A DNA stretch of 64,000 bases, from contig CAWHAE010000009.1 of assembly GCA_963827235.1 (NCBI GenBank), forward strand, positions 384,001-448,000. Direction: 5' to 3'. Both the position numbers and the translations under genes were made by a program. Of this stretch, positions 1-64,000 are shown one piece after another. The notes beneath the pieces are model-generated. The model ran no database searches, was not told where the DNA came from, and was given only the letters and a program-made list of their open reading frames with translations. This stretch comes from an uncultured bacterium (GTDB lineage Bacteria > Chloroflexota > UBA5177 > JANWHV01). The first letter of the stretch is position 1. Each line of letters begins with the position of its first letter.

Positions 1-754
1 GCGGGTGTGGGTGCACGCGGGCGGCGGCATGCTCCGCGGCATCTTGATGTCGGGCTCCAAGCCCATCCATCTGCTGCACAAGAAGGCCAAGGCGGCCAAG
101 ATGGACGAGCTCTTCGTCGACCTCGGCCTGCCGGCAGAGAAGGTGCTCGAGCTGGTGGAGATCGGCGATCCCGTCACGCTCGATCGCGCGACGGAATACC
201 TGGGCGACTGCGTGGTCAGCAAGGCACTGGACGACCGCCTGGGCATCTTCGTCATGATCGAAGCCCTGCGCGCGATGCGGGCTCCGGCCGTCACCATCGT
301 GGCCGTGGCCACCGTGCAGGAGGAAGTCGGTCTGCGCGGTGCCGGCGCGGCGGCCTTCGGCATAGATCCCGACGTCGCGATCGCGCTCGATACCACGTTG
401 GCGGTCGACATCCCGGGCGTGGAGGACGAGCTGGCGGTTACCCACCAGGGAGCGGGCACTGCGATCAAGATCATGGATTCCGCTTCGATCTCGCAGCCGG
501 CGCTGGTACGGCAATTCCGTCGCATCGCGCGGTACCACCAGATTCCCCATCAGCTCGAGATTCTGCCCAGGGGCGGTACCGATGCCGGCACCATGCAGCG
601 CAGCCGCGGCGGCGTCGCCGCCATCACCCTGTCCATTCCCAGCCGCTACGTGCACACGGTTAACGAGACGGCACATCTCACCGACATTCAGGCCAGCATC
701 GATCTGCTCGCCAGGTATCTGGAGGAAGCGCATACCGGCGAGCTGAGCTCCTAA
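1..754 (+). CDS. M42 family metallo-aminopeptidase (5' end outside window)
   Basis: Motifs SKALDDRLG, VQEEVGLRGA, ALDTT, GGTDAG and SIPSRYVHT are typical of M42/TET peptidases; the frame is open at the window edge. Confidence 0.9.
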   Translation, partial: RVWVHAGGGMLRGILMSGSKPIHLLHKKAKAAKMDELFVDLGLPAEKVLELVEIGDPVTLDRATEYLGDCVVSKALDDRLGIFVMIEALRAMRAPAVTIVAVATVQEEVGLRGAGAAAFGIDPDVAIALDTTLAVDIPGVEDELAVTHQGAGTAIKIMDSASISQPALVRQFRRIARYHQIPHQLEILPRGGTDAGTMQRSRGGVAAITLSIPSRYVHTVNETAHLTDIQASIDLLARYLEEAHTGELSS

Positions 755-896
755 GGCATCCAGATTGGCATCCGCGCCCTGCGTCGCCACCGCTGATAGC
801 GCCTACCGGAGCTACCCCTCGCGGCGAAAATGCCGCGGAGGGGCAGCGCTAAGCCCAGCAATAGGTCTTCTGTGGTAGGCATGCGAAGCATTCCGT

Positions 897-2450
897 CTAC
901 TTGAGATCGGTCCTCGGCGTGGTCGGTAACAGCAGCGGTGGTCGTGGCTGCTGATTGAAATCGAAGTCGTTGACCAGGTTGCCAAGGATCGACGCGCTCT
1001 CCCGCACGGCCGGACGGGAGTCAGGCCGTCCGTCCGTCTTCGGATCCAGGCGCCGGCTTCCAAGGAAGTCGTCTTCGATGAACTTGTTGTAGGCATCGAA
1101 GGAGAGCGTCTGATGGTCGATGTAGCCCTTTTTCGCATAGGGGCTGATCACGATACCCGGCACGCGCATGCCGTAGCCGTTCTTGTCTACGGTTGGCGGC
1201 ACCACGTGGTCGTAGAAGCCGCCCCAGTCGTCCCAGGCCAGGAAGATGGCTGTGCTGTCCCAGTCTGGACTCCTCATAATGGCGTTGATCAGCCCGGTGA
1301 CGTAACTCTGACCGGCCGTGATGAGATAGGGCGGGTGCTCGCTGAGGGCCAGGCTCGGTACCACCCAGCTCACCGCGGGGAGTGTACCGGCCTTGGCGTC
1401 GGCATAGAAATGCGTGAGATCCTGAATATTGCTGGTCTGCTTGTCCTGCTTGACGTCCGTGAAATACGGCAGGGGATTCCAGATGTACGGCGTACCCTGC
1501 CGTTCCTGCCGCGTCAGCTTCTGAACGTCGGCGGGCGAGATCGTGCCCTTCGGCAAGGAGGTCAAGTTGACAGACCCCGGTGCGACGTAATACTTCCAGC
1601 TCACCAGTTGCTGACTCAGAAGATAGGTGATGTCTGTCCAGGCATAGTTGCTCGGTACCACCTCGTTGCGCAATGCCTGTCGCTGTGCAGTCGGCAGCGA
1701 CCGACCGAACAGGGACAGCAGGCCGGCCAGGTTTTGCGGTGGCGTGCCCGAGGGAGATTGCAGCGCGGACGCGCAGCTCATCGGATCGTTCTGCTTGCTG
1801 CATACGGCTGACCAGCCCGACACCATGTAGAGGTGCGAGGGCAGGCTCCAGGAGGCGTTGGGCTCGTACAGGTGGTCTTGCAAGACGAAGTTGTTCGCGT
1901 ACGTCCAGTAGTTGAGAATGTCGCTCCCGTTGTGGTAGCCCATCACGTCGATAGCGGAACTGTTCGTGCAGCTCGGATTGGTGTTGTTGCCGCAACCCTT
2001 ATTAGCGCTCTCGGCCTGCCCGATGAAACCGTCCATCTTGCCGCCATCGAGATCCTTGGTCGACGCGGACGCCGTATGGGGGCCGCCGCCGTCCCCGTCC
2101 GAGGTATCGTGGTAGGGTTTCTGACAGATGCCTTTCTTGGGATCGGGGACACAGACGGCAGGGACACCATGTTTCATGGGGATGCCGTCGGCCCCGGGAT
2201 AGGTGCCGAAGTAATTGTCGAACGAGCGGTTCTCCTGCATGATCACGACCACGTGCCGGATCTTCTGGATACCGGATGCGGCATTCGCCCGCGGTGATCC
2301 GCCCTGAAGCCGGGGAATAATCGCGCCGGCTGTGAGCGCAGACAGTATAATCGCCGCCAAACCAAGCCTTCTTGCCTGTCGTGCCCCCCGTCCAGGTGCG
2401 TGTGGGTCTTGCCGGCGCCTGGAACCCGCCGGCCTGGCTGTTCCACTCAT
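897..2450 (-). CDS. Secreted phosphoesterase / phospholipase C (alkaline phosphatase superfamily)
   Basis: [35 protein letters not shown] and [15 protein letters not shown] motifs; N-terminal hydrophobic segment; GAGGAGAGG RBS before ATG at 2450. Confidence 0.88.
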
Positions 2451-2502
2451 CGATCCTCTCCTCATCTTGGGTGGCGGCGATCGCAAATCCCTGCCTCGCA
2501 GT

Positions 2503-2892
2503 CTAGAGCGCACTCAACACGGGATGCGGCATCGTATCCAGGGCAGTCACTTTGGCCAGGAGTCTCGCGTACACCTGGCCTTCCCGCGAGGCGCTCATGA
2601 TGCCCCTGCCGGCCGCGGTGTCGAGCCGGGTCTTGGTCCGGGCAAGCAGTGCGGTGGCGAGATCGCCCGCGCTCTTATACTTGGTTCCCGCGATCTCCAG
2701 CAGGCTGTCCCCCTTGAGGAGATCCATGGCCAGCACGCCGGCGCTCACGCCTTCCACCCGTGCTATGGGGCTGCAATAGTGTGCTGAGACGACCGGTTGT
2801 GCCGGTGCTGCCTGCGCCACCGCTGTACCGGTCGTCCCTATCAGCCCGGCGAGAACGGCCGCCGCGATCAGCTGCGCTACTCTGCGATTCAC
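2503..2892 (-). CDS. Hypothetical secreted protein
   Basis: Signal-peptide-like N-terminus ([19 protein letters not shown]...AQA); GGAG RBS upstream. Confidence 0.65.
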
Positions 2893-3084
2893 GACTCTTC
2901 CTCCAGATTGTGGGAGCTTCAGCTTTCGTGCGTCATGCTGCCGCGGCGGGCGCGCTCGTGACCGCCCGACCGCACGGCCATCCGCATCGTAGTCCGATCA
3001 CCTTGGCAAGTTGTGACCAAACTGTGTGCTGGGCTCGGGCGTTTGCCCTCACGGAGGCGTCCTGGGCGGCGGACTTGTCGGGAC

Positions 3085-3290
3085 CAAGGAGGACGGCCAC
3101 CAGTTGCAGCGCCCCAGGAGCACCACCGCTCGGGGCACCAGCAGGGTGCGAACCAGGAAGGTGTCCACGAGCACGACCAGGCAGGCGTGCGAGTCGAATT
3201 CGCGCTCCTGTTGGGTCACTGGTGTCCCGGCAGCCAGGACCCCTCGCCTGAGCGGATCGATTTCCTGATCGCCTCGGCGTAGCCGGGCTT
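3085..3290 (-). pseudogene. C-terminal remnant of MMPL family transporter
   Basis: LVVLVDTFLVRTLLVPRAVVLLGRCNWWPS matches the characteristic MMPL C-terminal motif; the rest of the gene is absent; boundaries approximate. Confidence 0.65.
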
Positions 3291-3299
3291 CGGTCCAGG

Positions 3300-3440
3300 C
3301 GGGCGGCGCAGCAAGGCGGAGGCACGAACGACCAATTTGCCCGGCGAGAACGGTTTGCCGGCATAGCCGTCGACGCGCTCGGCAAAGCAGCGCAAGCGGT
3401 CTTCCTCGACCCGGGGCGCGGTGAACATGAGCTCGAGAGC
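3300..3440 (-). pseudogene. Remnant of OmpR-type response regulator receiver domain
   Basis: LMFTAPRVEEDRLRCFAERVDGYAGKPFSPGKLVVRASALLRR resembles the receiver C-terminus (…DDYxxKPFSxxELxxRxxALLRR); boundaries approximate. Confidence 0.55.
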
Positions 3441-3769
3441 GGCAATCTCGGCTGCAGAGCTGGAAAGGGTACGATATGTCGACACAGCTGCCGTGGCAGG
3501 AAAACAAACACAGGTTGGCGCTTGTGCGCTGTCCCGGCTTCATGGTGGCCAATCCTCTATCCAGTGGCCGCAAGACCGTTCGGAGGGAGTCATGGATGTC
3601 GACAAGGTTGTCTGAGCTATGGGCCCGTACGTGCTTCCACGCTCTACGGTCGCGCTATCGTCGCCGGCCGTTGGCCGCCTCCGGGGCGACGAAAGCCAGA
3701 ACGTGGGAGGCCGATCCGGCATGCCGGTGCACTCTAGTGTTTTGATACCTTCTTGAGGGAGCAGTCTCC

Positions 3770-5326
3770 ATGCATTCTGTAGCGGACGATCGTGCGGTGC
3801 CATCAACACCCAGAAGCGAAGCCATGCGGCAACTCTATCGGCCGCAATTCCACTTCTCGCCGCCCAGGAATTGGATGAATGATCCCAATGGCCTGGTGTA
3901 TTACGAAGGCGACTACCACCTGTTCTATCAGCATAATCCTGATGCCATGGTGCACGGCACGGAACGGCCAATGCACTGGGGCCATGCCATCAGCACCGAT
4001 CTGGTGCGGTGGACCGATCTTCCGATCGCCTTATCGCCGGATCACCTGGGCGACATCTGGTCCGGATGTGCGGTGGTGGATCATGAAGACAGTGCAGGTT
4101 TGTTCGCCGGTCAGGCTGGGCTCGTTGCCGTTTTCACGCAGAGCCTGGATAGCCTGCAGCAGCAGAGCATCGCCTACAGTAGCGACAAGGGCCGGACCTG
4201 GACGATGTTCCCGGGAAATCCCGTGCTGTCCAATCCTGGTTTGCCCGACATGCGCGATCCCAAAGTGTTCTGGCATGCGCCTGCGAAGCGATGGGTCATG
4301 GTCCTTGCCTGCGGTGACCACGTCCGGCTCTATACGTCGCCGGATCTGATCGGCTGGACGCATGTCAGCTCCTTCGGCCAAGGGCATGGATCCCACGCCG
4401 GTGTCTGGGAGTGTCCGGATCTGTTCTCCTTGCCGGTTGACGGCGATCCAAACGACCGAAGATGGCTGTTGTCCGTCAGCGTGGGAAATGCTCAGTTTAG
4501 CCGTGTCCAGTACTTCGTCGGTCGATTCACCGGTGACGAGTTCATCAATGACGACGCGGCCGGCGTGATCAGGTGGGCCGACTGCGGCGCGGACAACTAC
4601 GCCGCTGTCACGTGGTCGGACACATCTCTTGCGGATGGACGCCGAGTGTGGATTGGCTGGATGGCCTCGCCGTCGTATGCCGAGCGGGTTCCTACGAGTC
4701 CCTGGAGAGGCTGCTTGACACTGCCCCGCTTCCTCGATCTGCATGCAACCGGGCACGGTCTGCGGCTGGCACAGACCCCTGTCCCCGCATTGCGCCAGTT
4801 GCGCGGAGAGGGCCGTCACTGGGCGCACACAACGGTCGTGCCCGGGACAAACCTTCTTTCGGGCACTACAGGGCGAGCACTTGAGTTCGCAGGGCAGTTC
4901 GCGCCGCCGGTGTCGACGGAGTTTGGCTTTCGGGTACATACGAACGGCGAACACTACACAACCGTTGGATACGACTCGAGAACCTCGACGTTGTTCATCG
5001 ATCGAACCGCTTCTGGACTCACGTCCTTTAGCCCGCGCTTCTCAGGCCGTCATGAGGTCCAGCTCCCCTTGCGAAACGGTGCCCTCGAGCTCCAGATCTT
5101 CATCGACTGGTCGTCGATCGAAGTCTTTGGCAACGGCGGTGAGGCCGTGATCACCGATCTCATCTTCCCCGATATCGACGCACTCGGCCTGGAACTCTAC
5201 GCTTGCGGCGGCGAGGTCGCGATCGAGTCCCTGGATATCTACCCCGTTATGTCGATCTGGGAGCCTGGCTCGCCGGTCTTGACCGTGCCCGACACCTGTT
5301 TGGCTGCAGATCCAACCGACCAGTAA
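3770..5326 (+). CDS. Glycoside hydrolase family 32 (levanase / exo-inulinase / beta-fructosidase)
   Basis: WMNDPNG, WSG, RDPKVFW and WECPDLF catalytic motifs; C-terminal beta-sandwich with IDWSSIEVF. Confidence 0.93.
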   Translation: MHSVADDRAVPSTPRSEAMRQLYRPQFHFSPPRNWMNDPNGLVYYEGDYHLFYQHNPDAMVHGTERPMHWGHAISTDLVRWTDLPIALSPDHLGDIWSGCAVVDHEDSAGLFAGQAGLVAVFTQSLDSLQQQSIAYSSDKGRTWTMFPGNPVLSNPGLPDMRDPKVFWHAPAKRWVMVLACGDHVRLYTSPDLIGWTHVSSFGQGHGSHAGVWECPDLFSLPVDGDPNDRRWLLSVSVGNAQFSRVQYFVGRFTGDEFINDDAAGVIRWADCGADNYAAVTWSDTSLADGRRVWIGWMASPSYAERVPTSPWRGCLTLPRFLDLHATGHGLRLAQTPVPALRQLRGEGRHWAHTTVVPGTNLLSGTTGRALEFAGQFAPPVSTEFGFRVHTNGEHYTTVGYDSRTSTLFIDRTASGLTSFSPRFSGRHEVQLPLRNGALELQIFIDWSSIEVFGNGGEAVITDLIFPDIDALGLELYACGGEVAIESLDIYPVMSIWEPGSPVLTVPDTCLAADPTDQ

Positions 5327-5456
5327 TGGTTGTAAGCAGTGATCGAAACAGAGGGACAAGTGTCGCAGCCAGCCGCTCGAGGTCCGGATAGACGAAAGCA
5401 ACTACAATTCGTTCGCGACGATCACTACGCATCGGACGACCACCCCATGTCCGCGT

Positions 5457-6015
5457 CGCACCTCGCTCGGCCCCATGTCCGCGTTCGCGATCAGGCCTGT
5501 CCCGGCAAAGCGCGCCTGCTGCCGCTCCCGCGCCGCCTGCACCGCATGGGACGGCTCGCCCTGGCTCTCGCCCGTCAGCTTCTCGTACTGCACTCGCGGC
5601 ACTTCCACGTGGATGTCGATGCGGTCCATCAGCGGCCCCGACAGCCGGTGCTGGTACTTCGCTATCGCCCCCGGCGAGCACGTGCACTCCCGCACGCTGT
5701 CCCCGGCATAGCCGCACGGGCACGGGTTCATCGCCCCTACCAGCATGAACTTGGCTGGAAAGGTCACCGAGCCATTCACCCGGCTGATCGTCACCGTGCC
5801 GTCCTCCAGCGGCTGCCGCAGCACTTCCAGCCCCGCCTGGCCGAACTCCGGCAGCTCGTCCAGGAACAGCACCCCCCGGTGCGCCAGCGAGATCTCGCCC
5901 GGGCGCGGCCAGCGCCCGCTTCACATGCTCCTGGCCGCGCACCGCGGAGAAGTCCACCGCCGGGCTGGGCTGGACGTCCAGGTCCAGAGCCAGGGGCGTG
6001 GCTACCGCCGTGTCA
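5457..6015 (-). pseudogene. comM: Internal comM/yifB fragment (copy 1) with 12-bp and 245-bp internal deletions
   Basis: 5457-5919 aligns to 12335-12809 (about 4 substitutions by eye plus a 12-bp deletion), then jumps via the 11-bp repeat CCAGCGCCCGC to 13044 onward; Walker A is lost. Confidence 0.9.
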
Positions 6016-6021
6016 CGCCGC

Positions 6022-6501
6022 CTACTGACCCTGCACGACGAGCGTGTAGCAGCCCTGGTTGTGCAGGGTACAGCTGCCGGCACGCAGCTGCACGCTGTAC
6101 ACCGCCGGCTCATTCCAGTCCACAGGAGCCGGGCCGGTGCCGCGCGTCAGCAGGCTGCCCACGACCGGCACCCGGCGCAAGATGTTCCAGGTCGAGTCGC
6201 CCGCCTGCACTTCCAGGGGAAACTGGACGCCCGCATTCTGGGTCGCATCGTCGAGAAGGAGCGCCTGCAGATAGCACAGGGTCACGCTCGGCGCACAGGG
6301 ATAGAGCTCGACGGCCGTGCCGCGGACCAGCAGCGTACGGCCAACCCAGGCAGCCGGGTTTCGCGCCAGCCCGGCAGAGATCTGCGCCACGCTGTACACC
6401 GGCGCGGCGGCAAGCGGCCGCGCCGGCAATGGCCGGGGGCGGAGCCACCAGGTCGCCAGCCCGGCGCCGAGCAGGAGCACCAGAGCATATCTCATCCTCA
6501 T
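6022..6501 (-). CDS. Hypothetical membrane-anchored/secreted protein
   Basis: MRMRYALVLLLGAGLATWW signal/anchor, then VYSVAQ..WVGRTLLVRG and paired Cys; stop codon abuts the comM fragment. Confidence 0.6.
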   Translation of the reverse strand: MRMRYALVLLLGAGLATWWLRPRPLPARPLAAAPVYSVAQISAGLARNPAAWVGRTLLVRGTAVELYPCAPSVTLCYLQALLLDDATQNAGVQFPLEVQAGDSTWNILRRVPVVGSLLTRGTGPAPVDWNEPAVYSVQLRAGSCTLHNQGCYTLVVQGQ

Positions 6502-7035
6502 CAGACTGACCCTGCCAGCCCGGTCCTTCAATCCTCCGCGCTTGCGGACGGCGCATCCTGTGCTGGCGGCTGACCGCGCAGCCAAGGTCTCGCAGCCCGG
6601 ACATACTGGTCCGCCGCCCCAGACCCTGCGCGTGCCGAGCGATCGGCACAGCCGGCGGAACGGGCGCGCTGCCCGTGGCGGCTCTGCAGGCAAGACCAGC
6701 GTGCCGGATTACCAATGCGCTTCCCCTACCGGTGTACCACCACGCGACATTGTGCGACGCTCTCAAGGACCGGCAAGCGGCTGGGTCTCCTGTCGCCTTC
6801 AGCTTCCAATTGCATTGCTCGAACTGTGGGCAGAGGCGCTGCGCCGCGTTGATAGCGGATATCCTAGCGTTGATGGTGGAGTCGAGGAATGACACCATTG
6901 CAGAGACCTTGACCAAGGCCGAAGAGTGGAAAAGCCCGAGAGACCCTGCGGGTCTCGTCACCGTCGTGGAGGCATCGATGTCAGGGTGCACCGCTGGCAC
7001 ATCTTGGGACAGAGCAACGCGGCAAGGAGTAGCCG

Positions 7036-7923
7036 ATGGCGATGAACGTAACTAAGGCGGTGATCACGGCGGCCGGGCCCGGTCAGCGCACCCTGCCGGT
7101 CCAGATGCTCATTGACCGCGATGGCGTCGAAAAGCCTCTGCTCCAAATCTTCGTCGAGGAAATCGTGAGCGCCGGGATCGAGGAAATCGGGGTGGTCGTG
7201 GCCCCCGGAGATGAAACGTCGTACCAGGAGGCAATCGGCGACCGGGATGGCTTGGGCCACGGTTACCGCGGCGCCAACGTGACGTTCATCTGCCAGGAAC
7301 GTCCTTTAGGGTATGGTCACGCCGTCTACTGCGCCCGCGACTTTGTCGGCGGCGAGCCCTTCCTGCACCTTGTCGGCGATCACCTCTACGTCTCCGGGAG
7401 CGAGAAGTCGTGTGCCCGTCAGCTGGTCGAAACAGCCAGCGCCCAGGAATGCGCCGTCTCGACCGTGCAGGCCACGCGGGAGAGTCTGCTCCCCTACTTC
7501 GGCGCCATCGGGGGCCGCCGCATCCAGGGACGCCGCGAGCTCTACCTGGTTGAGACGGTTATTGAGAAGCCGGCGCCAACCGAGGCGGAACTCAGGCTTG
7601 CCGTCCCCGGCCTGCGGGCTGGGCACTACCTCTGCTTCTTCGGCATGCACGTGCTCACACCCACGATCATGGAGATCCTGAGCGATCAGCTGGCAGAGGC
7701 CACGGCCGCGACCACGCTCTCCGCGGCATTGGCCAGGCTCGCCGAGCGAGAGAGATACCTGGCTCTCGAGGAGCACGCTTGGCGGTACGACGTCGGCGCC
7801 AGGTACGGCATCTTCAACGCGCAGCTTGCCCTGGCGCTCAGTGGGAAGGACCGCGCCGAGGTGCTCTCGTTGCTCCTCGAGCTGGTGGCGCAGCGGGACC
7901 TCGGCGCAACGCAGAGGTCATGA
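7036..7923 (+). CDS. GalU-like sugar-phosphate nucleotidyltransferase
   Basis: [37 protein letters not shown] and VIEKP motifs of the NTP_transferase family; AAGGAG RBS. Confidence 0.85.
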
Positions 7924-10900
7924 TGAGCGGGCAACTCGTCGAGATCCTCACATCTACCGACCCGGCAGTTCGCAACCGATCACTCGATGCGTGCTGCAGA
8001 ACGGCGTCGCTGGCCGAGCTTCAGCGCGAATGCGCGGACCTGGAGGCCCTGCGGCACACCAGTGCCAATCTCTACGAGCGCGTGCGCGCACTGTTCTTCC
8101 TGTACGCCATCCACCGCTTCCACGTGCCGGCCAAGCTCACTGGGCCAGCTTCTGGGCTGATTCCCTATGAGGGCTATGCTCGCCTGCTGCAGCGGCGCTT
8201 CGAAGAAGCGATAACGGAGTTCCTCGGCGCCGGACGAAGCTCTGGCAATAGCGCAGCGATTTCCAGCGCCCTGGCCGAAGCCTACCGCCGCCTCGGTTTG
8301 CAGACGCTGGCCGATCAAGTGCGCCGAAGCGTCCGCTCGGTGCGCGGCAATCAATGGATGTTCCGCGTCGGCCATCCCATGGACCAGCCACTTCGCGTGC
8401 GCCACGAACTGGTGGAGCGGTCGCCAGATGGCCTGTTCCCGATCCTCCATGAGGCAACGCCGGTCCGCATGGACCTGAACCACTGTGCCTGGAGCGACAT
8501 CTTCTTTCTCGGGATGGATTATCCCGAGGGCGCCCGCGTGCTGAACGTCTCGATAGACCTCGCGGTCCGTGGGCGCGAGCCTTCCCCGCGCCCACCCGTG
8601 GAGGCATACTTCCGCGTCATCGACGAGCCTGTCCTCCGCCTGGCGAGCGTGGATCTCGGCGCCACGGCAGAGATAAAGAGCCTCGCCGAGGTGTTCGACT
8701 ACGCCGCCGACTACCTCGGCCTCCTCAAGGCCGCGGTCATCGCGTCTGGTCTCGTTCCTCCTGGGATCGAAGGCTCCGGCGAGCGCCTCGAGGACCTGCT
8801 GGCTCGTGTTGCCGGCGAAGGCAAGGGTATCGAGCTCGTCAGCCGTGTCAATGGCATCCCAAAGGGCTCGCGCCTCGCGGTGTCGACCAACCTGCTTGCC
8901 AGCCTGATCGCGGTGTGCATGCGAGCAACCGGCCAGACCGCCTCGATGGTTGGCGAACTCGCCGAAAGCGAGCGGCGCATCGTGGCGGCACGCGCCATTC
9001 TGGGCGAGTGGTTGGCGGGCTCGGGCGGGGGATGGCAGGACTCGGGCGGGGTCTGGCCCGACATGAAGCTGATCACCGGCGTTCTGGCCTCACCGGACGA
9101 CCCAGAGTACGGCATCAGCCGCGGCTGTCTCTTGCCGGTGCACCACATCCTCACCGCGGACGAGGCGTCGGACGACACCCGCAGCCGCCTCCAGGACAGC
9201 CTGGTGCTCGTCCACGGCGGCATGGCGCAGAACGTCGGACCGATGCTCGAGATGGTAACCGAGAAGTACTTGCTGCGCTCCGAGGCCGAGTGGGCCGCGC
9301 GGCAGGAGGCCGGCGCCATCCTGGACGAGATCCTTGGCCTCCTTCGCACGGGCGACACCCACGCCATCGGCGCCGCAACCACGCGCTGCTTCCTCGGGCC
9401 CATTCGCACGATTGTCCCACGTGCGACAAACCTCTTCACCGAGTCGCTGATCGATCAGGTGCGAGCTGAGTTTGGCGAAGCGTTCTGGGGCTTCTGGATG
9501 CTCGGAGGAGCCTCCGGAGGTGGGATGGGCTTCATCTTCACGCCGGAGCGGCGAGATGCCGCGAAGGACCGCCTCCAGGAGATCATGCTGCAGACGAAGC
9601 GGCGCCTCGAGCACGCGCTGCCCTTTGCCATCGATCCGGTGGTCTACGACTTCGCCATCAACACGCGGGGGACGGTTGCCGACTTGCGCTCGGGCGGCTC
9701 GGCCCTGATGCCGTCCGGCTACTACCCGCTGACCATTCCCGGACTCCTCCGGCAGGACCCGCTCAGTCTTGCGCAGGGACGCCGCGTCGAGTTAAGCCGC
9801 GTCGGCATGGTCTGCCGCACCCAGCCTGAGTTCTCCGGCATGGTGCAACGGATCTTCGACCGGGTCATGCCTGAGCCAGGGCATGAAGATGGCAACGGCC
9901 AGAGCCTGCACGACCTGCTCGCCGCACTCGGCTTCGACCGCATCCAGCACGAGCAAATCCGGGCGGACCTGCGGAGCGGCCGTATTGGCCTGGCCCAAAA
10001 CCGGCTACCGGCGCGGACCGTCATCCGCGACGCCGAACCGGGCGACGTGGCCAGCCTCGTGGCGCTGCCGGAACTCCGGACCTTGCAGGAGCGCGGCCGG
10101 CAGCTGGTGGGCGAGGGTGCCGCCGCGGTGGTCACGTTCGCCGCTGGCGTCGGCAGCCGCTGGACCGAGGGAGCAGGTGTGGTCAAGGCGCTCAACCCCT
10201 TCGGCAGGCTCGCCGGCAAGCACCGTACGTTTCTCGAGATCCACCTCGCGAAGAGCCGGCGCCTCGGCCGGGAGTGCGGGGTGGCCTTGCCACACGTCGT
10301 CACTACCAGCTTTCTGACCGATCAGCCGATCCGGGATTTCCTCGAATCCCACGACCGCTACGGCTACGGCGGACCACTGGTACTCTCGCCCGGGCGGAAT
10401 GTCGGGTTGCGTCTGGTGCCGATGACGCGCGACCTGCGCTTCGCCTGGGAGGAGATGCCCCAGCAGCTGCTCGATGAGCAGGCGCAGAAGGTGCGGAAGA
10501 GCCAGCGTGCGGCGCTCATCGGCTGGGCCTTGCAGTTGGGTGAGGGCAGCGACTACACGGACAATGTGCCACTCCAATGTCTCCACCCAGTTGGCCATTG
10601 GTTCGAGTTCGCCAACATGCTCAGGAATGGTGTCCTGGCGCAGCTCATCGCGGAGCGCCCCACGCTGCAGGTGCTGATGGTGCACAACATCGACACGGTG
10701 GGCACGGACGTCGATCCGGCGCTCCTTGCGTGGCATCTCGAGACGGAGGTGGCCATGACCGTGGAAGTGATCCGGCGGTACGTCGAGGACCGAGGCGGTG
10801 GCCTGGCCCGCGCCGATGGACGCTTGCGGCTGGTTGAGGGCCTGGCCATGCCGCGTGAGCAGGACGAGTTCAATCTCACGTTCTATAACACGGGCACGAT

Positions 10901-11243
10901 GTGGCTACATGTCGACCGCGTTCTGGCGGTCTTTGGGCTGACGAGGGCCGACCTCGGCGACGAGGAGCGCGTCGCGGCAGCGGTACGGGCAGTGGCGACG
11001 CGCATGCCGACGTACGTCACGCTGAAAGACGTCAAGAAACGTTGGGGACAGGGCCAGGAGGATATCCTGCCGGTGGCACAGTTCGAGAAGCTCTGGGGCG
11101 ACATGACTGCTCTGCCCGAGCTGGAGTGTCGCTATGTTGAGGTGCCGCGGCCACGCGGGCAGCAGCTCAAAGACGTCGCCCAGCTCGATGGCTGGCTCCG
11201 CGATGGCTCCAGCGACTACGTCGCCTCGATCTGCGCCTTCTAG
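7920..11243 (+). CDS. Fusion protein: GHMP-kinase-like (fucokinase-like) domain + UDP-sugar pyrophosphorylase (UDPGP/USP-like) domain
   Basis: [25 protein letters not shown] and MLGGASGGG (GHMP-like); [26 protein letters not shown] and QFEK (UDPGP-like); ATGA overlap with the upstream gene. Confidence 0.78.
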
Positions 11244-11417
11244 CGAGGAGCCGTATGCAAACCACACGTCGCGTGGCAGAAGCCCTTCTCCGGTGGGGAA
11301 ACGGTCGGCGTTGTCCAGGGCTGCGTTGCCGCGTTTCCTCAATGGGCGGAGTGTACACCATGGCATAGATACCTCGAATACTGCGGTAGACGGGCATCGA
11401 ACGACTGGATAGGCTCC

Positions 11418-11576
11418 TCAGGAAGTCAATTCGTCGATGAAGGTAGCCGGCGACGCCTGGAAGTACTCCGCCAGCTTCTGCACGTGCGTCATGGCCAGTC
11501 GACGCTTGTTATGCAGAATCTCGGACACGAGTGATCGTCGCCCCAGTACCGGCACGAGATCGGCCTGTCGGAGGCC
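11418..11576 (-). pseudogene. higA: C-terminal HTH remnant of HigA-type antitoxin
   Basis: Manual translation [52 protein letters not shown] resembles the HigA Xre-HTH C-terminus; the 5' part is replaced by the comM fragment; not in the ORF track. Confidence 0.7.
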
Positions 11577-11824
11577 CGGACAGCCGGTGCTGGTACTTCG
11601 CTATCGCCCCCGGCGAGCACGTGCACTCCCGCACGCTGTCCCCGGCATAGCCGCACGGGCACGGGTTCATCGCCCCCACCAGCATGAACTTGGCCGGAAA
11701 GGTCACCGAGCCGTTCACCCGGCTGATCGTCACCGTGCCGTCCTCCAGCGGCTGCCGCAGCACTTCCAGCCCCGCCTGGCTGAACTCCGGCAGCTCGTCC
11801 AGAAACAGCACGCCCCGGCGCGCC
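11572..11824 (-). pseudogene. comM: Internal comM/yifB fragment (copy 2), Walker B to SGP
   Basis: 11580-11824 aligns to 12531-12775 with 6 substitutions counted by eye, 4 of them synonymous. Confidence 0.92.
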
Positions 11825-12036
11825 GCCAATCCCTGTTCCGGATCCCAACCCAGGTGCAGTGCCTTGGACTCAAGATAACGATCGATGAGAGACAGGAGCG
11901 CGCTCTCCAGGACGCCATGCATTCCCTTAGGTGGCGGTATTTCCCGTATCGCTCCCCGCACATATTCATGCAGGTTCCCGTTGTCGGGTAACGCCAGGAA
12001 CTCTTCGAAGCTGTGGTGTCTTCGCTCTGCGACCAT
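11825..12036 (-). pseudogene. N-terminal part of Uma2-family endonuclease, fused in frame to comM fragment
   Basis: [41 protein letters not shown] resembles the Uma2 N-terminus; the catalytic PD-(D/E)xK half is absent. Confidence 0.7.
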
Positions 12037-12141
12037 GCCTATCCCTCGCGCTACAAGCACAGTGTCCGCGTCCCGTATCACCTTGGACCTGTACAGAAGC
12101 GCGCAAATGTGCTGGACTGGAACAGGCAACGAGTGGGATAA

Positions 12142-13659
12142 CTACACTTGCTTCCGCGCCCGATACTGCAGCGCCTCGGCGGCGTGAATGGCAGCGATCG
12201 TCTCCGCACCCGCCAGGTCCGCGATCGTCCGCGCCAGCTTCAGCGTGCGGTGGTAGGCTCGGGCACTCAGGTGCAGCTGCTGCATGGCCGATTTCAGCAG
12301 CCCCTGCGCGCTTGCCTCCGTCAGGCAGTACTTGCGCACCTCGCTCGGCCCCATGTCCGCGTTCGCGATCAGGCCTGTCCCGGCAAAGCGCACCTGCTGC
12401 CGTTCCCGCGCCGCCTGCACCCGCGCCCGCACCGCATGGGACGGCTCGCCCTGGCTCTCGCCCGTCAGCTTCTCGTACTGCACTCGCGGCACTTCCACGT
12501 GGATGTCGATGCGGTCCACCAGCGGCCCCGACAGCCGGTGCTGGTACTTCGCTATCGCCCCCGGCGAGCACGTGCACTCCCGCACGCTGTCCCCGGCATA
12601 GCCGCACGGGCACGGGTTCATCGCCCCCACCAGCATGAACTTGGCTGGAAAGGTCACCGAGCCATTCACCCGGCTGATCGTCACCGTGCCGTCCTCCAGC
12701 GGCTGCCGCAGCACTTCCAGCCCCGCCTGGCCGAACTCCGGCAGCTCGTCCAGGAACAGCACCCCCCGGTGCGCCAGCGAGATCTCGCCCGGGCGCGGCC
12801 AGCGCCCGCCGCCCACCAACCCCGCGTTGCTGATCGTGTAGTGCGGCGCCCGGAACGGTCGCTCACGCACCATCGGCTGGTCCGGCGAGAGCATACCAGC
12901 CACCGAGAAGATCTTCGTCGCTTCCAGACTCTCCTCCGGCGTCATGCGCGGCAGGATCCCGGGCAGCGCGCGGGCAAGTAGCGTCTTGCCCGCGCCCGGC
13001 GATCCACTCATCAGCACGTTGTGCCCGCCGGCCGCAGCGACCTCCAGCGCCCGCTTCACGTGCTCCTGCCCGCGCACCGCGGAGAAGTCCACCGCCGACG
13101 TCGGTTCCACGTCCAGGTCCAGCCCCATCGGCTGCGCGGGTGCGATCGGCCTGTCACCGCGCAGATGCCCGACCAGCGCCGCCAGGTTCTCCCCCGGGAT
13201 GATCGTCATGCCTTCGACCAGCGCCGCCTCCGCAGCGTCGACCGCCGGCACGAACACCGTGCTGATCCCATGGTCCCGCGCCAGGGCCACCATGGGCAGG
13301 ATGCCGTTGGTGTGCCGCAGGGCCCCATCCAGCCCCAGCTCCCCCAGGAACAGGCACCCCGTGTCGTCGAATACGATCTGCTCACCCGCGCGCAGCACGC
13401 CCACTGCCATCGGCAGGTCGTACGATGGGCCTTCCTTGCGAATGTCTGCCGGCGCCAGGTTGACTGTGATGCGCTTGAGGGGGAAGCTGAGCCCGGAGTT
13501 GCGGATGGCGGCGCGCACGCGCTCCTTGGCCTCGTTGACCGCCGCGTCGGGCAGTCCCACGATGGTGAAGGCGGGCAGCCCGTTGGCCAGGTCTACTTCC
13601 ACCTGCACGAGGGCGCCGTCTAGGCCGACCACCGCGCATGACTGCACCATCGCCAGCAT
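12142..13659 (-). CDS. comM: ComM/YifB Mg-chelatase-like AAA+ ATPase (competence helicase)
   Basis: IVGLPDAAVNEAKERVRAA, VNLAPAD, GSPGAGKT (Walker A), [34 protein letters not shown] and LSARAYHR..ARTIADL motifs. Confidence 0.96.
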   Translation of the reverse strand: MLAMVQSCAVVGLDGALVQVEVDLANGLPAFTIVGLPDAAVNEAKERVRAAIRNSGLSFPLKRITVNLAPADIRKEGPSYDLPMAVGVLRAGEQIVFDDTGCLFLGELGLDGALRHTNGILPMVALARDHGISTVFVPAVDAAEAALVEGMTIIPGENLAALVGHLRGDRPIAPAQPMGLDLDVEPTSAVDFSAVRGQEHVKRALEVAAAGGHNVLMSGSPGAGKTLLARALPGILPRMTPEESLEATKIFSVAGMLSPDQPMVRERPFRAPHYTISNAGLVGGGRWPRPGEISLAHRGVLFLDELPEFGQAGLEVLRQPLEDGTVTISRVNGSVTFPAKFMLVGAMNPCPCGYAGDSVRECTCSPGAIAKYQHRLSGPLVDRIDIHVEVPRVQYEKLTGESQGEPSHAVRARVQAARERQQVRFAGTGLIANADMGPSEVRKYCLTEASAQGLLKSAMQQLHLSARAYHRTLKLARTIADLAGAETIAAIHAAEALQYRARKQV

Positions 13660-13881
13660 CGGACCGCTTCCTTCCCGCTACGCCGGAAAGTGTAGCATAG
13701 GGCGTGCGCAGGGAAGGCCGCAGTCGCCGGGAATGCTGTGAAATATCGCAACCGGGATCGTCCGGTCAGGCGGGGCGCCACACCGCCTTGGCGGCGCGAC
13801 CTGGAGTGGGCACGCCGGGGCTTCTCGGTCATATCCAGAGCCCACGCTGCCCGGCAGCGAGAGCAGCCACTCACCCGGGCA

Positions 13882-16053
13882 TCAGAGGGCCTCGATCAGC
13901 AGCAGCTCCGAGGTAAGCGGGCTTTCCAGGCGAATCTCCAGTCCGTCGCGGCGCAGGTCCAGGCCCGTGAGCTCGACGCACTCGCCGGTATTGTCCAGCT
14001 GCACCCGGTAAGCCCGGCCATCGCGCAGGCCGCGTGGTCGATAGCAGTAGCGACCTGGATCGGGCTCGGTCAAGCGGAAGATCCCGGCCACTTCGCTCGA
14101 GCCGTCGGGTGAGGCGTATTCCAGCACGCACCACGGCCGCGGCCGGTCCAAGGGTAGCACGGGCGTGTGGTGATAGACCCTGGCGTCGGGCAGGATCGGG
14201 CGAATGAACTCCTTATAGAGACGTACGGCGTGTGCGATCGTGGCGCGGCGTGGCTCGCCGAGCTGGTCCGGAGACGGCGCGATCCCGCGGAAGATCGGAT
14301 GGGCGAACAGGCAGGAGCGCAGCAGGTAGTCGAGGTCGCCGTACAGGTAATTGTCCGGAAACTCGGTGCCGAAGGTGCGCAGGCAGATCTCCGGCGGCAG
14401 GTGCAGGCTCAGGCCGTTCAGGATCTTGAGCGAACGCGGGGCAGGCATCCAGTCCGAGATCTCGGTGATCTGGAAGTAGCGCAGCATGCCGAGATCCAGC
14501 CGGCCCCCGCCTGAAGCGCAGTTCTCGAAGATCACTCCGGGGAAACGCCGGCGAAGGCGCTCGAATATGCCCCAGATCGCTTCCACGTGACGCCAGATCG
14601 TGTTCTCGAGGAAGCCGTCTCGCAGCCGGTTGCCGCCCTCGTAGACGTGGGTATTGTAGTCCAGGCGAAACACGTCGAGCCCGTATTGCGCGATGATCCG
14701 CACGAGCTCGGCTTCCATCCAGCCGGCGACCGCGGGATTCGCCACGTCTAGGTGCCTTCCTTTCCCCACCGGCTCGCCGTTGCGGGTCAGCACCCAGTCC
14801 GGATGTTCCTTGAGCAGCATGGAACTGGCGCCGATGCTCTCGATTTCGACCCATAGACCGAACAGCAAGCCTTTATCGTGGGCATGCCGGACCAGAGGAT
14901 GGAGATCGTTCGGCAGCCATGCCCCGGCGTACCAATCGCCGACGTTGTCGGCCCAGCGGTTTGGCTCTGGTCCGTACCAGCCGGCATCGATCATGAAGAT
15001 CTCGGCGCCGATCTCGGCGGCCATGTCGATCTCGCGCATGATCCCACCCTCGTCTTCGTGGTCCGAAAGGTAGCCGCGATGGTTGGCTTCGATCAGCTGC
15101 GACTTGCCCGGCAATTGTGCCGGCAGTACGGCGGAACGAATGTGGTCGTGCAGCGCCTGGACACAGCCGTCCAGGTCCGCATGCAAATGCCCTATGTGTA
15201 CCGCCGGGACGCTGACCGTCTCGCCGGCTTCGATCACGCGCAGGGTGGGGTCCGCGGCGAACGGCCCTATCTTGACGAAGAGCCTGGCATAGCGCGCCCG
15301 ATCGTCCTGTTCGACGGTGATCTCGTACCGCCAGTTGCCGCTCCAGGCCAGCTCTCCGATGAAGGTCTCGCCGGTGACCTCGTTTCTGAGCATGAACGAC
15401 GGCCGGCCGTGTCCGGAACGGCCCATCCTGCCCTCGACGACCTTCGTGCCGGCGCGCAACGGCTCCCAGCGGAAGTCGCCCTCTCTGAGAGGGCTCGAAT
15501 CGACGAAGTAGCCCAGGCTGAACACCGATCCCGAGCCGCCCTCGGGCAGGTTCTCGGCGAAATCGCGAATCCACCAGAGCAAGCCGGCAAACGGGGCAAC
15601 GGCCGACAGCGAGACCGGTCGCGCCCCGGTATTGGTCACGCTCAGCCAGCGCTCGAGAAACGGGCTGCCGTCGAAGCGCGTGTGCACTGTCACGCCGGCG
15701 TCGCTCGACTGATGCGCGAGCTCGATCGCCAGGTGGCGCGATCCGGGACGATCTTCGGCGATCTCCCGGCTGGCAACCCATTGCCAGGCGCTCTCGAGCA
15801 GCAGGTTGCCGATGCGCAGATGGAATGCCTCGGTAGGCAGGATGTCGACGATCTCCCGTTCCTGCTCGATGGCCTGCCAGGGCCTGATCGTCCCGTTCGC
15901 CGACCAATATCTGCCGATGAATCGGCCGCTGCTCAGCTCTTCGTCATAGATGGTGAGACCGGATCTGTAGCAGACGCCTGGCGAAGGTGCGGAGCGCAGC
16001 TCAATCGCCGTGTCGGCCTCTTCATTGAGGCGGTTGATAGGCAACCGTGGCAT
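13882..16053 (-). CDS. Alpha-galactosidase, GH36
   Basis: FMIDAGWYG, GDW, FGLWVEIE, FRLDYN, ENCASGGGRLDLGML and ISD motifs; GAAGGAGA RBS before ATG at 16053. Confidence 0.88.
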   Translation of the reverse strand: MPRLPINRLNEEADTAIELRSAPSPGVCYRSGLTIYDEELSSGRFIGRYWSANGTIRPWQAIEQEREIVDILPTEAFHLRIGNLLLESAWQWVASREIAEDRPGSRHLAIELAHQSSDAGVTVHTRFDGSPFLERWLSVTNTGARPVSLSAVAPFAGLLWWIRDFAENLPEGGSGSVFSLGYFVDSSPLREGDFRWEPLRAGTKVVEGRMGRSGHGRPSFMLRNEVTGETFIGELAWSGNWRYEITVEQDDRARYARLFVKIGPFAADPTLRVIEAGETVSVPAVHIGHLHADLDGCVQALHDHIRSAVLPAQLPGKSQLIEANHRGYLSDHEDEGGIMREIDMAAEIGAEIFMIDAGWYGPEPNRWADNVGDWYAGAWLPNDLHPLVRHAHDKGLLFGLWVEIESIGASSMLLKEHPDWVLTRNGEPVGKGRHLDVANPAVAGWMEAELVRIIAQYGLDVFRLDYNTHVYEGGNRLRDGFLENTIWRHVEAIWGIFERLRRRFPGVIFENCASGGGRLDLGMLRYFQITEISDWMPAPRSLKILNGLSLHLPPEICLRTFGTEFPDNYLYGDLDYLLRSCLFAHPIFRGIAPSPDQLGEPRRATIAHAVRLYKEFIRPILPDARVYHHTPVLPLDRPRPWCVLEYASPDGSSEVAGIFRLTEPDPGRYCYRPRGLRDGRAYRVQLDNTGECVELTGLDLRRDGLEIRLESPLTSELLLIEAL

Positions 16054-16366
16054 AATCGTGTCTCCTTCATTCGTGAGCCGCGGTCCAGCGGAGGCGTGTG
16101 CTTCTCTCAGGCACATATCGGGTCGCTTCGCCGCGCGAGGCAGCATGCAGTGCCATGTGTGTTATACCGCTCGCCACCCCGATTGGCCGGCACCAGCGCT
16201 GCCGGATTTGCCGCGTGCCTTACTCATGAATTGGCCGGCCTACGCCGTCCGCGGCCGGGCGATGCGGGCAGCGACAACCGCGGTCGATCTCGCCATGGAG
16301 CGCGTGCGCACGGGCATCGCGCAGCCGCGGGCATCGCGCAGCCGCACCGGCAGGCAGCGGCGCGTC

Positions 16367-17512
16367 TCAGGCCGGCGGGCCGGCGATTTCCTCGGGAAGG
16401 ACGGCCTGACCTGAGCTGCTCGACCGGTATGCGGCCAGCACGATAGCCAGCGTGGCCCGCCCGTCTTCGAGCGTGATCGTGGGCGGCGTGTCGGCCAGGA
16501 TCTGGCCGAGAAAGTGGCGCAGCTCGGCAGCATAGCCCAGCGCCCACCGCTCGTCCGCCAACGGGTAGCTCCAGTTCTGATCGGCACGCGGAATCGCGCC
16601 GAACATCGAGGCGCCGAGCGTGCCGTAGCCGGGCTGGCTATACACCCGGATCGGCGAGTTACGGTAGATATCGAGAAAGATGGTGCCTTTGGTGCCGTAG
16701 ATCTCGGCCCGATCGTCGAATGTCCCCAGCGCGTTGACCAGCGAAGTGTCGACCCAGGCAATCTGACCGCCGCGATGGCGCAGCGTGACGTAGGCTGCAT
16801 CCTCGACGCCATCCTGTTGATGGCTGACCGTGCTCAGCTCGGCATAGACTCGCGTGACCGGCTCGCGGTCGAGCAGATAGCGGATGTACATGATGCAGTG
16901 GCAGCCGGTGCTCATCAGGGCACCGCCACCGCTCTTCGCCTCGTCGAGGTACCACGATCCCAGGGTCTGTCCTTCTCCTCCGGAGGGCGCCCCCGAGTGT
17001 AGGGCACCATAGGCATCTTGCTGCGCCGCCACGCCACCGCCGGAGCTCTCGCAGCAGCGGAGGAACATCACGTCGCCGATACCCCCTGCGTCGATAACCT
17101 CCTTGGCCTGCCGGTAGCACGGACTGAAGCACAGGTTCTCCAGGTACTGCGTGTGCACGCGCGCCGCTCGGGCTGCCGCGATCATGGCATCCGCCTGCTC
17201 GAGGCTCAGGCAGAGCGGCTTCTCTACCGCCACGTGCTTGCCCGCCTGTGCAGCCTCGATCATGACCGGCTCATGCAAGAACGTGGGCGTGGCCACTATC
17301 ACCGCGTCGATGTCCTTGCGCTCGAGCACCCACCTGTAATCGGTATAGGCGCTGGCGCCATAGCGATCGGCCGTCGATCGTGCGCGCTGCTCGTCCAGGT
17401 CACAGACCGCCACGAGCTCCGACTCGGGGATGCCGGCACACCACTGCGCGTGTGTCGGGCCGATCGATCCCAGCCCGATCACGGCTGTTCGCACCCTGCG
17501 GGACATAACCAT
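16367..17512 (-). CDS. Gfo/Idh/MocA family oxidoreductase
   Basis: VIGLGSIG, IDAVIVATP, AGKHVAVEKP and SGGGALMSTGCH motifs. Confidence 0.92.
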   Translation of the reverse strand: MVMSRRVRTAVIGLGSIGPTHAQWCAGIPESELVAVCDLDEQRARSTADRYGASAYTDYRWVLERKDIDAVIVATPTFLHEPVMIEAAQAGKHVAVEKPLCLSLEQADAMIAAARAARVHTQYLENLCFSPCYRQAKEVIDAGGIGDVMFLRCCESSGGGVAAQQDAYGALHSGAPSGGEGQTLGSWYLDEAKSGGGALMSTGCHCIMYIRYLLDREPVTRVYAELSTVSHQQDGVEDAAYVTLRHRGGQIAWVDTSLVNALGTFDDRAEIYGTKGTIFLDIYRNSPIRVYSQPGYGTLGASMFGAIPRADQNWSYPLADERWALGYAAELRHFLGQILADTPPTITLEDGRATLAIVLAAYRSSSSGQAVLPEEIAGPPA

Positions 17513-17563
17513 TGCCTCCTCTGCATTGGGCGCCGCACGGGTCTATGCTTCCCGGCGCGCGGT

Positions 17564-18397
17564 CTATCCCTTGATGGCGCCCAGGGTCAGGCCGCGGATG
17601 ATGAAGCGCTGGACGATCACGAAGAATACGATTTGCGGGCCCGTGGAGACGATCGTCGCCGCTGCCATCAGCGACCAGTCGAAGTTGGCATAGCCCTGGA
17701 AGTTGGCGATCGCCAGAGACACGGTGTTGGCATTGCTGTAGGCCAGGGCAAGCGGAAACAGCAGATTCGTCCACACGGTGATGAAGCTCAGGACGGCGGT
17801 CGCCACGATACCCGGCGCGATGAGCGGTACCACGACACGCCAGAGGAGAGTCGTGGTGCCGCAGCCGTCCATCCGTGCCGCCTCGTCGATCTCGCCGGGA
17901 ACGGACTGAATGTAGCCGACCAGGAGCCAGGTGGTGTAGGGAAGCGTATAGATCTGGAACGCCACGACCAGGCCGAAATCGGTATCGTAGAGGCCGCTCG
18001 TGCGGAACAGCGTGTAGAGCGGGATGAGAAACACCATCTCGGGCAGCATGCGAACCACGATCAGCCATGTGCCGGCCAGTGTGCCTCCCAAGGGTCGCAT
18101 GCGGGCCAGGGAGTAGGCAAACGGGATTCCCAGCACAAGCGTGAGCAGAATGGTGGCCAGGCCGACCACGATCGTGTTCACGAAGTCGTGGGCGAAGGTC
18201 CCTACCGACCAGACGTCGACGTAGTGCTGCCACTGCGGCGCGAAAGTCCAGACCGGCGGAATGGCCATCGAGTCGATCTGTGTCTTGAGCGAGGTCCAGA
18301 TCACCCAGAGTATGGGCGCCAGGAAGAAGGCCGACACGCAGATCAGCAGGAAGTAGGGCACGACACGCCGGCGCACGACCGCGAGTGTGGTATTCAT
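17564..18397 (-). CDS. Carbohydrate ABC transporter permease
   Basis: EIDEAARMDGC EAA loop; six TM segments; C-terminal GLTLGAIKG. Confidence 0.93.
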   Translation of the reverse strand: MNTTLAVVRRRVVPYFLLICVSAFFLAPILWVIWTSLKTQIDSMAIPPVWTFAPQWQHYVDVWSVGTFAHDFVNTIVVGLATILLTLVLGIPFAYSLARMRPLGGTLAGTWLIVVRMLPEMVFLIPLYTLFRTSGLYDTDFGLVVAFQIYTLPYTTWLLVGYIQSVPGEIDEAARMDGCGTTTLLWRVVVPLIAPGIVATAVLSFITVWTNLLFPLALAYSNANTVSLAIANFQGYANFDWSLMAAATIVSTGPQIVFFVIVQRFIIRGLTLGAIKG

Positions 18398-18400
18398 CTG

Positions 18401-19336
18401 CTACACCGCCACTTCCGGCGTGAACCGCAGGTAGAGCACGACCAGGATACCCATGATCAGTGCCAGAACCACCGCGAGTGCCGAAGCATAGCCGATATTG
18501 AGGTAGTTGCCGAGACCTTGGGTGTAGATGTAGAGCTGGCTGACGATGGTCTCGTTGGCCGGACCGCCTGCCGTCGTGCCCCACACCAGCGCGAAGACGC
18601 GCAACAGGTCGACGGCGCGGAACAGAAGGGCGAAGAGGATAAACGGCCTCAGCCAGGGCAGGGCGATATAGCGGAAGGTCTGCAACGCCGAAGCGCCGTC
18701 AATCATGGACATCTCGATCAGATCGCGCGGCAGGCTCTGCAGGCCGGCGAGCAGGATGAGCACGATATTGCCGGTCTGCCACCAGGCGTCGACCACCGCG
18801 AGCGCCGGCATCGCGGCCGTGGGGTCGCCCAGCCAATCCGGGGTCGGCAGGTTTAGGGTGCCCAGCACATAGTTGATGAAGCCCTGCGAGGGATCGAGCA
18901 GCATCTTCCACATCACTGCCGCCACGATGTCGGCGATCATCAGCGGGAAGATGATGGCGGATCGGAAGAGGGTTATCCCGGGCAGGTCGAGATTGAGCAG
19001 GATTGCGCAGAGTAGGCCCAGACCGAATTCGAGCGTGATGGCCATGCCCGAGAACATGAGCGTGTGACCGAGCGAGGACCAGAATAGCGAATCGCTGAGC
19101 AGGTTCTGGTAGTTGCTCAGGCCGATCCAGCGCATGCTGCCCGCCTGGCCATAGCTCCAGTTCCATTGGTGGAAGCTCACGAAGAGGCCGTCGAAAACCG
19201 GGTACAGCGTGATGGCGGCCAGCAGGAGAAACCCCGGAGCAGCGAGCGCGTAGGCAGGCAAGCGCTTTTGTCGCCATGCGCGATGGCGCGCGGACGCAGG
19301 CATCGCGTGTGCGGTTTGGCTCACGGCTTTCGGCAT
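18401..19336 (-). CDS. Carbohydrate ABC transporter permease
   Basis: IGLSNY, LAGLQSLPRDLIEMSMIDGA, GGPANET and GYASALA motifs. Confidence 0.93.
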   Translation of the reverse strand: MPKAVSQTAHAMPASARHRAWRQKRLPAYALAAPGFLLLAAITLYPVFDGLFVSFHQWNWSYGQAGSMRWIGLSNYQNLLSDSLFWSSLGHTLMFSGMAITLEFGLGLLCAILLNLDLPGITLFRSAIIFPLMIADIVAAVMWKMLLDPSQGFINYVLGTLNLPTPDWLGDPTAAMPALAVVDAWWQTGNIVLILLAGLQSLPRDLIEMSMIDGASALQTFRYIALPWLRPFILFALLFRAVDLLRVFALVWGTTAGGPANETIVSQLYIYTQGLGNYLNIGYASALAVVLALIMGILVVLYLRFTPEVAV

Positions 19337-19600
19337 CCTCTCATACCGCCATCGGCCCCTGTACGGTTCAACGCAGCGTCGTCCTTTGCCCGAGCGGACC
19401 GGGACCCGGACCGCCCTCGCGGGTGAAGACCGGAGTCAGGCGATGCCCAGCCATGGGCGCCCCGCCACTCCCGAGGTCGCCGGCAACGTGTGCTTCCGCT
19501 CTCTGCGACGGCGGCACCATGCTCCACCCGCGAGCGATCCGGACATTCTTCCAGAGCCGGCCGGGCATGGCTCTGCCCTACCGGCCGGCCGGTGTTCGGA

Positions 19601-20662
19601 CTACGGCCAAACTGCATCGGGCGCGCCCAGCACACCCTTGCCGAGGAAGATGCGTGCGTCGAGATCGTAGATACCGCGCTCTGCCGCGCCGTACACGGTA
19701 AACGCCTCGAGCGGGCCCAGCAGCGTGAACGGCGAGAGCAGCTCGTGCGGCGTGCCGAGCGCGGCCGCGTCGTAGACCAGGGAGGTGGATCCGCGCGCCT
19801 GCACGAAGCCCAGGACCTGCTCATCCATGGCCCGTGTGTCGCCCGACCCGATCAGGTGCACCATGTACGGCTTCTGGCGGTCCAGCATCTCGCACGGCCC
19901 GTGCCGGAACTCGGCCGGATCGATGAGCGAGCCGTGGATGCGGAGGTTTTCCATGAACACGGTCAGGGCGAACTTGTAGGCCAGTCCCCAGAGCGGCCCG
20001 GAACCGAGCACATACAGCATCGACACGTCGCGCCATTTCTGGGCATCTTGGCGGGCCGCCGCCTCGGTCTGCAGCAGGACGGAGGCAAGGTGTTCCGGCA
20101 GCGCGGGGAGGGCGGAGTCCACGGCCTGCACTTCGGGACCGGCCTGACCGCGCCGGCGAGCAATGGCCACGGCAAGCAGGTAGGAGAGCAAGAGCGGGCA
20201 GGCATAGAGCGCGATGGAGTCGTACGCGATCGCCGCGTCGGCTTCTCGCGCCAGGGTCACGCTCGGCCGCCGCACGAAGGCAAGCGTCGTGGCGCCCCGC
20301 TCTTTGGCGAATCGCAGCGCGGCGACCGTGTCCTGTGTTTCTCCACTATAGGAATGGACGACGACGAGCGAGCCGGGACCCAGCGCCGGGCCGGCATCGC
20401 GAACGAAGGGGAAACCCGAGACCACCTGGCTGGGCAGCGTGGTCCAGCGGTTCAACAAGTAGCTGCCGGAGTAGAGGGCAGCATAGGCGCCGCCGCATGC
20501 CACGAAGAACACGCGCTCGATGGATTCGAGCTTCAGCGAGCCGAATGTAGCGTCGATCTCCTGCCGCCGTTGCAGGAGCCGTCCTATGTCCGAAGCCAGT
20601 ACGGGAGCGGTGAAGAACTCGCTGCCCCGTGCCTGCTGTAGTCTTGCCTCACTGACAACCAC
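19601..20662 (-). CDS. Double-SIS domain protein, fructosamine-6-phosphate deglycase (FrlB/MocD)-like
   Basis: FVACGG, SYSGETQDTV, FMENLRIHG and EFRHGPCEMLD motifs similar to the FrlB family. Confidence 0.78.
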   Translation of the reverse strand: MVVSEARLQQARGSEFFTAPVLASDIGRLLQRRQEIDATFGSLKLESIERVFFVACGGAYAALYSGSYLLNRWTTLPSQVVSGFPFVRDAGPALGPGSLVVVHSYSGETQDTVAALRFAKERGATTLAFVRRPSVTLAREADAAIAYDSIALYACPLLLSYLLAVAIARRRGQAGPEVQAVDSALPALPEHLASVLLQTEAAARQDAQKWRDVSMLYVLGSGPLWGLAYKFALTVFMENLRIHGSLIDPAEFRHGPCEMLDRQKPYMVHLIGSGDTRAMDEQVLGFVQARGSTSLVYDAAALGTPHELLSPFTLLGPLEAFTVYGAAERGIYDLDARIFLGKGVLGAPDAVWP

Positions 20663-20697
20663 CGCGAACTACCTCCTCAGAACCTCTTCGCACAGTG

Positions 20698-20730
20698 ATC
20701 ACATACTGAGCATAACGGATTATATGTGAT
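20698..20730. promoter_or_regulatory. Inverted repeat ATCACATA-N17-TATGTGAT, putative operator of the divergent DeoR regulator
   Basis: Perfect 8-bp inverted repeat in the AT-richer intergenic region between the SIS gene and deoR. Confidence 0.45.
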
Positions 20731-20855
20731 TGTTACTAGCCGGTCAAGGCTACTGAACGTGATCATGGTGTGCGGCGGATTACCGATCCTCCTCAGGAAC
20801 CACCCTACCACTCCCGCCCCGAGTGAGGCTGTATGAAGCTTGTCCGTGATAGGTA

Positions 20856-20884
20856 TTGACCATTTGAGACCGTAATGGTAGGCT
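20856..20884 (+). promoter_or_regulatory. Putative sigma70 promoter for deoR operon
   Basis: TTGACC-17 bp-TAGGCT with TG extended -10. Confidence 0.5.
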
Positions 20885-20896
20885 ATTGGTCAGCAA

Positions 20897-21694
20897 GTGA
20901 CGATGAGAAGATCATCAGAGGAGCGAGTAGTGATCGCTGCGCAGCGCCGGAAGATGATACTGGAAGACCTGGAGAGCGCCGGGAGTCTGCTCGTCGATGC
21001 CACCAGCCGGCGTCTGGATGCTTCCACGGTGACCGTGCGCCGTGACTTTGCTGCTCTTGCGAGGGAGGGGAAAGCAGTACGGGTCCGAGGCGGAATAGTA
21101 TCGGTCAACGATGGCCAGGCGGTCGAGCTTCCCTACAGCGTCAAGCATACGCAGCACCTTCCGGAAAAACGGCGCATAGCCGCGCTGGCTGCCGGTCTCA
21201 TTGAAGAGGATCAGGCCATTATCCTGGATGGCGGCACCACCACGGCGCAGATTGCCGCGCAGTTGCGGACGAAGCGGCACATCTCGATCATCACCACCAA
21301 TCTGCGCGTCATGGTGCTGCTGGCAGAGTCCACCAACCATACGGTCATCGTGCCGAGCGGCATCTTGCGGCCGGGCATGTACGAGCTATTCGGGCCGGAA
21401 ATGGTCGGCTTCTTCCGCACGCTGCACGTCGACTATGCCTTCATCGGCGCGGACGGCATCGATCCGATCCAGGGCGTGATGAGCGCCGGCATAGCCGATC
21501 CTCCGGTGAAGCGCGCCATGATGGCCGCGGCACAGCACACGGTCGTGGTCGCGGACCATGCCAAATTCGGCCACCGTGCTCTCACACAGGTCTGTGACCT
21601 GCGCGACGTGTCGCGACTGATCACCGACACAGGCCTGGAGCCGGACATTGCTCGCGCAATGGCGGAAGCCGGCATCACGATCGACCTCGCCTAG
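20897..21694 (+). CDS. DeoR/GlpR family transcriptional regulator
   Basis: QRRKMILEDL..STVTVRRDF HTH; EKRRIA, ILDGGTTT, ITTNL and ADHAKFG motifs. Confidence 0.93.
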   Translation: MTMRRSSEERVVIAAQRRKMILEDLESAGSLLVDATSRRLDASTVTVRRDFAALAREGKAVRVRGGIVSVNDGQAVELPYSVKHTQHLPEKRRIAALAAGLIEEDQAIILDGGTTTAQIAAQLRTKRHISIITTNLRVMVLLAESTNHTVIVPSGILRPGMYELFGPEMVGFFRTLHVDYAFIGADGIDPIQGVMSAGIADPPVKRAMMAAAQHTVVVADHAKFGHRALTQVCDLRDVSRLITDTGLEPDIARAMAEAGITIDLA

Positions 21695-21755
21695 CCAGCC
21701 CTAGCCCCGCGTGCAGAGACGTCCAGCACGCCAGTTTGCTGAAAAGGAGTCAGAT

Positions 21756-23201
21756 GTGGATACCAACGAGACGACATCGCCGGATCAAGCAATGCAAAAC
21801 GTCACCCGCCGGCAGGTGGTAAAGGTCGGCGGCCTGGGCCTGGCGGCCGCGGTCGGCGCTGCCGTCAGCGATCGTCTGCCTCTCGCACACGCGGAGACTC
21901 TGCGTGCCGCGAGCGCGAAGTTCGATTGGCAGCGGTTCAGCGGGCAGTCGATCAACGTCCTCTTTACGAACCACCCCTGGCAGCAAGCCGTCGCACCGCT
22001 GATCTCGCAGTTCGAAAAGCTCACGGGCATCAACGTCAAGCTCACCGTGATGCCCGAGTCCACCTACTACAATCGCGCGCTGCTCGGCCTCGGCGCCGGC
22101 TCGGCGCCCTTTGACGTCTTCTTCCAGGATCTCGTGGACTTCGGCTACAATGCCTGGCAAAACGGCTGGCTCGAATCACTGGATTCCTATGTCGGCGATC
22201 CTACCCTGACGGACAAGGCAGCCTATGACGTGGCGGATTTCTATCCCAAGTTCATGGACGGCTTCCGCCTGCCGACCTCGAGCGGCCAGCTCTACGGCAT
22301 TCCAATCACGGTCGAGACCTATTTCATCTTCTACCGTACGGATGTGTTCGCGAAATACGGCATCAACGCCGCGCAGCTCAAGACACTCGACGACTGGCTG
22401 GCGGCGATCGAGGGCCTTGCGCCGAAAGTACGGAAAGACAACATGTACGCGGCGGTGATCCGCGGCGTGCCCGCCTCGCTGATCGATCAGTTCGACGCCA
22501 TGGCGCTCGACTGCTGGGGTAACCGCCCCTACGTGGAGCGGCGGTTGAACTTCTTCGACCAGCAGTGGCATCCGCAGTTCACCAGTGCCTCCGTGGTAAA
22601 GGCGCTGGGTTCCTGGGCGCGCGTGGAGAAGGTCTCGCCTCCCGGCATCACGGCCTATGACTGGTACAACTGCACCGCGCAGTTCCAGCAGGGCCGGGTA
22701 GCCACCTTCTGGTTCGACGCCAGCCTCTTCGCCTCCATCTTCGAGGATCCCAAAGTGTCTCGCGTCGCCGGCAAGGTGGGCTATGCCATGGTGCCGGCAG
22801 GCGCCGGCGGCCAGGCGCCGCGTACCGCGTTCTGGAACTGGGGCCTGGGCATTCCAAAGTCCGGCCACAACAAGAACGCTGCCTGGTACTTCATCCAGTG
22901 GGCGACGAGCAAGCAGATCGATCTGCAAGCGGCGCCGAAGACGTTCGCGCCCGTCCGCAAGTCCAGCTGGCACAACGCCGGGCTGATCAAGCAGTTCCCG
23001 GCCGGCTACGCGAACGCCGTGGCGTTCGCCCTCGATCATGCCGACGACGCCGACATTCTCTTCAAGGGAGCGGATCAGGTCGGCATCAAGATCGGCGACG
23101 CCATCACCCAGATCTATCAAGGCAAGACAGCGGCAGACGCGGCAAGCACGCTACAGCAGCAGGCCACGACGATCGTGAAGGCGGCTGGGTATCTCAAGTA
23201 G
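21756..23201 (+). CDS. Sugar ABC transporter substrate-binding protein (Tat signal)
   Basis: VTRRQVVK twin-arginine leader; FEKLTGINV, LYGIP, FYRTDVF and AAWYFIQWATS motifs; AAGGAG RBS before GTG. Confidence 0.9.
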   Translation: MDTNETTSPDQAMQNVTRRQVVKVGGLGLAAAVGAAVSDRLPLAHAETLRAASAKFDWQRFSGQSINVLFTNHPWQQAVAPLISQFEKLTGINVKLTVMPESTYYNRALLGLGAGSAPFDVFFQDLVDFGYNAWQNGWLESLDSYVGDPTLTDKAAYDVADFYPKFMDGFRLPTSSGQLYGIPITVETYFIFYRTDVFAKYGINAAQLKTLDDWLAAIEGLAPKVRKDNMYAAVIRGVPASLIDQFDAMALDCWGNRPYVERRLNFFDQQWHPQFTSASVVKALGSWARVEKVSPPGITAYDWYNCTAQFQQGRVATFWFDASLFASIFEDPKVSRVAGKVGYAMVPAGAGGQAPRTAFWNWGLGIPKSGHNKNAAWYFIQWATSKQIDLQAAPKTFAPVRKSSWHNAGLIKQFPAGYANAVAFALDHADDADILFKGADQVGIKIGDAITQIYQGKTAADAASTLQQQATTIVKAAGYLK

Positions 23202-23268
23202 GACGCGATGACCGACTGCGTGGCGCACGACCCGGAAGGCGCAGTCTTGGATCGAAAGGACGCATGCC

Positions 23269-24069
23269 ATGGATTCTGAATTCTCAATGGGGCCGTTCCT
23301 TGCGGGCCAGACGGCGATCATCACCGGTGGCGCCAACGGCATCGGGCGTGCCATCGCAGCAGCGCTGGCACAGGCGGGTGCTTCGGTTTTCGTTCTCGAT
23401 CGCGATGGGGAGGCGGCCGAACAGACGGCCGCCTCCCTGCGGGCACGAGGTCGTGCTGCGCATGCCGTCAGATGCGACGTAACCAGCGCGGACGACGTCG
23501 GGCAGGCGATCGAGACGGTGGGCGCGCAGAGCGACCGCATCGACCTTCTGATGAACAACGCCGGCGTATCCTCCATGCAGCACGTCTGGGATATCACGGA
23601 AGAGGAGTGGGATCGCAACTTCGACGTGAACGTCAAAGGCATGTTCCTCTGCTCGAAGGCGGTGCTGCCGACGATGATGGGCCGGCGTGCCGGAAAGATC
23701 ATCAATACGGCCTCCGTGGCCGGCACGCGAGGCGTTCCCCTGCTGGCTCACTATGCCGCCTCGAAGTGGGCGGTGATTGGATACACCAAGAGTCTGGCCA
23801 TCGAGCTGGCTCCCTACGGCATCACGGTCAACGCCGTCTGTCCGGGCTATGTGATGACGTCGATGCAGGAACGGGAACTGGGCTGGGAGGCGAGCCTTCG
23901 CGGCCTCACCCCGGAGGAGGTGCGCGCGGAATACGTCAAACTTACGCCGATGGGCCGGCTCGAGCGCCCGGAAGATGTCGCCGCGACAGTGCTGTTCCTG
24001 GCCTCACCGCTGGCGTCCTATATCACCGGGCAAGCAGTGACCGTCGCAGGAGGCGCCGACCTGCTCTAG
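23269..24069 (+). CDS. SDR family oxidoreductase
   Basis: TGGANGIG, NNAG, YAASK and VNAVCPG motifs. Confidence 0.94.
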   Translation: MDSEFSMGPFLAGQTAIITGGANGIGRAIAAALAQAGASVFVLDRDGEAAEQTAASLRARGRAAHAVRCDVTSADDVGQAIETVGAQSDRIDLLMNNAGVSSMQHVWDITEEEWDRNFDVNVKGMFLCSKAVLPTMMGRRAGKIINTASVAGTRGVPLLAHYAASKWAVIGYTKSLAIELAPYGITVNAVCPGYVMTSMQERELGWEASLRGLTPEEVRAEYVKLTPMGRLERPEDVAATVLFLASPLASYITGQAVTVAGGADLL

Positions 24070-24112
24070 CCGAGGCTACACCTGTCTATTCTCTCCTGCG
24101 GAGTGCAGCTCC

Positions 24113-25066
24113 ATGCCAAGCATAGCCGTCATAGGCAATCTGATCGGCGACCTCGTCGTGGGACCGCTGGATCGGCTTCCCGAATTCGGGCAGGAAGCGG
24201 TAGTCGAAGAGCGCTCGCTGCGCTCCGCGGGCCAGGCCTTCAACACGGCGATGGCGCTGGCCGCGCTTGGCGAGACTCCTTGCCTGGTCAGCAACGCCGG
24301 CGACGACGACGTCGGCCGGCAGATTCTGCGAGACATGGAGAGCATGGGCCTCGGCACCGATCTCGTGCGCATCGAGCCGTCCACGCCGACCGGCCTCAGC
24401 ATTGCCCTGCTCAACTCGGCGCGCGATCGAGCGTTCGTCACGCACCTCGGCCATCTGCACCACTTCACGGCCGGCACCGTCCTCGCGGCCTGGTCAAGTA
24501 TCGCCGCCTGCCGCTTCTTCCTCTTCTGCGGCTACGGCAACCTGCCTGCCATGCGCGGCGAGAGCAGCGTCGGCCTGTTGAAGCAGGCACGAAACGCCGG
24601 CCTCGTCACCGTTCTGGATACAGGCTGGGACCCGGATGGCTGGACGACCGGCGCGCGCGAGGAGGTGTGGGCCATGCTCGAGGAGACCGACATCTTCATC
24701 CCCAATCTCGAGGAGGCGCGAGCGCTCACCGGCCAGGACGATCCCGCCGCCGCGGCCGCGCAACTGCGGAGCCGAGGCGCGGGCACGATCATCGTCAAGC
24801 TTGGCCCGGAAGGCGCCCTGTGCCTGACCGCGGCCGGCACGACGCACATGCCGGCCATCGAGACGCAGGTCGCGGACACGGTAGGCGCCGGCGACTCGTT
24901 CAACGCCGGGGTGCTGTACGGGCTGGCTCGCGACTGGTCGCTGGAAGACGCGATCCGCCTGGGCACCGCGGTGGCAAGCCACGTGATCGCCGGGCATCAG
25001 CCGCGCTATCCCTCGATCGAGCAGGCGCTGGCGCTCGGCGGCGCTCCCGCGGCCGGCACAAGGTAG
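24113..25066 (+). CDS. PfkB family carbohydrate kinase
   Basis: AGQAFNTA, PNLEEA, VKLGPEG and DTVGAGDSFNAG motifs. Confidence 0.93.
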   Translation: MPSIAVIGNLIGDLVVGPLDRLPEFGQEAVVEERSLRSAGQAFNTAMALAALGETPCLVSNAGDDDVGRQILRDMESMGLGTDLVRIEPSTPTGLSIALLNSARDRAFVTHLGHLHHFTAGTVLAAWSSIAACRFFLFCGYGNLPAMRGESSVGLLKQARNAGLVTVLDTGWDPDGWTTGAREEVWAMLEETDIFIPNLEEARALTGQDDPAAAAAQLRSRGAGTIIVKLGPEGALCLTAAGTTHMPAIETQVADTVGAGDSFNAGVLYGLARDWSLEDAIRLGTAVASHVIAGHQPRYPSIEQALALGGAPAAGTR

Positions 25067-25504
25067 AGGCTCGCTGCCACGCCGGGCACGTGCCGCTACC
25101 GGCACTCGGGCCGCGCCGGCAGGCGGACACGTAACATCGACGTTGCACCCGCAGGGTATGTCGTGCAGCCTGCTGTACTCAGGTACATTGGGGATGAATG
25201 CCGCGCCCGGAGCGAACGGCGCGGGTAAGATGTCCGCGCGGCGTTCCGTACGGCGCCGAGCGTGAGCAACAGTCCAGTAACCGGCACGCATTCCGGCCTC
25301 GGCAATCTCCTGCGCACAGTGGCCGGAGCACTCGAGCCTGTCGCCCATTGATCTGCTCCTGGGCGCCACGGACCGGGCACGGGAGCTGAAGCGGCACGCA
25401 CTGGCGCACAGTGCGACTCGGGAGCTACCATCGAGAGCAGAGCTGCCGGGCCCGCCGATGGGTCGTGGCCGCGCGTCTACCGCCCGAGACCGGAAGGAGC
25501 GCCC

Positions 25505-25876
25505 ATGCCGATCGGCAACCTCTTCGAGATCGTCCTCTTCGTGGAGAATATGCCGGCGCAGGTGCGCTTCTATCGGGACGTGCTGGGTCTTGAGCTGAGT
25601 GCGCCGCTCGACACGGATGCGGCCGAGGGGCAAAAGTGGGTGACCTTCAAGAGCGGTGCCTGCACGCTGGCCCTCCATGCCGGCGGCAAGAGGCGGTTTG
25701 GAGGCGACGCCCCCCAGTTCTATTTCCTGGTCGACGACATACAGGCGGCACGAGCAATGCTGCTGGACAAGGGCGTCGCCATGTCCGAGATCAGGCACCC
25801 CAATGAATGCTCGTCCTTCTGTTCCGGTCAGGATCCCGAAGGCAACTGCTTCGGACTGGAATCGCGAGACTGCTGA
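25505..25876 (+). CDS. VOC (glyoxalase/bleomycin resistance) family protein
   Basis: FYRDVLGL, FLVDDI and QDPEGN motifs; AAGGAG RBS. Confidence 0.85.
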   Translation: MPIGNLFEIVLFVENMPAQVRFYRDVLGLELSAPLDTDAAEGQKWVTFKSGACTLALHAGGKRRFGGDAPQFYFLVDDIQAARAMLLDKGVAMSEIRHPNECSSFCSGQDPEGNCFGLESRDC

Positions 25877-25926
25877 ACCGGCACCGGCACGCTTAGCGCC
25901 GAACGCTCTCGCCGGACGCCACTCCG

Positions 25927-26544
25927 CTACGGGCGACCCATCGGCTGGCGAATCACGGTCCTCAGCTTCGCGGGCTCGGTGCGCCGGGGATCGCCCAGGT
26001 AGATCTCGTGATGCTTGCCCGCCGGGACGTAGCCGCGGGCGTGAATGAACTCGTGCAGGCGCTGGATCGTCGGGCCTTCGTCTTTGTAGGCGCCATAGTA
26101 CAGGATCTGGGCGCACAGACCTTCCTGGTATTCCTCGAAGCGCATGCGCGGCAGCGCGGGCAGCGGCTTCTTCTTGGCGGCGGCCTGCAGCGCCGCCTCG
26201 ACAGCCCCTGCCGTGACCACGGGAGGCTGCATGATCATCGCCGTCCAGCACCATGTATCGCGCTGATCCATGGCGAAGTCCGCCATGTCCGTGCTCCACC
26301 ATAAGCCCTCGAGCGGCATGACGGCGTAGTCCGCGGATGGGTCTGTCTTCTTGACGTCGAACTTCAGCGTGTAGGCCACGGTGTAGAGGGCGTTGATGGC
26401 TTCGGCATAGTCCTGCGACGTATTCGGATCGCCCTGCCCGTCGATCATCAGATAGCGCATGGGCGGCAGGTCCACGATGGCAAAATCCCTGGCCGATGGC
26501 TGATAGAGATCCTTGAGCTCGCGCTTGAAATCGGTTGCCGGCAT
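25927..26544 (-). CDS. GyrI-like small-molecule-binding domain protein
   Basis: DFKRELKDLYQP, IDGQGDPN, MPLEGLWW and HHEIYLGDPRRTEPAKLRTVIRQP motifs. Confidence 0.87.
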   Translation of the reverse strand: MPATDFKRELKDLYQPSARDFAIVDLPPMRYLMIDGQGDPNTSQDYAEAINALYTVAYTLKFDVKKTDPSADYAVMPLEGLWWSTDMADFAMDQRDTWCWTAMIMQPPVVTAGAVEAALQAAAKKKPLPALPRMRFEEYQEGLCAQILYYGAYKDEGPTIQRLHEFIHARGYVPAGKHHEIYLGDPRRTEPAKLRTVIRQPMGRP

Positions 26545-26557
26545 CCTCGTCCTCCTT

Positions 26558-26715
26558 CTAGGATCGCTCTACTGGGAACTGGATCTCGACCACGGGCACA
26601 CCTTGCCCGGGGAGTGTGACGTAGACCTCGCGGGCCGGCCCGTTGATGTGATGGCCGCTTGCCTCAATCCAGCGGCCGATGGCCATGAAAGCCCCGCCTA
26701 TAGTTTCGTCGCCAA
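26558..26715 (-). pseudogene. C-terminal GyrI-like remnant (e.g. of a MerR/BmrR-type regulator)
   Basis: Manual translation ETIGGAFMAIGRWIEASGHHINGPAREVYVTLPGQGVPVVEIQFPVERS*; no matching N-terminus. Confidence 0.55.
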
Positions 26716-26840
26716 TGCTGAACGTCGCTCACCAGCCCGGTAATCAGCTCGTCTCCCATCCTCGCTACCTACCCTACGCCTTCCAGTAGCTGGAATGTCA
26801 AGGGCACTGGTGGAATCGGTAGGAGGACGTGGCGCGGATG

Positions 26841-28262
26841 TCAGCCCTGCTGGATATCGCGCACTGCCTGGTCGACGACCGGATCGTCGCCCGCGGAGAG
26901 CTCGGCGGCAGTGACCGTCACCTGCTGGTCGGGAGCGACGCCGACCTTGTCGACTTTCTCCCCCTTGGCACCGAGCACGTGGAACGCCGTGATCTCCAGC
27001 GCGCTGGCATCGCTCAGACTGTAGAAGTAGGCTCCCGCCAGCTCGCCGCCCGTGCGGCTGCCCACAACCTTGCCCAGCTTCAAGTCGCGCACGGCGGAGG
27101 CCACCAGCTCAGACGACGACGCGGAGTCGCCGTCGGTCAGAACGACCAACGGCCCGTGGAGGGCGCTGACCGTGCTGTCCGTGCGAAGAGCAACGCGTTT
27201 GCCGCTGCCCTGCACCTCGTAACCGACCACGGCGTGGCGCGCGAAGGCACTGAGTATCTGGACTGCCTGGTCCTCCGCGCCCCCAGGGTTGCCCCGCAGG
27301 TCCAGCACCACACCGCGTACTGCCGTGCCCAAGTGCAGCCCCTTGATCGCGGTGAAGACACGAGAGGCGGCATCGGCGCTGAACTCGAAGAGCCGCACGT
27401 AGGCGATGCCGTTCCCCACTACGCGCGCGGTCGCGAACGGCGTGACCATCAACTTCGGCTGCAACGACACGGTGAAATAGGCTCCGGTGGAGGGGCGAAA
27501 CAGCGACAGAGAGACCGCAGTGCCCATCCGCGGGATGCTCACTGCGCCCAACGCCGCGGTCTCCTGGCCGCCTGCTACCACGGCCTTGCCGTTCACCTGC
27601 TCAATCGTGTCGCCCGGACGCAGGCCGGCGCGGGCAGCCGGCGTGCCCGGCAGCACGTCGGTGACATACGTGGACGTGACTGCCTTGGTCACCGGCGCCG
27701 TGACGATCCCCAGGGTCGGCGCCGGTGTTCCCGGGCTCAGCTGGCTGATGTAGATCTTCGTCTCATCCTGGGGCCAGTACGCCAGGTGATCGTCATGCAG
27801 GCTCATCGTCATGCCAAAGAGAGCCAGCTCAGCCAGGGCTTGCTGCACGCTCGCGGTTGGTTGCAGCAGGGACGAGATGGCGTCATATTCGTCTGCGAAC
27901 AACTGCCAGTCGATGTCGCGATCGCCCAGAAGCGACGGCAGGGTAAATGCCGACAGGCTGGAGGGAAGTGAGCCGGCAATCTCGTTGAAGGCACCGCGCA
28001 ACAGGGTGCGGTCATCCACGATCTTGCCCGCGATGTAGTGGCTCAGAATGCAGCGGTAGCCCTGCTCGACGATGGCAATGTCACTCGCATGGCCGGTGAG
28101 CAGGTCCTTCGGCGCGTCGAGCCGCTTGCAGAGGGCCGGCGTAGCGCCGGCGGTCGGCAGTGGGTAGAGGGACCAGGCGATCAGCGCCCACAGCAGCGCG
28201 CAGAGCGTCACGGCGCTGGAGCAGGCCAACCTCCTGCGTTCCCTGCGCCTCGCCATCACCAT
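26841..28262 (-). CDS. S41 family peptidase with PDZ domain
   Basis: PDZ (GTPAARAGLRPGDTIEQVNG), LDLRGNPGG and SASSSE catalytic Ser motif; N-terminal TM/signal. Confidence 0.87.
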   Translation of the reverse strand: MVMARRRERRRLACSSAVTLCALLWALIAWSLYPLPTAGATPALCKRLDAPKDLLTGHASDIAIVEQGYRCILSHYIAGKIVDDRTLLRGAFNEIAGSLPSSLSAFTLPSLLGDRDIDWQLFADEYDAISSLLQPTASVQQALAELALFGMTMSLHDDHLAYWPQDETKIYISQLSPGTPAPTLGIVTAPVTKAVTSTYVTDVLPGTPAARAGLRPGDTIEQVNGKAVVAGGQETAALGAVSIPRMGTAVSLSLFRPSTGAYFTVSLQPKLMVTPFATARVVGNGIAYVRLFEFSADAASRVFTAIKGLHLGTAVRGVVLDLRGNPGGAEDQAVQILSAFARHAVVGYEVQGSGKRVALRTDSTVSALHGPLVVLTDGDSASSSELVASAVRDLKLGKVVGSRTGGELAGAYFYSLSDASALEITAFHVLGAKGEKVDKVGVAPDQQVTVTAAELSAGDDPVVDQAVRDIQQG

Positions 28263-28534
28263 ACAGCCCCCGACACCTCGGCAGTCCACCTGCCTCCTGA
28301 TAGGGTACTGCGTCTGCCGGTACACGATAAGGTCCTGCCGGGATCGAAGCGTGCCTGCGGTAGTGGTCAACCGGCATTCACTGCGGTTAGGGCCGGCCTG
28401 CGACTGCGGACGCTCATGGCAGCAGCGGGGCGAGTGCGGTGGTATCCCTGCTGACGTTCATGCCGTAGCCGTCTGCGGTAGCAGTGGCCGCAAGCGCAGG
28501 TCGGTCCCTACCGAGGGTCTCCCATGGCAAGACT

Positions 28535-29134
28535 TTAGCCGGCGGCCGCGTGCTCCTCATGAGCGGGACAGAGGCCATGCATGAGCGCGGCGACGATATC
28601 GGCGGCGAAACGGCTATCCGCCTCGTCGTCCGGCGTCTGCTCGAGAAAACGCATGTTCATGGCTCGCTGCTGGCAGGCGCCCAGCAGGAGCGTGGCCACG
28701 ACGTCCACATCGACGCCGGCGCGGATCCGCCCCAGGCGCTGCTCGATGCGCAGGTAGGTGGCGAGCGACTGGTTGGCCCGGTGGGGACCGAGACCCTTGC
28801 TGCGCAACCCTTCCGAGAGCTCCGGCGAGGCCAGCACGCTGGCCGCAATCGGCGTCAGCTTCTGGTAGAACTGCGCGGCCAGACGGGCAACCTCTCGCAG
28901 ATGATCGAGCAGCGTGTCCTCGCCCGCGCGCTCCAGCATGGCGTGGAGAAGCGGGATGAATGGAGGCAGCCGTTCCGCCATCACGGCGAGCAAGAGGCTC
29001 TCCTTATTGGCGAAGTACGTGTACAGGCTGCCCTCCGAGCAGCCGGCGGCGCGGGCGATCTCCTTGGTGGTGAGTGCCAGGATACCGCGCTCGGTCAGGA
29101 CGGCGAGCGCGGCGTCGAGAATCCGTGCCCTCAT
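28535..29134 (-). CDS. TetR/AcrR family regulator
   Basis: RILDAALAVL..LTTKEIARAAGCSEGSLYTYFANKESLL HTH. Confidence 0.92.
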   Translation of the reverse strand: MRARILDAALAVLTERGILALTTKEIARAAGCSEGSLYTYFANKESLLLAVMAERLPPFIPLLHAMLERAGEDTLLDHLREVARLAAQFYQKLTPIAASVLASPELSEGLRSKGLGPHRANQSLATYLRIEQRLGRIRAGVDVDVVATLLLGACQQRAMNMRFLEQTPDDEADSRFAADIVAALMHGLCPAHEEHAAAG

Positions 29135-29167
29135 TCCGATAATATCCACCGTTGTAACATACAATAC

Positions 29168-29210
29168 TTGACATTGAGCGTTTGCACGCCTACCATGAGC
29201 ATACACTCAT
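29168..29210 (+). promoter_or_regulatory. Promoter of MFS gene with overlapping palindromic TetR operator
   Basis: TTGACA-17 bp-TACCAT; palindrome ATGAG-N6-CTCAT at 29195-29210 overlaps the -10. Confidence 0.6.
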
Positions 29211-29374
29211 CCGCAGGCGATGAGGTGGGCAGCGGCCTCTGCGGGCCGTGTTTTCGTCCCGGCATCTATGGTGGCGGGGCTGCAGGTGGGGCAAAGCCTC
29301 CGGGATTGCCCGGCAGTGGCGACCTGCCGTTGCTTCGACGCCGTTCCTCACGAGACTACAGGGGAGGAATCCGT

Positions 29375-31087
29375 ATGTCTGCAATCGCACCCGCGTACGC
29401 CGCGCAGACCGAGGCCGTGCCGGCGCACCGGTGGTGGGCGCTCGTCGCCACCTGCTTCGGCCTGTTCATGGCCCTGCTTGACGTCACCATCGTGAACGTC
29501 GCCCTGCCGACCATCGGCCGCGATCTGCACGCGAACTTCGCCGATTTGCAGTGGGTGATCAACGCCTACACGATTGCCCTGGCCGTCTTCCTGGTCACCG
29601 TCGGCCGTCTGGGCGACCTTTTCGGACGCAAGCGCATGTTCATGGTGGGCCTGGGTGTCTTTACCCTGGGCTCGTTCCTCTGCGCCGTCTCCGGCAGCAT
29701 ATCGATCGGCGGCCTCTCGCACACCAACATGCTGTTCGCCGCACGTGCCCTGCAGGGGTTTGGCGGCTCGTTCATGCTGCCTCTCTCCCTGGCGATCATC
29801 ACTGCCACGTTTGCCGGCCATGAGCGAGGCACGGCGATCGGCATTTGGGGCGGCATCACCGGTCTGGCCACGGCAATCGGTCCCGTGGTCGGCGGCGTGT
29901 TGGTGCAGGATGTGGGCTGGCAGTCTATCTTCCTGATCAATGTGCCGGTCGGCATCGTCGGCATCGGGCTGTCCGCCTGGGCGATCACGGAGTCGCGAGA
30001 CGAGCGCGCGCCGCGCACGGTCGACGTTTTCGGCCTGCTCACCAGCGCCGCCTGCGTCTTCTGCCTGGTCCTGGCCCTCGTGCAGGTCAACGACCCCGAC
30101 AAAGGCTGGATGTCGCCATATATACTGGCTCTCTTCGGCATCGCCCTGCTCACCCTGGTCGTATTCGTGCTCGGCGAGCTGCGCCTCAAGCACCCGATGG
30201 CCGATCCGCGTCTCTTTGCCGTCCGCGGCTTCACCGGCAGCGCCATCGTCGCCTTTACACTGAGCGCAGGGTTCTTCAGCCTGTTCTTCTTCCTCACCCT
30301 GTATTTGCAGAACACGCTGGGCTTTGATCCCCTGCAGGCAGGCATCCGTTTCCTCGCCCTCAGCGGGCTGATCATCGTCGGCGCGCCGCTATCCGGGCGC
30401 CTGACAGACCGCGTCGGACCCAGGCCCTTCCTGCTCGTGAGCACGGCGCTGCTCGTCGTCTCGGCACTGCTGATGACCACGATCTCCACGAGCCGGTTCG
30501 GCCAGACGCAGTGGCTGGCCCTCCTGCCCGCCTTCCTGGTCGGCGGCATCGCCAGCGGCATGGTGAATCCGCCCATCGCGGCCCTGGCGGTGGGCACGGT
30601 CGAGCGCCGGCTGGCCGGCATGGCCTCCGGCATCTCCGGTCTCTGCCGCCAGGTGGGCATGGCAGTGGGAATCGCCTTCCTCGGTGCAATGCTCACCAGT
30701 CGCTACAACACGTACATCCACGATCGCATTCTGTCCTGGCAGGCGCCGGGCCTCACACCGGCGATTCGCCAGCACCTCATTCAGGGGGCGCAGGGCGCGG
30801 GCGACCTGGCCGGTAGCACCGGGCTTCAGAGTGCCGGCAGCCAGTACACGCGACTGCCGTTCTTCCCGGGACTGAGCCACCTAGCGCGGGTCGCCTTCGT
30901 CGAAGGCACGATCGACATCCTGCGCATTGCCGCCGCCGTGCTGGCGGTCGGCTTCCTGGCAAGCGTCCTCCTGGTACGACGCTCGGACCTGCAGAACGAG
31001 GCGCACGACGCCCGGCCGTTCGCCGCGGAATCCAGGGAGGAGGATTACCCGGGCGAGCGCGCGATGGCGAGCCGCGCCGCCGGCTGA
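29375..31087 (+). CDS. DHA2 family MFS efflux transporter
   Basis: LDVTIVNVALPTI, WVINAY, GRLGDLFGRKR, ARALQGFG and FLINVPVG motifs; GGAGG RBS. Confidence 0.93.
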   Translation: MSAIAPAYAAQTEAVPAHRWWALVATCFGLFMALLDVTIVNVALPTIGRDLHANFADLQWVINAYTIALAVFLVTVGRLGDLFGRKRMFMVGLGVFTLGSFLCAVSGSISIGGLSHTNMLFAARALQGFGGSFMLPLSLAIITATFAGHERGTAIGIWGGITGLATAIGPVVGGVLVQDVGWQSIFLINVPVGIVGIGLSAWAITESRDERAPRTVDVFGLLTSAACVFCLVLALVQVNDPDKGWMSPYILALFGIALLTLVVFVLGELRLKHPMADPRLFAVRGFTGSAIVAFTLSAGFFSLFFFLTLYLQNTLGFDPLQAGIRFLALSGLIIVGAPLSGRLTDRVGPRPFLLVSTALLVVSALLMTTISTSRFGQTQWLALLPAFLVGGIASGMVNPPIAALAVGTVERRLAGMASGISGLCRQVGMAVGIAFLGAMLTSRYNTYIHDRILSWQAPGLTPAIRQHLIQGAQGAGDLAGSTGLQSAGSQYTRLPFFPGLSHLARVAFVEGTIDILRIAAAVLAVGFLASVLLVRRSDLQNEAHDARPFAAESREEDYPGERAMASRAAG

Positions 31088-31101
31088 TTCCGTGGTCCGC
31101 G

Positions 31102-31142
31102 AGCGCACCCAGCCGGAAGGAAGTGTTCCGGCTGGGTGCGCT
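31102..31142. terminator. Perfect 17-bp stem-loop after MFS gene (terminator or mRNA-stability hairpin)
   Basis: AGCGCACCCAGCCGGAA-ggaagtg-TTCCGGCTGGGTGCGCT; no U-tract. Confidence 0.55.
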
Positions 31143-31222
31143 GAGCCATCCACTCTGTTCAACCGTACTACCTGATGGGAACCCATGGTCTCCCAAAGGA
31201 AGGGTTCGCAGGAGGGATCGGC

Positions 31223-31906
31223 ATGCGCTCGTTGGGACTCCCTATCGTCTTTCTGGTCATGCTGCTCAAAGAGGCCGGCATTCCCATCCCGGTACCCGGC
31301 GACGTGATCATGCTGGGCGCGGCAGCCCGCGCGGCCAGCGGGCAATGGAATCTCGCGGCCGTGATCGCGGTCTTCGAGGTAGCGATGATCGCCGGAGGCA
31401 CCGCGCAGTACCTCCTGGCGCGCGGTCCCGGCCGGCGATTAGTTTATGGATTGGGCTGTCGCCTCGGCCTGACGAGCGATCGCCTTGATCGCGTCGCGCT
31501 TGGGCTCAAGCGCGGCGGATTCACCGCAGTCGCCATCGGCATGACCACTCCCGGCGTGCGCGCGGCGACGCTGGCAGCGTCGGGTCTGGCCGGCCTCCCG
31601 TTCCGCACCGTGGTACCGGCTCTGATAGCAGGCGACAGCGTGTTCTTCCTGCTCCACCTGGCCATCGGCTATGCGGGCGGTACCGGCATCGCGGCGCTGG
31701 CACGGAGCAGCCACGTCTCGTCGGGCGCCATGCTCGTGGTCGTATTAACAGCAGTGCTGCTGCTCGGGCTGGCTGGCTGGCTGTTCCTGCGCCGGCAGGG
31801 CGAGCGACGGAGCATAGGGGTGCCGCCGGCCGGCGCCGTTGTCGGCACCTGGCGGGAGGCTGCCTGCCCGGTCTGCCTGATGCTCGGCGCCGCGCGCGCC
31901 GAGTAG
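31223..31906 (+). CDS. DedA family membrane protein
   Basis: LLKEAGIPIPVPGDVIML, YLLARGPG, PGVRA and SGLAGLPFR motifs. Confidence 0.8.
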   Translation: MRSLGLPIVFLVMLLKEAGIPIPVPGDVIMLGAAARAASGQWNLAAVIAVFEVAMIAGGTAQYLLARGPGRRLVYGLGCRLGLTSDRLDRVALGLKRGGFTAVAIGMTTPGVRAATLAASGLAGLPFRTVVPALIAGDSVFFLLHLAIGYAGGTGIAALARSSHVSSGAMLVVVLTAVLLLGLAGWLFLRRQGERRSIGVPPAGAVVGTWREAACPVCLMLGAARAE

Positions 31907-31979
31907 GGCGCTGTCCCTACGTCGGCTCATCTTGACCAGAACACGCTGTAGGGACATAGACTCGGCGGGGACCTGTTAC

Positions 31980-32189
31980 TGGCAGCAGGCGCGCGCACTG
32001 GCTGAAGCAGCGGAAGTCGGTGGCGTCGCGCTTGTTGCCATCGATGCGAAGGATGAGAAGGCCGTTCGCTGGTACGAGCGCTTTGGCGCCTTGCCGCTTC
32101 TGGATGACCCGCTCAAGCTGGTACTGCCTCTTGGCGTCATCGCAGATGCCAGAGCGGCGCAGGCTGGGGTCTTTCGTGCGAACGAGTGA
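31980..32189 (+). pseudogene. C-terminal remnant of GNAT acetyltransferase (TacT/AtaT-like toxin)
   Basis: AAEVGGVALVAIDAKDEKAVRWYERFGALPLLDDPLKLVLPL matches the C-terminus of GNAT TA toxins; N-terminus missing. Confidence 0.65.
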
Positions 32190-32206
32190 TGTGCAGCGCT
32201 GCGGGA

Positions 32207-33430
32207 TCACCGCAGGAGCTCGCCCGCGTACAGAGCGTAGACCGCGGCGCAACGGCGCATCGCGGCCTCGTCGATGTACTCGTTTGGGCCGTGCGAGACG
32301 TCGAGCCGGCCCGCGCCATAGGCAAAGGCCGGGATTCCGAGCTGGGCATACCAGCGAATGTCCAGGACGCCAGAGCACATCACGAACCGTGGCGGCGCTG
32401 CCTCGACCACGGTGATGCAGCGCGACAGCGCCTCGGCGGCGGGGTGTGTCTCGTTCGTGCTCGCCGAGGGCTGCAGCTGGGTCACGTCAACGGTTACCTG
32501 GGCACCGGCGTTCTTGGCAGCACCCTCGATCGTGCTCGTCAGTCGCTCGCGCTCGCGCTCGAGATCCTCCTCGGGATTGTATCGGCCGTCGATGGTGAAC
32601 CACGCCGACCCCGGCACGACGTTGAAATTCGAGCCGCCGCCGCACAGACCCCCTACCACGAGCATCGAGCCCCGAGCGTCGCGCTCGTCCATCGCGAAGC
32701 CCGTGTGCCGCGCTGCCATCTCCTGGACGAGCGCCTCGAGCGGGGCTGCCACGTGCACCATGTGCTGGAAGGCGTTGACGCCACGATGTGCTTGTCCGAC
32801 ATGTGCCTCGCGGCCGTGTACCTCAACCCGGACCGTCAAGGCACCACGCGCGGCATGCCAGACGGCGTCCACGCCGCTGGGCTCGGCGGTGACCATAGCC
32901 AGCGCCCTCGGATCGATGAGACCGGCTCCGCGCAGGTAACCAGAACCGGCGACGCTGCCGGTCTCCTCATCGCAGACGAGGTGAAGCACGATGCGGCCAT
33001 CGGCGATCAGGCCAAGCTCCTTGGCAGCCGCGGCGCCGTAGAGCATGCTGACGATGCCGCCCTTCATGTCGGCGGTACCGCGGCCGATGATCTTGCCCTG
33101 GCTTCGCCGTGCTTTGAACTGCGATTGGTCCTGCACCGGTACGACGTCGAAATGGCCGTGGAAGTAGACCAGCTTGGAGCCGGCACCAACTGTGCCGCGC
33201 ACGACGCACGGATCCTCCAGCTTGCCCGACGGCGTGACATCGATGATCTCGGGAGTCAGGTCAAGGCTCTGCATGGCCTCGTGCAGCACGCGCGCACACG
33301 CACCCAATCCGCGCCCAGGCGGGTTCTCCGTGTCGCAGGCCACCAGCCTTTCCAGCAGAGCGGCCATCTCATCGGTGCGGGCGTCGAGCCAGATCTGTAC
33401 TCTGGCGGCCTGATCGGTCATTTGCGGCAC
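32207..33430 (-). CDS. M20 family metallopeptidase (ArgE/DapE-like)
   Basis: FHGHFDVVP, GRGTADMKGG, DEETGS, AEPS and SHGPNEY motifs. Confidence 0.92.
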   Translation of the reverse strand: MPQMTDQAARVQIWLDARTDEMAALLERLVACDTENPPGRGLGACARVLHEAMQSLDLTPEIIDVTPSGKLEDPCVVRGTVGAGSKLVYFHGHFDVVPVQDQSQFKARRSQGKIIGRGTADMKGGIVSMLYGAAAAKELGLIADGRIVLHLVCDEETGSVAGSGYLRGAGLIDPRALAMVTAEPSGVDAVWHAARGALTVRVEVHGREAHVGQAHRGVNAFQHMVHVAAPLEALVQEMAARHTGFAMDERDARGSMLVVGGLCGGGSNFNVVPGSAWFTIDGRYNPEEDLERERERLTSTIEGAAKNAGAQVTVDVTQLQPSASTNETHPAAEALSRCITVVEAAPPRFVMCSGVLDIRWYAQLGIPAFAYGAGRLDVSHGPNEYIDEAAMRRCAAVYALYAGELLR

Positions 33431-33607
33431 CTTTCGTCGGCATGCTCGTTATACCGTTGCTTTGTGATGCTGATAGTGAGCTACCTCATTACTGCCCCGA
33501 ATCAGGCATGCGACGCAATCTGGAAGCGGTGAAAGGACCGGGCCGCCACCGACGCTCCCCGGTCACCGTGAGTAACTCCGTCTCTCACGCGGCGAGTGTG
33601 CGCCCAG

Positions 33608-34486
33608 CTACGTGCACCGCTCTACTACTCGCGCCGCGACGCCGATCCAGCCGCCCGACGGATCATAGGGCGTGCCGGCCAGGTCGGACCAGCCGGCCTC
33701 GACCGCGAATCCTCGGGCAGCCAGCGCCGCGGTGATGGTCTCCAGTGAATAGTCGTGAAACCAGTTCCTGTACACGGACACCGCGCCGTCCTCGGTGATC
33801 ACCACGAACTGGTCGAGAAAGACACCCTCGCTCGGGTAGTCGAACCCCTGGGTGAGAACGAGGTGAGGCACGGGCTTCCAGAAGCCGGATTCGAAGAACG
33901 CCCACTGATTCCGCGCGCCCGCCTCCTGCCGGTGCTTCCGTGCAGAGACGTCGAAGACGAAGCGCCCGCCGTTGTCCAGCGAGGCGGCGATCTTGCCCAA
34001 CAGGCCGTCTCGCTGGCGGTTCGAAAGGACGCAGAAGTCGCCGTAGATCATGAAGATGGCGCGCAGACGATGCGGGAACGGAACATCAAGGTAGTTGCCA
34101 TACTGGTAGTCGACGGCAAGGCCGTTCCCGCCCGCCTCGGCGCGCGCGAACTCGATGGAGCGCTGTGAGAAGTCGATGCCGGTCACGTCCAGGCCGGCTC
34201 GGCTGAAGCGCTCGCAGTAAAGTCCAGGCCCGCATCCGAGATCGAGGACGCGGTCTCCGGGCCGCAGGTGAAGGTATTCCAGCAGCCACTGCACAGTGGC
34301 GTCGATCATGCCCGGTCTGCGGCTCGCAAGATCGGTCTCCGGGTCGAGGTGCGCAGCCAGTAGCTGCTGGGAGATGTGCTCGTCGTCCCAAAAGCGCGGC
34401 TCGCCGGACGCAAACGGCTCCGGCTTGCGACAGGCCTGCCGGAGCGCCTCGAAGTCCAGCCTATTTCCTCGGATCACCATCTGCAT
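33608..34486 (-). CDS. Class I SAM-dependent methyltransferase
   Basis: FWDDEHIS..HL, ASRR, VLDLGCGPGLY and TGIDFS motifs. Confidence 0.9.
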   Translation of the reverse strand: MQMVIRGNRLDFEALRQACRKPEPFASGEPRFWDDEHISQQLLAAHLDPETDLASRRPGMIDATVQWLLEYLHLRPGDRVLDLGCGPGLYCERFSRAGLDVTGIDFSQRSIEFARAEAGGNGLAVDYQYGNYLDVPFPHRLRAIFMIYGDFCVLSNRQRDGLLGKIAASLDNGGRFVFDVSARKHRQEAGARNQWAFFESGFWKPVPHLVLTQGFDYPSEGVFLDQFVVITEDGAVSVYRNWFHDYSLETITAALAARGFAVEAGWSDLAGTPYDPSGGWIGVAARVVERCT

Positions 34487-34514
34487 CTCCCAGCTACCCG
34501 AGGGATGGTACAGT

Positions 34515-34970
34515 TGAGATTCTCATGCTATACCTTCGCAGCATCGACACCGCGGTAAGGCAGGACGTAGCGACGGTCGGGGCTCTCTCACCGATCAATA
34601 AGGTACTGGGATCGAGTGGCCGCCGCGATTTACCGCGGAAGCATGATCAGGTGCTGCGCTCGGAAGGCCACCGGCTGGAAATCAACCTGCTGCGCGCTCC
34701 GGATGTTCTGCGGCGCGATGCGTGCACCGCGGTCCTGCATCGCGCGGGATCGCGTAGCCCGGAGGCGTGATCGCCGAGATGCGCAACTGCTTGCCGACCA
34801 CTGCCGTGCCACTCGATCTGCAGGAGCCGGTAGATTCGGTTCCCGATCGCTATCGGCACGACGCCGGAATCGAGTACCGCGACGAGCCCCGACGTCAGCC
34901 GCTGCCCGCGGTGGATGGACGCTGGTCGCGCGAGCGCGTCGCAGCGCGGCAACAGCCACGGAGCCGCTAA
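34515..34970 (+). pseudogene. Degraded DUF4058-like gene
   Basis: Fragments in different frames (LSPINKVLGSSGRRD.RKHDQVLRSEGHRLEINLLRA; VPLDLQEPVDSVPDRYRHDAGIEYRDEP) resemble DUF4058. Confidence 0.5.
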
Positions 34971-35000
34971 CGCGAGCCCGGCGAAGGCGATAGCATGTGA

Positions 35001-36464
<1,464 letters not shown>

Positions 36465-36497
36465 GCCCAGCAACCTATCGCGCGGCCGGGGGCGCCA

Positions 36498-37454
36498 CTA
36501 TACGGCGGTATGCGGCGCGCCCGGCAGGCGCAGCGCGTGCAGATGGCCGACGAAGGCGATGAAGGAATCGCCGCCCTGCCGCCACCAGGTGTACAGGGTG
36601 ACCAGCACCCCGGAGGCCAAGACAACGCCGATGGCGCCGAGCGCATCGAGAAGGTAATGGTTGCCGGTAATGATCACCACCAGGATCATGATGACCGGAT
36701 ACGACAGGGCCAGTGCCCGGATTAGCAGGGGCTTTGCTGCCCAGGCCAGGGTAAGACCGACGATCAGAGCCCAGGCCACGTGCACGCTCGGCATCGCCGC
36801 GTACTCGTTGAAGCCAATCTTGAGGCCCCGGGCTCCCCCGAAGACCGCATCCAGGAAGTGGTACGGATGCCCATCGTAGCGCAGGCCGCTGGCCAGCCGT
36901 GGCGGAGCCAGCGGGAAGCTTTCATAGAGCAGTACGGCGAACGTGTTGGTGAGCAGGAAAATATTGCGCAGGAAAGCGAACAGGGCACGCCGGCACATGA
37001 ACACCCAGACGGCAAACGCCAGGGTGAAGAGGATGTGGCCCTGGCCGTAGAGCATGTCCACGACCGTCGTCACCTGCGACCAGCTGACCGTGATTCCGAG
37101 GTAGGTATGGGTGTGGGCGAAGAACGACTGGATACCCGGCTCGATCCACAGGTCATGCGCTGCTTCGAAGTTCGCCACGTGCAGGGCGTTGGCCAGCCCG
37201 ATATTGGCATTGGTGCGCGGAACCAGCGCGTGTGCAAAGTCGTCGGTCAGCTCGACGGCGGCAACCAACAGCACGTTGGCAAGCAGATACACCCAGTCGC
37301 GCCATGTCGTACGACCACGGCGTAGACGGCCACGGAACGGAGTCCGCGAGGTGCGCTCGAGAATATAGCTACTTGTGCTCTGGCACCGAGTCCCCACCAA
37401 CCGGCCTCTTCCACCTAAGCCCCACGGCGTCGAGTACCTTGATACTAGAGGCAT
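36498..37454 (-). CDS. PAP2-like (PAP2_3 / inositol phosphorylceramide synthase-like) membrane protein; start uncertain
   Basis: FPLAPPRL, NEYAAMPSVHVAWA and TGNHYLLDA motifs. Confidence 0.82.
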   Translation of the reverse strand: MPLVSRYSTPWGLGGRGRLVGTRCQSTSSYILERTSRTPFRGRLRRGRTTWRDWVYLLANVLLVAAVELTDDFAHALVPRTNANIGLANALHVANFEAAHDLWIEPGIQSFFAHTHTYLGITVSWSQVTTVVDMLYGQGHILFTLAFAVWVFMCRRALFAFLRNIFLLTNTFAVLLYESFPLAPPRLASGLRYDGHPYHFLDAVFGGARGLKIGFNEYAAMPSVHVAWALIVGLTLAWAAKPLLIRALALSYPVIMILVVIITGNHYLLDALGAIGVVLASGVLVTLYTWWRQGGDSFIAFVGHLHALRLPGAPHTAV

Positions 37455-37565
37455 CCGAGGCTGCGGTCAATAGTTTCAGGGAGGCGCTCATACGCTCTAC
37501 ATTCATCATGCATCGAACCACAAGTTCCTGGGAAGTCAGGAGACCGGCCAGGTAGCCGAGTGTTC

Positions 37566-38081
37566 CTAATTTGTCACCGCCAAGCGCGGCTCCCTCGCCG
37601 GACCGCTGGATCGCAGATAGTCGTACCGGGCAGCTATTCGTTCCAGCATGCTCATGAATGAGGTGAGCTCGGCGTCGCTCAGCACGCTGAAGGCCGAGGT
37701 CAGCAGGTCGCGCTCGCACTCGCGGTAGCGCGCGGTAACGAGCTTCGCCTCCTCACTGGGCACGAGCCACACGACCCGGCGGTCATTGGGATCGTTGCGC
37801 CGCACCGCCAGGCCCCGTTTGACCAGACGATTCGATAGGACGGCGGCACTTCCATCAGTGATGTCCAGTGCTCTCGCGAGGTCGCGCATCATCAGGCCGT
37901 CGGGAAAGATCTGCTGCAGCGCCGCGATCTGGTGCAGCGTGATGGAATGCACGCGGTCTTGCAGGTCCGGCGGGAGCGCCTTGAGCGCCAATCGCATGGA
38001 CAACACGGGGCGCAAGATCAAAAAGCGGGCAAGAAGCGCTGCCCGATCGGCCCCTGATCCACGCTCTCCCATGCAGCCCAT
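37566..38081 (-). CDS. MarR family regulator
   Basis: MRDLARALDITDGSAAVLSNRLVKRGLAVRRNDPNDRRVVWL winged HTH. Confidence 0.87.
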   Translation of the reverse strand: MGCMGERGSGADRAALLARFLILRPVLSMRLALKALPPDLQDRVHSITLHQIAALQQIFPDGLMMRDLARALDITDGSAAVLSNRLVKRGLAVRRNDPNDRRVVWLVPSEEAKLVTARYRECERDLLTSAFSVLSDAELTSFMSMLERIAARYDYLRSSGPAREPRLAVTN

Positions 38082-38284
38082 GTCACTTCCTACTGCCGGC
38101 CCTCCTAGCCTATGAAATTTCGTCGCTGGCGTCAAATTACCGTGCTCAGCAATTGATCAAGCCTCCTGCTGACGAGACCACGGCCACCTGCACGGCGACG
38201 TCATACGCAGGAGGCACGTGCTGCCGGCAGCCGCTCCCCACTGATCCGGCGCCAGACCCGCCGGCGAGGGCAGCGCGCCCGATC

Positions 38285-39019
38285 TCAGCGAATGCCGGGT
38301 TTCCCGGCGACCAATCCTATGGCGCGGAGCCAGGCGTCGCCCTCGGCACCTATCTTTTCGCCGCGGAAGCGGTAGTCGTGTTTGCGGGCGAACTCGCTCA
38401 GGTCGGCATCGAGCTCGCCCAGCAACTCCCCTTCCAACTGCAGCAAGCGATCGAGGGCCGCTTTCTTGCGCGCGATGGCTGCCGCCCGATCGAGATGGAC
38501 CAGGCACAGGCCGGTGCTGCCTCGAAAGGCGCTGGCCGCTTCTTGTTCGCGAACGTGCTCGAGCAGTACTCCGATGTAGAGCCGCTCGGCGTGCTCGCGC
38601 ATCCTGCAGGCCGGGCAGCTCGTGTGCGGATCACCGAACTCCCGCTCGCGCGCGCGCGCACGGCTGCGAAGCCAGCGCGGCGGCCATCCCGAGCGACCTC
38701 CGGCGAACAGGCGCGACCCTTCGCGACCGGAGCGGCGACCGAGGGCCTTGGCCGCCTGGCGCAGCACGTCACGATACATGATCGCCGCGCCCAGCGCGGC
38801 GCCCATGTCGCGCAGCTTCCACGAATGCACGTTGCAGTAGCCGGTAGCAGCGACGAGCTCGAGCCTCGTGGGAGGGTCGTTCACGCTCTCATAGATAATT
38901 GCATCCAGGTAGTGCGTGACCGCCGCGAGCGTCAGCGTGCAGACAGGACACCCTTCCTGCCTGCAGGCTTCCAGCAGGTCGAAATACGCGGTGTGCTTGT
39001 CTGGCTCGCGCCGTCTCAT
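38285..39019 (-). CDS. DUF6062-like Cys/His-rich protein
   Basis: Duplicated CPVC..GYCNVH / CPAC..GLCLVH motifs; FARKHDYRF; GGAG RBS. Confidence 0.7.
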   Translation of the reverse strand: MRRREPDKHTAYFDLLEACRQEGCPVCTLTLAAVTHYLDAIIYESVNDPPTRLELVAATGYCNVHSWKLRDMGAALGAAIMYRDVLRQAAKALGRRSGREGSRLFAGGRSGWPPRWLRSRARAREREFGDPHTSCPACRMREHAERLYIGVLLEHVREQEAASAFRGSTGLCLVHLDRAAAIARKKAALDRLLQLEGELLGELDADLSEFARKHDYRFRGEKIGAEGDAWLRAIGLVAGKPGIR

Positions 39020-39183
39020 ACCTTCTCCTCGGACGAGCACCGCTGCCCGGCCCCCATGTGTCGCCATGGCCTGCGAACGCGCGCGCCGAGCCGGCGTCAC
39101 CGCCGTAGGCGAGCCGCCTGCCGGGCGCTTCGCACGCGCGTGGTTAGAATTCTACGCCTTGTTCCGATCCGCAACCAATTCCG

Positions 39184-40347
39184 TCAATCGATCCAGCTCC
39201 CCTGGGCGAACTGCGATGCGAAGAAGATCATCAGCAGGGCGCTCACGCCAACGATCCATCGCAGCTTGGTGCCCGCGCCCAGGGCCACCGCTACGAAGAA
39301 CGGCAGCACCGCGATCATGTAGCGGCCCGTCGAGTACCACCGGCTGAGCGCGAAGCACCAGGCAGCCAGGCCATAGAGCGAGAGCTCCGGACCGAGGCGT
39401 TTCGCGGAGACCAGCAGCACGGCGAGCACAAGAAGTGCTGCCAGCAGATCCCAGACCATCACGTAGTTGGCGGTACTGGAATGGAAGAAGCTGAACCGAG
39501 GCGAGCGGATCACCTGCACGTACTGGCCAATGGTCATCCAGGGCGGCTGCAGCGTGATGTGCCATTGACGCTGAAAGGTGCCCACGATGCTGGTGCCGCC
39601 AACGGTCATGGCGAGCACCCTCTGGTAGCCCAGCAGGGTGACGGCAGGGATGGCGATGCAGGCGTCGCCCGGCCGCACCCGGCCGCTGCGCCTGGCGCGC
39701 AGCCAGGCGTCGACGATCAGGGGGACCAGCAGGACCAGGCCCTGCAGTCGCGTGAGCACCGCCAGCCCCCCGGCCACGCCCGCCACCACCGGGTGCCCTC
39801 GCCTGGAGGCAATAAGGCACCAGGCGCTCAGGGCGAGGAACAGCGACTCGCTATACACGCCGAGCAAGTAGTACGAGTCAGGGAAGAGGAGCAGGACCGC
39901 TACCGACCGCCAGGCTACGTTCTCGTCGAAGCACTCCGCCACCCAGCGCCAGAATAGCCCGACGGCGGCGGCACAGGCAAGGTTCGACACGATCAATCCT
40001 GCCGTCAGATAGTGACCGCCGGTTACGACCGTCATCACGCGCAATAGCAAGGGATAGAGCGGCATGTAGGCGGTGTTCAAGCCGTCTGCCTGGTAGCCGT
40101 GCGCGGCGATGGCGATGAAGTGGTAGGCGTCGAACTGGCGCCAGGGATCCAGAAACAGGCTCGTGAGCGACGGCGACTGGTGCGGCTGCGGAAGCACGAT
40201 CGCAATGCCGGCACCCACGGCAGTGACGAGCACGCGCAGCCCCAGCACGGCCAGGCAGATGCCGGCCCACGGGATCGTCCGGCCCGCCGCGGTGTGCGCG
40301 TCCGTGGCGACGGCACGCGGAGCCGCGAGCGCTGCATGGGTGGACAT
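39184..40347 (-). CDS. GT-C mannosyltransferase family (PIG-V-like) membrane protein
   Basis: WRQFDAYHFIAIA.HGY, AYMPLYP, YSESLFL and LTRLQG motifs; multi-TM. Confidence 0.82.
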   Translation of the reverse strand: MSTHAALAAPRAVATDAHTAAGRTIPWAGICLAVLGLRVLVTAVGAGIAIVLPQPHQSPSLTSLFLDPWRQFDAYHFIAIAAHGYQADGLNTAYMPLYPLLLRVMTVVTGGHYLTAGLIVSNLACAAAVGLFWRWVAECFDENVAWRSVAVLLLFPDSYYLLGVYSESLFLALSAWCLIASRRGHPVVAGVAGGLAVLTRLQGLVLLVPLIVDAWLRARRSGRVRPGDACIAIPAVTLLGYQRVLAMTVGGTSIVGTFQRQWHITLQPPWMTIGQYVQVIRSPRFSFFHSSTANYVMVWDLLAALLVLAVLLVSAKRLGPELSLYGLAAWCFALSRWYSTGRYMIAVLPFFVAVALGAGTKLRWIVGVSALLMIFFASQFAQGSWID

Positions 40348-40633
40348 GATCCGCCTCCCGAAGACAGGCAAGCGGCCGGCCCGCCGTGGTCTTGGCGGCG
40401 ATCACCCACCTTCGCACACCCGTTGCACGGCGCGCTGCTCTCGCCGCGGCCGGTGCTCGACCCTGCCGCGCCGCACCATCTCCCGATGCCCGGCTCACGA
40501 GCAGCAGACCACGCCGCACCGGTCCACGCGGATCGTATGGAGGTCCGGCTCGTTCGTCAATTGCCAATGTGGTGGCAGAGCGACGCTCCCGTCGGGCCGG
40601 CGTGCCGTCGGCGCTCACTCGTGCCGCGATCGG

Positions 40634-40903
40634 CTACCGGCGAGCCACTTCCAGCGGCTCCACCTCGGCCAGGGCCTCGCCGATGCAACGCATCAACTCA
40701 CGAGCAGACTCGGCGTTCAGCTCGACGGCTACCCGGCTTCCGGGTCCCATCGATGCATTGGCAAAGTCGATATTGAGCGTGTGCTCGTACGGCGCATGAT
40801 AGGGGTGGTCGAAGTAAACCGTGGCGCTGTCGAGGCGAAACCAGCCGTCCGGTCCTTTCCCGCTGCCGGCAATGGCGATCTTCTTGGTGACATACGAGCA
40901 CAT
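40634..40903 (-). CDS. DUF6295-like small protein
   Basis: MCSY..GSGKG..GWF..VYFDHPYHAPYEHTLNIDF..RVAVEL pattern; GAGGAGG RBS. Confidence 0.72.
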   Translation of the reverse strand: MCSYVTKKIAIAGSGKGPDGWFRLDSATVYFDHPYHAPYEHTLNIDFANASMGPGSRVAVELNAESARELMRCIGEALAEVEPLEVARR

Positions 40904-40913
40904 CGCGGCCTCC

Positions 40914-41660
40914 TCACGCACGCAGATAGCGATCGAACCAGGCCCAGATCCGCTGCCAGCCATCGACGGCAGCCGCCTGGCGATAGTTGGCCCGGTCCAC
41001 GGCGAAGAACCCGTGGCCGGCTCCTTCGTAGGTGTGAAACTCGTAGACCTTGTGGTTGGCCTTCAGTGCCTCCTCGATCTGCGCGGTCTCCGCCGGCGAT
41101 GGATGCTGATCCTCGGCGCCGAAGAGCCCCAGTAAGGGGCAGCAGAGCGACGGGGTCAGCCCTACTATCGGCTGAATGAGCATCGTGGCGCCGGCAGGCG
41201 GCTGGCCCGCCACCAAGGCACCGTAGCAATCTACGGCGGCGTCGAGCGGCAACCGGCAGGCTGCCAGGTAGGCCTGGCGACCGCCCGAACAATAGCCGAT
41301 CACTCCCACCCGCCCATTGCCGTAGGGCAGGGCGCGCAGGAATCGGGCCGCGCCAGCCGCGTCGCCCAGGAAGCGTTCGTCGGGCACGCCGCCTGCTGCC
41401 CGGGACGCTGCCGCGGCATCGTCCGGGCTGGCGTCGGGGCCTTCGCGGTAATGGAGGTGTGGGCAAATGGCGGCGTAGCCGTGAGCGGCGAACTTGCGGG
41501 TGATCTCCTTGGTACCTTCGTCCCAGCCCGGCATATGGTGGATGACCACGACGCCCGGGTACGGGCCGGCGCCGAGAGGACGAGCAAAATAGGCTCCAAT
41601 CTCATCGCCACCGTGTCCGGCAATGCGAACCGTTTCGGCAAGCAGTCCCTCGTGCTTCAT
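40914..41660 (-). CDS. Dienelactone hydrolase family protein
   Basis: PGVVVIHH, GVIGYCSGG nucleophile motif, FGAEDQ and YEGAGHGF. Confidence 0.9.
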   Translation of the reverse strand: MKHEGLLAETVRIAGHGGDEIGAYFARPLGAGPYPGVVVIHHMPGWDEGTKEITRKFAAHGYAAICPHLHYREGPDASPDDAAAASRAAGGVPDERFLGDAAGAARFLRALPYGNGRVGVIGYCSGGRQAYLAACRLPLDAAVDCYGALVAGQPPAGATMLIQPIVGLTPSLCCPLLGLFGAEDQHPSPAETAQIEEALKANHKVYEFHTYEGAGHGFFAVDRANYRQAAAVDGWQRIWAWFDRYLRA

Positions 41661-41849
41661 GGTGCCTTTGTGAGTCCTCCCATTCCGATCTGCACGCCTT
41701 CGCCACGGCGGACGCAGCCGCCGGAGAGAGCGGCGCCTGGTTTTCCCAGGGTCTTGAGCGCGACCGGCGGCTGCCTTCCGGCCTCCCCTGCTGAGCGGGA
41801 CGGCAGGTGCCTTCCCGCATCGCGCCACACGTTTCCAACATAGCAGCGC

Positions 41850-42767
41850 ATGCGGTACGTGGCGCAGACAGGCCAGGGCGCGCGGAGCGCCGTCTCTGGA
41901 GGTAAGGGCTCCCGTGATTCCGTCGCTATACTCGTGACAGGCATTGAGCGGCGCTCGAGGCGATGGCTGGGGACTGCAGTGCGCGTGGTATCAGCATCCG
42001 TGGGACAGAGAACGCTGGTGAGCGGAGCGGCGGCGGCCGAGCGCGCCCTCTGCCTGGGCATCATGATCCTGCGCACGGAGTTCGAGGTGCTCATGGCGCT
42101 GGATCACTCGCTCACCGCGGGGCAGCGAAGGCTGGCCGCGGCTCGCCTGGCCGGTCCCAGGGCATACTACATTCCCTGGCTGCGCCGCGAATGTTTGTGG
42201 CCACGCCTCTCCAGGTCGGAGGCGCACGAGCTCATGCTCGAGCTTGGCGGCTGGTCACGCCAAGCCTGTGGCGCGCACTTCGGCGACGGGGACGCCGCCG
42301 GCGTGCTCATCTGGGCGCTGGGACTCCTCAATCACCTGCCGGCGTATGACACGGCTACCGACGAGGGCACCGTGCTGTCTAGGCTGCCGCTGCTGCGCCC
42401 CACGCGGCAGTTTGTCGAGCAGGCGCAACGGCGTCCGGAGCAGGACATCCTGCAGGCGCGTGAGCAGGCCCAGGCATGGCTCTGGCGCGCTCGGATGACT
42501 ACTCTGCAGCGCGGGGCAGCGGCCATGCTGCCGGGAGGGCCGCTTCCCGGCTTGCGCCTGACTATTGACGGCCGCGCCCGGTACATGGCGGCGCAGGGTG
42601 CCTTCGCGACAATCGACGGAGATTTCCCGGCCTTCGGTAAGGCGTATGCGGCCCTGTCGGAGGAGGAGTGGAACCGTATGCAACAGATTGCGTTCAGCCG
42701 CCTCCATGGGCTGAACTGGCTCTGCGGCTACGCAGAGGACTGGGACGCCGTACCGCTGGCCACCTGA
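41850..42767 (+). CDS. DUF4272-like protein (start uncertain)
   Basis: ERALCL, LIWALGL..LP and C-terminal RLHGLNWL..DWDAVPLAT. Confidence 0.6.
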   Translation: MRYVAQTGQGARSAVSGGKGSRDSVAILVTGIERRSRRWLGTAVRVVSASVGQRTLVSGAAAAERALCLGIMILRTEFEVLMALDHSLTAGQRRLAAARLAGPRAYYIPWLRRECLWPRLSRSEAHELMLELGGWSRQACGAHFGDGDAAGVLIWALGLLNHLPAYDTATDEGTVLSRLPLLRPTRQFVEQAQRRPEQDILQAREQAQAWLWRARMTTLQRGAAAMLPGGPLPGLRLTIDGRARYMAAQGAFATIDGDFPAFGKAYAALSEEEWNRMQQIAFSRLHGLNWLCGYAEDWDAVPLAT

Positions 42768-42782
42768 TGGCGCCGCAGTATG

Positions 42783-43019
42783 TCACTGATCGCCTGGCGG
42801 CACCACACGCCCCGTATTCCTGGCCATCCAGCGCTCCACGCTCTGCACCTGCATGGCATACAGCGTGAGCTGGGCATGATTCTCACGCGTGGGCGAGCGG
42901 CGCCCGCCGGGGGCCATGCGATACCCGCGTGCGTGCGCGAGCAGGCTGTCTCGGCGCGCCAGGATACGGGCGTACAGGGCGCTGGTCGAATCGCCGAGCA
43001 GGTTCTCATCCACAGTCAT
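42783..43019 (-). CDS. Small hypothetical protein
   Basis: 78-codon ORF with GGAGGAG RBS. Confidence 0.45.
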   Translation of the reverse strand: MTVDENLLGDSTSALYARILARRDSLLAHARGYRMAPGGRRSPTRENHAQLTLYAMQVQSVERWMARNTGRVVPPGDQ

Positions 43020-43153
43020 ACTCCTCCACTCTATCCCTGATATAAACGGTGCCGGCAGGCATCGTTTGAGCATCGCGAGGGAAACGCGGGGGCGAAGATA
43101 CGCCCGCGTCGGCCGGCCGGCTGGAACCTAGATCTCCCACGGCCAGGGAGTGT

Positions 43154-43182
43154 TTGACATAATGACTCTTTAATATTAAATT
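43154..43182 (+). promoter_or_regulatory. Promoter with palindromic MarR operator
   Basis: TTGACA-17 bp-TAAATT; perfect palindrome TTTAATATTAAA at 43169-43180 overlaps the -10. Confidence 0.6.
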
Positions 43183-43204
43183 GAGATCGAGGGAGAGAAG
43201 CGGA

Positions 43205-43663
43205 ATGCGGACAAGCAGGGCGCACGCGGGGCCGGGGCCGGCGGATCACGCCGGCAGGATGGGCGCCGTCGCCTGGTTACGACTGGTTCGCCTGGCTAGA
43301 GACATGGTGCAGGCCGATGAGCGGCACCTGCGCGCCAAGGGACTCTCGATGGCCGAGCTGGATATCCTTGCCCAGGTCGGCGCCCGCGAGGGTTTGACGC
43401 AGCAGGAGCTCGCGCGTGTGCTCCTCGTCACCCAGGGGAATGTCACCTACCACCTCGACAGGCTGGCCAGGCGAGATCTCGTGGAACGCCGCGTGGCGGG
43501 GCGCTGCAACCGGCTATTCCTGACGGAAGGTGGGCGCGTGCTGTTCACCCAGGTGGTGCCGGGGCAGGAAGCGTGGCACGCGAGCCAGCTCTCCGTGCTC
43601 ACCGGGGATGAACTGCATGCGTTGCTCCCCGTGTTGCGCAAGCTGGCCCGCGCCTACCGCTGA
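43205..43663 (+). CDS. MarR family regulator (MhqR-like context)
   Basis: GLTQQELARVLLVTQGNVTYHLDRLARRDLVERR wHTH. Confidence 0.88.
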   Translation: MRTSRAHAGPGPADHAGRMGAVAWLRLVRLARDMVQADERHLRAKGLSMAELDILAQVGAREGLTQQELARVLLVTQGNVTYHLDRLARRDLVERRVAGRCNRLFLTEGGRVLFTQVVPGQEAWHASQLSVLTGDELHALLPVLRKLARAYR

Positions 43664-43714
43664 CACGTCGACGCTCGCAAGCTCTCCGCTCGCGATACAG
43701 AGAAGGAGTACCAC

Positions 43715-44695
43715 GTGAACCTGCTTGGCATTCACCACGTCACGGCCGTAACCGGCCGGGCAGCCGACAACCTTGCGTTCTACACGCAGGTGCTGGGCAT
43801 GCGCTTGGTCAAAAAGACCGTGAACCAGGACGACGTCTCGGCCTATCACCTCTTTTATGCCGATGCCGCCGGCAATCCGGGAACCGAGCTCACCTTTTTC
43901 GATTGGCCCCGGGCCATTCGCCGCCGTCCCGGCGCCGGCACCGTAGCAGCCACGGGTCTGCGCGTGCCTGCCGCGGCGCTCGATTGGTGGGCCAAGAGGC
44001 TCACCGCCCAGGGCGCGAAGACGGAGGAGATCGCGCAGCGCGCCGGCAGACGAACACTCGCCTTCACCGATCCGGAGGGACAACGCCTGCAGCTGATCGA
44101 CGACGGTGAGGCCGCCGGGACCCCATGGACCGGCAGCCCCGTGCCGCCGGAAATGACCATCCGCGGCCTTGGCGCCGTGACCACGACGGTCACGCAGCTG
44201 GATGCAACCGCGTACACCTTGACCGAGGTCATGGGCTTCCGGCAGATCGGCGACTACGCGGCACCCGAGGATGGGCGGGCGGTGCTCGTGTATTCCACCG
44301 GCGATGGGGGACCAGGCGCCGAGGTACACATTGCCGTGCGTCCGGAGGCACCATACGGCGACGTGGGAATCGGCGGCGTGCATCACGTCGCCTTCCGCAC
44401 GCCGGATAGCGAGGAGCACCAGACGTGGCAGAAGCGGCTGCTCGCCGCGGGCCTGCGTCCGACTCCCGTGATCGACCGCTATTACTTCCGCTCGCTCTAC
44501 TTCCGCGAGCCCGGCGGCGTTCTCTTCGAGATCGCCACCGATGGTCCGGGCTTTGCCACGGACGAGGATGCCGAGCACCTGGGCGAGCGGTTGTCCCTAC
44601 CGCCGTTCCTGGAGCCACGTCGCGCGGAGATCGAGGCCAATCTGCGGCCGCTTCCCACCGTCCAGCCATGGCATGAGCAGGCGGTGGCGCGATGA
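43715..44695 (+). CDS. Ring-cleaving dioxygenase (MhqO/MhqA-like VOC)
   Basis: GIHHVTA, VLGMRLVKKTVNQDD, GGVHHVAFR and DRYYFRSLYFREPGGVLFEIATDGPGF motifs. Confidence 0.92.
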   Translation: MNLLGIHHVTAVTGRAADNLAFYTQVLGMRLVKKTVNQDDVSAYHLFYADAAGNPGTELTFFDWPRAIRRRPGAGTVAATGLRVPAAALDWWAKRLTAQGAKTEEIAQRAGRRTLAFTDPEGQRLQLIDDGEAAGTPWTGSPVPPEMTIRGLGAVTTTVTQLDATAYTLTEVMGFRQIGDYAAPEDGRAVLVYSTGDGGPGAEVHIAVRPEAPYGDVGIGGVHHVAFRTPDSEEHQTWQKRLLAAGLRPTPVIDRYYFRSLYFREPGGVLFEIATDGPGFATDEDAEHLGERLSLPPFLEPRRAEIEANLRPLPTVQPWHEQAVAR

Positions 44696-45333
44696 CGGGT
44701 TCCGATCTCACCTTCGCCCACCGCTTCCTTCCGGCAGCGCAGCCCGGAGCACCCACGTTGTTGCTGCTGCACGGCACCGGCGGGAACGAGAACGATCTGC
44801 TCGACCTTGGCGCCCTGCTGTGGCCCGGTGCCGGCCGCTTGAGTCCTCGCGGCAAGGTGCTGGAGCAGGGCATGCCGCGTTTCTTCCGCCGGCTCGCCCC
44901 CGGCGTGTTCGACCTCGAAGACCTCCAGCTACGCACCAACGAGCTGGCGGACTTCGTGGTCGCCGCGGCGAGCGCGTATGGCTTCGATCCGGGCGGCGTC
45001 GTGGCCGCCGGCTACTCGAACGGCGCCAACGTAGCCGCCGAACTGATCCTGAGCCACCCGGGCTTGCTGGCCGGCGCCGTGCTGTTCCACGCGCTGCTGC
45101 CGAGAAAGCCCGCGGAGCTGCCCGATCTGGCCGGCCTGCCGGTGTTCCTTAGCGGCGGCCAAGCCGATCCCCTGATCGCGCCCGAGCAGACGAAGCAGCT
45201 GGCAGCCGTGCTCCAGGACGCCGGTGCCGCGGTAACACTGCATTGGGTGCCGGGCGGGCATAGACTCGGCCCCGCCGAGGCGGCGACCGCCCGCGATTGG
45301 CTGGCGACATCGATAGCTGCCGGCAGCAGCTGA
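44692..45333 (+). CDS. Alpha/beta hydrolase (MhqD-like phospholipase/carboxylesterase)
   Basis: LLLHGTGGNE, RFFRRL, GYSNGAN and GGH motifs; ATGA overlap. Confidence 0.9.
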   Translation: MTGSDLTFAHRFLPAAQPGAPTLLLLHGTGGNENDLLDLGALLWPGAGRLSPRGKVLEQGMPRFFRRLAPGVFDLEDLQLRTNELADFVVAAASAYGFDPGGVVAAGYSNGANVAAELILSHPGLLAGAVLFHALLPRKPAELPDLAGLPVFLSGGQADPLIAPEQTKQLAAVLQDAGAAVTLHWVPGGHRLGPAEAATARDWLATSIAAGSS

Positions 45334-45420
45334 GCGGAACGGTCTGGGCGCCGGGACGGTGGAGTATGCTGAAGGCGTCGTTCTCACTCCACCAGAGCAT
45401 CAGGAATGGATGGGCCGCCA

Positions 45421-46972
45421 ATGGCTGAGCAGGTGTCGCGGGGCAGGATTTCCACCGACGGTCCGTGGTTCAAGGACGGCATGGGCAGAACCTTGCTGCT
45501 GCGCGGCGTCAATCTCGGCGGCAGCAGCAAGGTGCCGTACAAGCCGGACGGCGCCACGCACCTGCGAGAAGGCTTCTACGACCATCGCGACGTCTCGTTC
45601 GTAGGCAGGCCGTTTCCCCTGCGGGAAGCAGACGAGCACCTCGAGCGTCTGCGCGCCTGGGGGCTCACGTTCCTGCGCCTGCTCGTGCCATGGGAAGCCG
45701 TGGAGCACGCCGGGCCCGGAATGTACGACGACGAGTACCTCGCCTATCTCCGCGCCGTGGTCGAGCGCGCGGGCCACCATGGGATCGACGTCTTCATCGA
45801 TCCCCACCAGGATGTCTGGAGCCGGTGGACGGGCGGAGACGGCGCCCCCGGCTGGACCCTGGAAGCAGTGGGCTTCGATCTCTCCAAGCTGGCCGTGACC
45901 GGTGCCGCTTTCACCCATCAGACGGTAGGAGACCCCTTCCCGCGCATGATCTGGTCCAGCAACTACGCCCGCCTGGGCTGCGCCACCATGTTTACCCTGT
46001 TCCTGGCAGGTAATGACGTGGCGCCTCGCACCACGATCGAAGGCGTGCCGGTGCAGGACTACCTGCAGAGTCACTTCGTCACGGCCATGGTGCGAGTGGC
46101 GCGGGCGCTCGAGGGGCTGGACAACGTGGCAGGCTACGACACGCTCAACGAGCCGCGTGCCGGCTACCTCGGCGTGCCCGACCTTGCCAGCCTGCGGGGC
46201 GCCAACTCCCGACTACGCGGTCCCATGCCCACGCCGTTCCAGGGCATGCTGCTGGGCTCCGGCTACCCGCAAGAAGTGGCCGTGTGGGACCACGGCGTCG
46301 AAGGCTACCACCAGGTGGGCACGACGCTGATGAACCCCGATGGCGTGCCGGTGTGGCGCCAGGGCTTCCGCGACGTCTGGCGCGAAAACGGCGTGTGGGA
46401 GGGCGGCAGGCTGCTGCAGCCACACTACTTCGCCCACGCCGCGGACTTTACCGACGGCTACATGGCGCCTTTCGTGGCGCGCTTCCGCGAAGCGATACGC
46501 GAGGTCGATCCGGAGGCCCTCATCTTCGTGGAAGGCGCCCCGGGTGGGAGGCACGTGCGATTCGCGCCCGATCAGGCCGGGGGCATCGTCAACGCCACGC
46601 ACTGGTACGACGTGCTGACCCTGTATACCAAGTCCTACCGGCTCGATCTCACGGAGGACTGGGAGACGAAACAGCCCGTACGCGGGCGCGAGGCCGTGCG
46701 GAAGTCCTATGCGGCTCAGCTCCGCGCCCTCCGGGAGGCCGGCGTGAGCGAGATGGGCGGCGCGCCCACGCTAATCGGTGAGTTCGGCCTGCCGTTCGAC
46801 CTCGACGACGGCGCTGCCTACCGCAGCGGCGACTTCTCCTCGCAGGTGGCCGCCCTCGACGCCTACGCCGCTGCCATGGACGCGAATCTGCTGAGCTTCA
46901 CGCTCTGGAACTATACGGCCGACAATAGCAACGAGCACGGGGATCAGTGGTGCGGCGAGGATCTCTCACTAT
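45421..46972 (+). pseudogene. GH5 endoglycoceramidase/steryl-glucosidase-like gene, 5' part (interrupted by integrative element)
   Basis: LRGVNLGGSSKVP, DPHQDVWSRWTGGDGAP, LNEP, HWYD, IGEFG and WNY..DN..HGDQWCGEDLS motifs; homology stops at EDLSL. Confidence 0.88.
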
Positions 46973-47005
46973 TGCAGTGTGGAGTGACTAGCGATATACT
47001 TCCTT

Positions 47006-48668
47006 ATGAGGGCAGAGAGATGGCCCCAAGGAAGGCAGGCACCAGTGGCAGCACCAGCACGACGGCCCGTCCAGCGTCCAGTCAGCGCAACCCGTGCGGC
47101 GGGATATCTCCGGGTATCCACAACGAAGCAAGGCGACGGGTTCAGCCCGGAATTGCAGGAAGAGGCAATCACCACCTACGCGGCGGATCATGGCCTAGAT
47201 CTTGTGCTTGTTGAACGTGACTTTGAGAGTGGACACCACAACGAACGGCCTGGTTATCAGCGCCTGCTAGGCATGATCCGGAGTGGCTACGTCGGCACGA
47301 TCATCGTGCACCAGCTTGACCGGTTGGGAGAGACAACAGCGGAACTGATGGTACGCCTGGAAGAGATGGAGAAGCTAGGCGTCAAGCTGATCTCGGTCAA
47401 GGAAGGCAAGCAAGAGCCCGGTATCCTGTTCGACGTGCTTGGGAGCATGGCCAAAGAATACTCGCGACAGCTAGGGAAGAAGGGCGCGACCGGCATTGGA
47501 GATGATGAGCGCGGCAAGGCGTGCACCACGGTGTTGTGCCGACAGGCTACAAGCTGGTGTACCCTGAGCGGATCGGAAGCGGGCGCTACCAGAGTGGCGT
47601 AATGACATCTGATGACACAGCACCATTTGTCCGCGAACTGTTCAGAAGTACGCGGACGGCATGTCACAGCGCTACTTGGCGCGATGGGCGAATGAGCCAG
47701 GACACCCGGCAGCACCGAAGAGTGCGGCATGGTCACGTGACACCCTGGCGCACCTGTTGCGCAACCGCACCTATCTTGGCGTAGTCGAGTACAACAAGCG
47801 GGCTAAAGGCCGGTTCAGTCAGTGCAACCCTGAAACGGATCGCTTCGTGGTCAAGGCCGATCACGAACCATTGATCGACCAAGCGCTGTTCGACCGCGTG
47901 CAAGCCCGGATAGCGGACGCGACCGAACGGGGCTTCCATGGGAAGAGAGACGAACGTCCGGAACCGCTGCTAGCGGGTGTCCTGCGGTGCGGATCGTGCG
48001 ACAGCAAGATGACCGTGCTGCGATGTGCGGATGAAGCGAAGCGGCAACCGCTGTACCTGTGGCGGGGAACGCGAGTGGTGAGATGACGTGCGAGACGTCC
48101 GCGATCACCATGGACGTAGCAGACAGGCCGTGCTGAACCAGATCCGCCGCGTGCGGTTCGTAGACAACTGGACGCGAGTACGCTTCAGCCGGTCGTGAGT
48201 GAACCCGATCCCCGTGACTTGCTGACCAAGCAGCTTGCCGCCGCACGGGCCAAGATGGAGAAGCTAAGCAGCGGCTTCATGCTGATGGTTGCCGAAGCGA
48301 GCGACGCGGAGAAGCAAGCCTACCGGAAGATCGCCAATGCGCTGAGCGATGAGATCATGGCACTGGAGCAAGCACTACGCGATCTGCCCAGCGCGAAGCG
48401 TGCGACAGAAGACGTCGAGGCATGGCGTGCAGAGTTCAGCAGGGTCGACCTAGGCGGGCTGATCGACGGGCTGCTAGCGACCGATCAGCGGGGCAAGCTG
48501 CGGCACGGGATCGCGGGAGTGGTTGACCAGCCACGATTGATGATCGCTTCCCGGAGAAGCGTTCGACGTGGGCACACGCTAGCGTCACGTGGTCACCCAA
48601 CCTTCAGGCTTTGGTTGACGCGGGTAGCGCTGTCCTGGCAGACGACGATCCGGGACCGGAGCGGTTGA
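47006..48668 (+). pseudogene. Large serine recombinase/integrase (multiple frameshifts)
   Basis: GYLRVST.KQ, ESG..RPGY, HQLDRLG, P.GY, LLRNRTYLG, HEPLIDQALFDRVQ, LLAGVLRCGSC and a coiled-coil C-terminus, spread over ORFs 47006, 47521, 47661 and 48195. Confidence 0.88.
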
Positions 48669-48746
48669 CCAAGCAACAACGCCGCTCCGTGGCAATGCGC
48701 AAGTACCGCACGAAGGTGCGTGGACAGCAATAGCACCGTCATTCTG

Positions 48747-48782
48747 AAGCCCCTGTGTCCCACGATGCAGGGGCTTTCTTAT
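48747..48782 (+). terminator. Intrinsic terminator after integrase
   Basis: AAGCCCCTGTGT-cccacg-ATGCAGGGGCTT followed by TCTTAT. Confidence 0.6.
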
Positions 48783-48968
48783 GCCCTGAAAAGGCTCGCG
48801 ATCACAAACCATTTTGACTTTTCGCTACGTCACTACGTCAGGTACCATACGTAGGTGAGAGCCTTCCGGACGTGGTACCACACCTCTGATACCCTTTTCC
48901 CATTTTCCGCTAGACGTGCAACAATGGCGTTATGGAAATTGCACAGAGGATTTAATTAGGGGGAGGGA

Positions 48969-49223
48969 ATGGACAGCCCAACGTTCTTGACCAAGAACAA
49001 GCGCGACTCCGGGCCGCGACGACCGCTGATGATCGGTATTCACGTCTCAGCGACCGAATACGAGGTGATCTTGCGCGATGCGGACGCGGCTGGCTTGTCG
49101 ATGGCAGCGTACGCACGACAGTTGATGCTGAAGAGGGGGCGGCTAGGGAGTGCTAGACAGGCAAGCGCACCGCGACCGGTTGATCCTGATGTTGCCCGGC
49201 GTGAGATCACCGAACTGTCGTGA
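48969..49223 (+). CDS. Ribbon-helix-helix (MobC/CopG-like) DNA-binding protein
   Basis: MIGIHVSATEYEVILRDADAAGLSMAAYARQLML pattern; GGGAGGG RBS. Confidence 0.65.
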   Translation: MDSPTFLTKNKRDSGPRRPLMIGIHVSATEYEVILRDADAAGLSMAAYARQLMLKRGRLGSARQASAPRPVDPDVARREITELS

Positions 49224-49802
49224 TTGGCGTTCGTTGCGGTGAAGCGGTCCGAAGCAAGCGCGGATCCGTATTTAGATCGAAAATCGGCAGTTCAGGGAGA
49301 AGGGTAGACCGGTCCAAACGAAGCCCGCATATCCTCGGGGGCCACGCTGATGGCGCCGGAATGAGAAAGACCCGGATCGGCACGACCAATGCCAATCGGG
49401 GTCTGAAGGGAAGGGGGCTACTCCCCTGCCATGTTCAACCACAAGTGTACACCAGTTGACGCGAGTTCGCGAGAGCCTTATCAGACTTCACTGTGGCAAA
49501 CCTTTCGGCCCGCATGGCCAATGCCGGTAACTTTCGATGGCATGCTCCTGGCCATTCCCGATGTCCTCCGCGATGGCGGGCCGATGCGTTACCCACGTCG
49601 CCTACGCCATCTGCGATAGCAGCGTGATCGCGCTAGGCGAAAGACACTCCGGCTGGGTCAATGAGCGCAGCAGCAGGAATGCGGTGCGTGCGCTGTGGTC
49701 AATTCGTAGGAAAGGCGTGCCACTGCGACCGCGACTGTTACGGGAATCTCAGGGATTCTGGAACAGCCGATCTTGGGGTTTCCCGCGCAAGAGCCGATCC
49801 CC

Positions 49803-50045
49803 ATGAGCAGCTATGCCAAGAAGCAGGAAGCGAGAATCGCTGCGCTGGAGGCCGCGAATGCCGCGCTCTTGCATGACAAGAACGAGTTTCAGCGCGAAGT
49901 CGAAGATCTTCGGCATGAGAATGACCGTTATCGCTTCCAGTTGGCGGGCGATGCACATGGTGAAGCGGAGCGCGAAAAGGTTGTGTGTGCGGCGATCATC
50001 GTGTCGCGCGGGATCAAGTGCTCTCTTCGGCATAGCGGCTCGTAA
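49803..50045 (+). CDS. Small coiled-coil hypothetical protein
   Basis: MSSYAKKQEARIAALEAANAALLHDKNEFQREVEDLRHENDR heptad pattern. Confidence 0.4.
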   Translation: MSSYAKKQEARIAALEAANAALLHDKNEFQREVEDLRHENDRYRFQLAGDAHGEAEREKVVCAAIIVSRGIKCSLRHSGS

Positions 50046-50124
50046 CGATAGTGGGCATGAATTTGGCAAGCGCGTTTTCTCCCGATAGCACACCCGTTCA
50101 TGTGCGTTTGGGCGACTTCGCGGA

Positions 50125-50664
50125 ATGAACGGGTTTGAAGCGCGAAGACATCGGGCTGGCAGTGAAGGTGGCACACTATCGCGAGCACGGACGCGATTAG
50201 TGTTCACACTGCCGCCTGGCCAAGGGGGGCTGTCCAACGACCGAGATTTACTCAGCGGAGGCGACGGCACAGTGCGCGATGCCGATGGCCTCGAGCTCTC
50301 CAAGGAAAAGGACAAGGCGCGTCATGCCAAGAAACGGGAGAAGCGGCGGGAGCAGCAGCAGATGATGGAATCGGTGCTGACGGAGCAGTTTGCGGTACTG
50401 GAGGAGGTGGCGGAGATCGCAAAGCTGGGGTGTCCTGCCTGTCGAGGTCAACTTCTTGGAACCGGCTATGCCTGCGAGTCATGCGGTACGCGATTGATGG
50501 TCGATCAAATTATGGTCGACACTGATCGCGGTGCGAGGGGGTTATTAACCGAGTTGGTGAAAAACCTCCCTACTCAGAAAGATCTAATTAGCACCACCGA
50601 GTCGGTGAGAAGCCACCAGCGGCATGGCATCATGCATATACCCCAGCGAAGGGCAGCGCCATAA
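50125..50664 (+). CDS. Hypothetical phage-like protein with CxxC..CxxC zinc ribbon (probably frameshift-affected)
   Basis: CPACRG..YACESCG; charged helical segment; LPPGQGGL. Confidence 0.4.
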   Translation: MNGFEARRHRAGSEGGTLSRARTRLVFTLPPGQGGLSNDRDLLSGGDGTVRDADGLELSKEKDKARHAKKREKRREQQQMMESVLTEQFAVLEEVAEIAKLGCPACRGQLLGTGYACESCGTRLMVDQIMVDTDRGARGLLTELVKNLPTQKDLISTTESVRSHQRHGIMHIPQRRAAP

Positions 50665-51605
50665 TGCACGCAGGCCTGCGCGACGTACTGCCGCGATGCC
50701 GTTGACGTGCAGGTTGGCGCTCAATGACCGGCGTGGCTGAGGGTGTACCCAGGTGTCTCAGAGGGGGGGCACGCAAATGGATTGCCTCAACGACGTCTGG
50801 AGCGATGGGTGGCAGCAGCGGAACGGGAAGCTGTAATATAAGAAACCTGGTGCTTAGGGCAACGGCCTAAAATATGGTTGCGCCACGGAAACGTCCGAAA
50901 AATCGATTCCAGCCGCGTGCTAATGAGGCACCCGCGCGTCCATGGCGTTGTCGCTCCATCGTACGGACCACGCTAATCCCGTTCGCATCACGGCAACTTC
51001 GTATAGGCAACACGAAGCGGAGGTGAAGCGGAGTGAAGACGAAGCAGGGAAGAGAGCCCGGAACGCCATGCCCAGCGCAAAGCAGGAAACATGCAGGAAG
51101 CTCACAGGGCGCACATGAGCGCAATCGCAGGCTGGCCGCTGGCAAGCGAAGCCACCGCGCCGAAAGCGTGTCCTGGGATGCAAATCGGGGTGCAGATACC
51201 GGCACTGTGGTAACTCCGGCATACATAGTGGAAAAAATTTGGTTAATGGCTGAGCCTGGTGGGCCAGCGTCGGCCGGCGGAAGGGCAAACTGACACTTTT
51301 CAGCGAGTGCGGCGCCAGATATTTGCAGGCAGTGGAGCAGAGGTGCCAAGGTATGAGCAGTGATTCTTTGAATAATAGAGATTCACAAGCCCGTGAGTGT
51401 ACTGCGGGGCCGGGGGCGGCGAAGCGCGCAAAAGAAGCAGCGGTGCGGGTGGTGGAGGCCGCACCAGCCCGGTTGCCCGGACGCGGCGGTCGCGTCGCAG
51501 CAGCTGGATGGGGAGCAGACCAAGCGCGGCGGGCGTAACCCGTCCACTAGGAGTCGAAAAGGCGGCGTTTTAGTCAGATGCCTGCCGCGCCGCTGGTCGC
51601 GGAAA

Positions 51606-51625
51606 TTTTTTTTTTTTTTTTTTTT
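51606..51625. repeat. 20-nt poly-T homopolymer (probable sequencing artefact)
   Basis: T20 in a high-GC genome, inside a stretch lacking coherent ORFs. Confidence 0.8.
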
Positions 51626-54249
51626 ATGCTGCTGTGACCAGAATTATTTGTTCATCTGTCGCGGAGAGAGAGAGCGAACAACGTAAGAAAATTAGGAAGG
51701 CGCTAGCCGCACTGGAGCGGCAGGGCATGGTGGTTGATACCAGGCGGAATGTCCGCAGTCGTAGTGAGAAGCGGCTGATTCAGGGCCAAAGGCTGAGGCA
51801 AGGGAAGATCCGGGTTGATGGAAGCGAAAAGGCGTTACGGTTCGTGCAGGAGCGGGGGCAGGAAGGAAAAATGATGGTTAGTCGGAGGAAGTTTGATGTT
51901 CGGCGGATTGCGCTCGTGCGCAAAAGCCATCGTCCGGTCAACAGCGCAAATTACTGTGGTCAAATCTAAAGTTTTTTTAACGCTGCAACAGGAAATCACG
52001 GAGCTTGTTTCGAGATGCTATTCAAGAGGCGTTGAGCCAGCGCACGCCATAGCGCCGTTGCGGGGGACATAGCGCCTTTGGCTGGCTTATGGCAGCTGAG
52101 CGGAGGCGGGCAGCGGTACTGAGAAAATTGAATGTCTTTATTTTTTCCAGAAGGCTTCACAGGTATATGACGGATGCGGTCAGGGTCGCGCTAAATTTTT
52201 TTTAAATTCAGCCGGGGGAACGATCCAGGCGCCATTTCCGCCATGCGCGCCTACATTCACAACACCTTCAATTTCTGCCGCAGCCGGTATACGCGGAGAC
52301 GGTCGCGAAGTAATCAAAGGCGAATTGGCGATCAGACAGTTCGGCGAACGGTCAAACACCAGCCCAGAATTGCCAATGCGAAAGCATCTCGGGCGCCGTT
52401 ATTTGTAAGAAAAATATGGTGGATGCTGAGTGTGGCATCTCGCCACTACGGTTATGGCTATCTCAGGAATTGCCGCCACGCATGAACAAAAAGCAGGCGA
52501 ACCGTTCGCCGGTCTGACGCGGAGATCATCCGCAGCGGGTTGCGGCAAGCCGGGCACACCGGCGCGGCGCCCCGTGCCTGTCGCGCTGCTGGCTATGGCT
52601 TGGTCAGCAGGCCCTCAGCCAGCGTCCGACTTCCCTGAGGGCGAACGGCGCCCAACGACACCTGCCTGCGTCGGCGTACGGACGTGGGCAAGGATGCCGA
52701 TACGGTGCCGGGGCTATGGCGGGCACGTCACAGTATATGCTCGGGCGCGGGAGTGAATGCAGGCAAGGCCTGAGCGCGGCGTTCCCCGGACGGCGGCATA
52801 ATTTGGCAGCTGCCTATGGCGCACCGCCAAATCGGAACGAAAGCAAGAATTGCTACCAGAACCCTATCTGGTGCCCGGGGTGGCTTGTCATCTTCCTTGC
52901 AGCCGCGTGTCCAAGAGTGCGCCAGAGACCTTCAGCCAGGCTGTGTCGCGGTTGTGCGCAGGAGGGTGAGCCATGAGCGCCACAGCACAACTGGTCGCAC
53001 GGAGGAGCCCCGGAGCCCCGTATCCCCGGCCTCAGCGCCCAACATTGCGGGAGGAGGCCTCGCGGGGCCTCATGGCCAATTCAACGCAGGGATGCAGCAG
53101 CGTACATCCAGGTTTTCCATCTCCCTCCTGTGGCCACATTCTCCGGAGCCAGCGAGCTGGCCGTGGCCGGGGATCGTCGCTACCTCCTTCGCGGGGCTGC
53201 TGACTCAGGGCCAACGATTCGTCGGGATACCGGGCTGAACAGCGAGGTGGTAACGCTGTCGGCGGTCGCGGGCGGTGTAAACAACCTCTACGTTGTTGCC
53301 TTCACACCCGCGAAGAGGCAATGACACGATCTCCGTAGGCGCGCTGGGATCACTGCTCCGCTGCTGTCGGTAGGCGCCCCGGCTGGGTGCTTTTCAGCTA
53401 TGGAACAGCCCGCTCTGCATGGCGAATGGCATCGTTGTGGCTGTAAAGGTACTCGCGAACGGCAGCGGCGCACCAGAACTGGCGCAGGTTTGCACTTTTA
53501 GCGTAGCGTGAGGGGGCAGGCGATGGCAGGGCAAAGAGAGTCTTTAACGTGTGACGGCGTAAGGCGCCTTATGGCGCGCGCAAAGCGAAATAAATAGGGC
53601 ATTTCCGCAGGGGGCCACTCGGAATCGTCGGCCATAACGCGTAGTAGCGTTCTGGGCTTGCTGGCTGATGATTCGCTCGGCGCCCTGCCGGCAGTACGGC
53701 GTTGCCGGAGCATACCGCCGTGGTCGCTTACTGCCGGCACAACACCTCACGGTGAACTCAGCCATAGGAGCGCGAACTGTGCAGATAGGTACACTAGCGG
53801 ATCGCTTCTCGACAGGCGTGGTTTGGATTCTTGCACAGGACGGAACGGCGTAGTTAGCGGGCTGAAGGATAAATGAGGGTTAGGGCGATGGCAAGCAAAA
53901 CCACATTCCCACGGCCTTGACATCGGGCGGCGGCTTCATGGGAAGTGGACAAAGCTCTACGCCGCACCAGAAACGAATCCCACACGGCGGACGGTGCAAT
54001 CTGTGTGGGCGTAGGTTTTCAACGGCGCAGCTGCGAGCGTCGTGTTGGGTGTCACCGCCCCGACAGATGGGCGTTGTTCGTGCCAGCGGGCTTAATCCTA
54101 ACATGGAGTTTTTGCCTTACGGGGTGGCAGTATGAACTGGGTGTTGCGGTAGCCGGAACTTCCTCGTTAACGGCAGCGGGGTACCTAGGGCACCACTGAC
54201 GGTCACGCTGACCACTGGTCTAGCGAGCGCTGAAGGGAAAGGGCAGGAC

Positions 54250-56260
54250 GATGCAGAGAACTTGATCCGGTGCAACAGCCTGTGAATATCGTCGTTGACG
54301 ATAGACGGGCTGGATGAGGCGCTGCGCAAGGCCGACGATATTGGAAGAGGTGTTGACGCGCCTAGGAAGGGTCGCGGCAGCGTTTCAGCGAACTTGGGCG
54401 CCTTCGGCGGTGGTAGCGGTGGTGGTGCTGGGGCGGTGGTCAGCAGGCTGTACAAGGCGTCAAGCCTTCAGGAGGAAAGGCGAGCGTTGCACAGCCCACG
54501 CGAGCGCCCGGCAGTATTCAGCGCCACAAAACGCATGTACTTATGGCAAACATCGCCAGTAGCTCGGGAGGTCCGGGCGGCTGGCTGGCGGCGGGCTTCC
54601 TGGCCCCTGGCCCTGGTGCTGCGGGCGGTGACGAATGGGCGGCGCTGGGCATCATCTCATCCGCTGGCGGCGGCGGGCGCGGCGGGCGCGGCGGCGGCGC
54701 GGGGGGATTCGGCGGCACGATCGACCAGGGCGGAGGTCCGGGCTGGGGTGCTGGCGGCGGTCAGGGAGGCGGTGCTGGCGGCGGTGTCAGATTCGGTAGC
54801 TTTCGGTGCGCCCGGCCCGAACGCGGGAACCTTCGGCCTAAAGCTGGAACAGTTTGGCGTCCGTGGCGACAGGCAGCAAGCTGCCCTGGTTGGGCTGAGC
54901 GGTGCCATTGCGCGACAGCTACTTACGAGCGGCGCACTCAGTGCCGTGAACGGCAGTCGGGGCCGTCGGGGCGACCATAGGCTATGCGAATTCCATGGTC
55001 GCGACTCAGGCACAGGCCAAAGAGTCGATGCAGGCTGCGCTGGGCGGTCGTGGAAGAGATAATGGGACCGACCTTCAGACCGGGTTGATCGCGCAATGGC
55101 TAACGAGTTCAAGCAGTCCGGGACGCTGACGGAGCAGCTTGCCCAGCAGTTGGGCCTCGGTGGCGTGCAAGCAAAGCAGGCGATGGGTATTGAGCCGACC
55201 ATGCTGGAATTGCAGCAGCGCACCGGGGCGAGCGCGGATACGTTCAGTGACACCATGGCCGCGATGTCCACGAAGGGTGCGATGTCAGCGCAGCAGATCA
55301 GCGATACCTTCGCGGAATTGTTCAGCCAGAGCGCGAATAGCAGTGTCAGCCTGGATGCATTGATCAACTCGATGGTCAGTCTGCAAGCTGCGACCAAAGG
55401 CACGACCATGAACTGGCAGTCTACTGCTCAGATGTCGCAGGCGATGAAAGCGCTAGGGCCGGGCTACAACTTGGGTCAGATGACCAGCCCCGCGATGTCA
55501 GCTACCGGGACGAATGCCTTCCAGCAAGCAGCGGTGATGGGCGTCACGACTGACCAGCTTGCGAAGTGGCAGGGCCTTGTACCTGGTACAGCGGCGAACC
55601 CCGCAGCGCTGTTCAATGCGCAGCTGCAAGCGCTGGCGCGACAGACGAAGGGCAGTCAGGACAGAAACGTATCGAGAGCGAAGAGCTTCTTGCTCCGCTC
55701 GCGGGCCTTGACCTCTCTACACTCTCGCCGCAACAGCAAGAGCGCATGATGATGATGGCGAACAGCGGGCAGTGGTCGAAAGCGTACGGGGCGATCCAGA
55801 CACCCGCGAAGCCGCCTACCGGGATACCGAACATCGCGCCAACCACGACACCGCAGGCGACGGACTGGTGGAACCAGTTCCTCCGCCGGGGCCAGACCTT
55901 CGGGACGCAACCCAATCCGGAAAGCGGGATTAACACCCTGCTAGGGATGTCGAACTGGCCTTCCTGGATGCAGGCGGCGGGCGGCGGCATGGACAAGGCG
56001 ATGGCGGCTCTTGGAAGCCTGCCGATCTTCGGTTCGGCTGGACAGAGGAACCCTTGGGCGTCACCGACCCCGGGACCGAAGACCGGGCCTGTCGCGCCGA
56101 CCTATCCGGATTCAACGTCCATGTGGACGTCGCGGTAAGCGGCGCGGTGACGACGCCATCAGGCCCCGCGAAGGTCACGGTAACGAGCACCGCCACGTCG
56201 CGCACTGGTCCGCCCAAGTCCACGGCGGGCTCCAAGTTCCCCATTCGAGGGACCAAATGA
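54250..56260 (+). pseudogene. Tape-measure-like Ala/Gly/Gln-rich protein, frameshifted
   Basis: Successive ORFs: IDGLDEALRKADD.., Gly-rich linker, helical Q/A/S/M-rich ANEFKQSGTLTEQLAQQLGL..ISDTFAELF.., ending FNVHVDVAVSG..; boundaries approximate. Confidence 0.45.
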
Positions 56261-56709
56261 CAATTCGCGCGACGCGGTGGCGCTTTCCTGCCGCAGACGC
56301 GCCTTACCCGTGGCGTCGGCAGCGTTTCGGCCCGCTGCCGGTGCCGCATCTCGTGGCGCGCAGGCGTCTTCTGCCTGCCTGCCGCCCCCTTCCCCGCTGC
56401 GGAGGGCCGGTCGCCTCGCACTCGTCCTGCGTGCCGGTCAGGCCCTCCGCCCCGATGCCTCTCTCGGGGCGGGACGGGTACCGCCTTCCCGATTGCCCTT
56501 CTCTTGCGGCAGGACGGCCCCGCGCTATCGTCATGGGCGGCGCCAGACTGCCCTGCCGCCCCCTTTCGCTTTCACCCCTGGGTCGCATGGCCCCCCTCCC
56601 CGCCGTGTGCGTCGGATGCTCTGCGATTCAGCTTCTGCGGCGGGCCTCTGTCGCCCCCCTTCCCACGAGGTGCCACACGGGCCTGCCGCCCCTATCCAAT
56701 GAGGCGACA

Positions 56710-57006
56710 ATGCGCGACGATGCACTGCTCAGCACCGCGCTTGCGATGGCGGTACCGCTAGCCCTGGCAGACTTGCGGCAGCGGGGCGGACCACGCGAAG
56801 GTGACTGGGCACAGGCGCGGGCCTTCGGTGAACGGCTGGCCTGTCACGGCGACGCGCCGCTGTTCCGCACCGATTCGGCAGCGGCACGGCAGGAAGGACG
56901 CGACACCGCCAGCATGTTCAACGGGCTCGTGCGTGCCCTGGCGGTACTGGCGTACTGTCCGGGAGGGGTGACGTTCCAGGGATTGCACTGGGAGGCAACA
57001 GACTAG
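56710..57006 (+). CDS. Small phage-type hypothetical protein
   Basis: GAGG RBS; LAMAVPLALADLRQRGGP..HGD..FNGLVRALAVLAYCPGGVTFQGLHW resembles a small prophage protein family (from memory, unverified). Confidence 0.55.
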   Translation: MRDDALLSTALAMAVPLALADLRQRGGPREGDWAQARAFGERLACHGDAPLFRTDSAAARQEGRDTASMFNGLVRALAVLAYCPGGVTFQGLHWEATD

Positions 57007-57870
57007 CGCGCGATTGAAGCGGGAGCGGGGCCCAGGTCTGAAGCTGGGTACGCTGCCTGGAAGGACGGGGAGGCAGTGACATTCGTAGCGAGGACTGCCG
57101 AACTGTCCATCGGCCCCTGTCCCCCTTTGCCGGTTGCGGAGTGGGCGGGGGCCTCTTCACGCTTCCACCGCTGTATCCTCCAGGGGGAAGGACGTCCGCG
57201 CCTTCGCGACGGCGGAGCGGGTGCGTGGTACCACCGTTCTGTCACGAGAAAGGACGACACACGGACGTGCCGCCCAGTGATGGCCCCCTCGCGCCGGCTC
57301 TGTCGGGGTTCGCAGCGTGAGGGGGCCGTTCCGCGCCTGTCCCCGCGCCCTGCCGGTCTCATCCGTATGCTCAAACTGCGGCATGGGATGGGAACGGTAC
57401 CGAACTCTACAGTACCAGAGGCAGCGGAGCATTGGTGCTCCCCGCGCCGTCGCCTTCCCCGGCAGACGATGACGGGTAGGGGTGTACTGTGTGCTGCTGA
57501 CTGTTCGACAGTGCCTAACGTTTGCTGCTGCTGCGAGTAGCGCCGTTGTGTGCGCTCCATCGCTGGCGCCGTCGTGGTAGCGCCGTGCACGGTCGTATGT
57601 GTGTGCCTGCCGTGCGGCGATGACCGCAGTGCAGATCGGCAGCAGTACCTACGCTGCGGTGTTCATTGGATTCGCTGCGTGCTCATGGCGCGTCGCATGG
57701 CGGGGCGCGGAATGCGGGCGTCGTGCTGGCAGGATGCGATAGCCATGTCCTGCGCTCCCGTGCGCCAGACGCGAACGTCGAGAGCCGTAGGGTGCGCTGG
57801 CAAGGGGTGCCGTGCTGGTGCCGTGCTGGACAGATATAGTAAGTCACGCGTCACAGGGTATAGTTCGCTG

Positions 57871-58202
57871 TATATTCCCCCGATCAGCGCGCGAACCCGT
57901 CGGACATAAACTCGGGCGGCCGGGCCCTCGAAGGCATCGTGCGCCCCTATGCTCTGGCCACGGCCGGCACGCCGCTCTCCATGCACTTCGATCTGGCCAC
58001 GCGCACGTTCGAGCTCAGATTCCGGGCAGACCCCGCGGTGCCCGCTCCGACGGAGATCTTCGTGCCACGGCTCCAGTACGCTGGCGGCTACAGCGTGACC
58101 CTCTCGGAAGGCCGCTACGAGCGGGCCGACGAGCGCCAGGTGCTGATCGTGCACGGACCCGGCGACGAGCGCGAGGTCACGCTGCGTATCGCGCCGTCAT
58201 AG
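57871..58202 (+). pseudogene. GH5 endoglycoceramidase-like gene, 3' part
   Basis: YSPDQRANPSDINSGGRALEGIVRPYALATAGTP..PTEIFVPRLQY, the expected continuation and C-terminal beta domain. Confidence 0.88.
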
Positions 58203-58335
58203 GCGTGGCCACCTCTGGCCAGACGCCCACATCCGGCGCTACCAGCGCCGGGCAACCGATCCCTGTTTCTCGCCCACGACTGCGGGCCAAAGCGCGTTGG
58301 TTCACTGGCTTACATCGGCCGGCGCGGACGGGAGA

Positions 58336-59166
58336 TCAGCGCAGGCCCGAGCGGATGAATGCATCCATCACCTGCCGGCGCAAGAGCAGGTAGATCGCCA
58401 ATACGGGCAGGGAAGCCAGGCTTGCTGCCGCCATCAACGGCCCCCACAGCGTGCCTTGCTCCGACATGAACATCTGCAGTCCCACCTGGACTACCGTCTG
58501 ATCCATCTGGCTGGTGGCAATCAAGGGCCAGAAGTATTCGTTCCAGGACGAGATGAACAGCAGGATGCCGATCGTCGCCAGCCCCGAGCGGATGTTGGGC
58601 ACCACGATCAGCCACAAAATGCTCCAGCTCGAGGTGCCATCCAGCCGCGCCGCTTCGATCAGTTCGAGCGGGATCGACTTCATCTGCAGGCGCAGCAGGA
58701 TCACGGCGAAGGCCGCCGTGAGCTGCGGCACCACGAGGCCGGGTAGCGCGTTGAGCCAGCCCAGCCGCGATACCAGCACGTAGTTCGGGATCATCGTGAC
58801 CTGGATCGGAACGAGCCAGGTGCCGACCAGGAGAAGCAGCAGCACGCGCTCGCCGAAGAAGCGCCAGCGCGCGAAGGCATATGCGGCCGGCAGCGCGATC
58901 AGAATCTGGCCGATCGCTACCAGCACGGACATGGCAAACGTGTTCCAGAGCTGGTGGACCAGTGGAGAGTTGTCCCAGACGAACCGGTAGTTGTCCAGCG
59001 TCAATCCCGAGGGCACCAGCAGGTCGGAGAAGATATCGTTCGCCGGTTTCAGCCCGGTGACGAACATCCAGTAGATGGGAAGCAGGCTCACCACCGAGCC
59101 GGCGATCAGCGCGGCGTGGTGCAGAGCGTGGGGTACGAGCCCGCGCGATGGATGCGCTGAGAGCAT
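58336..59166 (-). CDS. ABC transporter permease (UgpE-like)
   Basis: AAYAFAR, IPLELIEAARLDG and SWNEYFWPL motifs. Confidence 0.92.
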   Translation of the reverse strand: MLSAHPSRGLVPHALHHAALIAGSVVSLLPIYWMFVTGLKPANDIFSDLLVPSGLTLDNYRFVWDNSPLVHQLWNTFAMSVLVAIGQILIALPAAYAFARWRFFGERVLLLLLVGTWLVPIQVTMIPNYVLVSRLGWLNALPGLVVPQLTAAFAVILLRLQMKSIPLELIEAARLDGTSSWSILWLIVVPNIRSGLATIGILLFISSWNEYFWPLIATSQMDQTVVQVGLQMFMSEQGTLWGPLMAAASLASLPVLAIYLLLRRQVMDAFIRSGLR

Positions 59167-59180
59167 GGGCCTATTACTCC

Positions 59181-60146
59181 TCAGGAGTCGTAGAAGGAGA
59201 ACCGCTCGGCCAGCCACATGAAGACCAGCGCGATGACGCCAAAGGCGACGAAGAAGAGCAGCGACGCGGCCGCGCTGTAGCCGATACTGAAGTTCTGGAA
59301 TCCGATCTGCCAGAGCAGGTAGTAGGCGTTAGTGGTGGAGAAGAGGGGACCACCCTGGGTCAGATTGTTGATCAGGGGGAACGTCCACTGGGCCGAGAGC
59401 AGAATGCTCATCATAAGCATGAATAGGATCGTGGGCAGCATCAGCGGCAGCGTGACCCAGCGCGTGGCGGCGAGCCTGTCCGCCCCATCCACTGCGGCCG
59501 CTTCGAAGTAGGTGCGGTCGAGGTTGGTCACTCCCGCCGAGAAGATCAGCAGGCTGAAACCGAATAGCTTCCAGCCGGTAATCACCACGATCGCCCACAG
59601 CGCGGTCGCGGTGTTCCCCAGCCAGTCGATCGGCGACATGCGGAGCGCCCAGTGCAGGGCAAGGTTGGCGACGCCCGTGGTGGGATCCAGCATCCAGCCC
59701 CAGATGATCGACACGACGATCGGCGCCATCAGCAGGGGAGTGAACAGCGCCGTGCGATAGACGTCGCGCCACCGCCCCCGCACCTCGTCCACGAAGAGAG
59801 CGATGATGAGCGGAAGGATCACTGAGAAGGGCAGCAACCCGACGATATAGAGCAGCGTATTGACCAGCGCCTGCTGCATGCCCGGCACGTTGAGCAGGTC
59901 CTGATAGTTTGAAAATCCTACCGGTATCTTCGGGCTCGTAGGCAGGAGATTCCATTGGTAGAAGCTGAGATCCACGGTCTCTGCCAGGGGCCAGTATATC
60001 CAGATACCCACGGCCAGGCATGCCGGCAGCAGGTAGAGATACGGCTCCAGCCTGCCAAGCTTGAGACGCTTGATAGCAGGCCGGATGCCGGTGTGCGCGG
60101 GTGCTGCCAGCGTCACGTGCATCTTTCGCCTGGCCATCGCGTCCAT
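59181..60146 (-). CDS. ABC transporter permease (UgpA-like)
   Basis: VGFSNY, YFEAAAVDGA and TQGGP motifs. Confidence 0.92.
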   Translation of the reverse strand: MDAMARRKMHVTLAAPAHTGIRPAIKRLKLGRLEPYLYLLPACLAVGIWIYWPLAETVDLSFYQWNLLPTSPKIPVGFSNYQDLLNVPGMQQALVNTLLYIVGLLPFSVILPLIIALFVDEVRGRWRDVYRTALFTPLLMAPIVVSIIWGWMLDPTTGVANLALHWALRMSPIDWLGNTATALWAIVVITGWKLFGFSLLIFSAGVTNLDRTYFEAAAVDGADRLAATRWVTLPLMLPTILFMLMMSILLSAQWTFPLINNLTQGGPLFSTTNAYYLLWQIGFQNFSIGYSAAASLLFFVAFGVIALVFMWLAERFSFYDS

Positions 60147-60217
60147 GTACTCTCCTCTGCGCGACTGCATGGCGGCGACGTTCCTGTCGCCGCCATGCAA
60201 GCTCGGCGCCGTAGTCC

Positions 60218-60955
60218 CTATGCCGCTTCTTCGGTAAGTGCCTCGCGCAGGCTGTCCAGCATCGTGGCCGGCACGCCCACCGCCGTCAGGTAGTCTCGCG
60301 GTCCACCGTAGCGGTCGTGCAGGTAAGCCCAGGTCTCGATCAACATCTCCTCGTCACACGACAGGAGCGGCTGCATCGCTTCCCAGTCCTGACCGGAAGC
60401 GGCCACTCGCGCGCGAAGGTCCTCATAGAAGCCCTCAGCCAGGTAGCGCCCGGTCAGGGCGTAGTCGCCAGCAATGGCCTCGGCCGGCACTCCCGCCAGG
60501 CCGAGCAGCAGGGCGATGATCACGCCGGTACGGTCCTTCCCGGCTGTGCAGTGAATCACCGCCGGAAAGGTATCGGGCTCGCTCAGGATAGAGACGATGC
60601 GCTTGATCTCCGTCTGGGAGCCATCCAGGATGGAGCGATAGAGATCGACCAGGGACGTGGGACGCCCGTTCCCTGTCGAGTCCGAGATCAAAGAGATCGG
60701 GTAATAGCGCACGCCGGCGGCCTCGGCCAGGGCGTAGGATTCGCCGAGGCGCTCCTCGGGCCGGCGCAGGTCGATGATCGTGCGCAAGCCGGAGCCGGTC
60801 AGGGCCTGCACGCCATCCTCGGTCAGCTTGTGCAGGCTATCGCCGCGCAGGAGCATGCCCCAGCGCGTGACCCGCCCATCCTCGGTGGCATAGCCGCCGA
60901 CGTCACGTAGATTGAAGACGCCCGGAAAGCTGAGCCTGCGTGTTGGTGCTATCAT
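60218..60955 (-). CDS. Tyrosine/phosphoinositide phosphatase (Y_phosphatase3, LipA/MptpB-like)
   Basis: NLRDVGGY, IIDLR and HCTAGKDRTG P-loop. Confidence 0.9.
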   Translation of the reverse strand: MIAPTRRLSFPGVFNLRDVGGYATEDGRVTRWGMLLRGDSLHKLTEDGVQALTGSGLRTIIDLRRPEERLGESYALAEAAGVRYYPISLISDSTGNGRPTSLVDLYRSILDGSQTEIKRIVSILSEPDTFPAVIHCTAGKDRTGVIIALLLGLAGVPAEAIAGDYALTGRYLAEGFYEDLRARVAASGQDWEAMQPLLSCDEEMLIETWAYLHDRYGGPRDYLTAVGVPATMLDSLREALTEEAA

Positions 60956-60971
60956 GTCGCTCACCGTGGCA

Positions 60972-62312
60972 CTACTTCGGCATGAAGGCCGAGGCTTGTT
61001 GTTGGGCCGACTGCAGCGTCTTCGTGGCATCCGCACCGTGGTAGACCACCTGCTCTACTGCCTGCATCATGATCGTGACCACCTCGTGGTAGTTCGGACC
61101 GGGGAACGACACCCAGGGCTGCAGCGCGGCCAGCTGTGCCAGGTTCGGCTGCACCATGGGATGGGCCTGAGCCCAGCCCTTGAGATACTGGGAGTCGTTC
61201 ACGATGCTGGGCCGCAGCGGCAGGTAGCCGATCTTGCTGGTGATGATCGTGTAGCCACGCGCGCTGGTCAGGAATTGGATGAGCTCCCACGCCGCGCGCT
61301 CCTGTACCGGGTCGTGGCTGAGCACGAAGAGGGCGCTGCCCGAGTTGGTCGGCACCACGGGGTGCCCGCTGAAGGCCGGCTCACGCGCCGCGCGCAGGTC
61401 CCACTTGCCTTGCGATTCGGCCAGGAACATGGACTGCACCGCGCTGGTCTCCAGCAGCATGCCCATGTTGCCCGAGCCGAAATCGGTGAAATCCTCGTTC
61501 TCGGTCAGGGGAGCGCTGGCCCCGCTCTGCACCAGGTCCTGCCACATCTGGGCGGCGGAGACGGCCGCCGGCTCGGCGAACGTGAGCTTGGTACGGTCCG
61601 GCGAAAGCACGCGGCCGCCCGCGCTCAGCACCAGCGATTGGTAACACCAGTCGAACTGGCCGAGGCAATCGATGGAGGCTCCCACCTTGCCCGTCTTCTG
61701 CTTGATCCGCAGGGCATCCGCCTTGACCTGCGCCCAGGTAGTGGGCGGCTGATTCGGGTCCAGGCCGGCGGTCTGGAACAGCGAGGCGTTGTAGAAGAGC
61801 ACCGGCGTGCTAAACGTATAGGGCGCGCCGTACACCTGGCCGTCGAGGGCCGCGAGCTTGAGGGCCACCGGACTGAACGGGTACTTGCCGCCTGCCCAGG
61901 ATGCCATGTCTGCCGGGGAAGCGATGTCGTTGAGAGGCACCGCGTTGAGATTATGCACGATGAAGTCCAGATCCGAGAAGGTGAGCTGAGCCACGTCGGG
62001 CGGACTGCCTGCCACCACCTCGGCCTGCACCTTGGCCACAATCGCCGTCGACACCAGCGGCTCACCGACCACGTGGATGTTGGGGTGTAGCTGCTCGAAC
62101 TCCTGGATGAGCTGCTCGGTGCCGGCTTTGCCCACGCCGGCGCTCGCCAGATTGTAGTCCGCGAAGCGAATGGTCACTTGCTTGTTCGCCGGGATCGGGG
62201 CCGGGTAGGATGGCGCAGCGCCGGTCGCACCGGGTGCCGCCGCCGCCACACAGGCAGCAATGGACAACACGCCGAAACCACGCAGAAGTAATGGGGAGCT
62301 TCGTCGTTGCAT
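60972..62312 (-). CDS. ABC transporter substrate-binding protein (UgpB-like)
   Basis: Signal peptide; FEQLHPNI, STPVLFYN..AGLDP..PPTTW, AAWELIQFLTS and GYLP motifs. Confidence 0.9.
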   Translation of the reverse strand: MQRRSSPLLLRGFGVLSIAACVAAAAPGATGAAPSYPAPIPANKQVTIRFADYNLASAGVGKAGTEQLIQEFEQLHPNIHVVGEPLVSTAIVAKVQAEVVAGSPPDVAQLTFSDLDFIVHNLNAVPLNDIASPADMASWAGGKYPFSPVALKLAALDGQVYGAPYTFSTPVLFYNASLFQTAGLDPNQPPTTWAQVKADALRIKQKTGKVGASIDCLGQFDWCYQSLVLSAGGRVLSPDRTKLTFAEPAAVSAAQMWQDLVQSGASAPLTENEDFTDFGSGNMGMLLETSAVQSMFLAESQGKWDLRAAREPAFSGHPVVPTNSGSALFVLSHDPVQERAAWELIQFLTSARGYTIITSKIGYLPLRPSIVNDSQYLKGWAQAHPMVQPNLAQLAALQPWVSFPGPNYHEVVTIMMQAVEQVVYHGADATKTLQSAQQQASAFMPK

Positions 62313-62430
62313 GATCAGTCTTGTCCTCTCACCATAGGGCCGTCCGCCATCAAAGTGTTTTGTGCAGGCCGGCGTTGCCGCCGGAATCTCATGCCGGCGT
62401 GGCTTGCCTGCCCGGATGCCGGGATGCCGC

Positions 62431-63291
62431 TCAGGCAGCTGGTGCTGCTTGGGAGTTCATTCGCTCTATCAGCTCGCCGAGCTGCTGCACGGAGATGCGG
62501 CCGATCTCCTCCTGCCTGCCGGGCAGAATCGTCGAAGTCACCTCCGGCACCCGATCACGAATAGTCACCACGTTGAAGCCGCAGCCGGCCTGCATGACGA
62601 GCGCGTCGGCCGACCAGGGATCCAGGAGGTGGGCGGTGCCGGGGGCCGCAACTACGGGTATGCCGTTCAGCGCCGAGGAGAGGGGGAAATGGATGTGCCC
62701 GGCCAGGATAGCGACCACGTCTTTGCCGGCCAGCGTCGCGCCCAGCTCGGCATCGTTGCGCACCATCAAGAACGGCAGAATGTGCACCTTGTGCGAGACC
62801 GGCGGGTGGTGGACCACGACCACAGTGCCCTCCGGTGCCGGCTGAGACAGCTCAGATTCAAGCCAGGCCATCTGCGCGGCGTCTATCTCGCCCTCGGGCG
62901 AGTCGGGCAGATAGGAGTCGAGCATGATCACGCGCAGGCCGCCAAGCATGCGGCTGTAGTAGTAGGGCTGGGCAGCCTGCCCATTGTCCAGGCCAAGATA
63001 GACCGAGTTGAAGGTCTTGCGGTTATCGTGGTTGCCGATGCCAAGCAGGACCTGTACGCCGTCTGCCGTCAGCTCGTCGACCAGGGCGCGCAGCCGCTCG
63101 TAGCTCTGCGGCTCGCCGTGGTTGGAGAGGTCGCCGCTGAACACCAGCGGGCAGTTGGGCAGGAGGTTGGCGCCAAAAGCGCGGTCCAGGCAGACGCGCA
63201 GGTTCGCCATCGTATCCTGCCCCATGTAGCGCTCATCTGCCGTGGCAGCAATGTGGAGATCTGACATGTGTACGAGAGTGGTCGTTCCCAT
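62431..63291 (-). CDS. Calcineurin-like metallophosphoesterase (CpdA/GpdQ-like phosphodiesterase)
   Basis: SDLH, GDL, GNHD, HHPP and GHIH motifs; AAGGAG RBS. Confidence 0.9.
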   Translation of the reverse strand: MGTTTLVHMSDLHIAATADERYMGQDTMANLRVCLDRAFGANLLPNCPLVFSGDLSNHGEPQSYERLRALVDELTADGVQVLLGIGNHDNRKTFNSVYLGLDNGQAAQPYYYSRMLGGLRVIMLDSYLPDSPEGEIDAAQMAWLESELSQPAPEGTVVVVHHPPVSHKVHILPFLMVRNDAELGATLAGKDVVAILAGHIHFPLSSALNGIPVVAAPGTAHLLDPWSADALVMQAGCGFNVVTIRDRVPEVTSTILPGRQEEIGRISVQQLGELIERMNSQAAPAA

Positions 63292-63376
63292 CTGCTGCTC
63301 CTTTGCCGGCGATTCGTGCCAGCCGGCTGTGCTATGCTTCATGTAAGCGTTCACAAGCTGGGTCCGTGCACCACCA

Positions 63377-63430
63377 AGTATAGAGACCCACCCGAGTAGC
63401 TGGGTTAAGACGGCGTTAAAACCACGTTAA
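63377..63430 (-). promoter_or_regulatory. Pho-box-like triple direct repeat (TTAAC, 11-bp period) with -10 TATACT
   Basis: GTTAA at 63404, 63415 and 63426; minus-strand TATACT at 63382-63377. Confidence 0.65.
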
Positions 63431-63491
63431 TTGTGGCGACGGCGGTCGAGCCCACATGAGGCGAGCGACGACGGCGCCGGGGAGGCTCTCG

Positions 63492-64000
63492 GTGAGCGGA
63501 GCGGCGGAATTCGTGCTGGGCATCAACCCCGTGGTCGACTGGACAGGCCCGGAATACGAGGCGTCCGTCGGCGCATTGGTGGCCTATCTCAAGAACAAGC
63601 TGGGCCGGTCGGTCCGACTCGGCGTCGAATCCGACTACGCGACACAGAATCGCCATGATGCGTGCCGGCGCCGTCGATGCCACCTTCTTCGGTGCCTACG
63701 CCTTCTATCGCGCGAAGGAAGAGGCGGGCGCCGTCGCCCTGGTAGCGCGTGTTCAGAAGGGGTCCAATACGCCGGGAAGCTACCAGAGCGTCGTGCTTGT
63801 GCGCGCAGATACCGCTCTGCGATCGCTTCAGGATCTGCGCGGCCTGGAGCTCGGCTTCGTCGATCCGAACTCGACCGCCGGGTACCTGATCCCTCTGCGC
63901 ATGCTGCGCGAGGCAGGGCTCGGCGCCGACGACATCACCTACCGCTTTTTCAATACCCATCAGGCGGTCCTCGAGGCCGTGCAGTCGGGTGAGGTAGCGG
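63492..64000 (+). CDS. phnD: PhnD-like phosphate/phosphite/phosphonate-binding protein (frameshift near 63648; runs off window)
   Basis: LVAYLKNKLGRSV..SDY, then a shifted frame MRAGAVD..YQSVVLVR..SLQDLRG..FVDPNSTAGYLIP..THQAVLEAV. Confidence 0.75.

Follow-up and report, generated by a model that had tools for sequence, protein, structure and literature searches.

Partial copies of comM downstream of an intact comM gene in an uncultured Chloroflexota bacterium: eroded borders and a possible origin in serial insertions

We analysed a window of 64,000 nt (contig CAWHAE010000009.1) from the genome of an uncultured Chloroflexota bacterium, hereafter G000. Its comM gene is intact, and past the end of this gene the comM strand carries two dead, incomplete copies of it, with other genes and gene pieces in between. 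The features of the region are, in the direction of comM transcription:

13689-13697, minus strand: putative extended -10 promoter box TGCTACACT, at which conservation between species and fragments starts
12142-13659, minus strand: resident comM, intact (505 aa; domains ChlI, Mg_chelatase, Mg_chelatase_C)
11830-12129, minus strand: Uma2-family nuclease gene, N-terminal third (match to positions 1-53 of the 172-position Pfam Uma2 profile, E 3.2e-5)
11573-11824, minus strand: comM fragment 2 (gene nt 885-1136, aa 296-379; 97.2% identity)
11418-11555, minus strand: C-terminal piece of an HTH_3 (antitoxin-like) gene, a 45-aa ORF (HTH_3 positions 23-53 of 55, weak E 0.0098)
6816-11242, plus strand: sugar-nucleotide cargo block (Pfam NTP_transferase and UDPGP matches, NCBIfam galU-like matches)
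7779-11243, plus strand: ORF of a ~1100-aa protein with a UDPGP domain, within the sugar-nucleotide block
7036-7923, plus strand: GalU-like nucleotidyltransferase, within the sugar-nucleotide block
6022-6693, minus strand: ORF of a hypothetical "secreted protein" with a hydrophobic N-terminal stretch (GC3 0.82)
5457-5992, minus strand: comM fragment 1, a composite of 1A and 1B
5909-5992, minus strand: comM fragment 1A (gene nt 533-616; 85-87% to resident)
5909-5919, minus strand: 1A/1B microhomology joint GGGCGCTGG of 9-11 nt, an out-of-frame fusion read directly from the sequence
5457-5919, minus strand: comM fragment 1B (gene nt 851-1325, aa 284-442; ~99% to resident)

The resident gene has the N-terminal ChlI domain, central AAA+ core and C-terminal Mg_chelatase_C domain of a ComM/YifB Mg-chelatase-like AAA+ helicase (PF13541, 2.3e-46; PF01078, 9.6e-93; PF13335, 2.9e-31), and GSPGAGKT and DELPEF (Walker A and B) are readable in its translation. 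Its product is 92% identical in amino acids to that of the sister genome G001. Homology between the two genomes ends exactly at the comM stop codon and, at the other end, ~38 nt before the ATG. Ahead of the gene, G000, G001 (resident and two fragments) and G003 are similar only from the box TGCTACACT on, which suggests a promoter. The resident comM genes of G000, G001, G003, G059 and G037 show no seam of divergence.

The earlier note on this DNA described comM fragments past the end of the intact gene and oriented like it. They are real and non-identical, and their joints are unique. Searched with blastn, the window has three matches to comM besides the gene itself, all on the comM strand: 11573-11824 to comM nt 885-1136 (252 nt, 7 mismatches), 5457-5919 to nt 851-1325 (4 mismatches and one 12-nt gap) and 5909-5987 to nt 538-616 (88.6%). 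The rest of the 8-Mb genome holds no comM piece beyond two 44-nt matches at 82%. The core common to both fragments, from Walker B to HRLSGP, was also recognised correctly and corresponds to nt 885-1136. In fragment 2, five of the differences from the resident gene are synonymous and two are non-synonymous, so that they are indeed mostly synonymous. At 4 of these 7 sites, all of them synonymous, the fragment keeps the state of the G001 comM; of the fragment's own three changes, two are non-synonymous. Only 951 nt separate it from its source region in comM.

Fragment 1 had been taken as a single piece with a divergent 5' end. The divergent end stands, as 1A differs from the resident gene by 13-15% (dS 0.38), far above 1B or fragment 2; the single piece does not, since 1A and 1B are two pieces joined out of frame. 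Their blastn matches overlap by 11 nt at the joint, and gene nt 617-850 are absent between them. Across this lost interval, which includes the nt 645-653 site described below, identity leaps from 85-87% to ~99%. Among 8 copies compared, the nearest to 1A is the G000 resident comM. Fragment 1B runs with 2 mismatches over 376 nt, then an in-frame 12-nt deletion, then 2 mismatches over 86 nt, and terminates at a short local GCGGACATGGGG repeat.

The fragment borders fall at comM nt 533, 616/851, 1325, 885 and 1136. The four borders of the two fragments are all secondary junctions, made with the truncated Uma2 gene, with the truncated HTH gene or by deletion, and the outer limits of the two fragments differ (851-1325 vs 885-1136), both being deletion joints. 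Since every border is a secondary deletion joint, no common breakpoints, for which a check had been proposed, are readable in G000.

The genes between the fragments are in part truncated as well. The Uma2 piece is present as first reported, yet it is not an N-half and covers about the first third of a ~206-aa protein; a full-length 206-aa relative in locus L139 reveals the cut point. It is fused in frame to fragment 2 and forms a chimeric ORF (11509-12129). The HTH_3 piece begins 17 nt past the end of fragment 2 and was reported as a HigA C-half. An HTH_3 piece does exist there, and the HigA label is not sustained: the Pfam match of this short ORF is weak and NCBIfam gives no match. What had been read as toxin-antitoxin and nuclease cargo thus consists of gene fragments. 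The sugar-nucleotide block is 90% identical to G001:C10:1306950-1311371, which is on a separate contig and not beside the G001 comM, in agreement with the expectation of strain-variable cargo; the flanks of this G001 copy map onto other G000 contigs. The hypothetical protein at 6022-6693 has no Pfam or NCBIfam family and no DNA match in G001-G004.

Recombinase and transposase families find no match among the 10 ORFs scanned in 3770-16146, so the array has none, as the earlier note stated. This does not extend to the whole window, as a frameshifted gene for a large serine recombinase (LSR; gene criterion Resolvase plus Recombinase, with or without Zn ribbon) lies at 47006-48706, 33 kb from comM and with no comM piece beside it. 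No tyrosine recombinase was found near comM (the nearest PF00589 match on the contig is at C9:939169), and no Tn7-like genes were found at the comM locus. Inverted repeat pairs of at least 30 nt number 0 in 5000-14000, and the suggested likeness to an integron fails because this interval has no attC-like inverted repeats. The array is without evident function at present.

As the proposed check of related genomes shows, the pattern recurs. G001 contains an intact comM and at least 8 comM fragments on the same strand, a larger array than in G000, and its 5' fragments flank the intact gene on both sides. Five of the 8 stop within gene nt 640-653, and the sequence that follows them is of three different kinds. 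Relative to the resident gene the fragments have diverged by 5-18% (dN/dS 0.09-0.33), and for 5 of 6 tested dN/dS is under the 0.55 expected of a decaying local copy (P 3e-6 to 0.03). Therefore they diverged as parts of working genes in other lineages, that is, as alleles under purifying selection. Fragment pairs within this array can be near-identical (99.2% over 257 nt). A G001-kind element-end motif was sought in G000 and none occurs. Moreover, comM arrays account for short-read bins of this genus breaking inside comM: the G003 contig ends at comM nt 1262 and the G004 contig starts at nt 1441.

Across Chloroflexota, comM is cut at fixed positions, namely ~aa 197, aa 217 and aa 347-350 (nt ~590, 645-653 and 1040-1050). 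An LSR gene lies at the comM break at 5 junctions in 4 genomes (G006, G293, G281, G339). For example, the G006 comM has its cut at the codon seen in the G001 fragments (HNVLM|) and a 621-aa LSR overlaps the break; by eye, a dyad CACAAC...YTGTG is common to this junction and one G001 junction type. In the closed genome G293 the cut is at aa 350, with a 528-aa LSR overlapping it, and in G281 a 520-aa LSR begins ~100 nt from the 3' comM fragment. G339 is cut at ~aa 197 and ~aa 350 with an LSR on each cut, one of them 48% identical to the G293 LSR. When displaced 3' comM fragments were read at DNA level, 12 of 13 start within codons 346-351, and several are preceded by related element ends, e.g. 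TTTTGTTAC| and GATTGTGTAC|. Intact comM with displaced fragments and no recombinase is also found in G059, G034, G013, L049 and L060; in G059 (closed genome) the fragments lie 38 and 58 kb downstream. None of the G000 fragment borders coincides with the three sites: the aa 347-350 site lies unbroken inside fragments 1B and 2, as does the aa 197 site inside 1A.

From the above, we infer, tentatively and with considerable doubt, that the G000 array represents eroded scars of serial insertions at comM, with LSR-type elements as the most likely agents. The region downstream of comM would then hold the remains of at least two past insertions, and probably of three. Each event may have put DNA beside or into comM, kept an intact comM and stranded an older partial copy further downstream, and subsequent deletions would have pared the copies and their neighbours (Uma2 and the HTH gene) to the current fragments. 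The likeliest agents would be site-specific elements of the LSR kind that dock in comM of related Chloroflexota; they would bring a replacement comM piece, and their recombinase and diagnostic ends would since have been lost.

Several points speak against this reading. LSR recombination alone does not duplicate its target, and the elements would have to carry several hundred nt of replacement comM; such a piece is presumed from the arrays, and no intact element here was seen carrying any. The ~99% identity of fragment 1B demands gene conversion or a very recent copy, and 5' fragments on both sides of the G001 gene are unforeseen by simple serial insertion. The resident genes examined above, moreover, carry no seam of divergence. 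Finally, the G000 borders are off the sites, the fragments cross them, ends of the G001 type are absent and there is no recombinase within 33 kb.

Some of these same features are expected if the capture was driven by homology and required no integrase, which the earlier note had proposed. In that scheme comM-bearing DNA, e.g. a circle looped out between repeats in a donor, recombines into the 3' half of comM through one RecA-type crossover, leaving an intact gene and a partial copy beyond the cargo, and repeated rounds give an array. Fragments that traverse the LSR sites unbroken without element ends, in an array without a recombinase, fit it. Two other G000 loci also share the layout of gene, cargo and 3' copy: tilS is followed 9.2 kb downstream by a 352-nt copy (93.5% identity), and a Zn-dehydrogenase gene, after 11 kb, by one of 1021 nt (99%). 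Their repeats are long, highly similar and extend into non-coding flank, and no recombinase is among the ORFs scanned. The same genome has an Rhs-like orphan array (G000:C8:5-28 kb), and Rhs orphan arrays are a known product of homology-anchored replacement; the near-identical G001 fragment pairs show ongoing recombination between repeats. However, to leave an intact gene the incoming piece must reach the stop codon, and neither fragment passes nt 1325, so erosion has to be assumed here too. This route leaves unexplained the fixed-codon ends, seen in 5 of 8 fragments in G001 and in 12 of 13 displaced 3' fragments in relatives, and the repeated use of comM, and not of any conserved gene, across the phylum. 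Nor did the one low-depth public run examined yield a circular or polymorphic form. Nothing shows that homologous recombination built the array, and the breaks in relatives are at fixed codons with LSR genes. We regard this route as a serious but rather unlikely one and lean towards LSR-driven insertion for the G000 fragments.

A further step would make the comM pieces the working recombination substrate of an integrase-free cassette platform, in which comM-flanked DNA is looped out, taken up and re-inserted at comM by homologous recombination, with the same logic at tilS and the dehydrogenase gene. If true, the platform would be tied to a gene whose product drives the recombination of incoming DNA in transformation; we think it quite improbable.

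Slightly less probable still is that the fragments are local junk, i.e. neighbouring comM pieces copied as filler or small segmental duplications during error-prone break repair in a deletion-prone accessory region, with no need of a mobile element or foreign DNA. The deletion-type borders, one with 9-11 nt of microhomology, and the short distance of fragment 2 from its source agree with this. The G001-state sites of fragment 2, all synonymous, and its own mostly non-synonymous changes fit an old local copy, and dN/dS tests of the G000 fragments against the decaying-local-copy model are not significant (P 0.09-0.5). The divergence of fragment 1A, however, far exceeds that of 1B or fragment 2, comM arrays occur in G001 and other families with fragments diverged under selection, and the same core would have to have been captured by chance at least twice, with the copies 6 kb apart and pointing the same way.

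It is very improbable that the array is an assembly artefact in which a variable region from two strain haplotypes was joined in tandem at comM sequence common to both: the genome is large (8 Mb vs 4.4-5.4 Mb in sister genomes) with an estimated contamination of 9.06%, the repeats are 97-99% alike and read support for a joint is one exact 151-nt contig with only 26 nt on one side, yet that contig, from a low-depth public run and perhaps from the source sample, does span the Uma2/fragment-2 joint (11799-11949), the assembly has 21 contigs of megabase lengths, internal pieces joined to truncated unrelated genes, one with an internal deletion, are unlike a haplotype join, and the independent G001 assembly has a like array with fragments 5-18% diverged.

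By itself the G000 locus is a decayed accessory region of little import, and mostly ordinary, its gene being already known as a favourite landing site of mobile elements. The wider pattern is more useful: serine-recombinase elements interrupt the comM of Chloroflexota at three fixed codons, and several genomes have intact comM alongside stacks of stranded comM pieces and cargo without a recombinase. Should the elements bring along a replacement for part of comM, they would amount to serine-recombinase islands able to mend their own target; if true, this would account for the survival of a competence gene that is a universal landing pad.

Among known systems, Tn7-like transposons of the AbaR/Tn6022 type in Acinetobacter also make comM a hot spot for resistance and accessory islands; they insert by transposition with a 5-bp target duplication and disrupt the gene, whereas the G000 locus has no Tn7-like genes. 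Target-rebuilding elements (phage 21/e14 at icd, SXT at prfC, tRNA islands) likewise leave their target gene intact, with a partial copy stranded beyond the island. Their tyrosine integrases are within the element and the stranded copy reaches the gene end, whereas the G000 copies stop at nt 1136 and 1325 of 1518 and no integrase is present. In orphan Rhs/CDI modules, displaced pieces of a conserved gene accumulate downstream with new genes between them, as here, and homology in the conserved part is the accepted route. What Rhs arrays swap, however, is a variable toxin tip together with its immunity gene; comM lacks any variable module, and the cargo, unrelated to comM, comprises sugar-nucleotide enzymes, a hypothetical protein and gene fragments instead of core, toxin tip and immunity gene. 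SCC/SCCmec at rlmH of staphylococci forms composite islands, including recombinase-less pseudo-SCC, and the enterococcal cassette chromosome is grouped with such SCC-type comparators. The likeness lies in serine recombinases, docking in the coding end of an intact housekeeping gene, tandem accretion and cassettes that lack a recombinase of their own; in SCC the repeats are short att sequences (tens of nt) at the very 3' end, in contrast to the 250-470-nt internal pieces with eroded borders in G000.

In the same phylum, the Dehalococcoides ssrA islands with the serine recombinase DsiB stack at a single-copy essential gene and have direct repeats of the target 3' end, as described in the pertinent passages of PMC3146451, which also discuss SCC/CcrB; according to these passages they differ in targeting a tmRNA gene, retaining a six-gene integration module and having short repeats. 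The comM/Mg-chelatase-like family is already known as the top LSR target: such genes are the target of 12.4% of predicted site-specific LSRs, the commonest one in the sections of Durrant et al. 2022 (PMC10083194) that treat target genes. LSR elements in Mg-chelatase-like/comM (yifB) genes, including sr1WO of phage WO in Wolbachia, use the same target gene family, and in the parts of PMC10083194 and PMC9203015 that describe them they split the gene and carry the recombinase, unlike the G000 locus, which has an intact comM, duplicated partial copies, no recombinase and borders off the sites. The relatives G006, G293, G281 and G339 do resemble such elements, with an LSR gene on the comM break at fixed motif-coding positions.

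The gene comM of the window belongs to a genome of 8 Mb in 21 contigs (G000; the window is C9:384001-448000), and as a query it retrieves Chloroflexota relatives, mostly labelled Anaerolineales. The earlier note had placed comM fragments downstream of the intact gene in the same orientation, and this is borne out by a blastn search of the window with comM as query, which gives three additional same-strand matches downstream of the resident copy; a repeat search recovers the same repeat families. When the whole genome was searched, no comM-like sequence was found elsewhere besides two weak 44-nt matches. The array is composed as follows, with gene nt denoting comM coordinates.

12142-13659, minus strand: intact comM for a 505-aa protein complete in its three Pfam domains
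11509-12129: ORF in which a Uma2 nuclease gene, cut down to its first third and lying upstream, is fused in frame to fragment 2
11573-11824, minus strand: comM fragment 2, gene nt 885-1136, 97.2% with 7 mismatches (blastn)
17 nt beyond the end of fragment 2: C-terminal piece of an HTH_3 gene (weak match, E 0.0098)
Between the fragments: sugar-nucleotide block of a GalU-like enzyme and a UDPGP-domain protein of roughly 1100 aa
Between the fragments: hypothetical protein
5909-5987, minus strand: comM fragment 1A, blastn match to gene nt 538-616, 88.6%
5457-5919, minus strand: comM fragment 1B, blastn match to gene nt 851-1325 with 4 mismatches and a single gap of 12 nt
3770-5326, plus strand: GH32 gene on the far side of the array, adjoining fragment 1

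Fragment 1 is a composite, in which nt 533-616 (85-87% identity) and nt 851-1325 meet out of frame at a GGGCGCTGG microhomology. In fragment 1B, a stretch of 376 nt with 2 mismatches is followed by an in-frame deletion of 12 nt, itself flanked by short repeats, and then by 86 nt with 2 mismatches; the fragment stops at a small local repeat. All five joints, four outer and one inner, are therefore secondary deletion-type junctions. Ten ORFs around the array were scanned without a match to a recombinase or transposase family, which agrees with the earlier note. A metagenome search with the Uma2 piece returned one full-length relative, without comM nearby. For the GH32 gene, G+C (0.58-0.63) and GC3 are both below the surroundings.

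In the sister genome of the same genus (G001), comM shares 85.5% DNA identity with the G000 gene and stands in a larger array.

G001, C8:18875-20392: intact comM

At least eight fragments on the same strand are found to either side of it and at the terminus of contig C7. Five of the eight terminate at gene nt 640-653, just ahead of the Walker A codons, and the other three at about nt 75, 449 and 502. Three distinct sequences follow the common break; TTGTGAAYACAATC... was seen twice, as was the start of an RHH-PIN pair. The cargo between fragments comprises parDE, RHH-PIN, methyltransferase, and sugar-uptake or URO-D-like genes, and 43 ORFs of the array, picked by a GC3 filter, had no match to a recombinase family. 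In one interval (L027:435-1485; G001:C8:20435-21485), nothing but a parE-type toxin gene and about 350 nt stands between intact comM and a comM 5' fragment, which amounts to a cassette of roughly 0.7 kb. The LSRs (large serine recombinases) of G001 and of a further genome of the genus, G003, are far from comM, and synteny of G001-G004 with G000 is too scrambled for defining empty sites.

The G001 fragments are 80-95% identical to their resident comM, and the members of one pair share 99.2% identity. Measured against the resident gene, the fragments have dN/dS values of 0.09-0.33, where the orthologue pair of G000 and G001 has 0.10. In five of six fragments tested the value falls under the expectation for a local duplicate with decay in one lineage (P 3e-6 to 0.03); they diverged within working genes. 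The same tests on the G000 fragments are not significant (P 0.09-0.5). With G001 used for polarisation, four synonymous differences of fragment 2 arose along the resident lineage, and its own changes number three, of which two are non-synonymous. The reading of the fragments as foreign alleles is therefore solid for G001, and its G000 support comes mainly from fragment 1A (dS 0.38).

The break common to the G001 fragments recurs in G006, a genome of the same class, whose comM ends at that codon, HNVLM/ (the slash marks the break), overlapped by a 621-aa LSR with Resolvase, Recombinase and Zn ribbon domains; a search for relatives of this LSR in the genome contig collection found only its own record. 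A second break site lies at the AM/NPCPCG codons. Among 13 displaced 3' fragments with junctions read by eye (one each in loci L049 and L060 and in G013, four in G034, two each in G293, G281 and G059), 12 start within codons 346-351, and several are preceded by related element ends. The closed genome G293 has its comM interrupted at aa 350, where the break is overlapped by a 528-aa LSR with a tyrosine integrase next to it; in G281 a 520-aa LSR begins about 100 nt from a displaced 3' fragment. The comM of G339 has two cuts, at about aa 197 and aa 350, with an LSR on each, the LSR at the latter being 48% identical to that of G293. Altogether, an LSR stands at a comM break at five junctions, in four genomes of four families.

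In all four cases with the LSR on the 5'-fragment side (L124:7663-9528, L133:3609-5195, L140:2153-3868, L140:11341-12936), its open frame extends about 70-230 nt into the comM fragment, so that the C-terminal tail of the integrated form is encoded across the junction. In L140 (G339:C24:13000-27000) and L141, each LSR continues at its 3' end into the comM piece, in antisense to it. The insert at the first cut of G339 measures 8.5 kb and has a gene for a Prim-Pol/D5-type primase as well.

The combination of an intact comM, stranded 3' fragments and no recombinase was found in L049, L060, G034 and G013 (Pfam scan of ORFs) and in G059 and G037 (local tblastn); in G059, a closed genome, the fragments lie 38 and 58 kb downstream. 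This arrangement implies elements that would bring a replacement part of comM. The proteins adjacent to junctions (299, 512 and 212 aa in G001, 430 aa in L060, and in L049) belong to no Pfam or NCBIfam family, hence no recombinase was found among them. The comM copies of G059 and G037 are 76-81% alike (one pair 90.7%), with no readable direction of 3' replacement, and no divergence seam was seen in the resident comM of G000, G001 and G003.

The phylum-wide search gave a comM match in 361 of 401 genomes, with at most three candidates per genome scored among the matches listed, and 15 genomes were chosen for having at least two comM matches among those listed. Three of the 15 (G180, G364 and G380) were rejected as multi-copy genomes, being split alignments of one gene. 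Within the genome contig collection, only 4 of 80 comM loci have an additional comM match within about 10 kb.

That the G000 fragments are eroded scars of site-specific insertion is a tentative reading, to which we give slightly under an even chance. Their fit to the fixed-site LSR pattern is poor in detail: they run uninterrupted across both the site at aa 197 and that at aa 347-350, no element ends were found at them, and the G001 junction motifs are absent from the G000 genome save one unrelated 12-mer. The sole hint of a site-specific origin is that fragment 1 is 85-87% identical on one side of the deleted interval 617-850 and about 99% on the other, the nt 645-653 site falling within this interval. 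Among the LSR and tyrosine-recombinase matches of the genome (4 and 25, respectively), the only one near comM is an LSR.

Window 47006-48706, plus strand: frameshifted LSR gene, with its Resolvase domain in one ORF and its Recombinase domain in another

Per segment, this gene matches an intact 589-aa LSR at about G000:C9:1120762 at 33-62%, and no comM piece lies beside it.

The earlier note had instead proposed capture of cargo at the comM 3' half by homology and without an integrase, a model that is somewhat unlikely and stays alive through two other G000 loci laid out as gene, cargo and 3' copy, with no recombinase in the ORFs scanned, and through a Rhs-like orphan array.

G000:C10:236578-247368: intact tilS, whose 3' end is repeated 9.2 kb downstream over 352 nt at 93.5%
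G000:C10:143955-156536: Zn-dehydrogenase gene, with a 1021-nt, 99% copy 11 kb away in direct orientation
G000:C8:5000-28000: Rhs-type orphan toxin-tip array of about 8 directly repeated units, each 500-750 nt long, at intervals of 2-5 kb

The tilS locus has the layout of the comM locus, and MCP, GGDEF-HD and unknown genes without a recombinase family match lie between gene and copy. The Zn-dehydrogenase copy comprises the 3' two-thirds of the gene plus 357 nt of downstream flank, and the repeats flank NB-ARC/HTH, GMC-oxidoreductase and MFS genes. The Rhs-type repeats encode YD/Rhs core ends, followed by differing tails. Taken as a whole, the earlier note's interpretation is supported in part.

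It is improbable that the fragments are local junk. An assembly artefact has very little chance: each piece comes from the interior of a gene and abuts other genes that are truncated, and the independently assembled sister species has the same kind of array, so the array is probably genuine. Short contigs of one low-depth public run (7% of words), which may come from the source sample, neither bridge nor contradict it; the best exact contig, 11799-11949, crosses the Uma2/fragment-2 joint but reaches just 26 nt past it on its shorter side. Two short-read bins of the genus end within comM (G003:C185 end, nt 1262; G004:C561 start, nt 1441), which would be expected were comM pieces also repeated in these bins. 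The likeness to an integrase-free integron drawn in the earlier note is dropped, as the repeat search found no inverted repeats of at least 30 nt in 5000-14000, and a Tn7-like reading is ruled out by the lack of Tn7-like genes among the G000 and G001 ORFs scanned.

The preference of LSRs for a comM-type gene is already published: Mg-chelatase/ATP-dependent-protease homologues are the target of 12.4% of predicted site-specific LSRs, and LSR targets are enriched in competence genes (PMC10083194). The Wolbachia Mg-chelatase gene is the integration site of phage WO sr1WO (PMC9203015), and in Dehalococcoides, of the same phylum, islands stack at ssrA via a serine recombinase that is compared with SCC (PMC3146451). 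A literature search, supplements aside, found no account of recombinase-less stacks of comM pieces beside intact comM, nor of LSR elements rebuilding comM. Compared with the known target-gene islands, the G000 locus is a worn, recombinase-less variant.

Follow-up and report, generated by a model that had tools for sequence, protein, structure and literature searches.

Large serine integrases (LSRs) are encoded by one continuous open reading frame (ORF) of about 450-600 amino acids (aa), and the attP and attB sites on which they act span ~40-50 bp, with partial dyad symmetry about the core. Two reports attribute the polarity of the reaction to a central dinucleotide that is asymmetric (PMC3783163, PMC4111918). 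Thousands of LSR-attB pairs have been catalogued by comparing occupied with empty sites, and the accessible part of that catalogue describes gene-disrupting attB sites as common (Durrant et al. 2022, PMC10083194). Excision has been shown experimentally for skin in sigK (SpoIVCA), SPbeta in spsM (SprA-SprB), and gin in gerE (GirC-GirX), and, in the accessible portions of these accounts, the genes that such switches interrupt belong to cells undergoing terminal differentiation (PMC5595907, PMC4191935, PMC5499854, PMC5025042).

The locus described here lies in a window of 64,000 nucleotides, the whole stretch of DNA that was analysed, from an uncultured bacterium of the phylum Chloroflexota. It is best explained as a phage-like mobile element of ~10.9 kb that sits in a GH5 gene, was integrated by its own large serine integrase, and most likely owes its frame breaks to consensus errors, a reading to which a probability of about 0.8 is assigned.

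The split GH5 gene and its junctions

The features needed to follow the insertion are the following.

45406..46972, plus strand: GH5 gene, N-terminal part (PF00150; 85% identical to P0003 residues 1-518; PDB 8exd, 7lpo)
46970..46972, no strand: core copy in attL (TAT), the only bases common to both junctions
46973..57870, plus strand: inserted element, occurring once in the genome, with 10,898 bp separating the core copies
47006..48733, plus strand: large serine integrase gene (Resolvase, Recombinase, Zn ribbon, C-terminal region), from domain profiles and the motif YLRVSTTKQ
57871..57873, no strand: core copy in attR (TAT), the only bases common to both junctions
57874..58202, plus strand: GH5 gene, C-terminal part (PF18564; 77% identical to P0003 residues 520-626)

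The N-terminal part is an open frame of 522 codons that contains the whole GH5 catalytic domain (PF00150, E 2.3e-14), with a likely start at M6 (45421), the Met that aligns to M1 of P0003, an intact 631-aa homolog (85% identical). As assembled, this frame continues for 80 junk codons into the insert and ends at 47214. The C-terminal part opens with the two bases that complete the split Tyr codon, followed by 108 codons (57876-58199) and a stop at 58200, and encodes the GH5_C beta-sandwich (PF18564, E 1.5e-22), so that the catalytic domain and the C-terminal domain are both present, one in each part. Joining at TAT restores EDLSLYSPDQ and, counted from M6, a protein of 517 + 1 + 108 = 626 aa, much as the sequence-only reading had proposed (~626 aa). 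P0003, which reads ...HGDKWCGEDLSLYSPDQRTDP..., is identical at the joint, its residue 519 (Y) corresponding to the split codon, and the two parts align to it without a gap there. Moreover, an ungapped W..ED[LIVM]SxxS pattern spans the joint in 115 of 119 homologs (P0003-P0121), the remaining four having no pattern match; the uninterrupted gene is thus found in relatives, which do not need extra residues between EDLS and YSPDQ, a feature that was looked for as evidence against a precise interruption. The restored frame matches intact homologs residue for residue, and the exact joint, with a serine-integrase element precisely interrupting the GH5 gene, is established.

P0003 matches sterylglucosidase A (8exd, E 1.3e-129, residues 10-525) and 7lpo (E 2.8e-113); endoglycoceramidases match it more weakly, and its C-terminal domain matches that of endoglycoceramidases. 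The label of glycolipid hydrolase given earlier is therefore reasonable, and the product is probably steryl-glucosidase/glucosylceramidase-like, with a putative substrate. The source genome holds neither a second copy of this GH5 gene nor an empty-site contig, and the gene was not found in any of the four same-genus genomes searched (83-92% complete), which marks it as accessory. An ABC sugar transporter adjoins it.

Read directly from the window, attL is GATCTCTCAC-TAT-TGCAGTG and attR is TTCGCTG-TAT-ATTCCCCCGATCAG, and the two TAT copies lie 10,901 bp apart, in agreement with the junctions and spacing noted previously. TAT is all that the junctions have in common, the adjacent bases differing at either side, and there is no target-site duplication, as at LSR junctions; such a short identity of 3 bp fits a serine, not a tyrosine, integrase. 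Within TAT, the crossover dinucleotide can only be TA or AT, each self-complementary, so that the core lacks the asymmetric, non-self-complementary dinucleotide of LSRs, which is odd, since a self-complementary one is unusual for serine integrases. Pairing on the three core axes amounts to 2-7 of 25 positions, although symmetry could be masked by bases missing from the arms of the insert. The best of the 25 axes scanned at attP, that of the imperfect inverted repeat previously read at its centre, pairs at 10 of 22 positions (5 of 7 at the centre). Given that random window positions pair at 6.8 +/- 2.3 of 25 and that 25 axes were scanned, the attP pairing is not above chance and this detail of the sequence-only reading is not supported; no dyad symmetry above chance was found in attP or attB over these axes.

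By the proposed mechanism, the integrase would cut with a 2-bp stagger within the TAT common to attP and attB, the latter lying in the conserved GH5 motif GEDLS(L/I)(Y/F)S, and the half-sites would then swap to yield attL (46970-72) and attR (57871-73) without target duplication. GH5 would in this way be cut after the catalytic barrel, and the beta-sandwich domain, now 10.9 kb downstream, would lack a start codon.

The integrase gene and the cargo

From a start 33 nt inside the left joint, the integrase gene reads inward, co-oriented with the GH5 5' part. Its product has the domain order of LSRs, with the catalytic, N-terminal Resolvase domain (PF00239, E 1.4e-25, 90.6 bits) followed by the Recombinase domain (PF07508, E 4.5e-16 to 1.7e-19, 59-70 bits in the window piece) and the Zn ribbon (PF13408); the last scores 19.4 bits in the window piece (cut-off 25.3), which is cut by a frame break, and 43.2 bits in the near-identical P0122. 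The motif YLRVSTTKQ, read directly, provides the Y-x-R-V-S-T-x-x-Q context, and its Ser is presumably the catalytic nucleophile. While these domains and their position next to attL are established, the activity, recombination of attP with attB at the TAT core, is a putative one predicted from sequence.

The closest full-length relatives of the integrase are ~37-43% identical, and above ~43% there are only P0165 and P0122, near-identical proteins (~97-98%) representing two fragments of seemingly the same element in another assembly; the ENA contig that encodes P0122, a single one, measures 11,335 bp, near the size of the element. A search by peptide pattern found no close relatives in genome contigs or viral contigs and, in metagenome contigs, one 40%-identical fragment only (L010). 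Among 40 relatives searched, the best outside the source genome was G001, with a 40%-identical integrase (E 1.9e-45), the rest being much weaker, and among 400 Chloroflexota genomes G001 alone gave a match at E <= 1e-30. Integrase homologs at the same site, which had been hoped for, did not emerge, no close relative being found at this or any other site in these searches. The claim of a new attB/attP pair holds in that no integrase beyond ~43% identity was found apart from the two fragments, and is qualified by these fragments themselves.

The GC content of the insert is 0.53-0.70 (500-nt windows) versus 0.63-0.70 in the flanks scanned, and the strong third-position GC signal of the flanks is missing from the insert. 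Downstream of the integrase gene, it carries the following features.

48969..49223, plus strand: 84-aa ribbon-helix-helix protein, NikA-like (PF21983, 30.8 bits, cut-off 27)
50089..50661, plus strand: open stretch that encodes a zinc ribbon (CxxC...CxxC) and has unnamed viral proteins as its nearest Atlas clusters
51585..51625, plus strand: terminator-like GC-rich hairpin with 20 consecutive T after it, located where the GC content of the insert is lowest
54286..56135, plus strand: tape-measure-like/minor-tail-like pieces, three open stretches (PF10145, E 0.004-0.008, below cut-off)

The ribbon-helix-helix protein is a candidate regulator or relaxosome accessory protein, and the viral affinity of the zinc-ribbon stretch is a lead only. 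The tape-measure-like pieces include a Gly-rich repeat (54663-54784); in an Atlas search, 12 of 30 matches were PF10145 clusters, the best of those at rank 10 (score 0.93). Neither tblastn against phages nor a search of longer proteins matched the tape-measure-like piece. Scans of 75 + 57 + 44 open stretches with Pfam, PHROGs, and NCBIfam recognised no directionality factor, though they may miss one, such factors being diverse and the frames here broken. Rfam (gathering thresholds) and tRNA scans of the whole window gave no matches, and promoter and terminator scans did no better than on shuffles. When the insert was compared by tblastx with the remaining genome, only an integrase paralog and low-complexity noise came up. 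The cargo is essentially without annotation and may be phage-like in nature.

A second serine-integrase element is present in the same genome.

Contig C9:1,119,904-1,121,649 (outside the window): second serine-integrase element, its LSR 37-42% identical

Like the insert, it combines an LSR with a PhageMin_Tail-type protein, but here both the integrase (581 aa) and the tail protein (698 aa) are encoded by open frames; tblastx shows no other cargo similarity. The adjacent host gene is whole; the idea that this element also splits a gene was rejected, as the neighbour is whole in 15 other genomes.

Origin of the frame breaks

As assembled, the integrase gene is not continuous and carries at least six frame breaks, with single bases missing near 47508, 47645, 48061, 48126, 48170, and 48529, a scrambled stretch at 47470-47490, and a shift of the frame by -1 at each break. 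Placed by comparison with P0165 and P0122, six window-specific breaks all prove to be 1-base deletions, with no insertion and no longer indel, a pattern that is established; the other copy lacks these breaks and has one of its own, near 47740. The substitution difference between the copies is estimated at ~1%, at which 6-9 indels would be high, though not impossible, for natural decay. In the insert as a whole, no ORF exceeds 331 aa over 10.9 kb, codon periodicity is absent over 51-54.5 kb, and 48.7-54.3 kb (~5.5 kb) is as rich in stops as shuffled sequence; a stop-avoidance path needs 43 shifts on the plus strand and 48 on the minus strand, against 64 +/- 5 in shuffles, a measure that is not discriminating for -1 shifts. 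When 3,919 8-kb windows are ordered by how few long ORFs they hold, the insert takes ranks 1 and 2 (0.27 and 0.28 versus a median of 0.93), and it is the most ORF-poor 8 kb in the 7.98-Mb genome; five of the seven next-ranked windows overlap or adjoin the two rRNA operons. In contrast, the 1,891 nt of the two GH5 halves are free of breaks, although ~6.6 are predicted from the integrase rate (6 in ~1,725 nt), an outcome with P ~0.001 by our own arithmetic if GH5 and integrase decayed alike.

The all-deletion pattern, the intact GH5 halves, and the clean rest of the genome favour the reading that the breaks in the integrase and the remainder of the insert are long-read consensus errors in a poorly covered or polished stretch, which is probable, and the element may accordingly be intact in cells. 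An old integration, in which integrase and cargo truly decayed and GH5 became permanently inactive or a truncated enzyme, would explain the breaks as assembled, the dearth of ORFs and of periodicity, the stop content, and the fact that P0165/P0122 is also broken; moreover, the N-terminal part, with its full catalytic domain, could be kept by selection, which weakens the argument from intact flanks. Such decay is nonetheless unlikely, since the six placed breaks are single-base deletions alone, the breaks are not in common with a copy ~97-98% identical, and the 108-codon C-terminal part, useless after a permanent split, is still open at 77% identity to P0003, while the remainder of the genome is clean and the second element, in the same assembly, has kept both its integrase and its tail protein intact. 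That the assembler put the insert wrongly inside the GH5 gene is scarcely credible: the error profile of the insert does differ from that of the remaining contig, and bin contamination is 9%, but a misjoin would not hit a 3-bp overlap that restores a codon, nor would it place the integrase start 33 nt from the joint, as a real attL does.

The gene-switch question and comparison with known systems

The sequence-only reading went on to suggest an excision-controlled switch for glycosphingolipid or steryl-glucoside use, in which conditional excision by the integrase and a directionality factor would restore GH5, as in skin/sigK and SPbeta/spsM. By sequence logic, excision at TAT would restore the frame exactly, both GH5 halves are intact, and the GH5 5' part is followed closely, in the same orientation, by the integrase gene. 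In addition, a noisy consensus, if it means low depth, could point to an insertion carried by part of the sampled population only, and the 11,335-bp contig of P0122 suggests that elsewhere the element may exist as a unit of its own. However, exact restoration is not evidence of regulation, since every in-gene serine-integrase insertion gives it, and the insertion into GH5 is an ordinary kind of mobile-element integration at a conserved coding site. Given that no directionality factor was recognised, that neither an empty site nor a circle is seen in the assembled genome, that the integrase is broken as assembled and attP pairing is at chance, and that an accessory GH5 gene beside an ABC sugar transporter does not fit the terminally differentiating setting of known switches, the switch is not supported and is very improbable. 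It is a long shot, too, that the element is intact and moving, the noisy consensus reflecting an insertion in some cells that reversibly switches off the GH5 hydrolase, with the integrase behind the GH5 promoter and a self-complementary dinucleotide; orientation would then be set by something other than the core.

Genome engineering draws on serine integrases whose attB/attP pairs are known, and the present one is distant from its nearest full-length relatives (~37-43%) and belongs to a phylum that has received little study. A TA/AT core, if real, would make it an exception in the way polarity is set. For annotation, caution is warranted, as a seeming split gene with a dead-looking element may reflect locally poor consensus over a polymorphic insertion.

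In terms of the interrupted enzyme, P0003 resembles SglA over residues 10-525 and endoglycoceramidases in its C-terminal domain, whereas the solved enzymes, SglA (8exd), Sgl1 (7lpo), and endoglycoceramidase II (2osx), are fungal or actinobacterial and the host here belongs to the Chloroflexota. As with skin, SPbeta, and gin, a serine-recombinase element splits a coding sequence that precise excision would rebuild; their excision, as the available accounts describe it, is tied to sporulation and a regulated directionality factor, whereas the host gene here is an accessory catabolic enzyme known from its sequence. GH5 with GH5_C is not among the target families named in the accessible part of the LSR catalogue (PMC10083194), and the integrase differs from known LSRs in the low identity of its full-length relatives, its self-complementary core, its frame broken as assembled, and its Chloroflexota host. 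With phiC31, Bxb1, and the A118/LI-type LSRs, it shares the Resolvase, Recombinase, and Zn-ribbon domains with the Ser motif, an int gene that abuts att, a very short common core without target duplication, and a target in conserved coding sequence.

Junctions and the restored GH5 frame

A GH5 gene is split by an insert (46973–57870) bounded by two copies of the trinucleotide TAT. The left junction reads GATCTCTCAC-TAT-TGCAGTG, with TAT at 46970–46972 (attL), and the right junction reads TTCGCTG-TAT-ATTCCCCCGATCAG, with TAT at 57871–57873 (attR). The spacing between the copies is 10,901 bp, and TAT is the only sequence common to both junctions.

Interrupted gene and adjacent integrase
45406 to the joint: GH5 N-part, stop-free, 522 codons, PF00150 (E 2.3e-14)
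47006, reading inward: start of a large serine integrase, 33 nt past the core; Resolvase with YLRVSTTKQ, Recombinase and zinc ribbon
From 57876: GH5 C-part, 108 codons, stop at 58200, PF18564 (GH5 C-terminal domain, E 1.5e-22)

The closest intact homolog found, P0003 (631 aa, 85% identical, on a 2.7-kb metagenome contig), carries ...CGEDLSLYSPDQ..., which is exactly the peptide that the sequence-only reading had restored across the joint. The N-part aligns with residues 1–518 of P0003 and the C-part with residues 520–626, and the codon split by the insert corresponds to residue 519 (Y). An ungapped motif, W..ED[LIVM]SxxS, is present at the joint in 115 of 119 homologs, the remaining four falling outside the pattern used, and none of the homologs needs extra residues there. 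The exactly interrupted gene proposed earlier is thereby confirmed in its coordinates, spacing, and restored peptide, and insertion by the integrase is supported by the exact joint, the enzyme family, and the position of its gene at attL.

Solved structures matched by P0003 include sterylglucosidase A (8exd, E 1.3e-129) and, from Cryptococcus, the enzyme 7lpo (E 2.8e-113), with endoglycoceramidases matched by its C-terminal domain; given these structural homologs, the predicted label of GH5 glycolipid hydrolase is fair for the split gene. The taxon names on GH5 homologs are Chloroflexota or Anaerolineae. Hydrolase genes lie on one side of the gene and a convergent ABC sugar-transporter operon on the other. 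The GH5 gene is accessory: searches of four same-genus genomes (83–92% complete) did not turn it up in any of them, and strong matches among 40 relatives number only two, at 57–58% identity.

Frame breaks in the integrase

As assembled, the integrase coding sequence is scattered across all three frames. A search of 1.84 billion representatives returned two near-identical fragments from another assembly, P0165 (N-part, 268 aa) and P0122 (C-part, 326 aa); the next-best match is 43% identical, and the nearest full-length relatives are about 37–43% identical. P0122 is encoded on just one ENA contig, whose length of 11,335 bp is near that of the element. This offers a lead to the element as a discrete unit elsewhere; the contig could be a free or circularized copy, or the element may have been assembled separately from its host.

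Frameshift-aware alignment of the two fragments against the window matched 263 codons of P0165 and 322 of P0122, with 13 and 10 mismatches, respectively. Six breaks are specific to the window (near 47508, 47645, 48061, 48126, 48170, and 48529), and every one is a single missing base with a frame step of −1; no insertions or longer deletions were found in this alignment. A short scrambled stretch lies at 47470–47490, and the other copy has a break of its own, near 47740, that the window lacks. The simplest reading of the breaks, to which we assign a probability of about 0.65, is a locally poor long-read consensus, which would fit an insertion that some but not all members of the sampled population carry, or a segment missed by polishing. 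True decay of the integrase or the insert is an unlikely account of the scattered frames. The GH5 halves contain no break in 1,891 nt, versus about 6.6 expected at the integrase rate, and by our own arithmetic P is about 0.001 if the two genes were decaying alike. When 3,919 windows of 8 kb across the genome were scored for the fraction covered by ORFs of 200 aa or longer, the insert gave the two lowest values (0.27 and 0.28 vs a median of 0.93), and five of the next seven ORF-poor windows overlap or adjoin two rRNA operons.

Beyond the insert and these operons, the ORF-poor stretches of the genome are C14:447–459 kb, C12:264–278 kb, C10:919–931 kb, C17:58–69 and 92–102 kb, and C10:82–94 kb, which might be further mobile elements whose consensus is poor in the same way.

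Attachment sites, cargo, and a second element

The sequence-only reading had also described the rebuilt attP as an imperfect inverted repeat, a description that does not survive: 5 of 7 positions pair, and 10 of 22 on the same axis, which is at chance level (random positions, 6.8 ± 2.3 of 25). On the core axes, 2–7 of 25 positions pair in attP and 5–7 of 25 in attB; no dyad symmetry above chance was found in either site on the axes tested, although some could be masked by bases lost from the insert arms. The crossover dinucleotide lies within TAT and is therefore TA or AT, both of which are self-complementary. In serine integrases, polarity is described as being set by the central dinucleotide, with synapsis in either alignment and religation only of the matching one (PMC3783163), and usable orthogonal dinucleotide pairs are given as only six (PMC4111918). 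On this basis, a core that is self-complementary would not be expected.

Near the two ends of the element are the arms of an 18-nt inverted repeat (83% complementary): one at 47051–47068, some 80 bp in from the left end, and the other at 57804–57821, about 50–65 bp in from the right end. The left arm is within the integrase coding sequence, and the right arm belongs to a tandem 11-mer (GTGCCGTGCTG x2, 57807–57828). The repeat may have arisen by chance, the DNA being GC-rich, or may be a putative binding site flanking attP in the circular form.

Other features of the insert
48969–49223: NikA-like ribbon-helix-helix protein, exceeding the Pfam cut-off
50089–50661: zinc-ribbon stretch
54286–56135: tape-measure-like pieces, under the Pfam cut-off, with Atlas support as a lead only

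Little else was recognized in the insert, which is present as a single copy in the genome. We infer a small phage-like element, either a satellite or a defective prophage. GC in 500-nt windows is 0.53–0.70 in the insert versus 0.63–0.70 in the scanned flanks, and the third-position GC signal is strong in the flanks and weak or absent in the insert. A GGC-rich direct repeat (54663–54784) encodes a Gly-rich stretch within the tape-measure-like region. Homopolymer runs of at least 5 occur about three times as often in the insert as genome-wide; the longest one in the insert, 20 T, follows a GC-rich hairpin (51585–51625).

A second serine-integrase element lies on the same contig outside the window (contig C9:1,106,001–1,126,000, locus L023).

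Features of the second element (L023 coordinates)
13904–15649, minus strand: integrase, open, 581 aa, 37–42% identical to that of the insert
10484–12580: PhageMin_Tail protein, 698 aa
2351–3172 and 1579–2358: AAA_25 protein, split over two ORFs

The two elements have an integrase and a tail-measure-type gene in common and nothing else by tblastx. A same-genus genome (G001) carries an integrase of 40% identity, and some 14 kb away it has the ortholog of the second element's neighboring gene; the second element may therefore be older and syntenic.

Insertion mechanism and the question of a switch

The integrase would make 2-bp staggered cuts within the TAT of attP and attB and then exchange half-sites, leaving GH5 truncated past the catalytic barrel and extended by 80 junk codons, with its C-terminal domain orphaned. 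The truncated frame runs through 46973–47214 and overlaps the integrase start in a different frame, so that in the integrated state the integrase is directly downstream of the host gene promoter. Excision would require the integrase and a directionality factor, and none of the latter was recognized in the insert. The exact restoration of GH5 follows from the recombination chemistry and does not imply regulation; the excision-controlled switch put forward by the sequence-only reading is unsupported. Such insertions into conserved coding sites are reported to be common, with thousands of pairs known and 82.8–88.3% of integrase clusters site-specific (PMC10083194). What makes this case noteworthy is the distance of the integrase from its full-length relatives, the odd core, and an insertion that is possibly polymorphic. 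The known switches, skin, SPbeta, and gin, are described as acting in sporulation genes and as having regulated factors (PMC5595907, PMC4191935, PMC5499854, PMC5025042).
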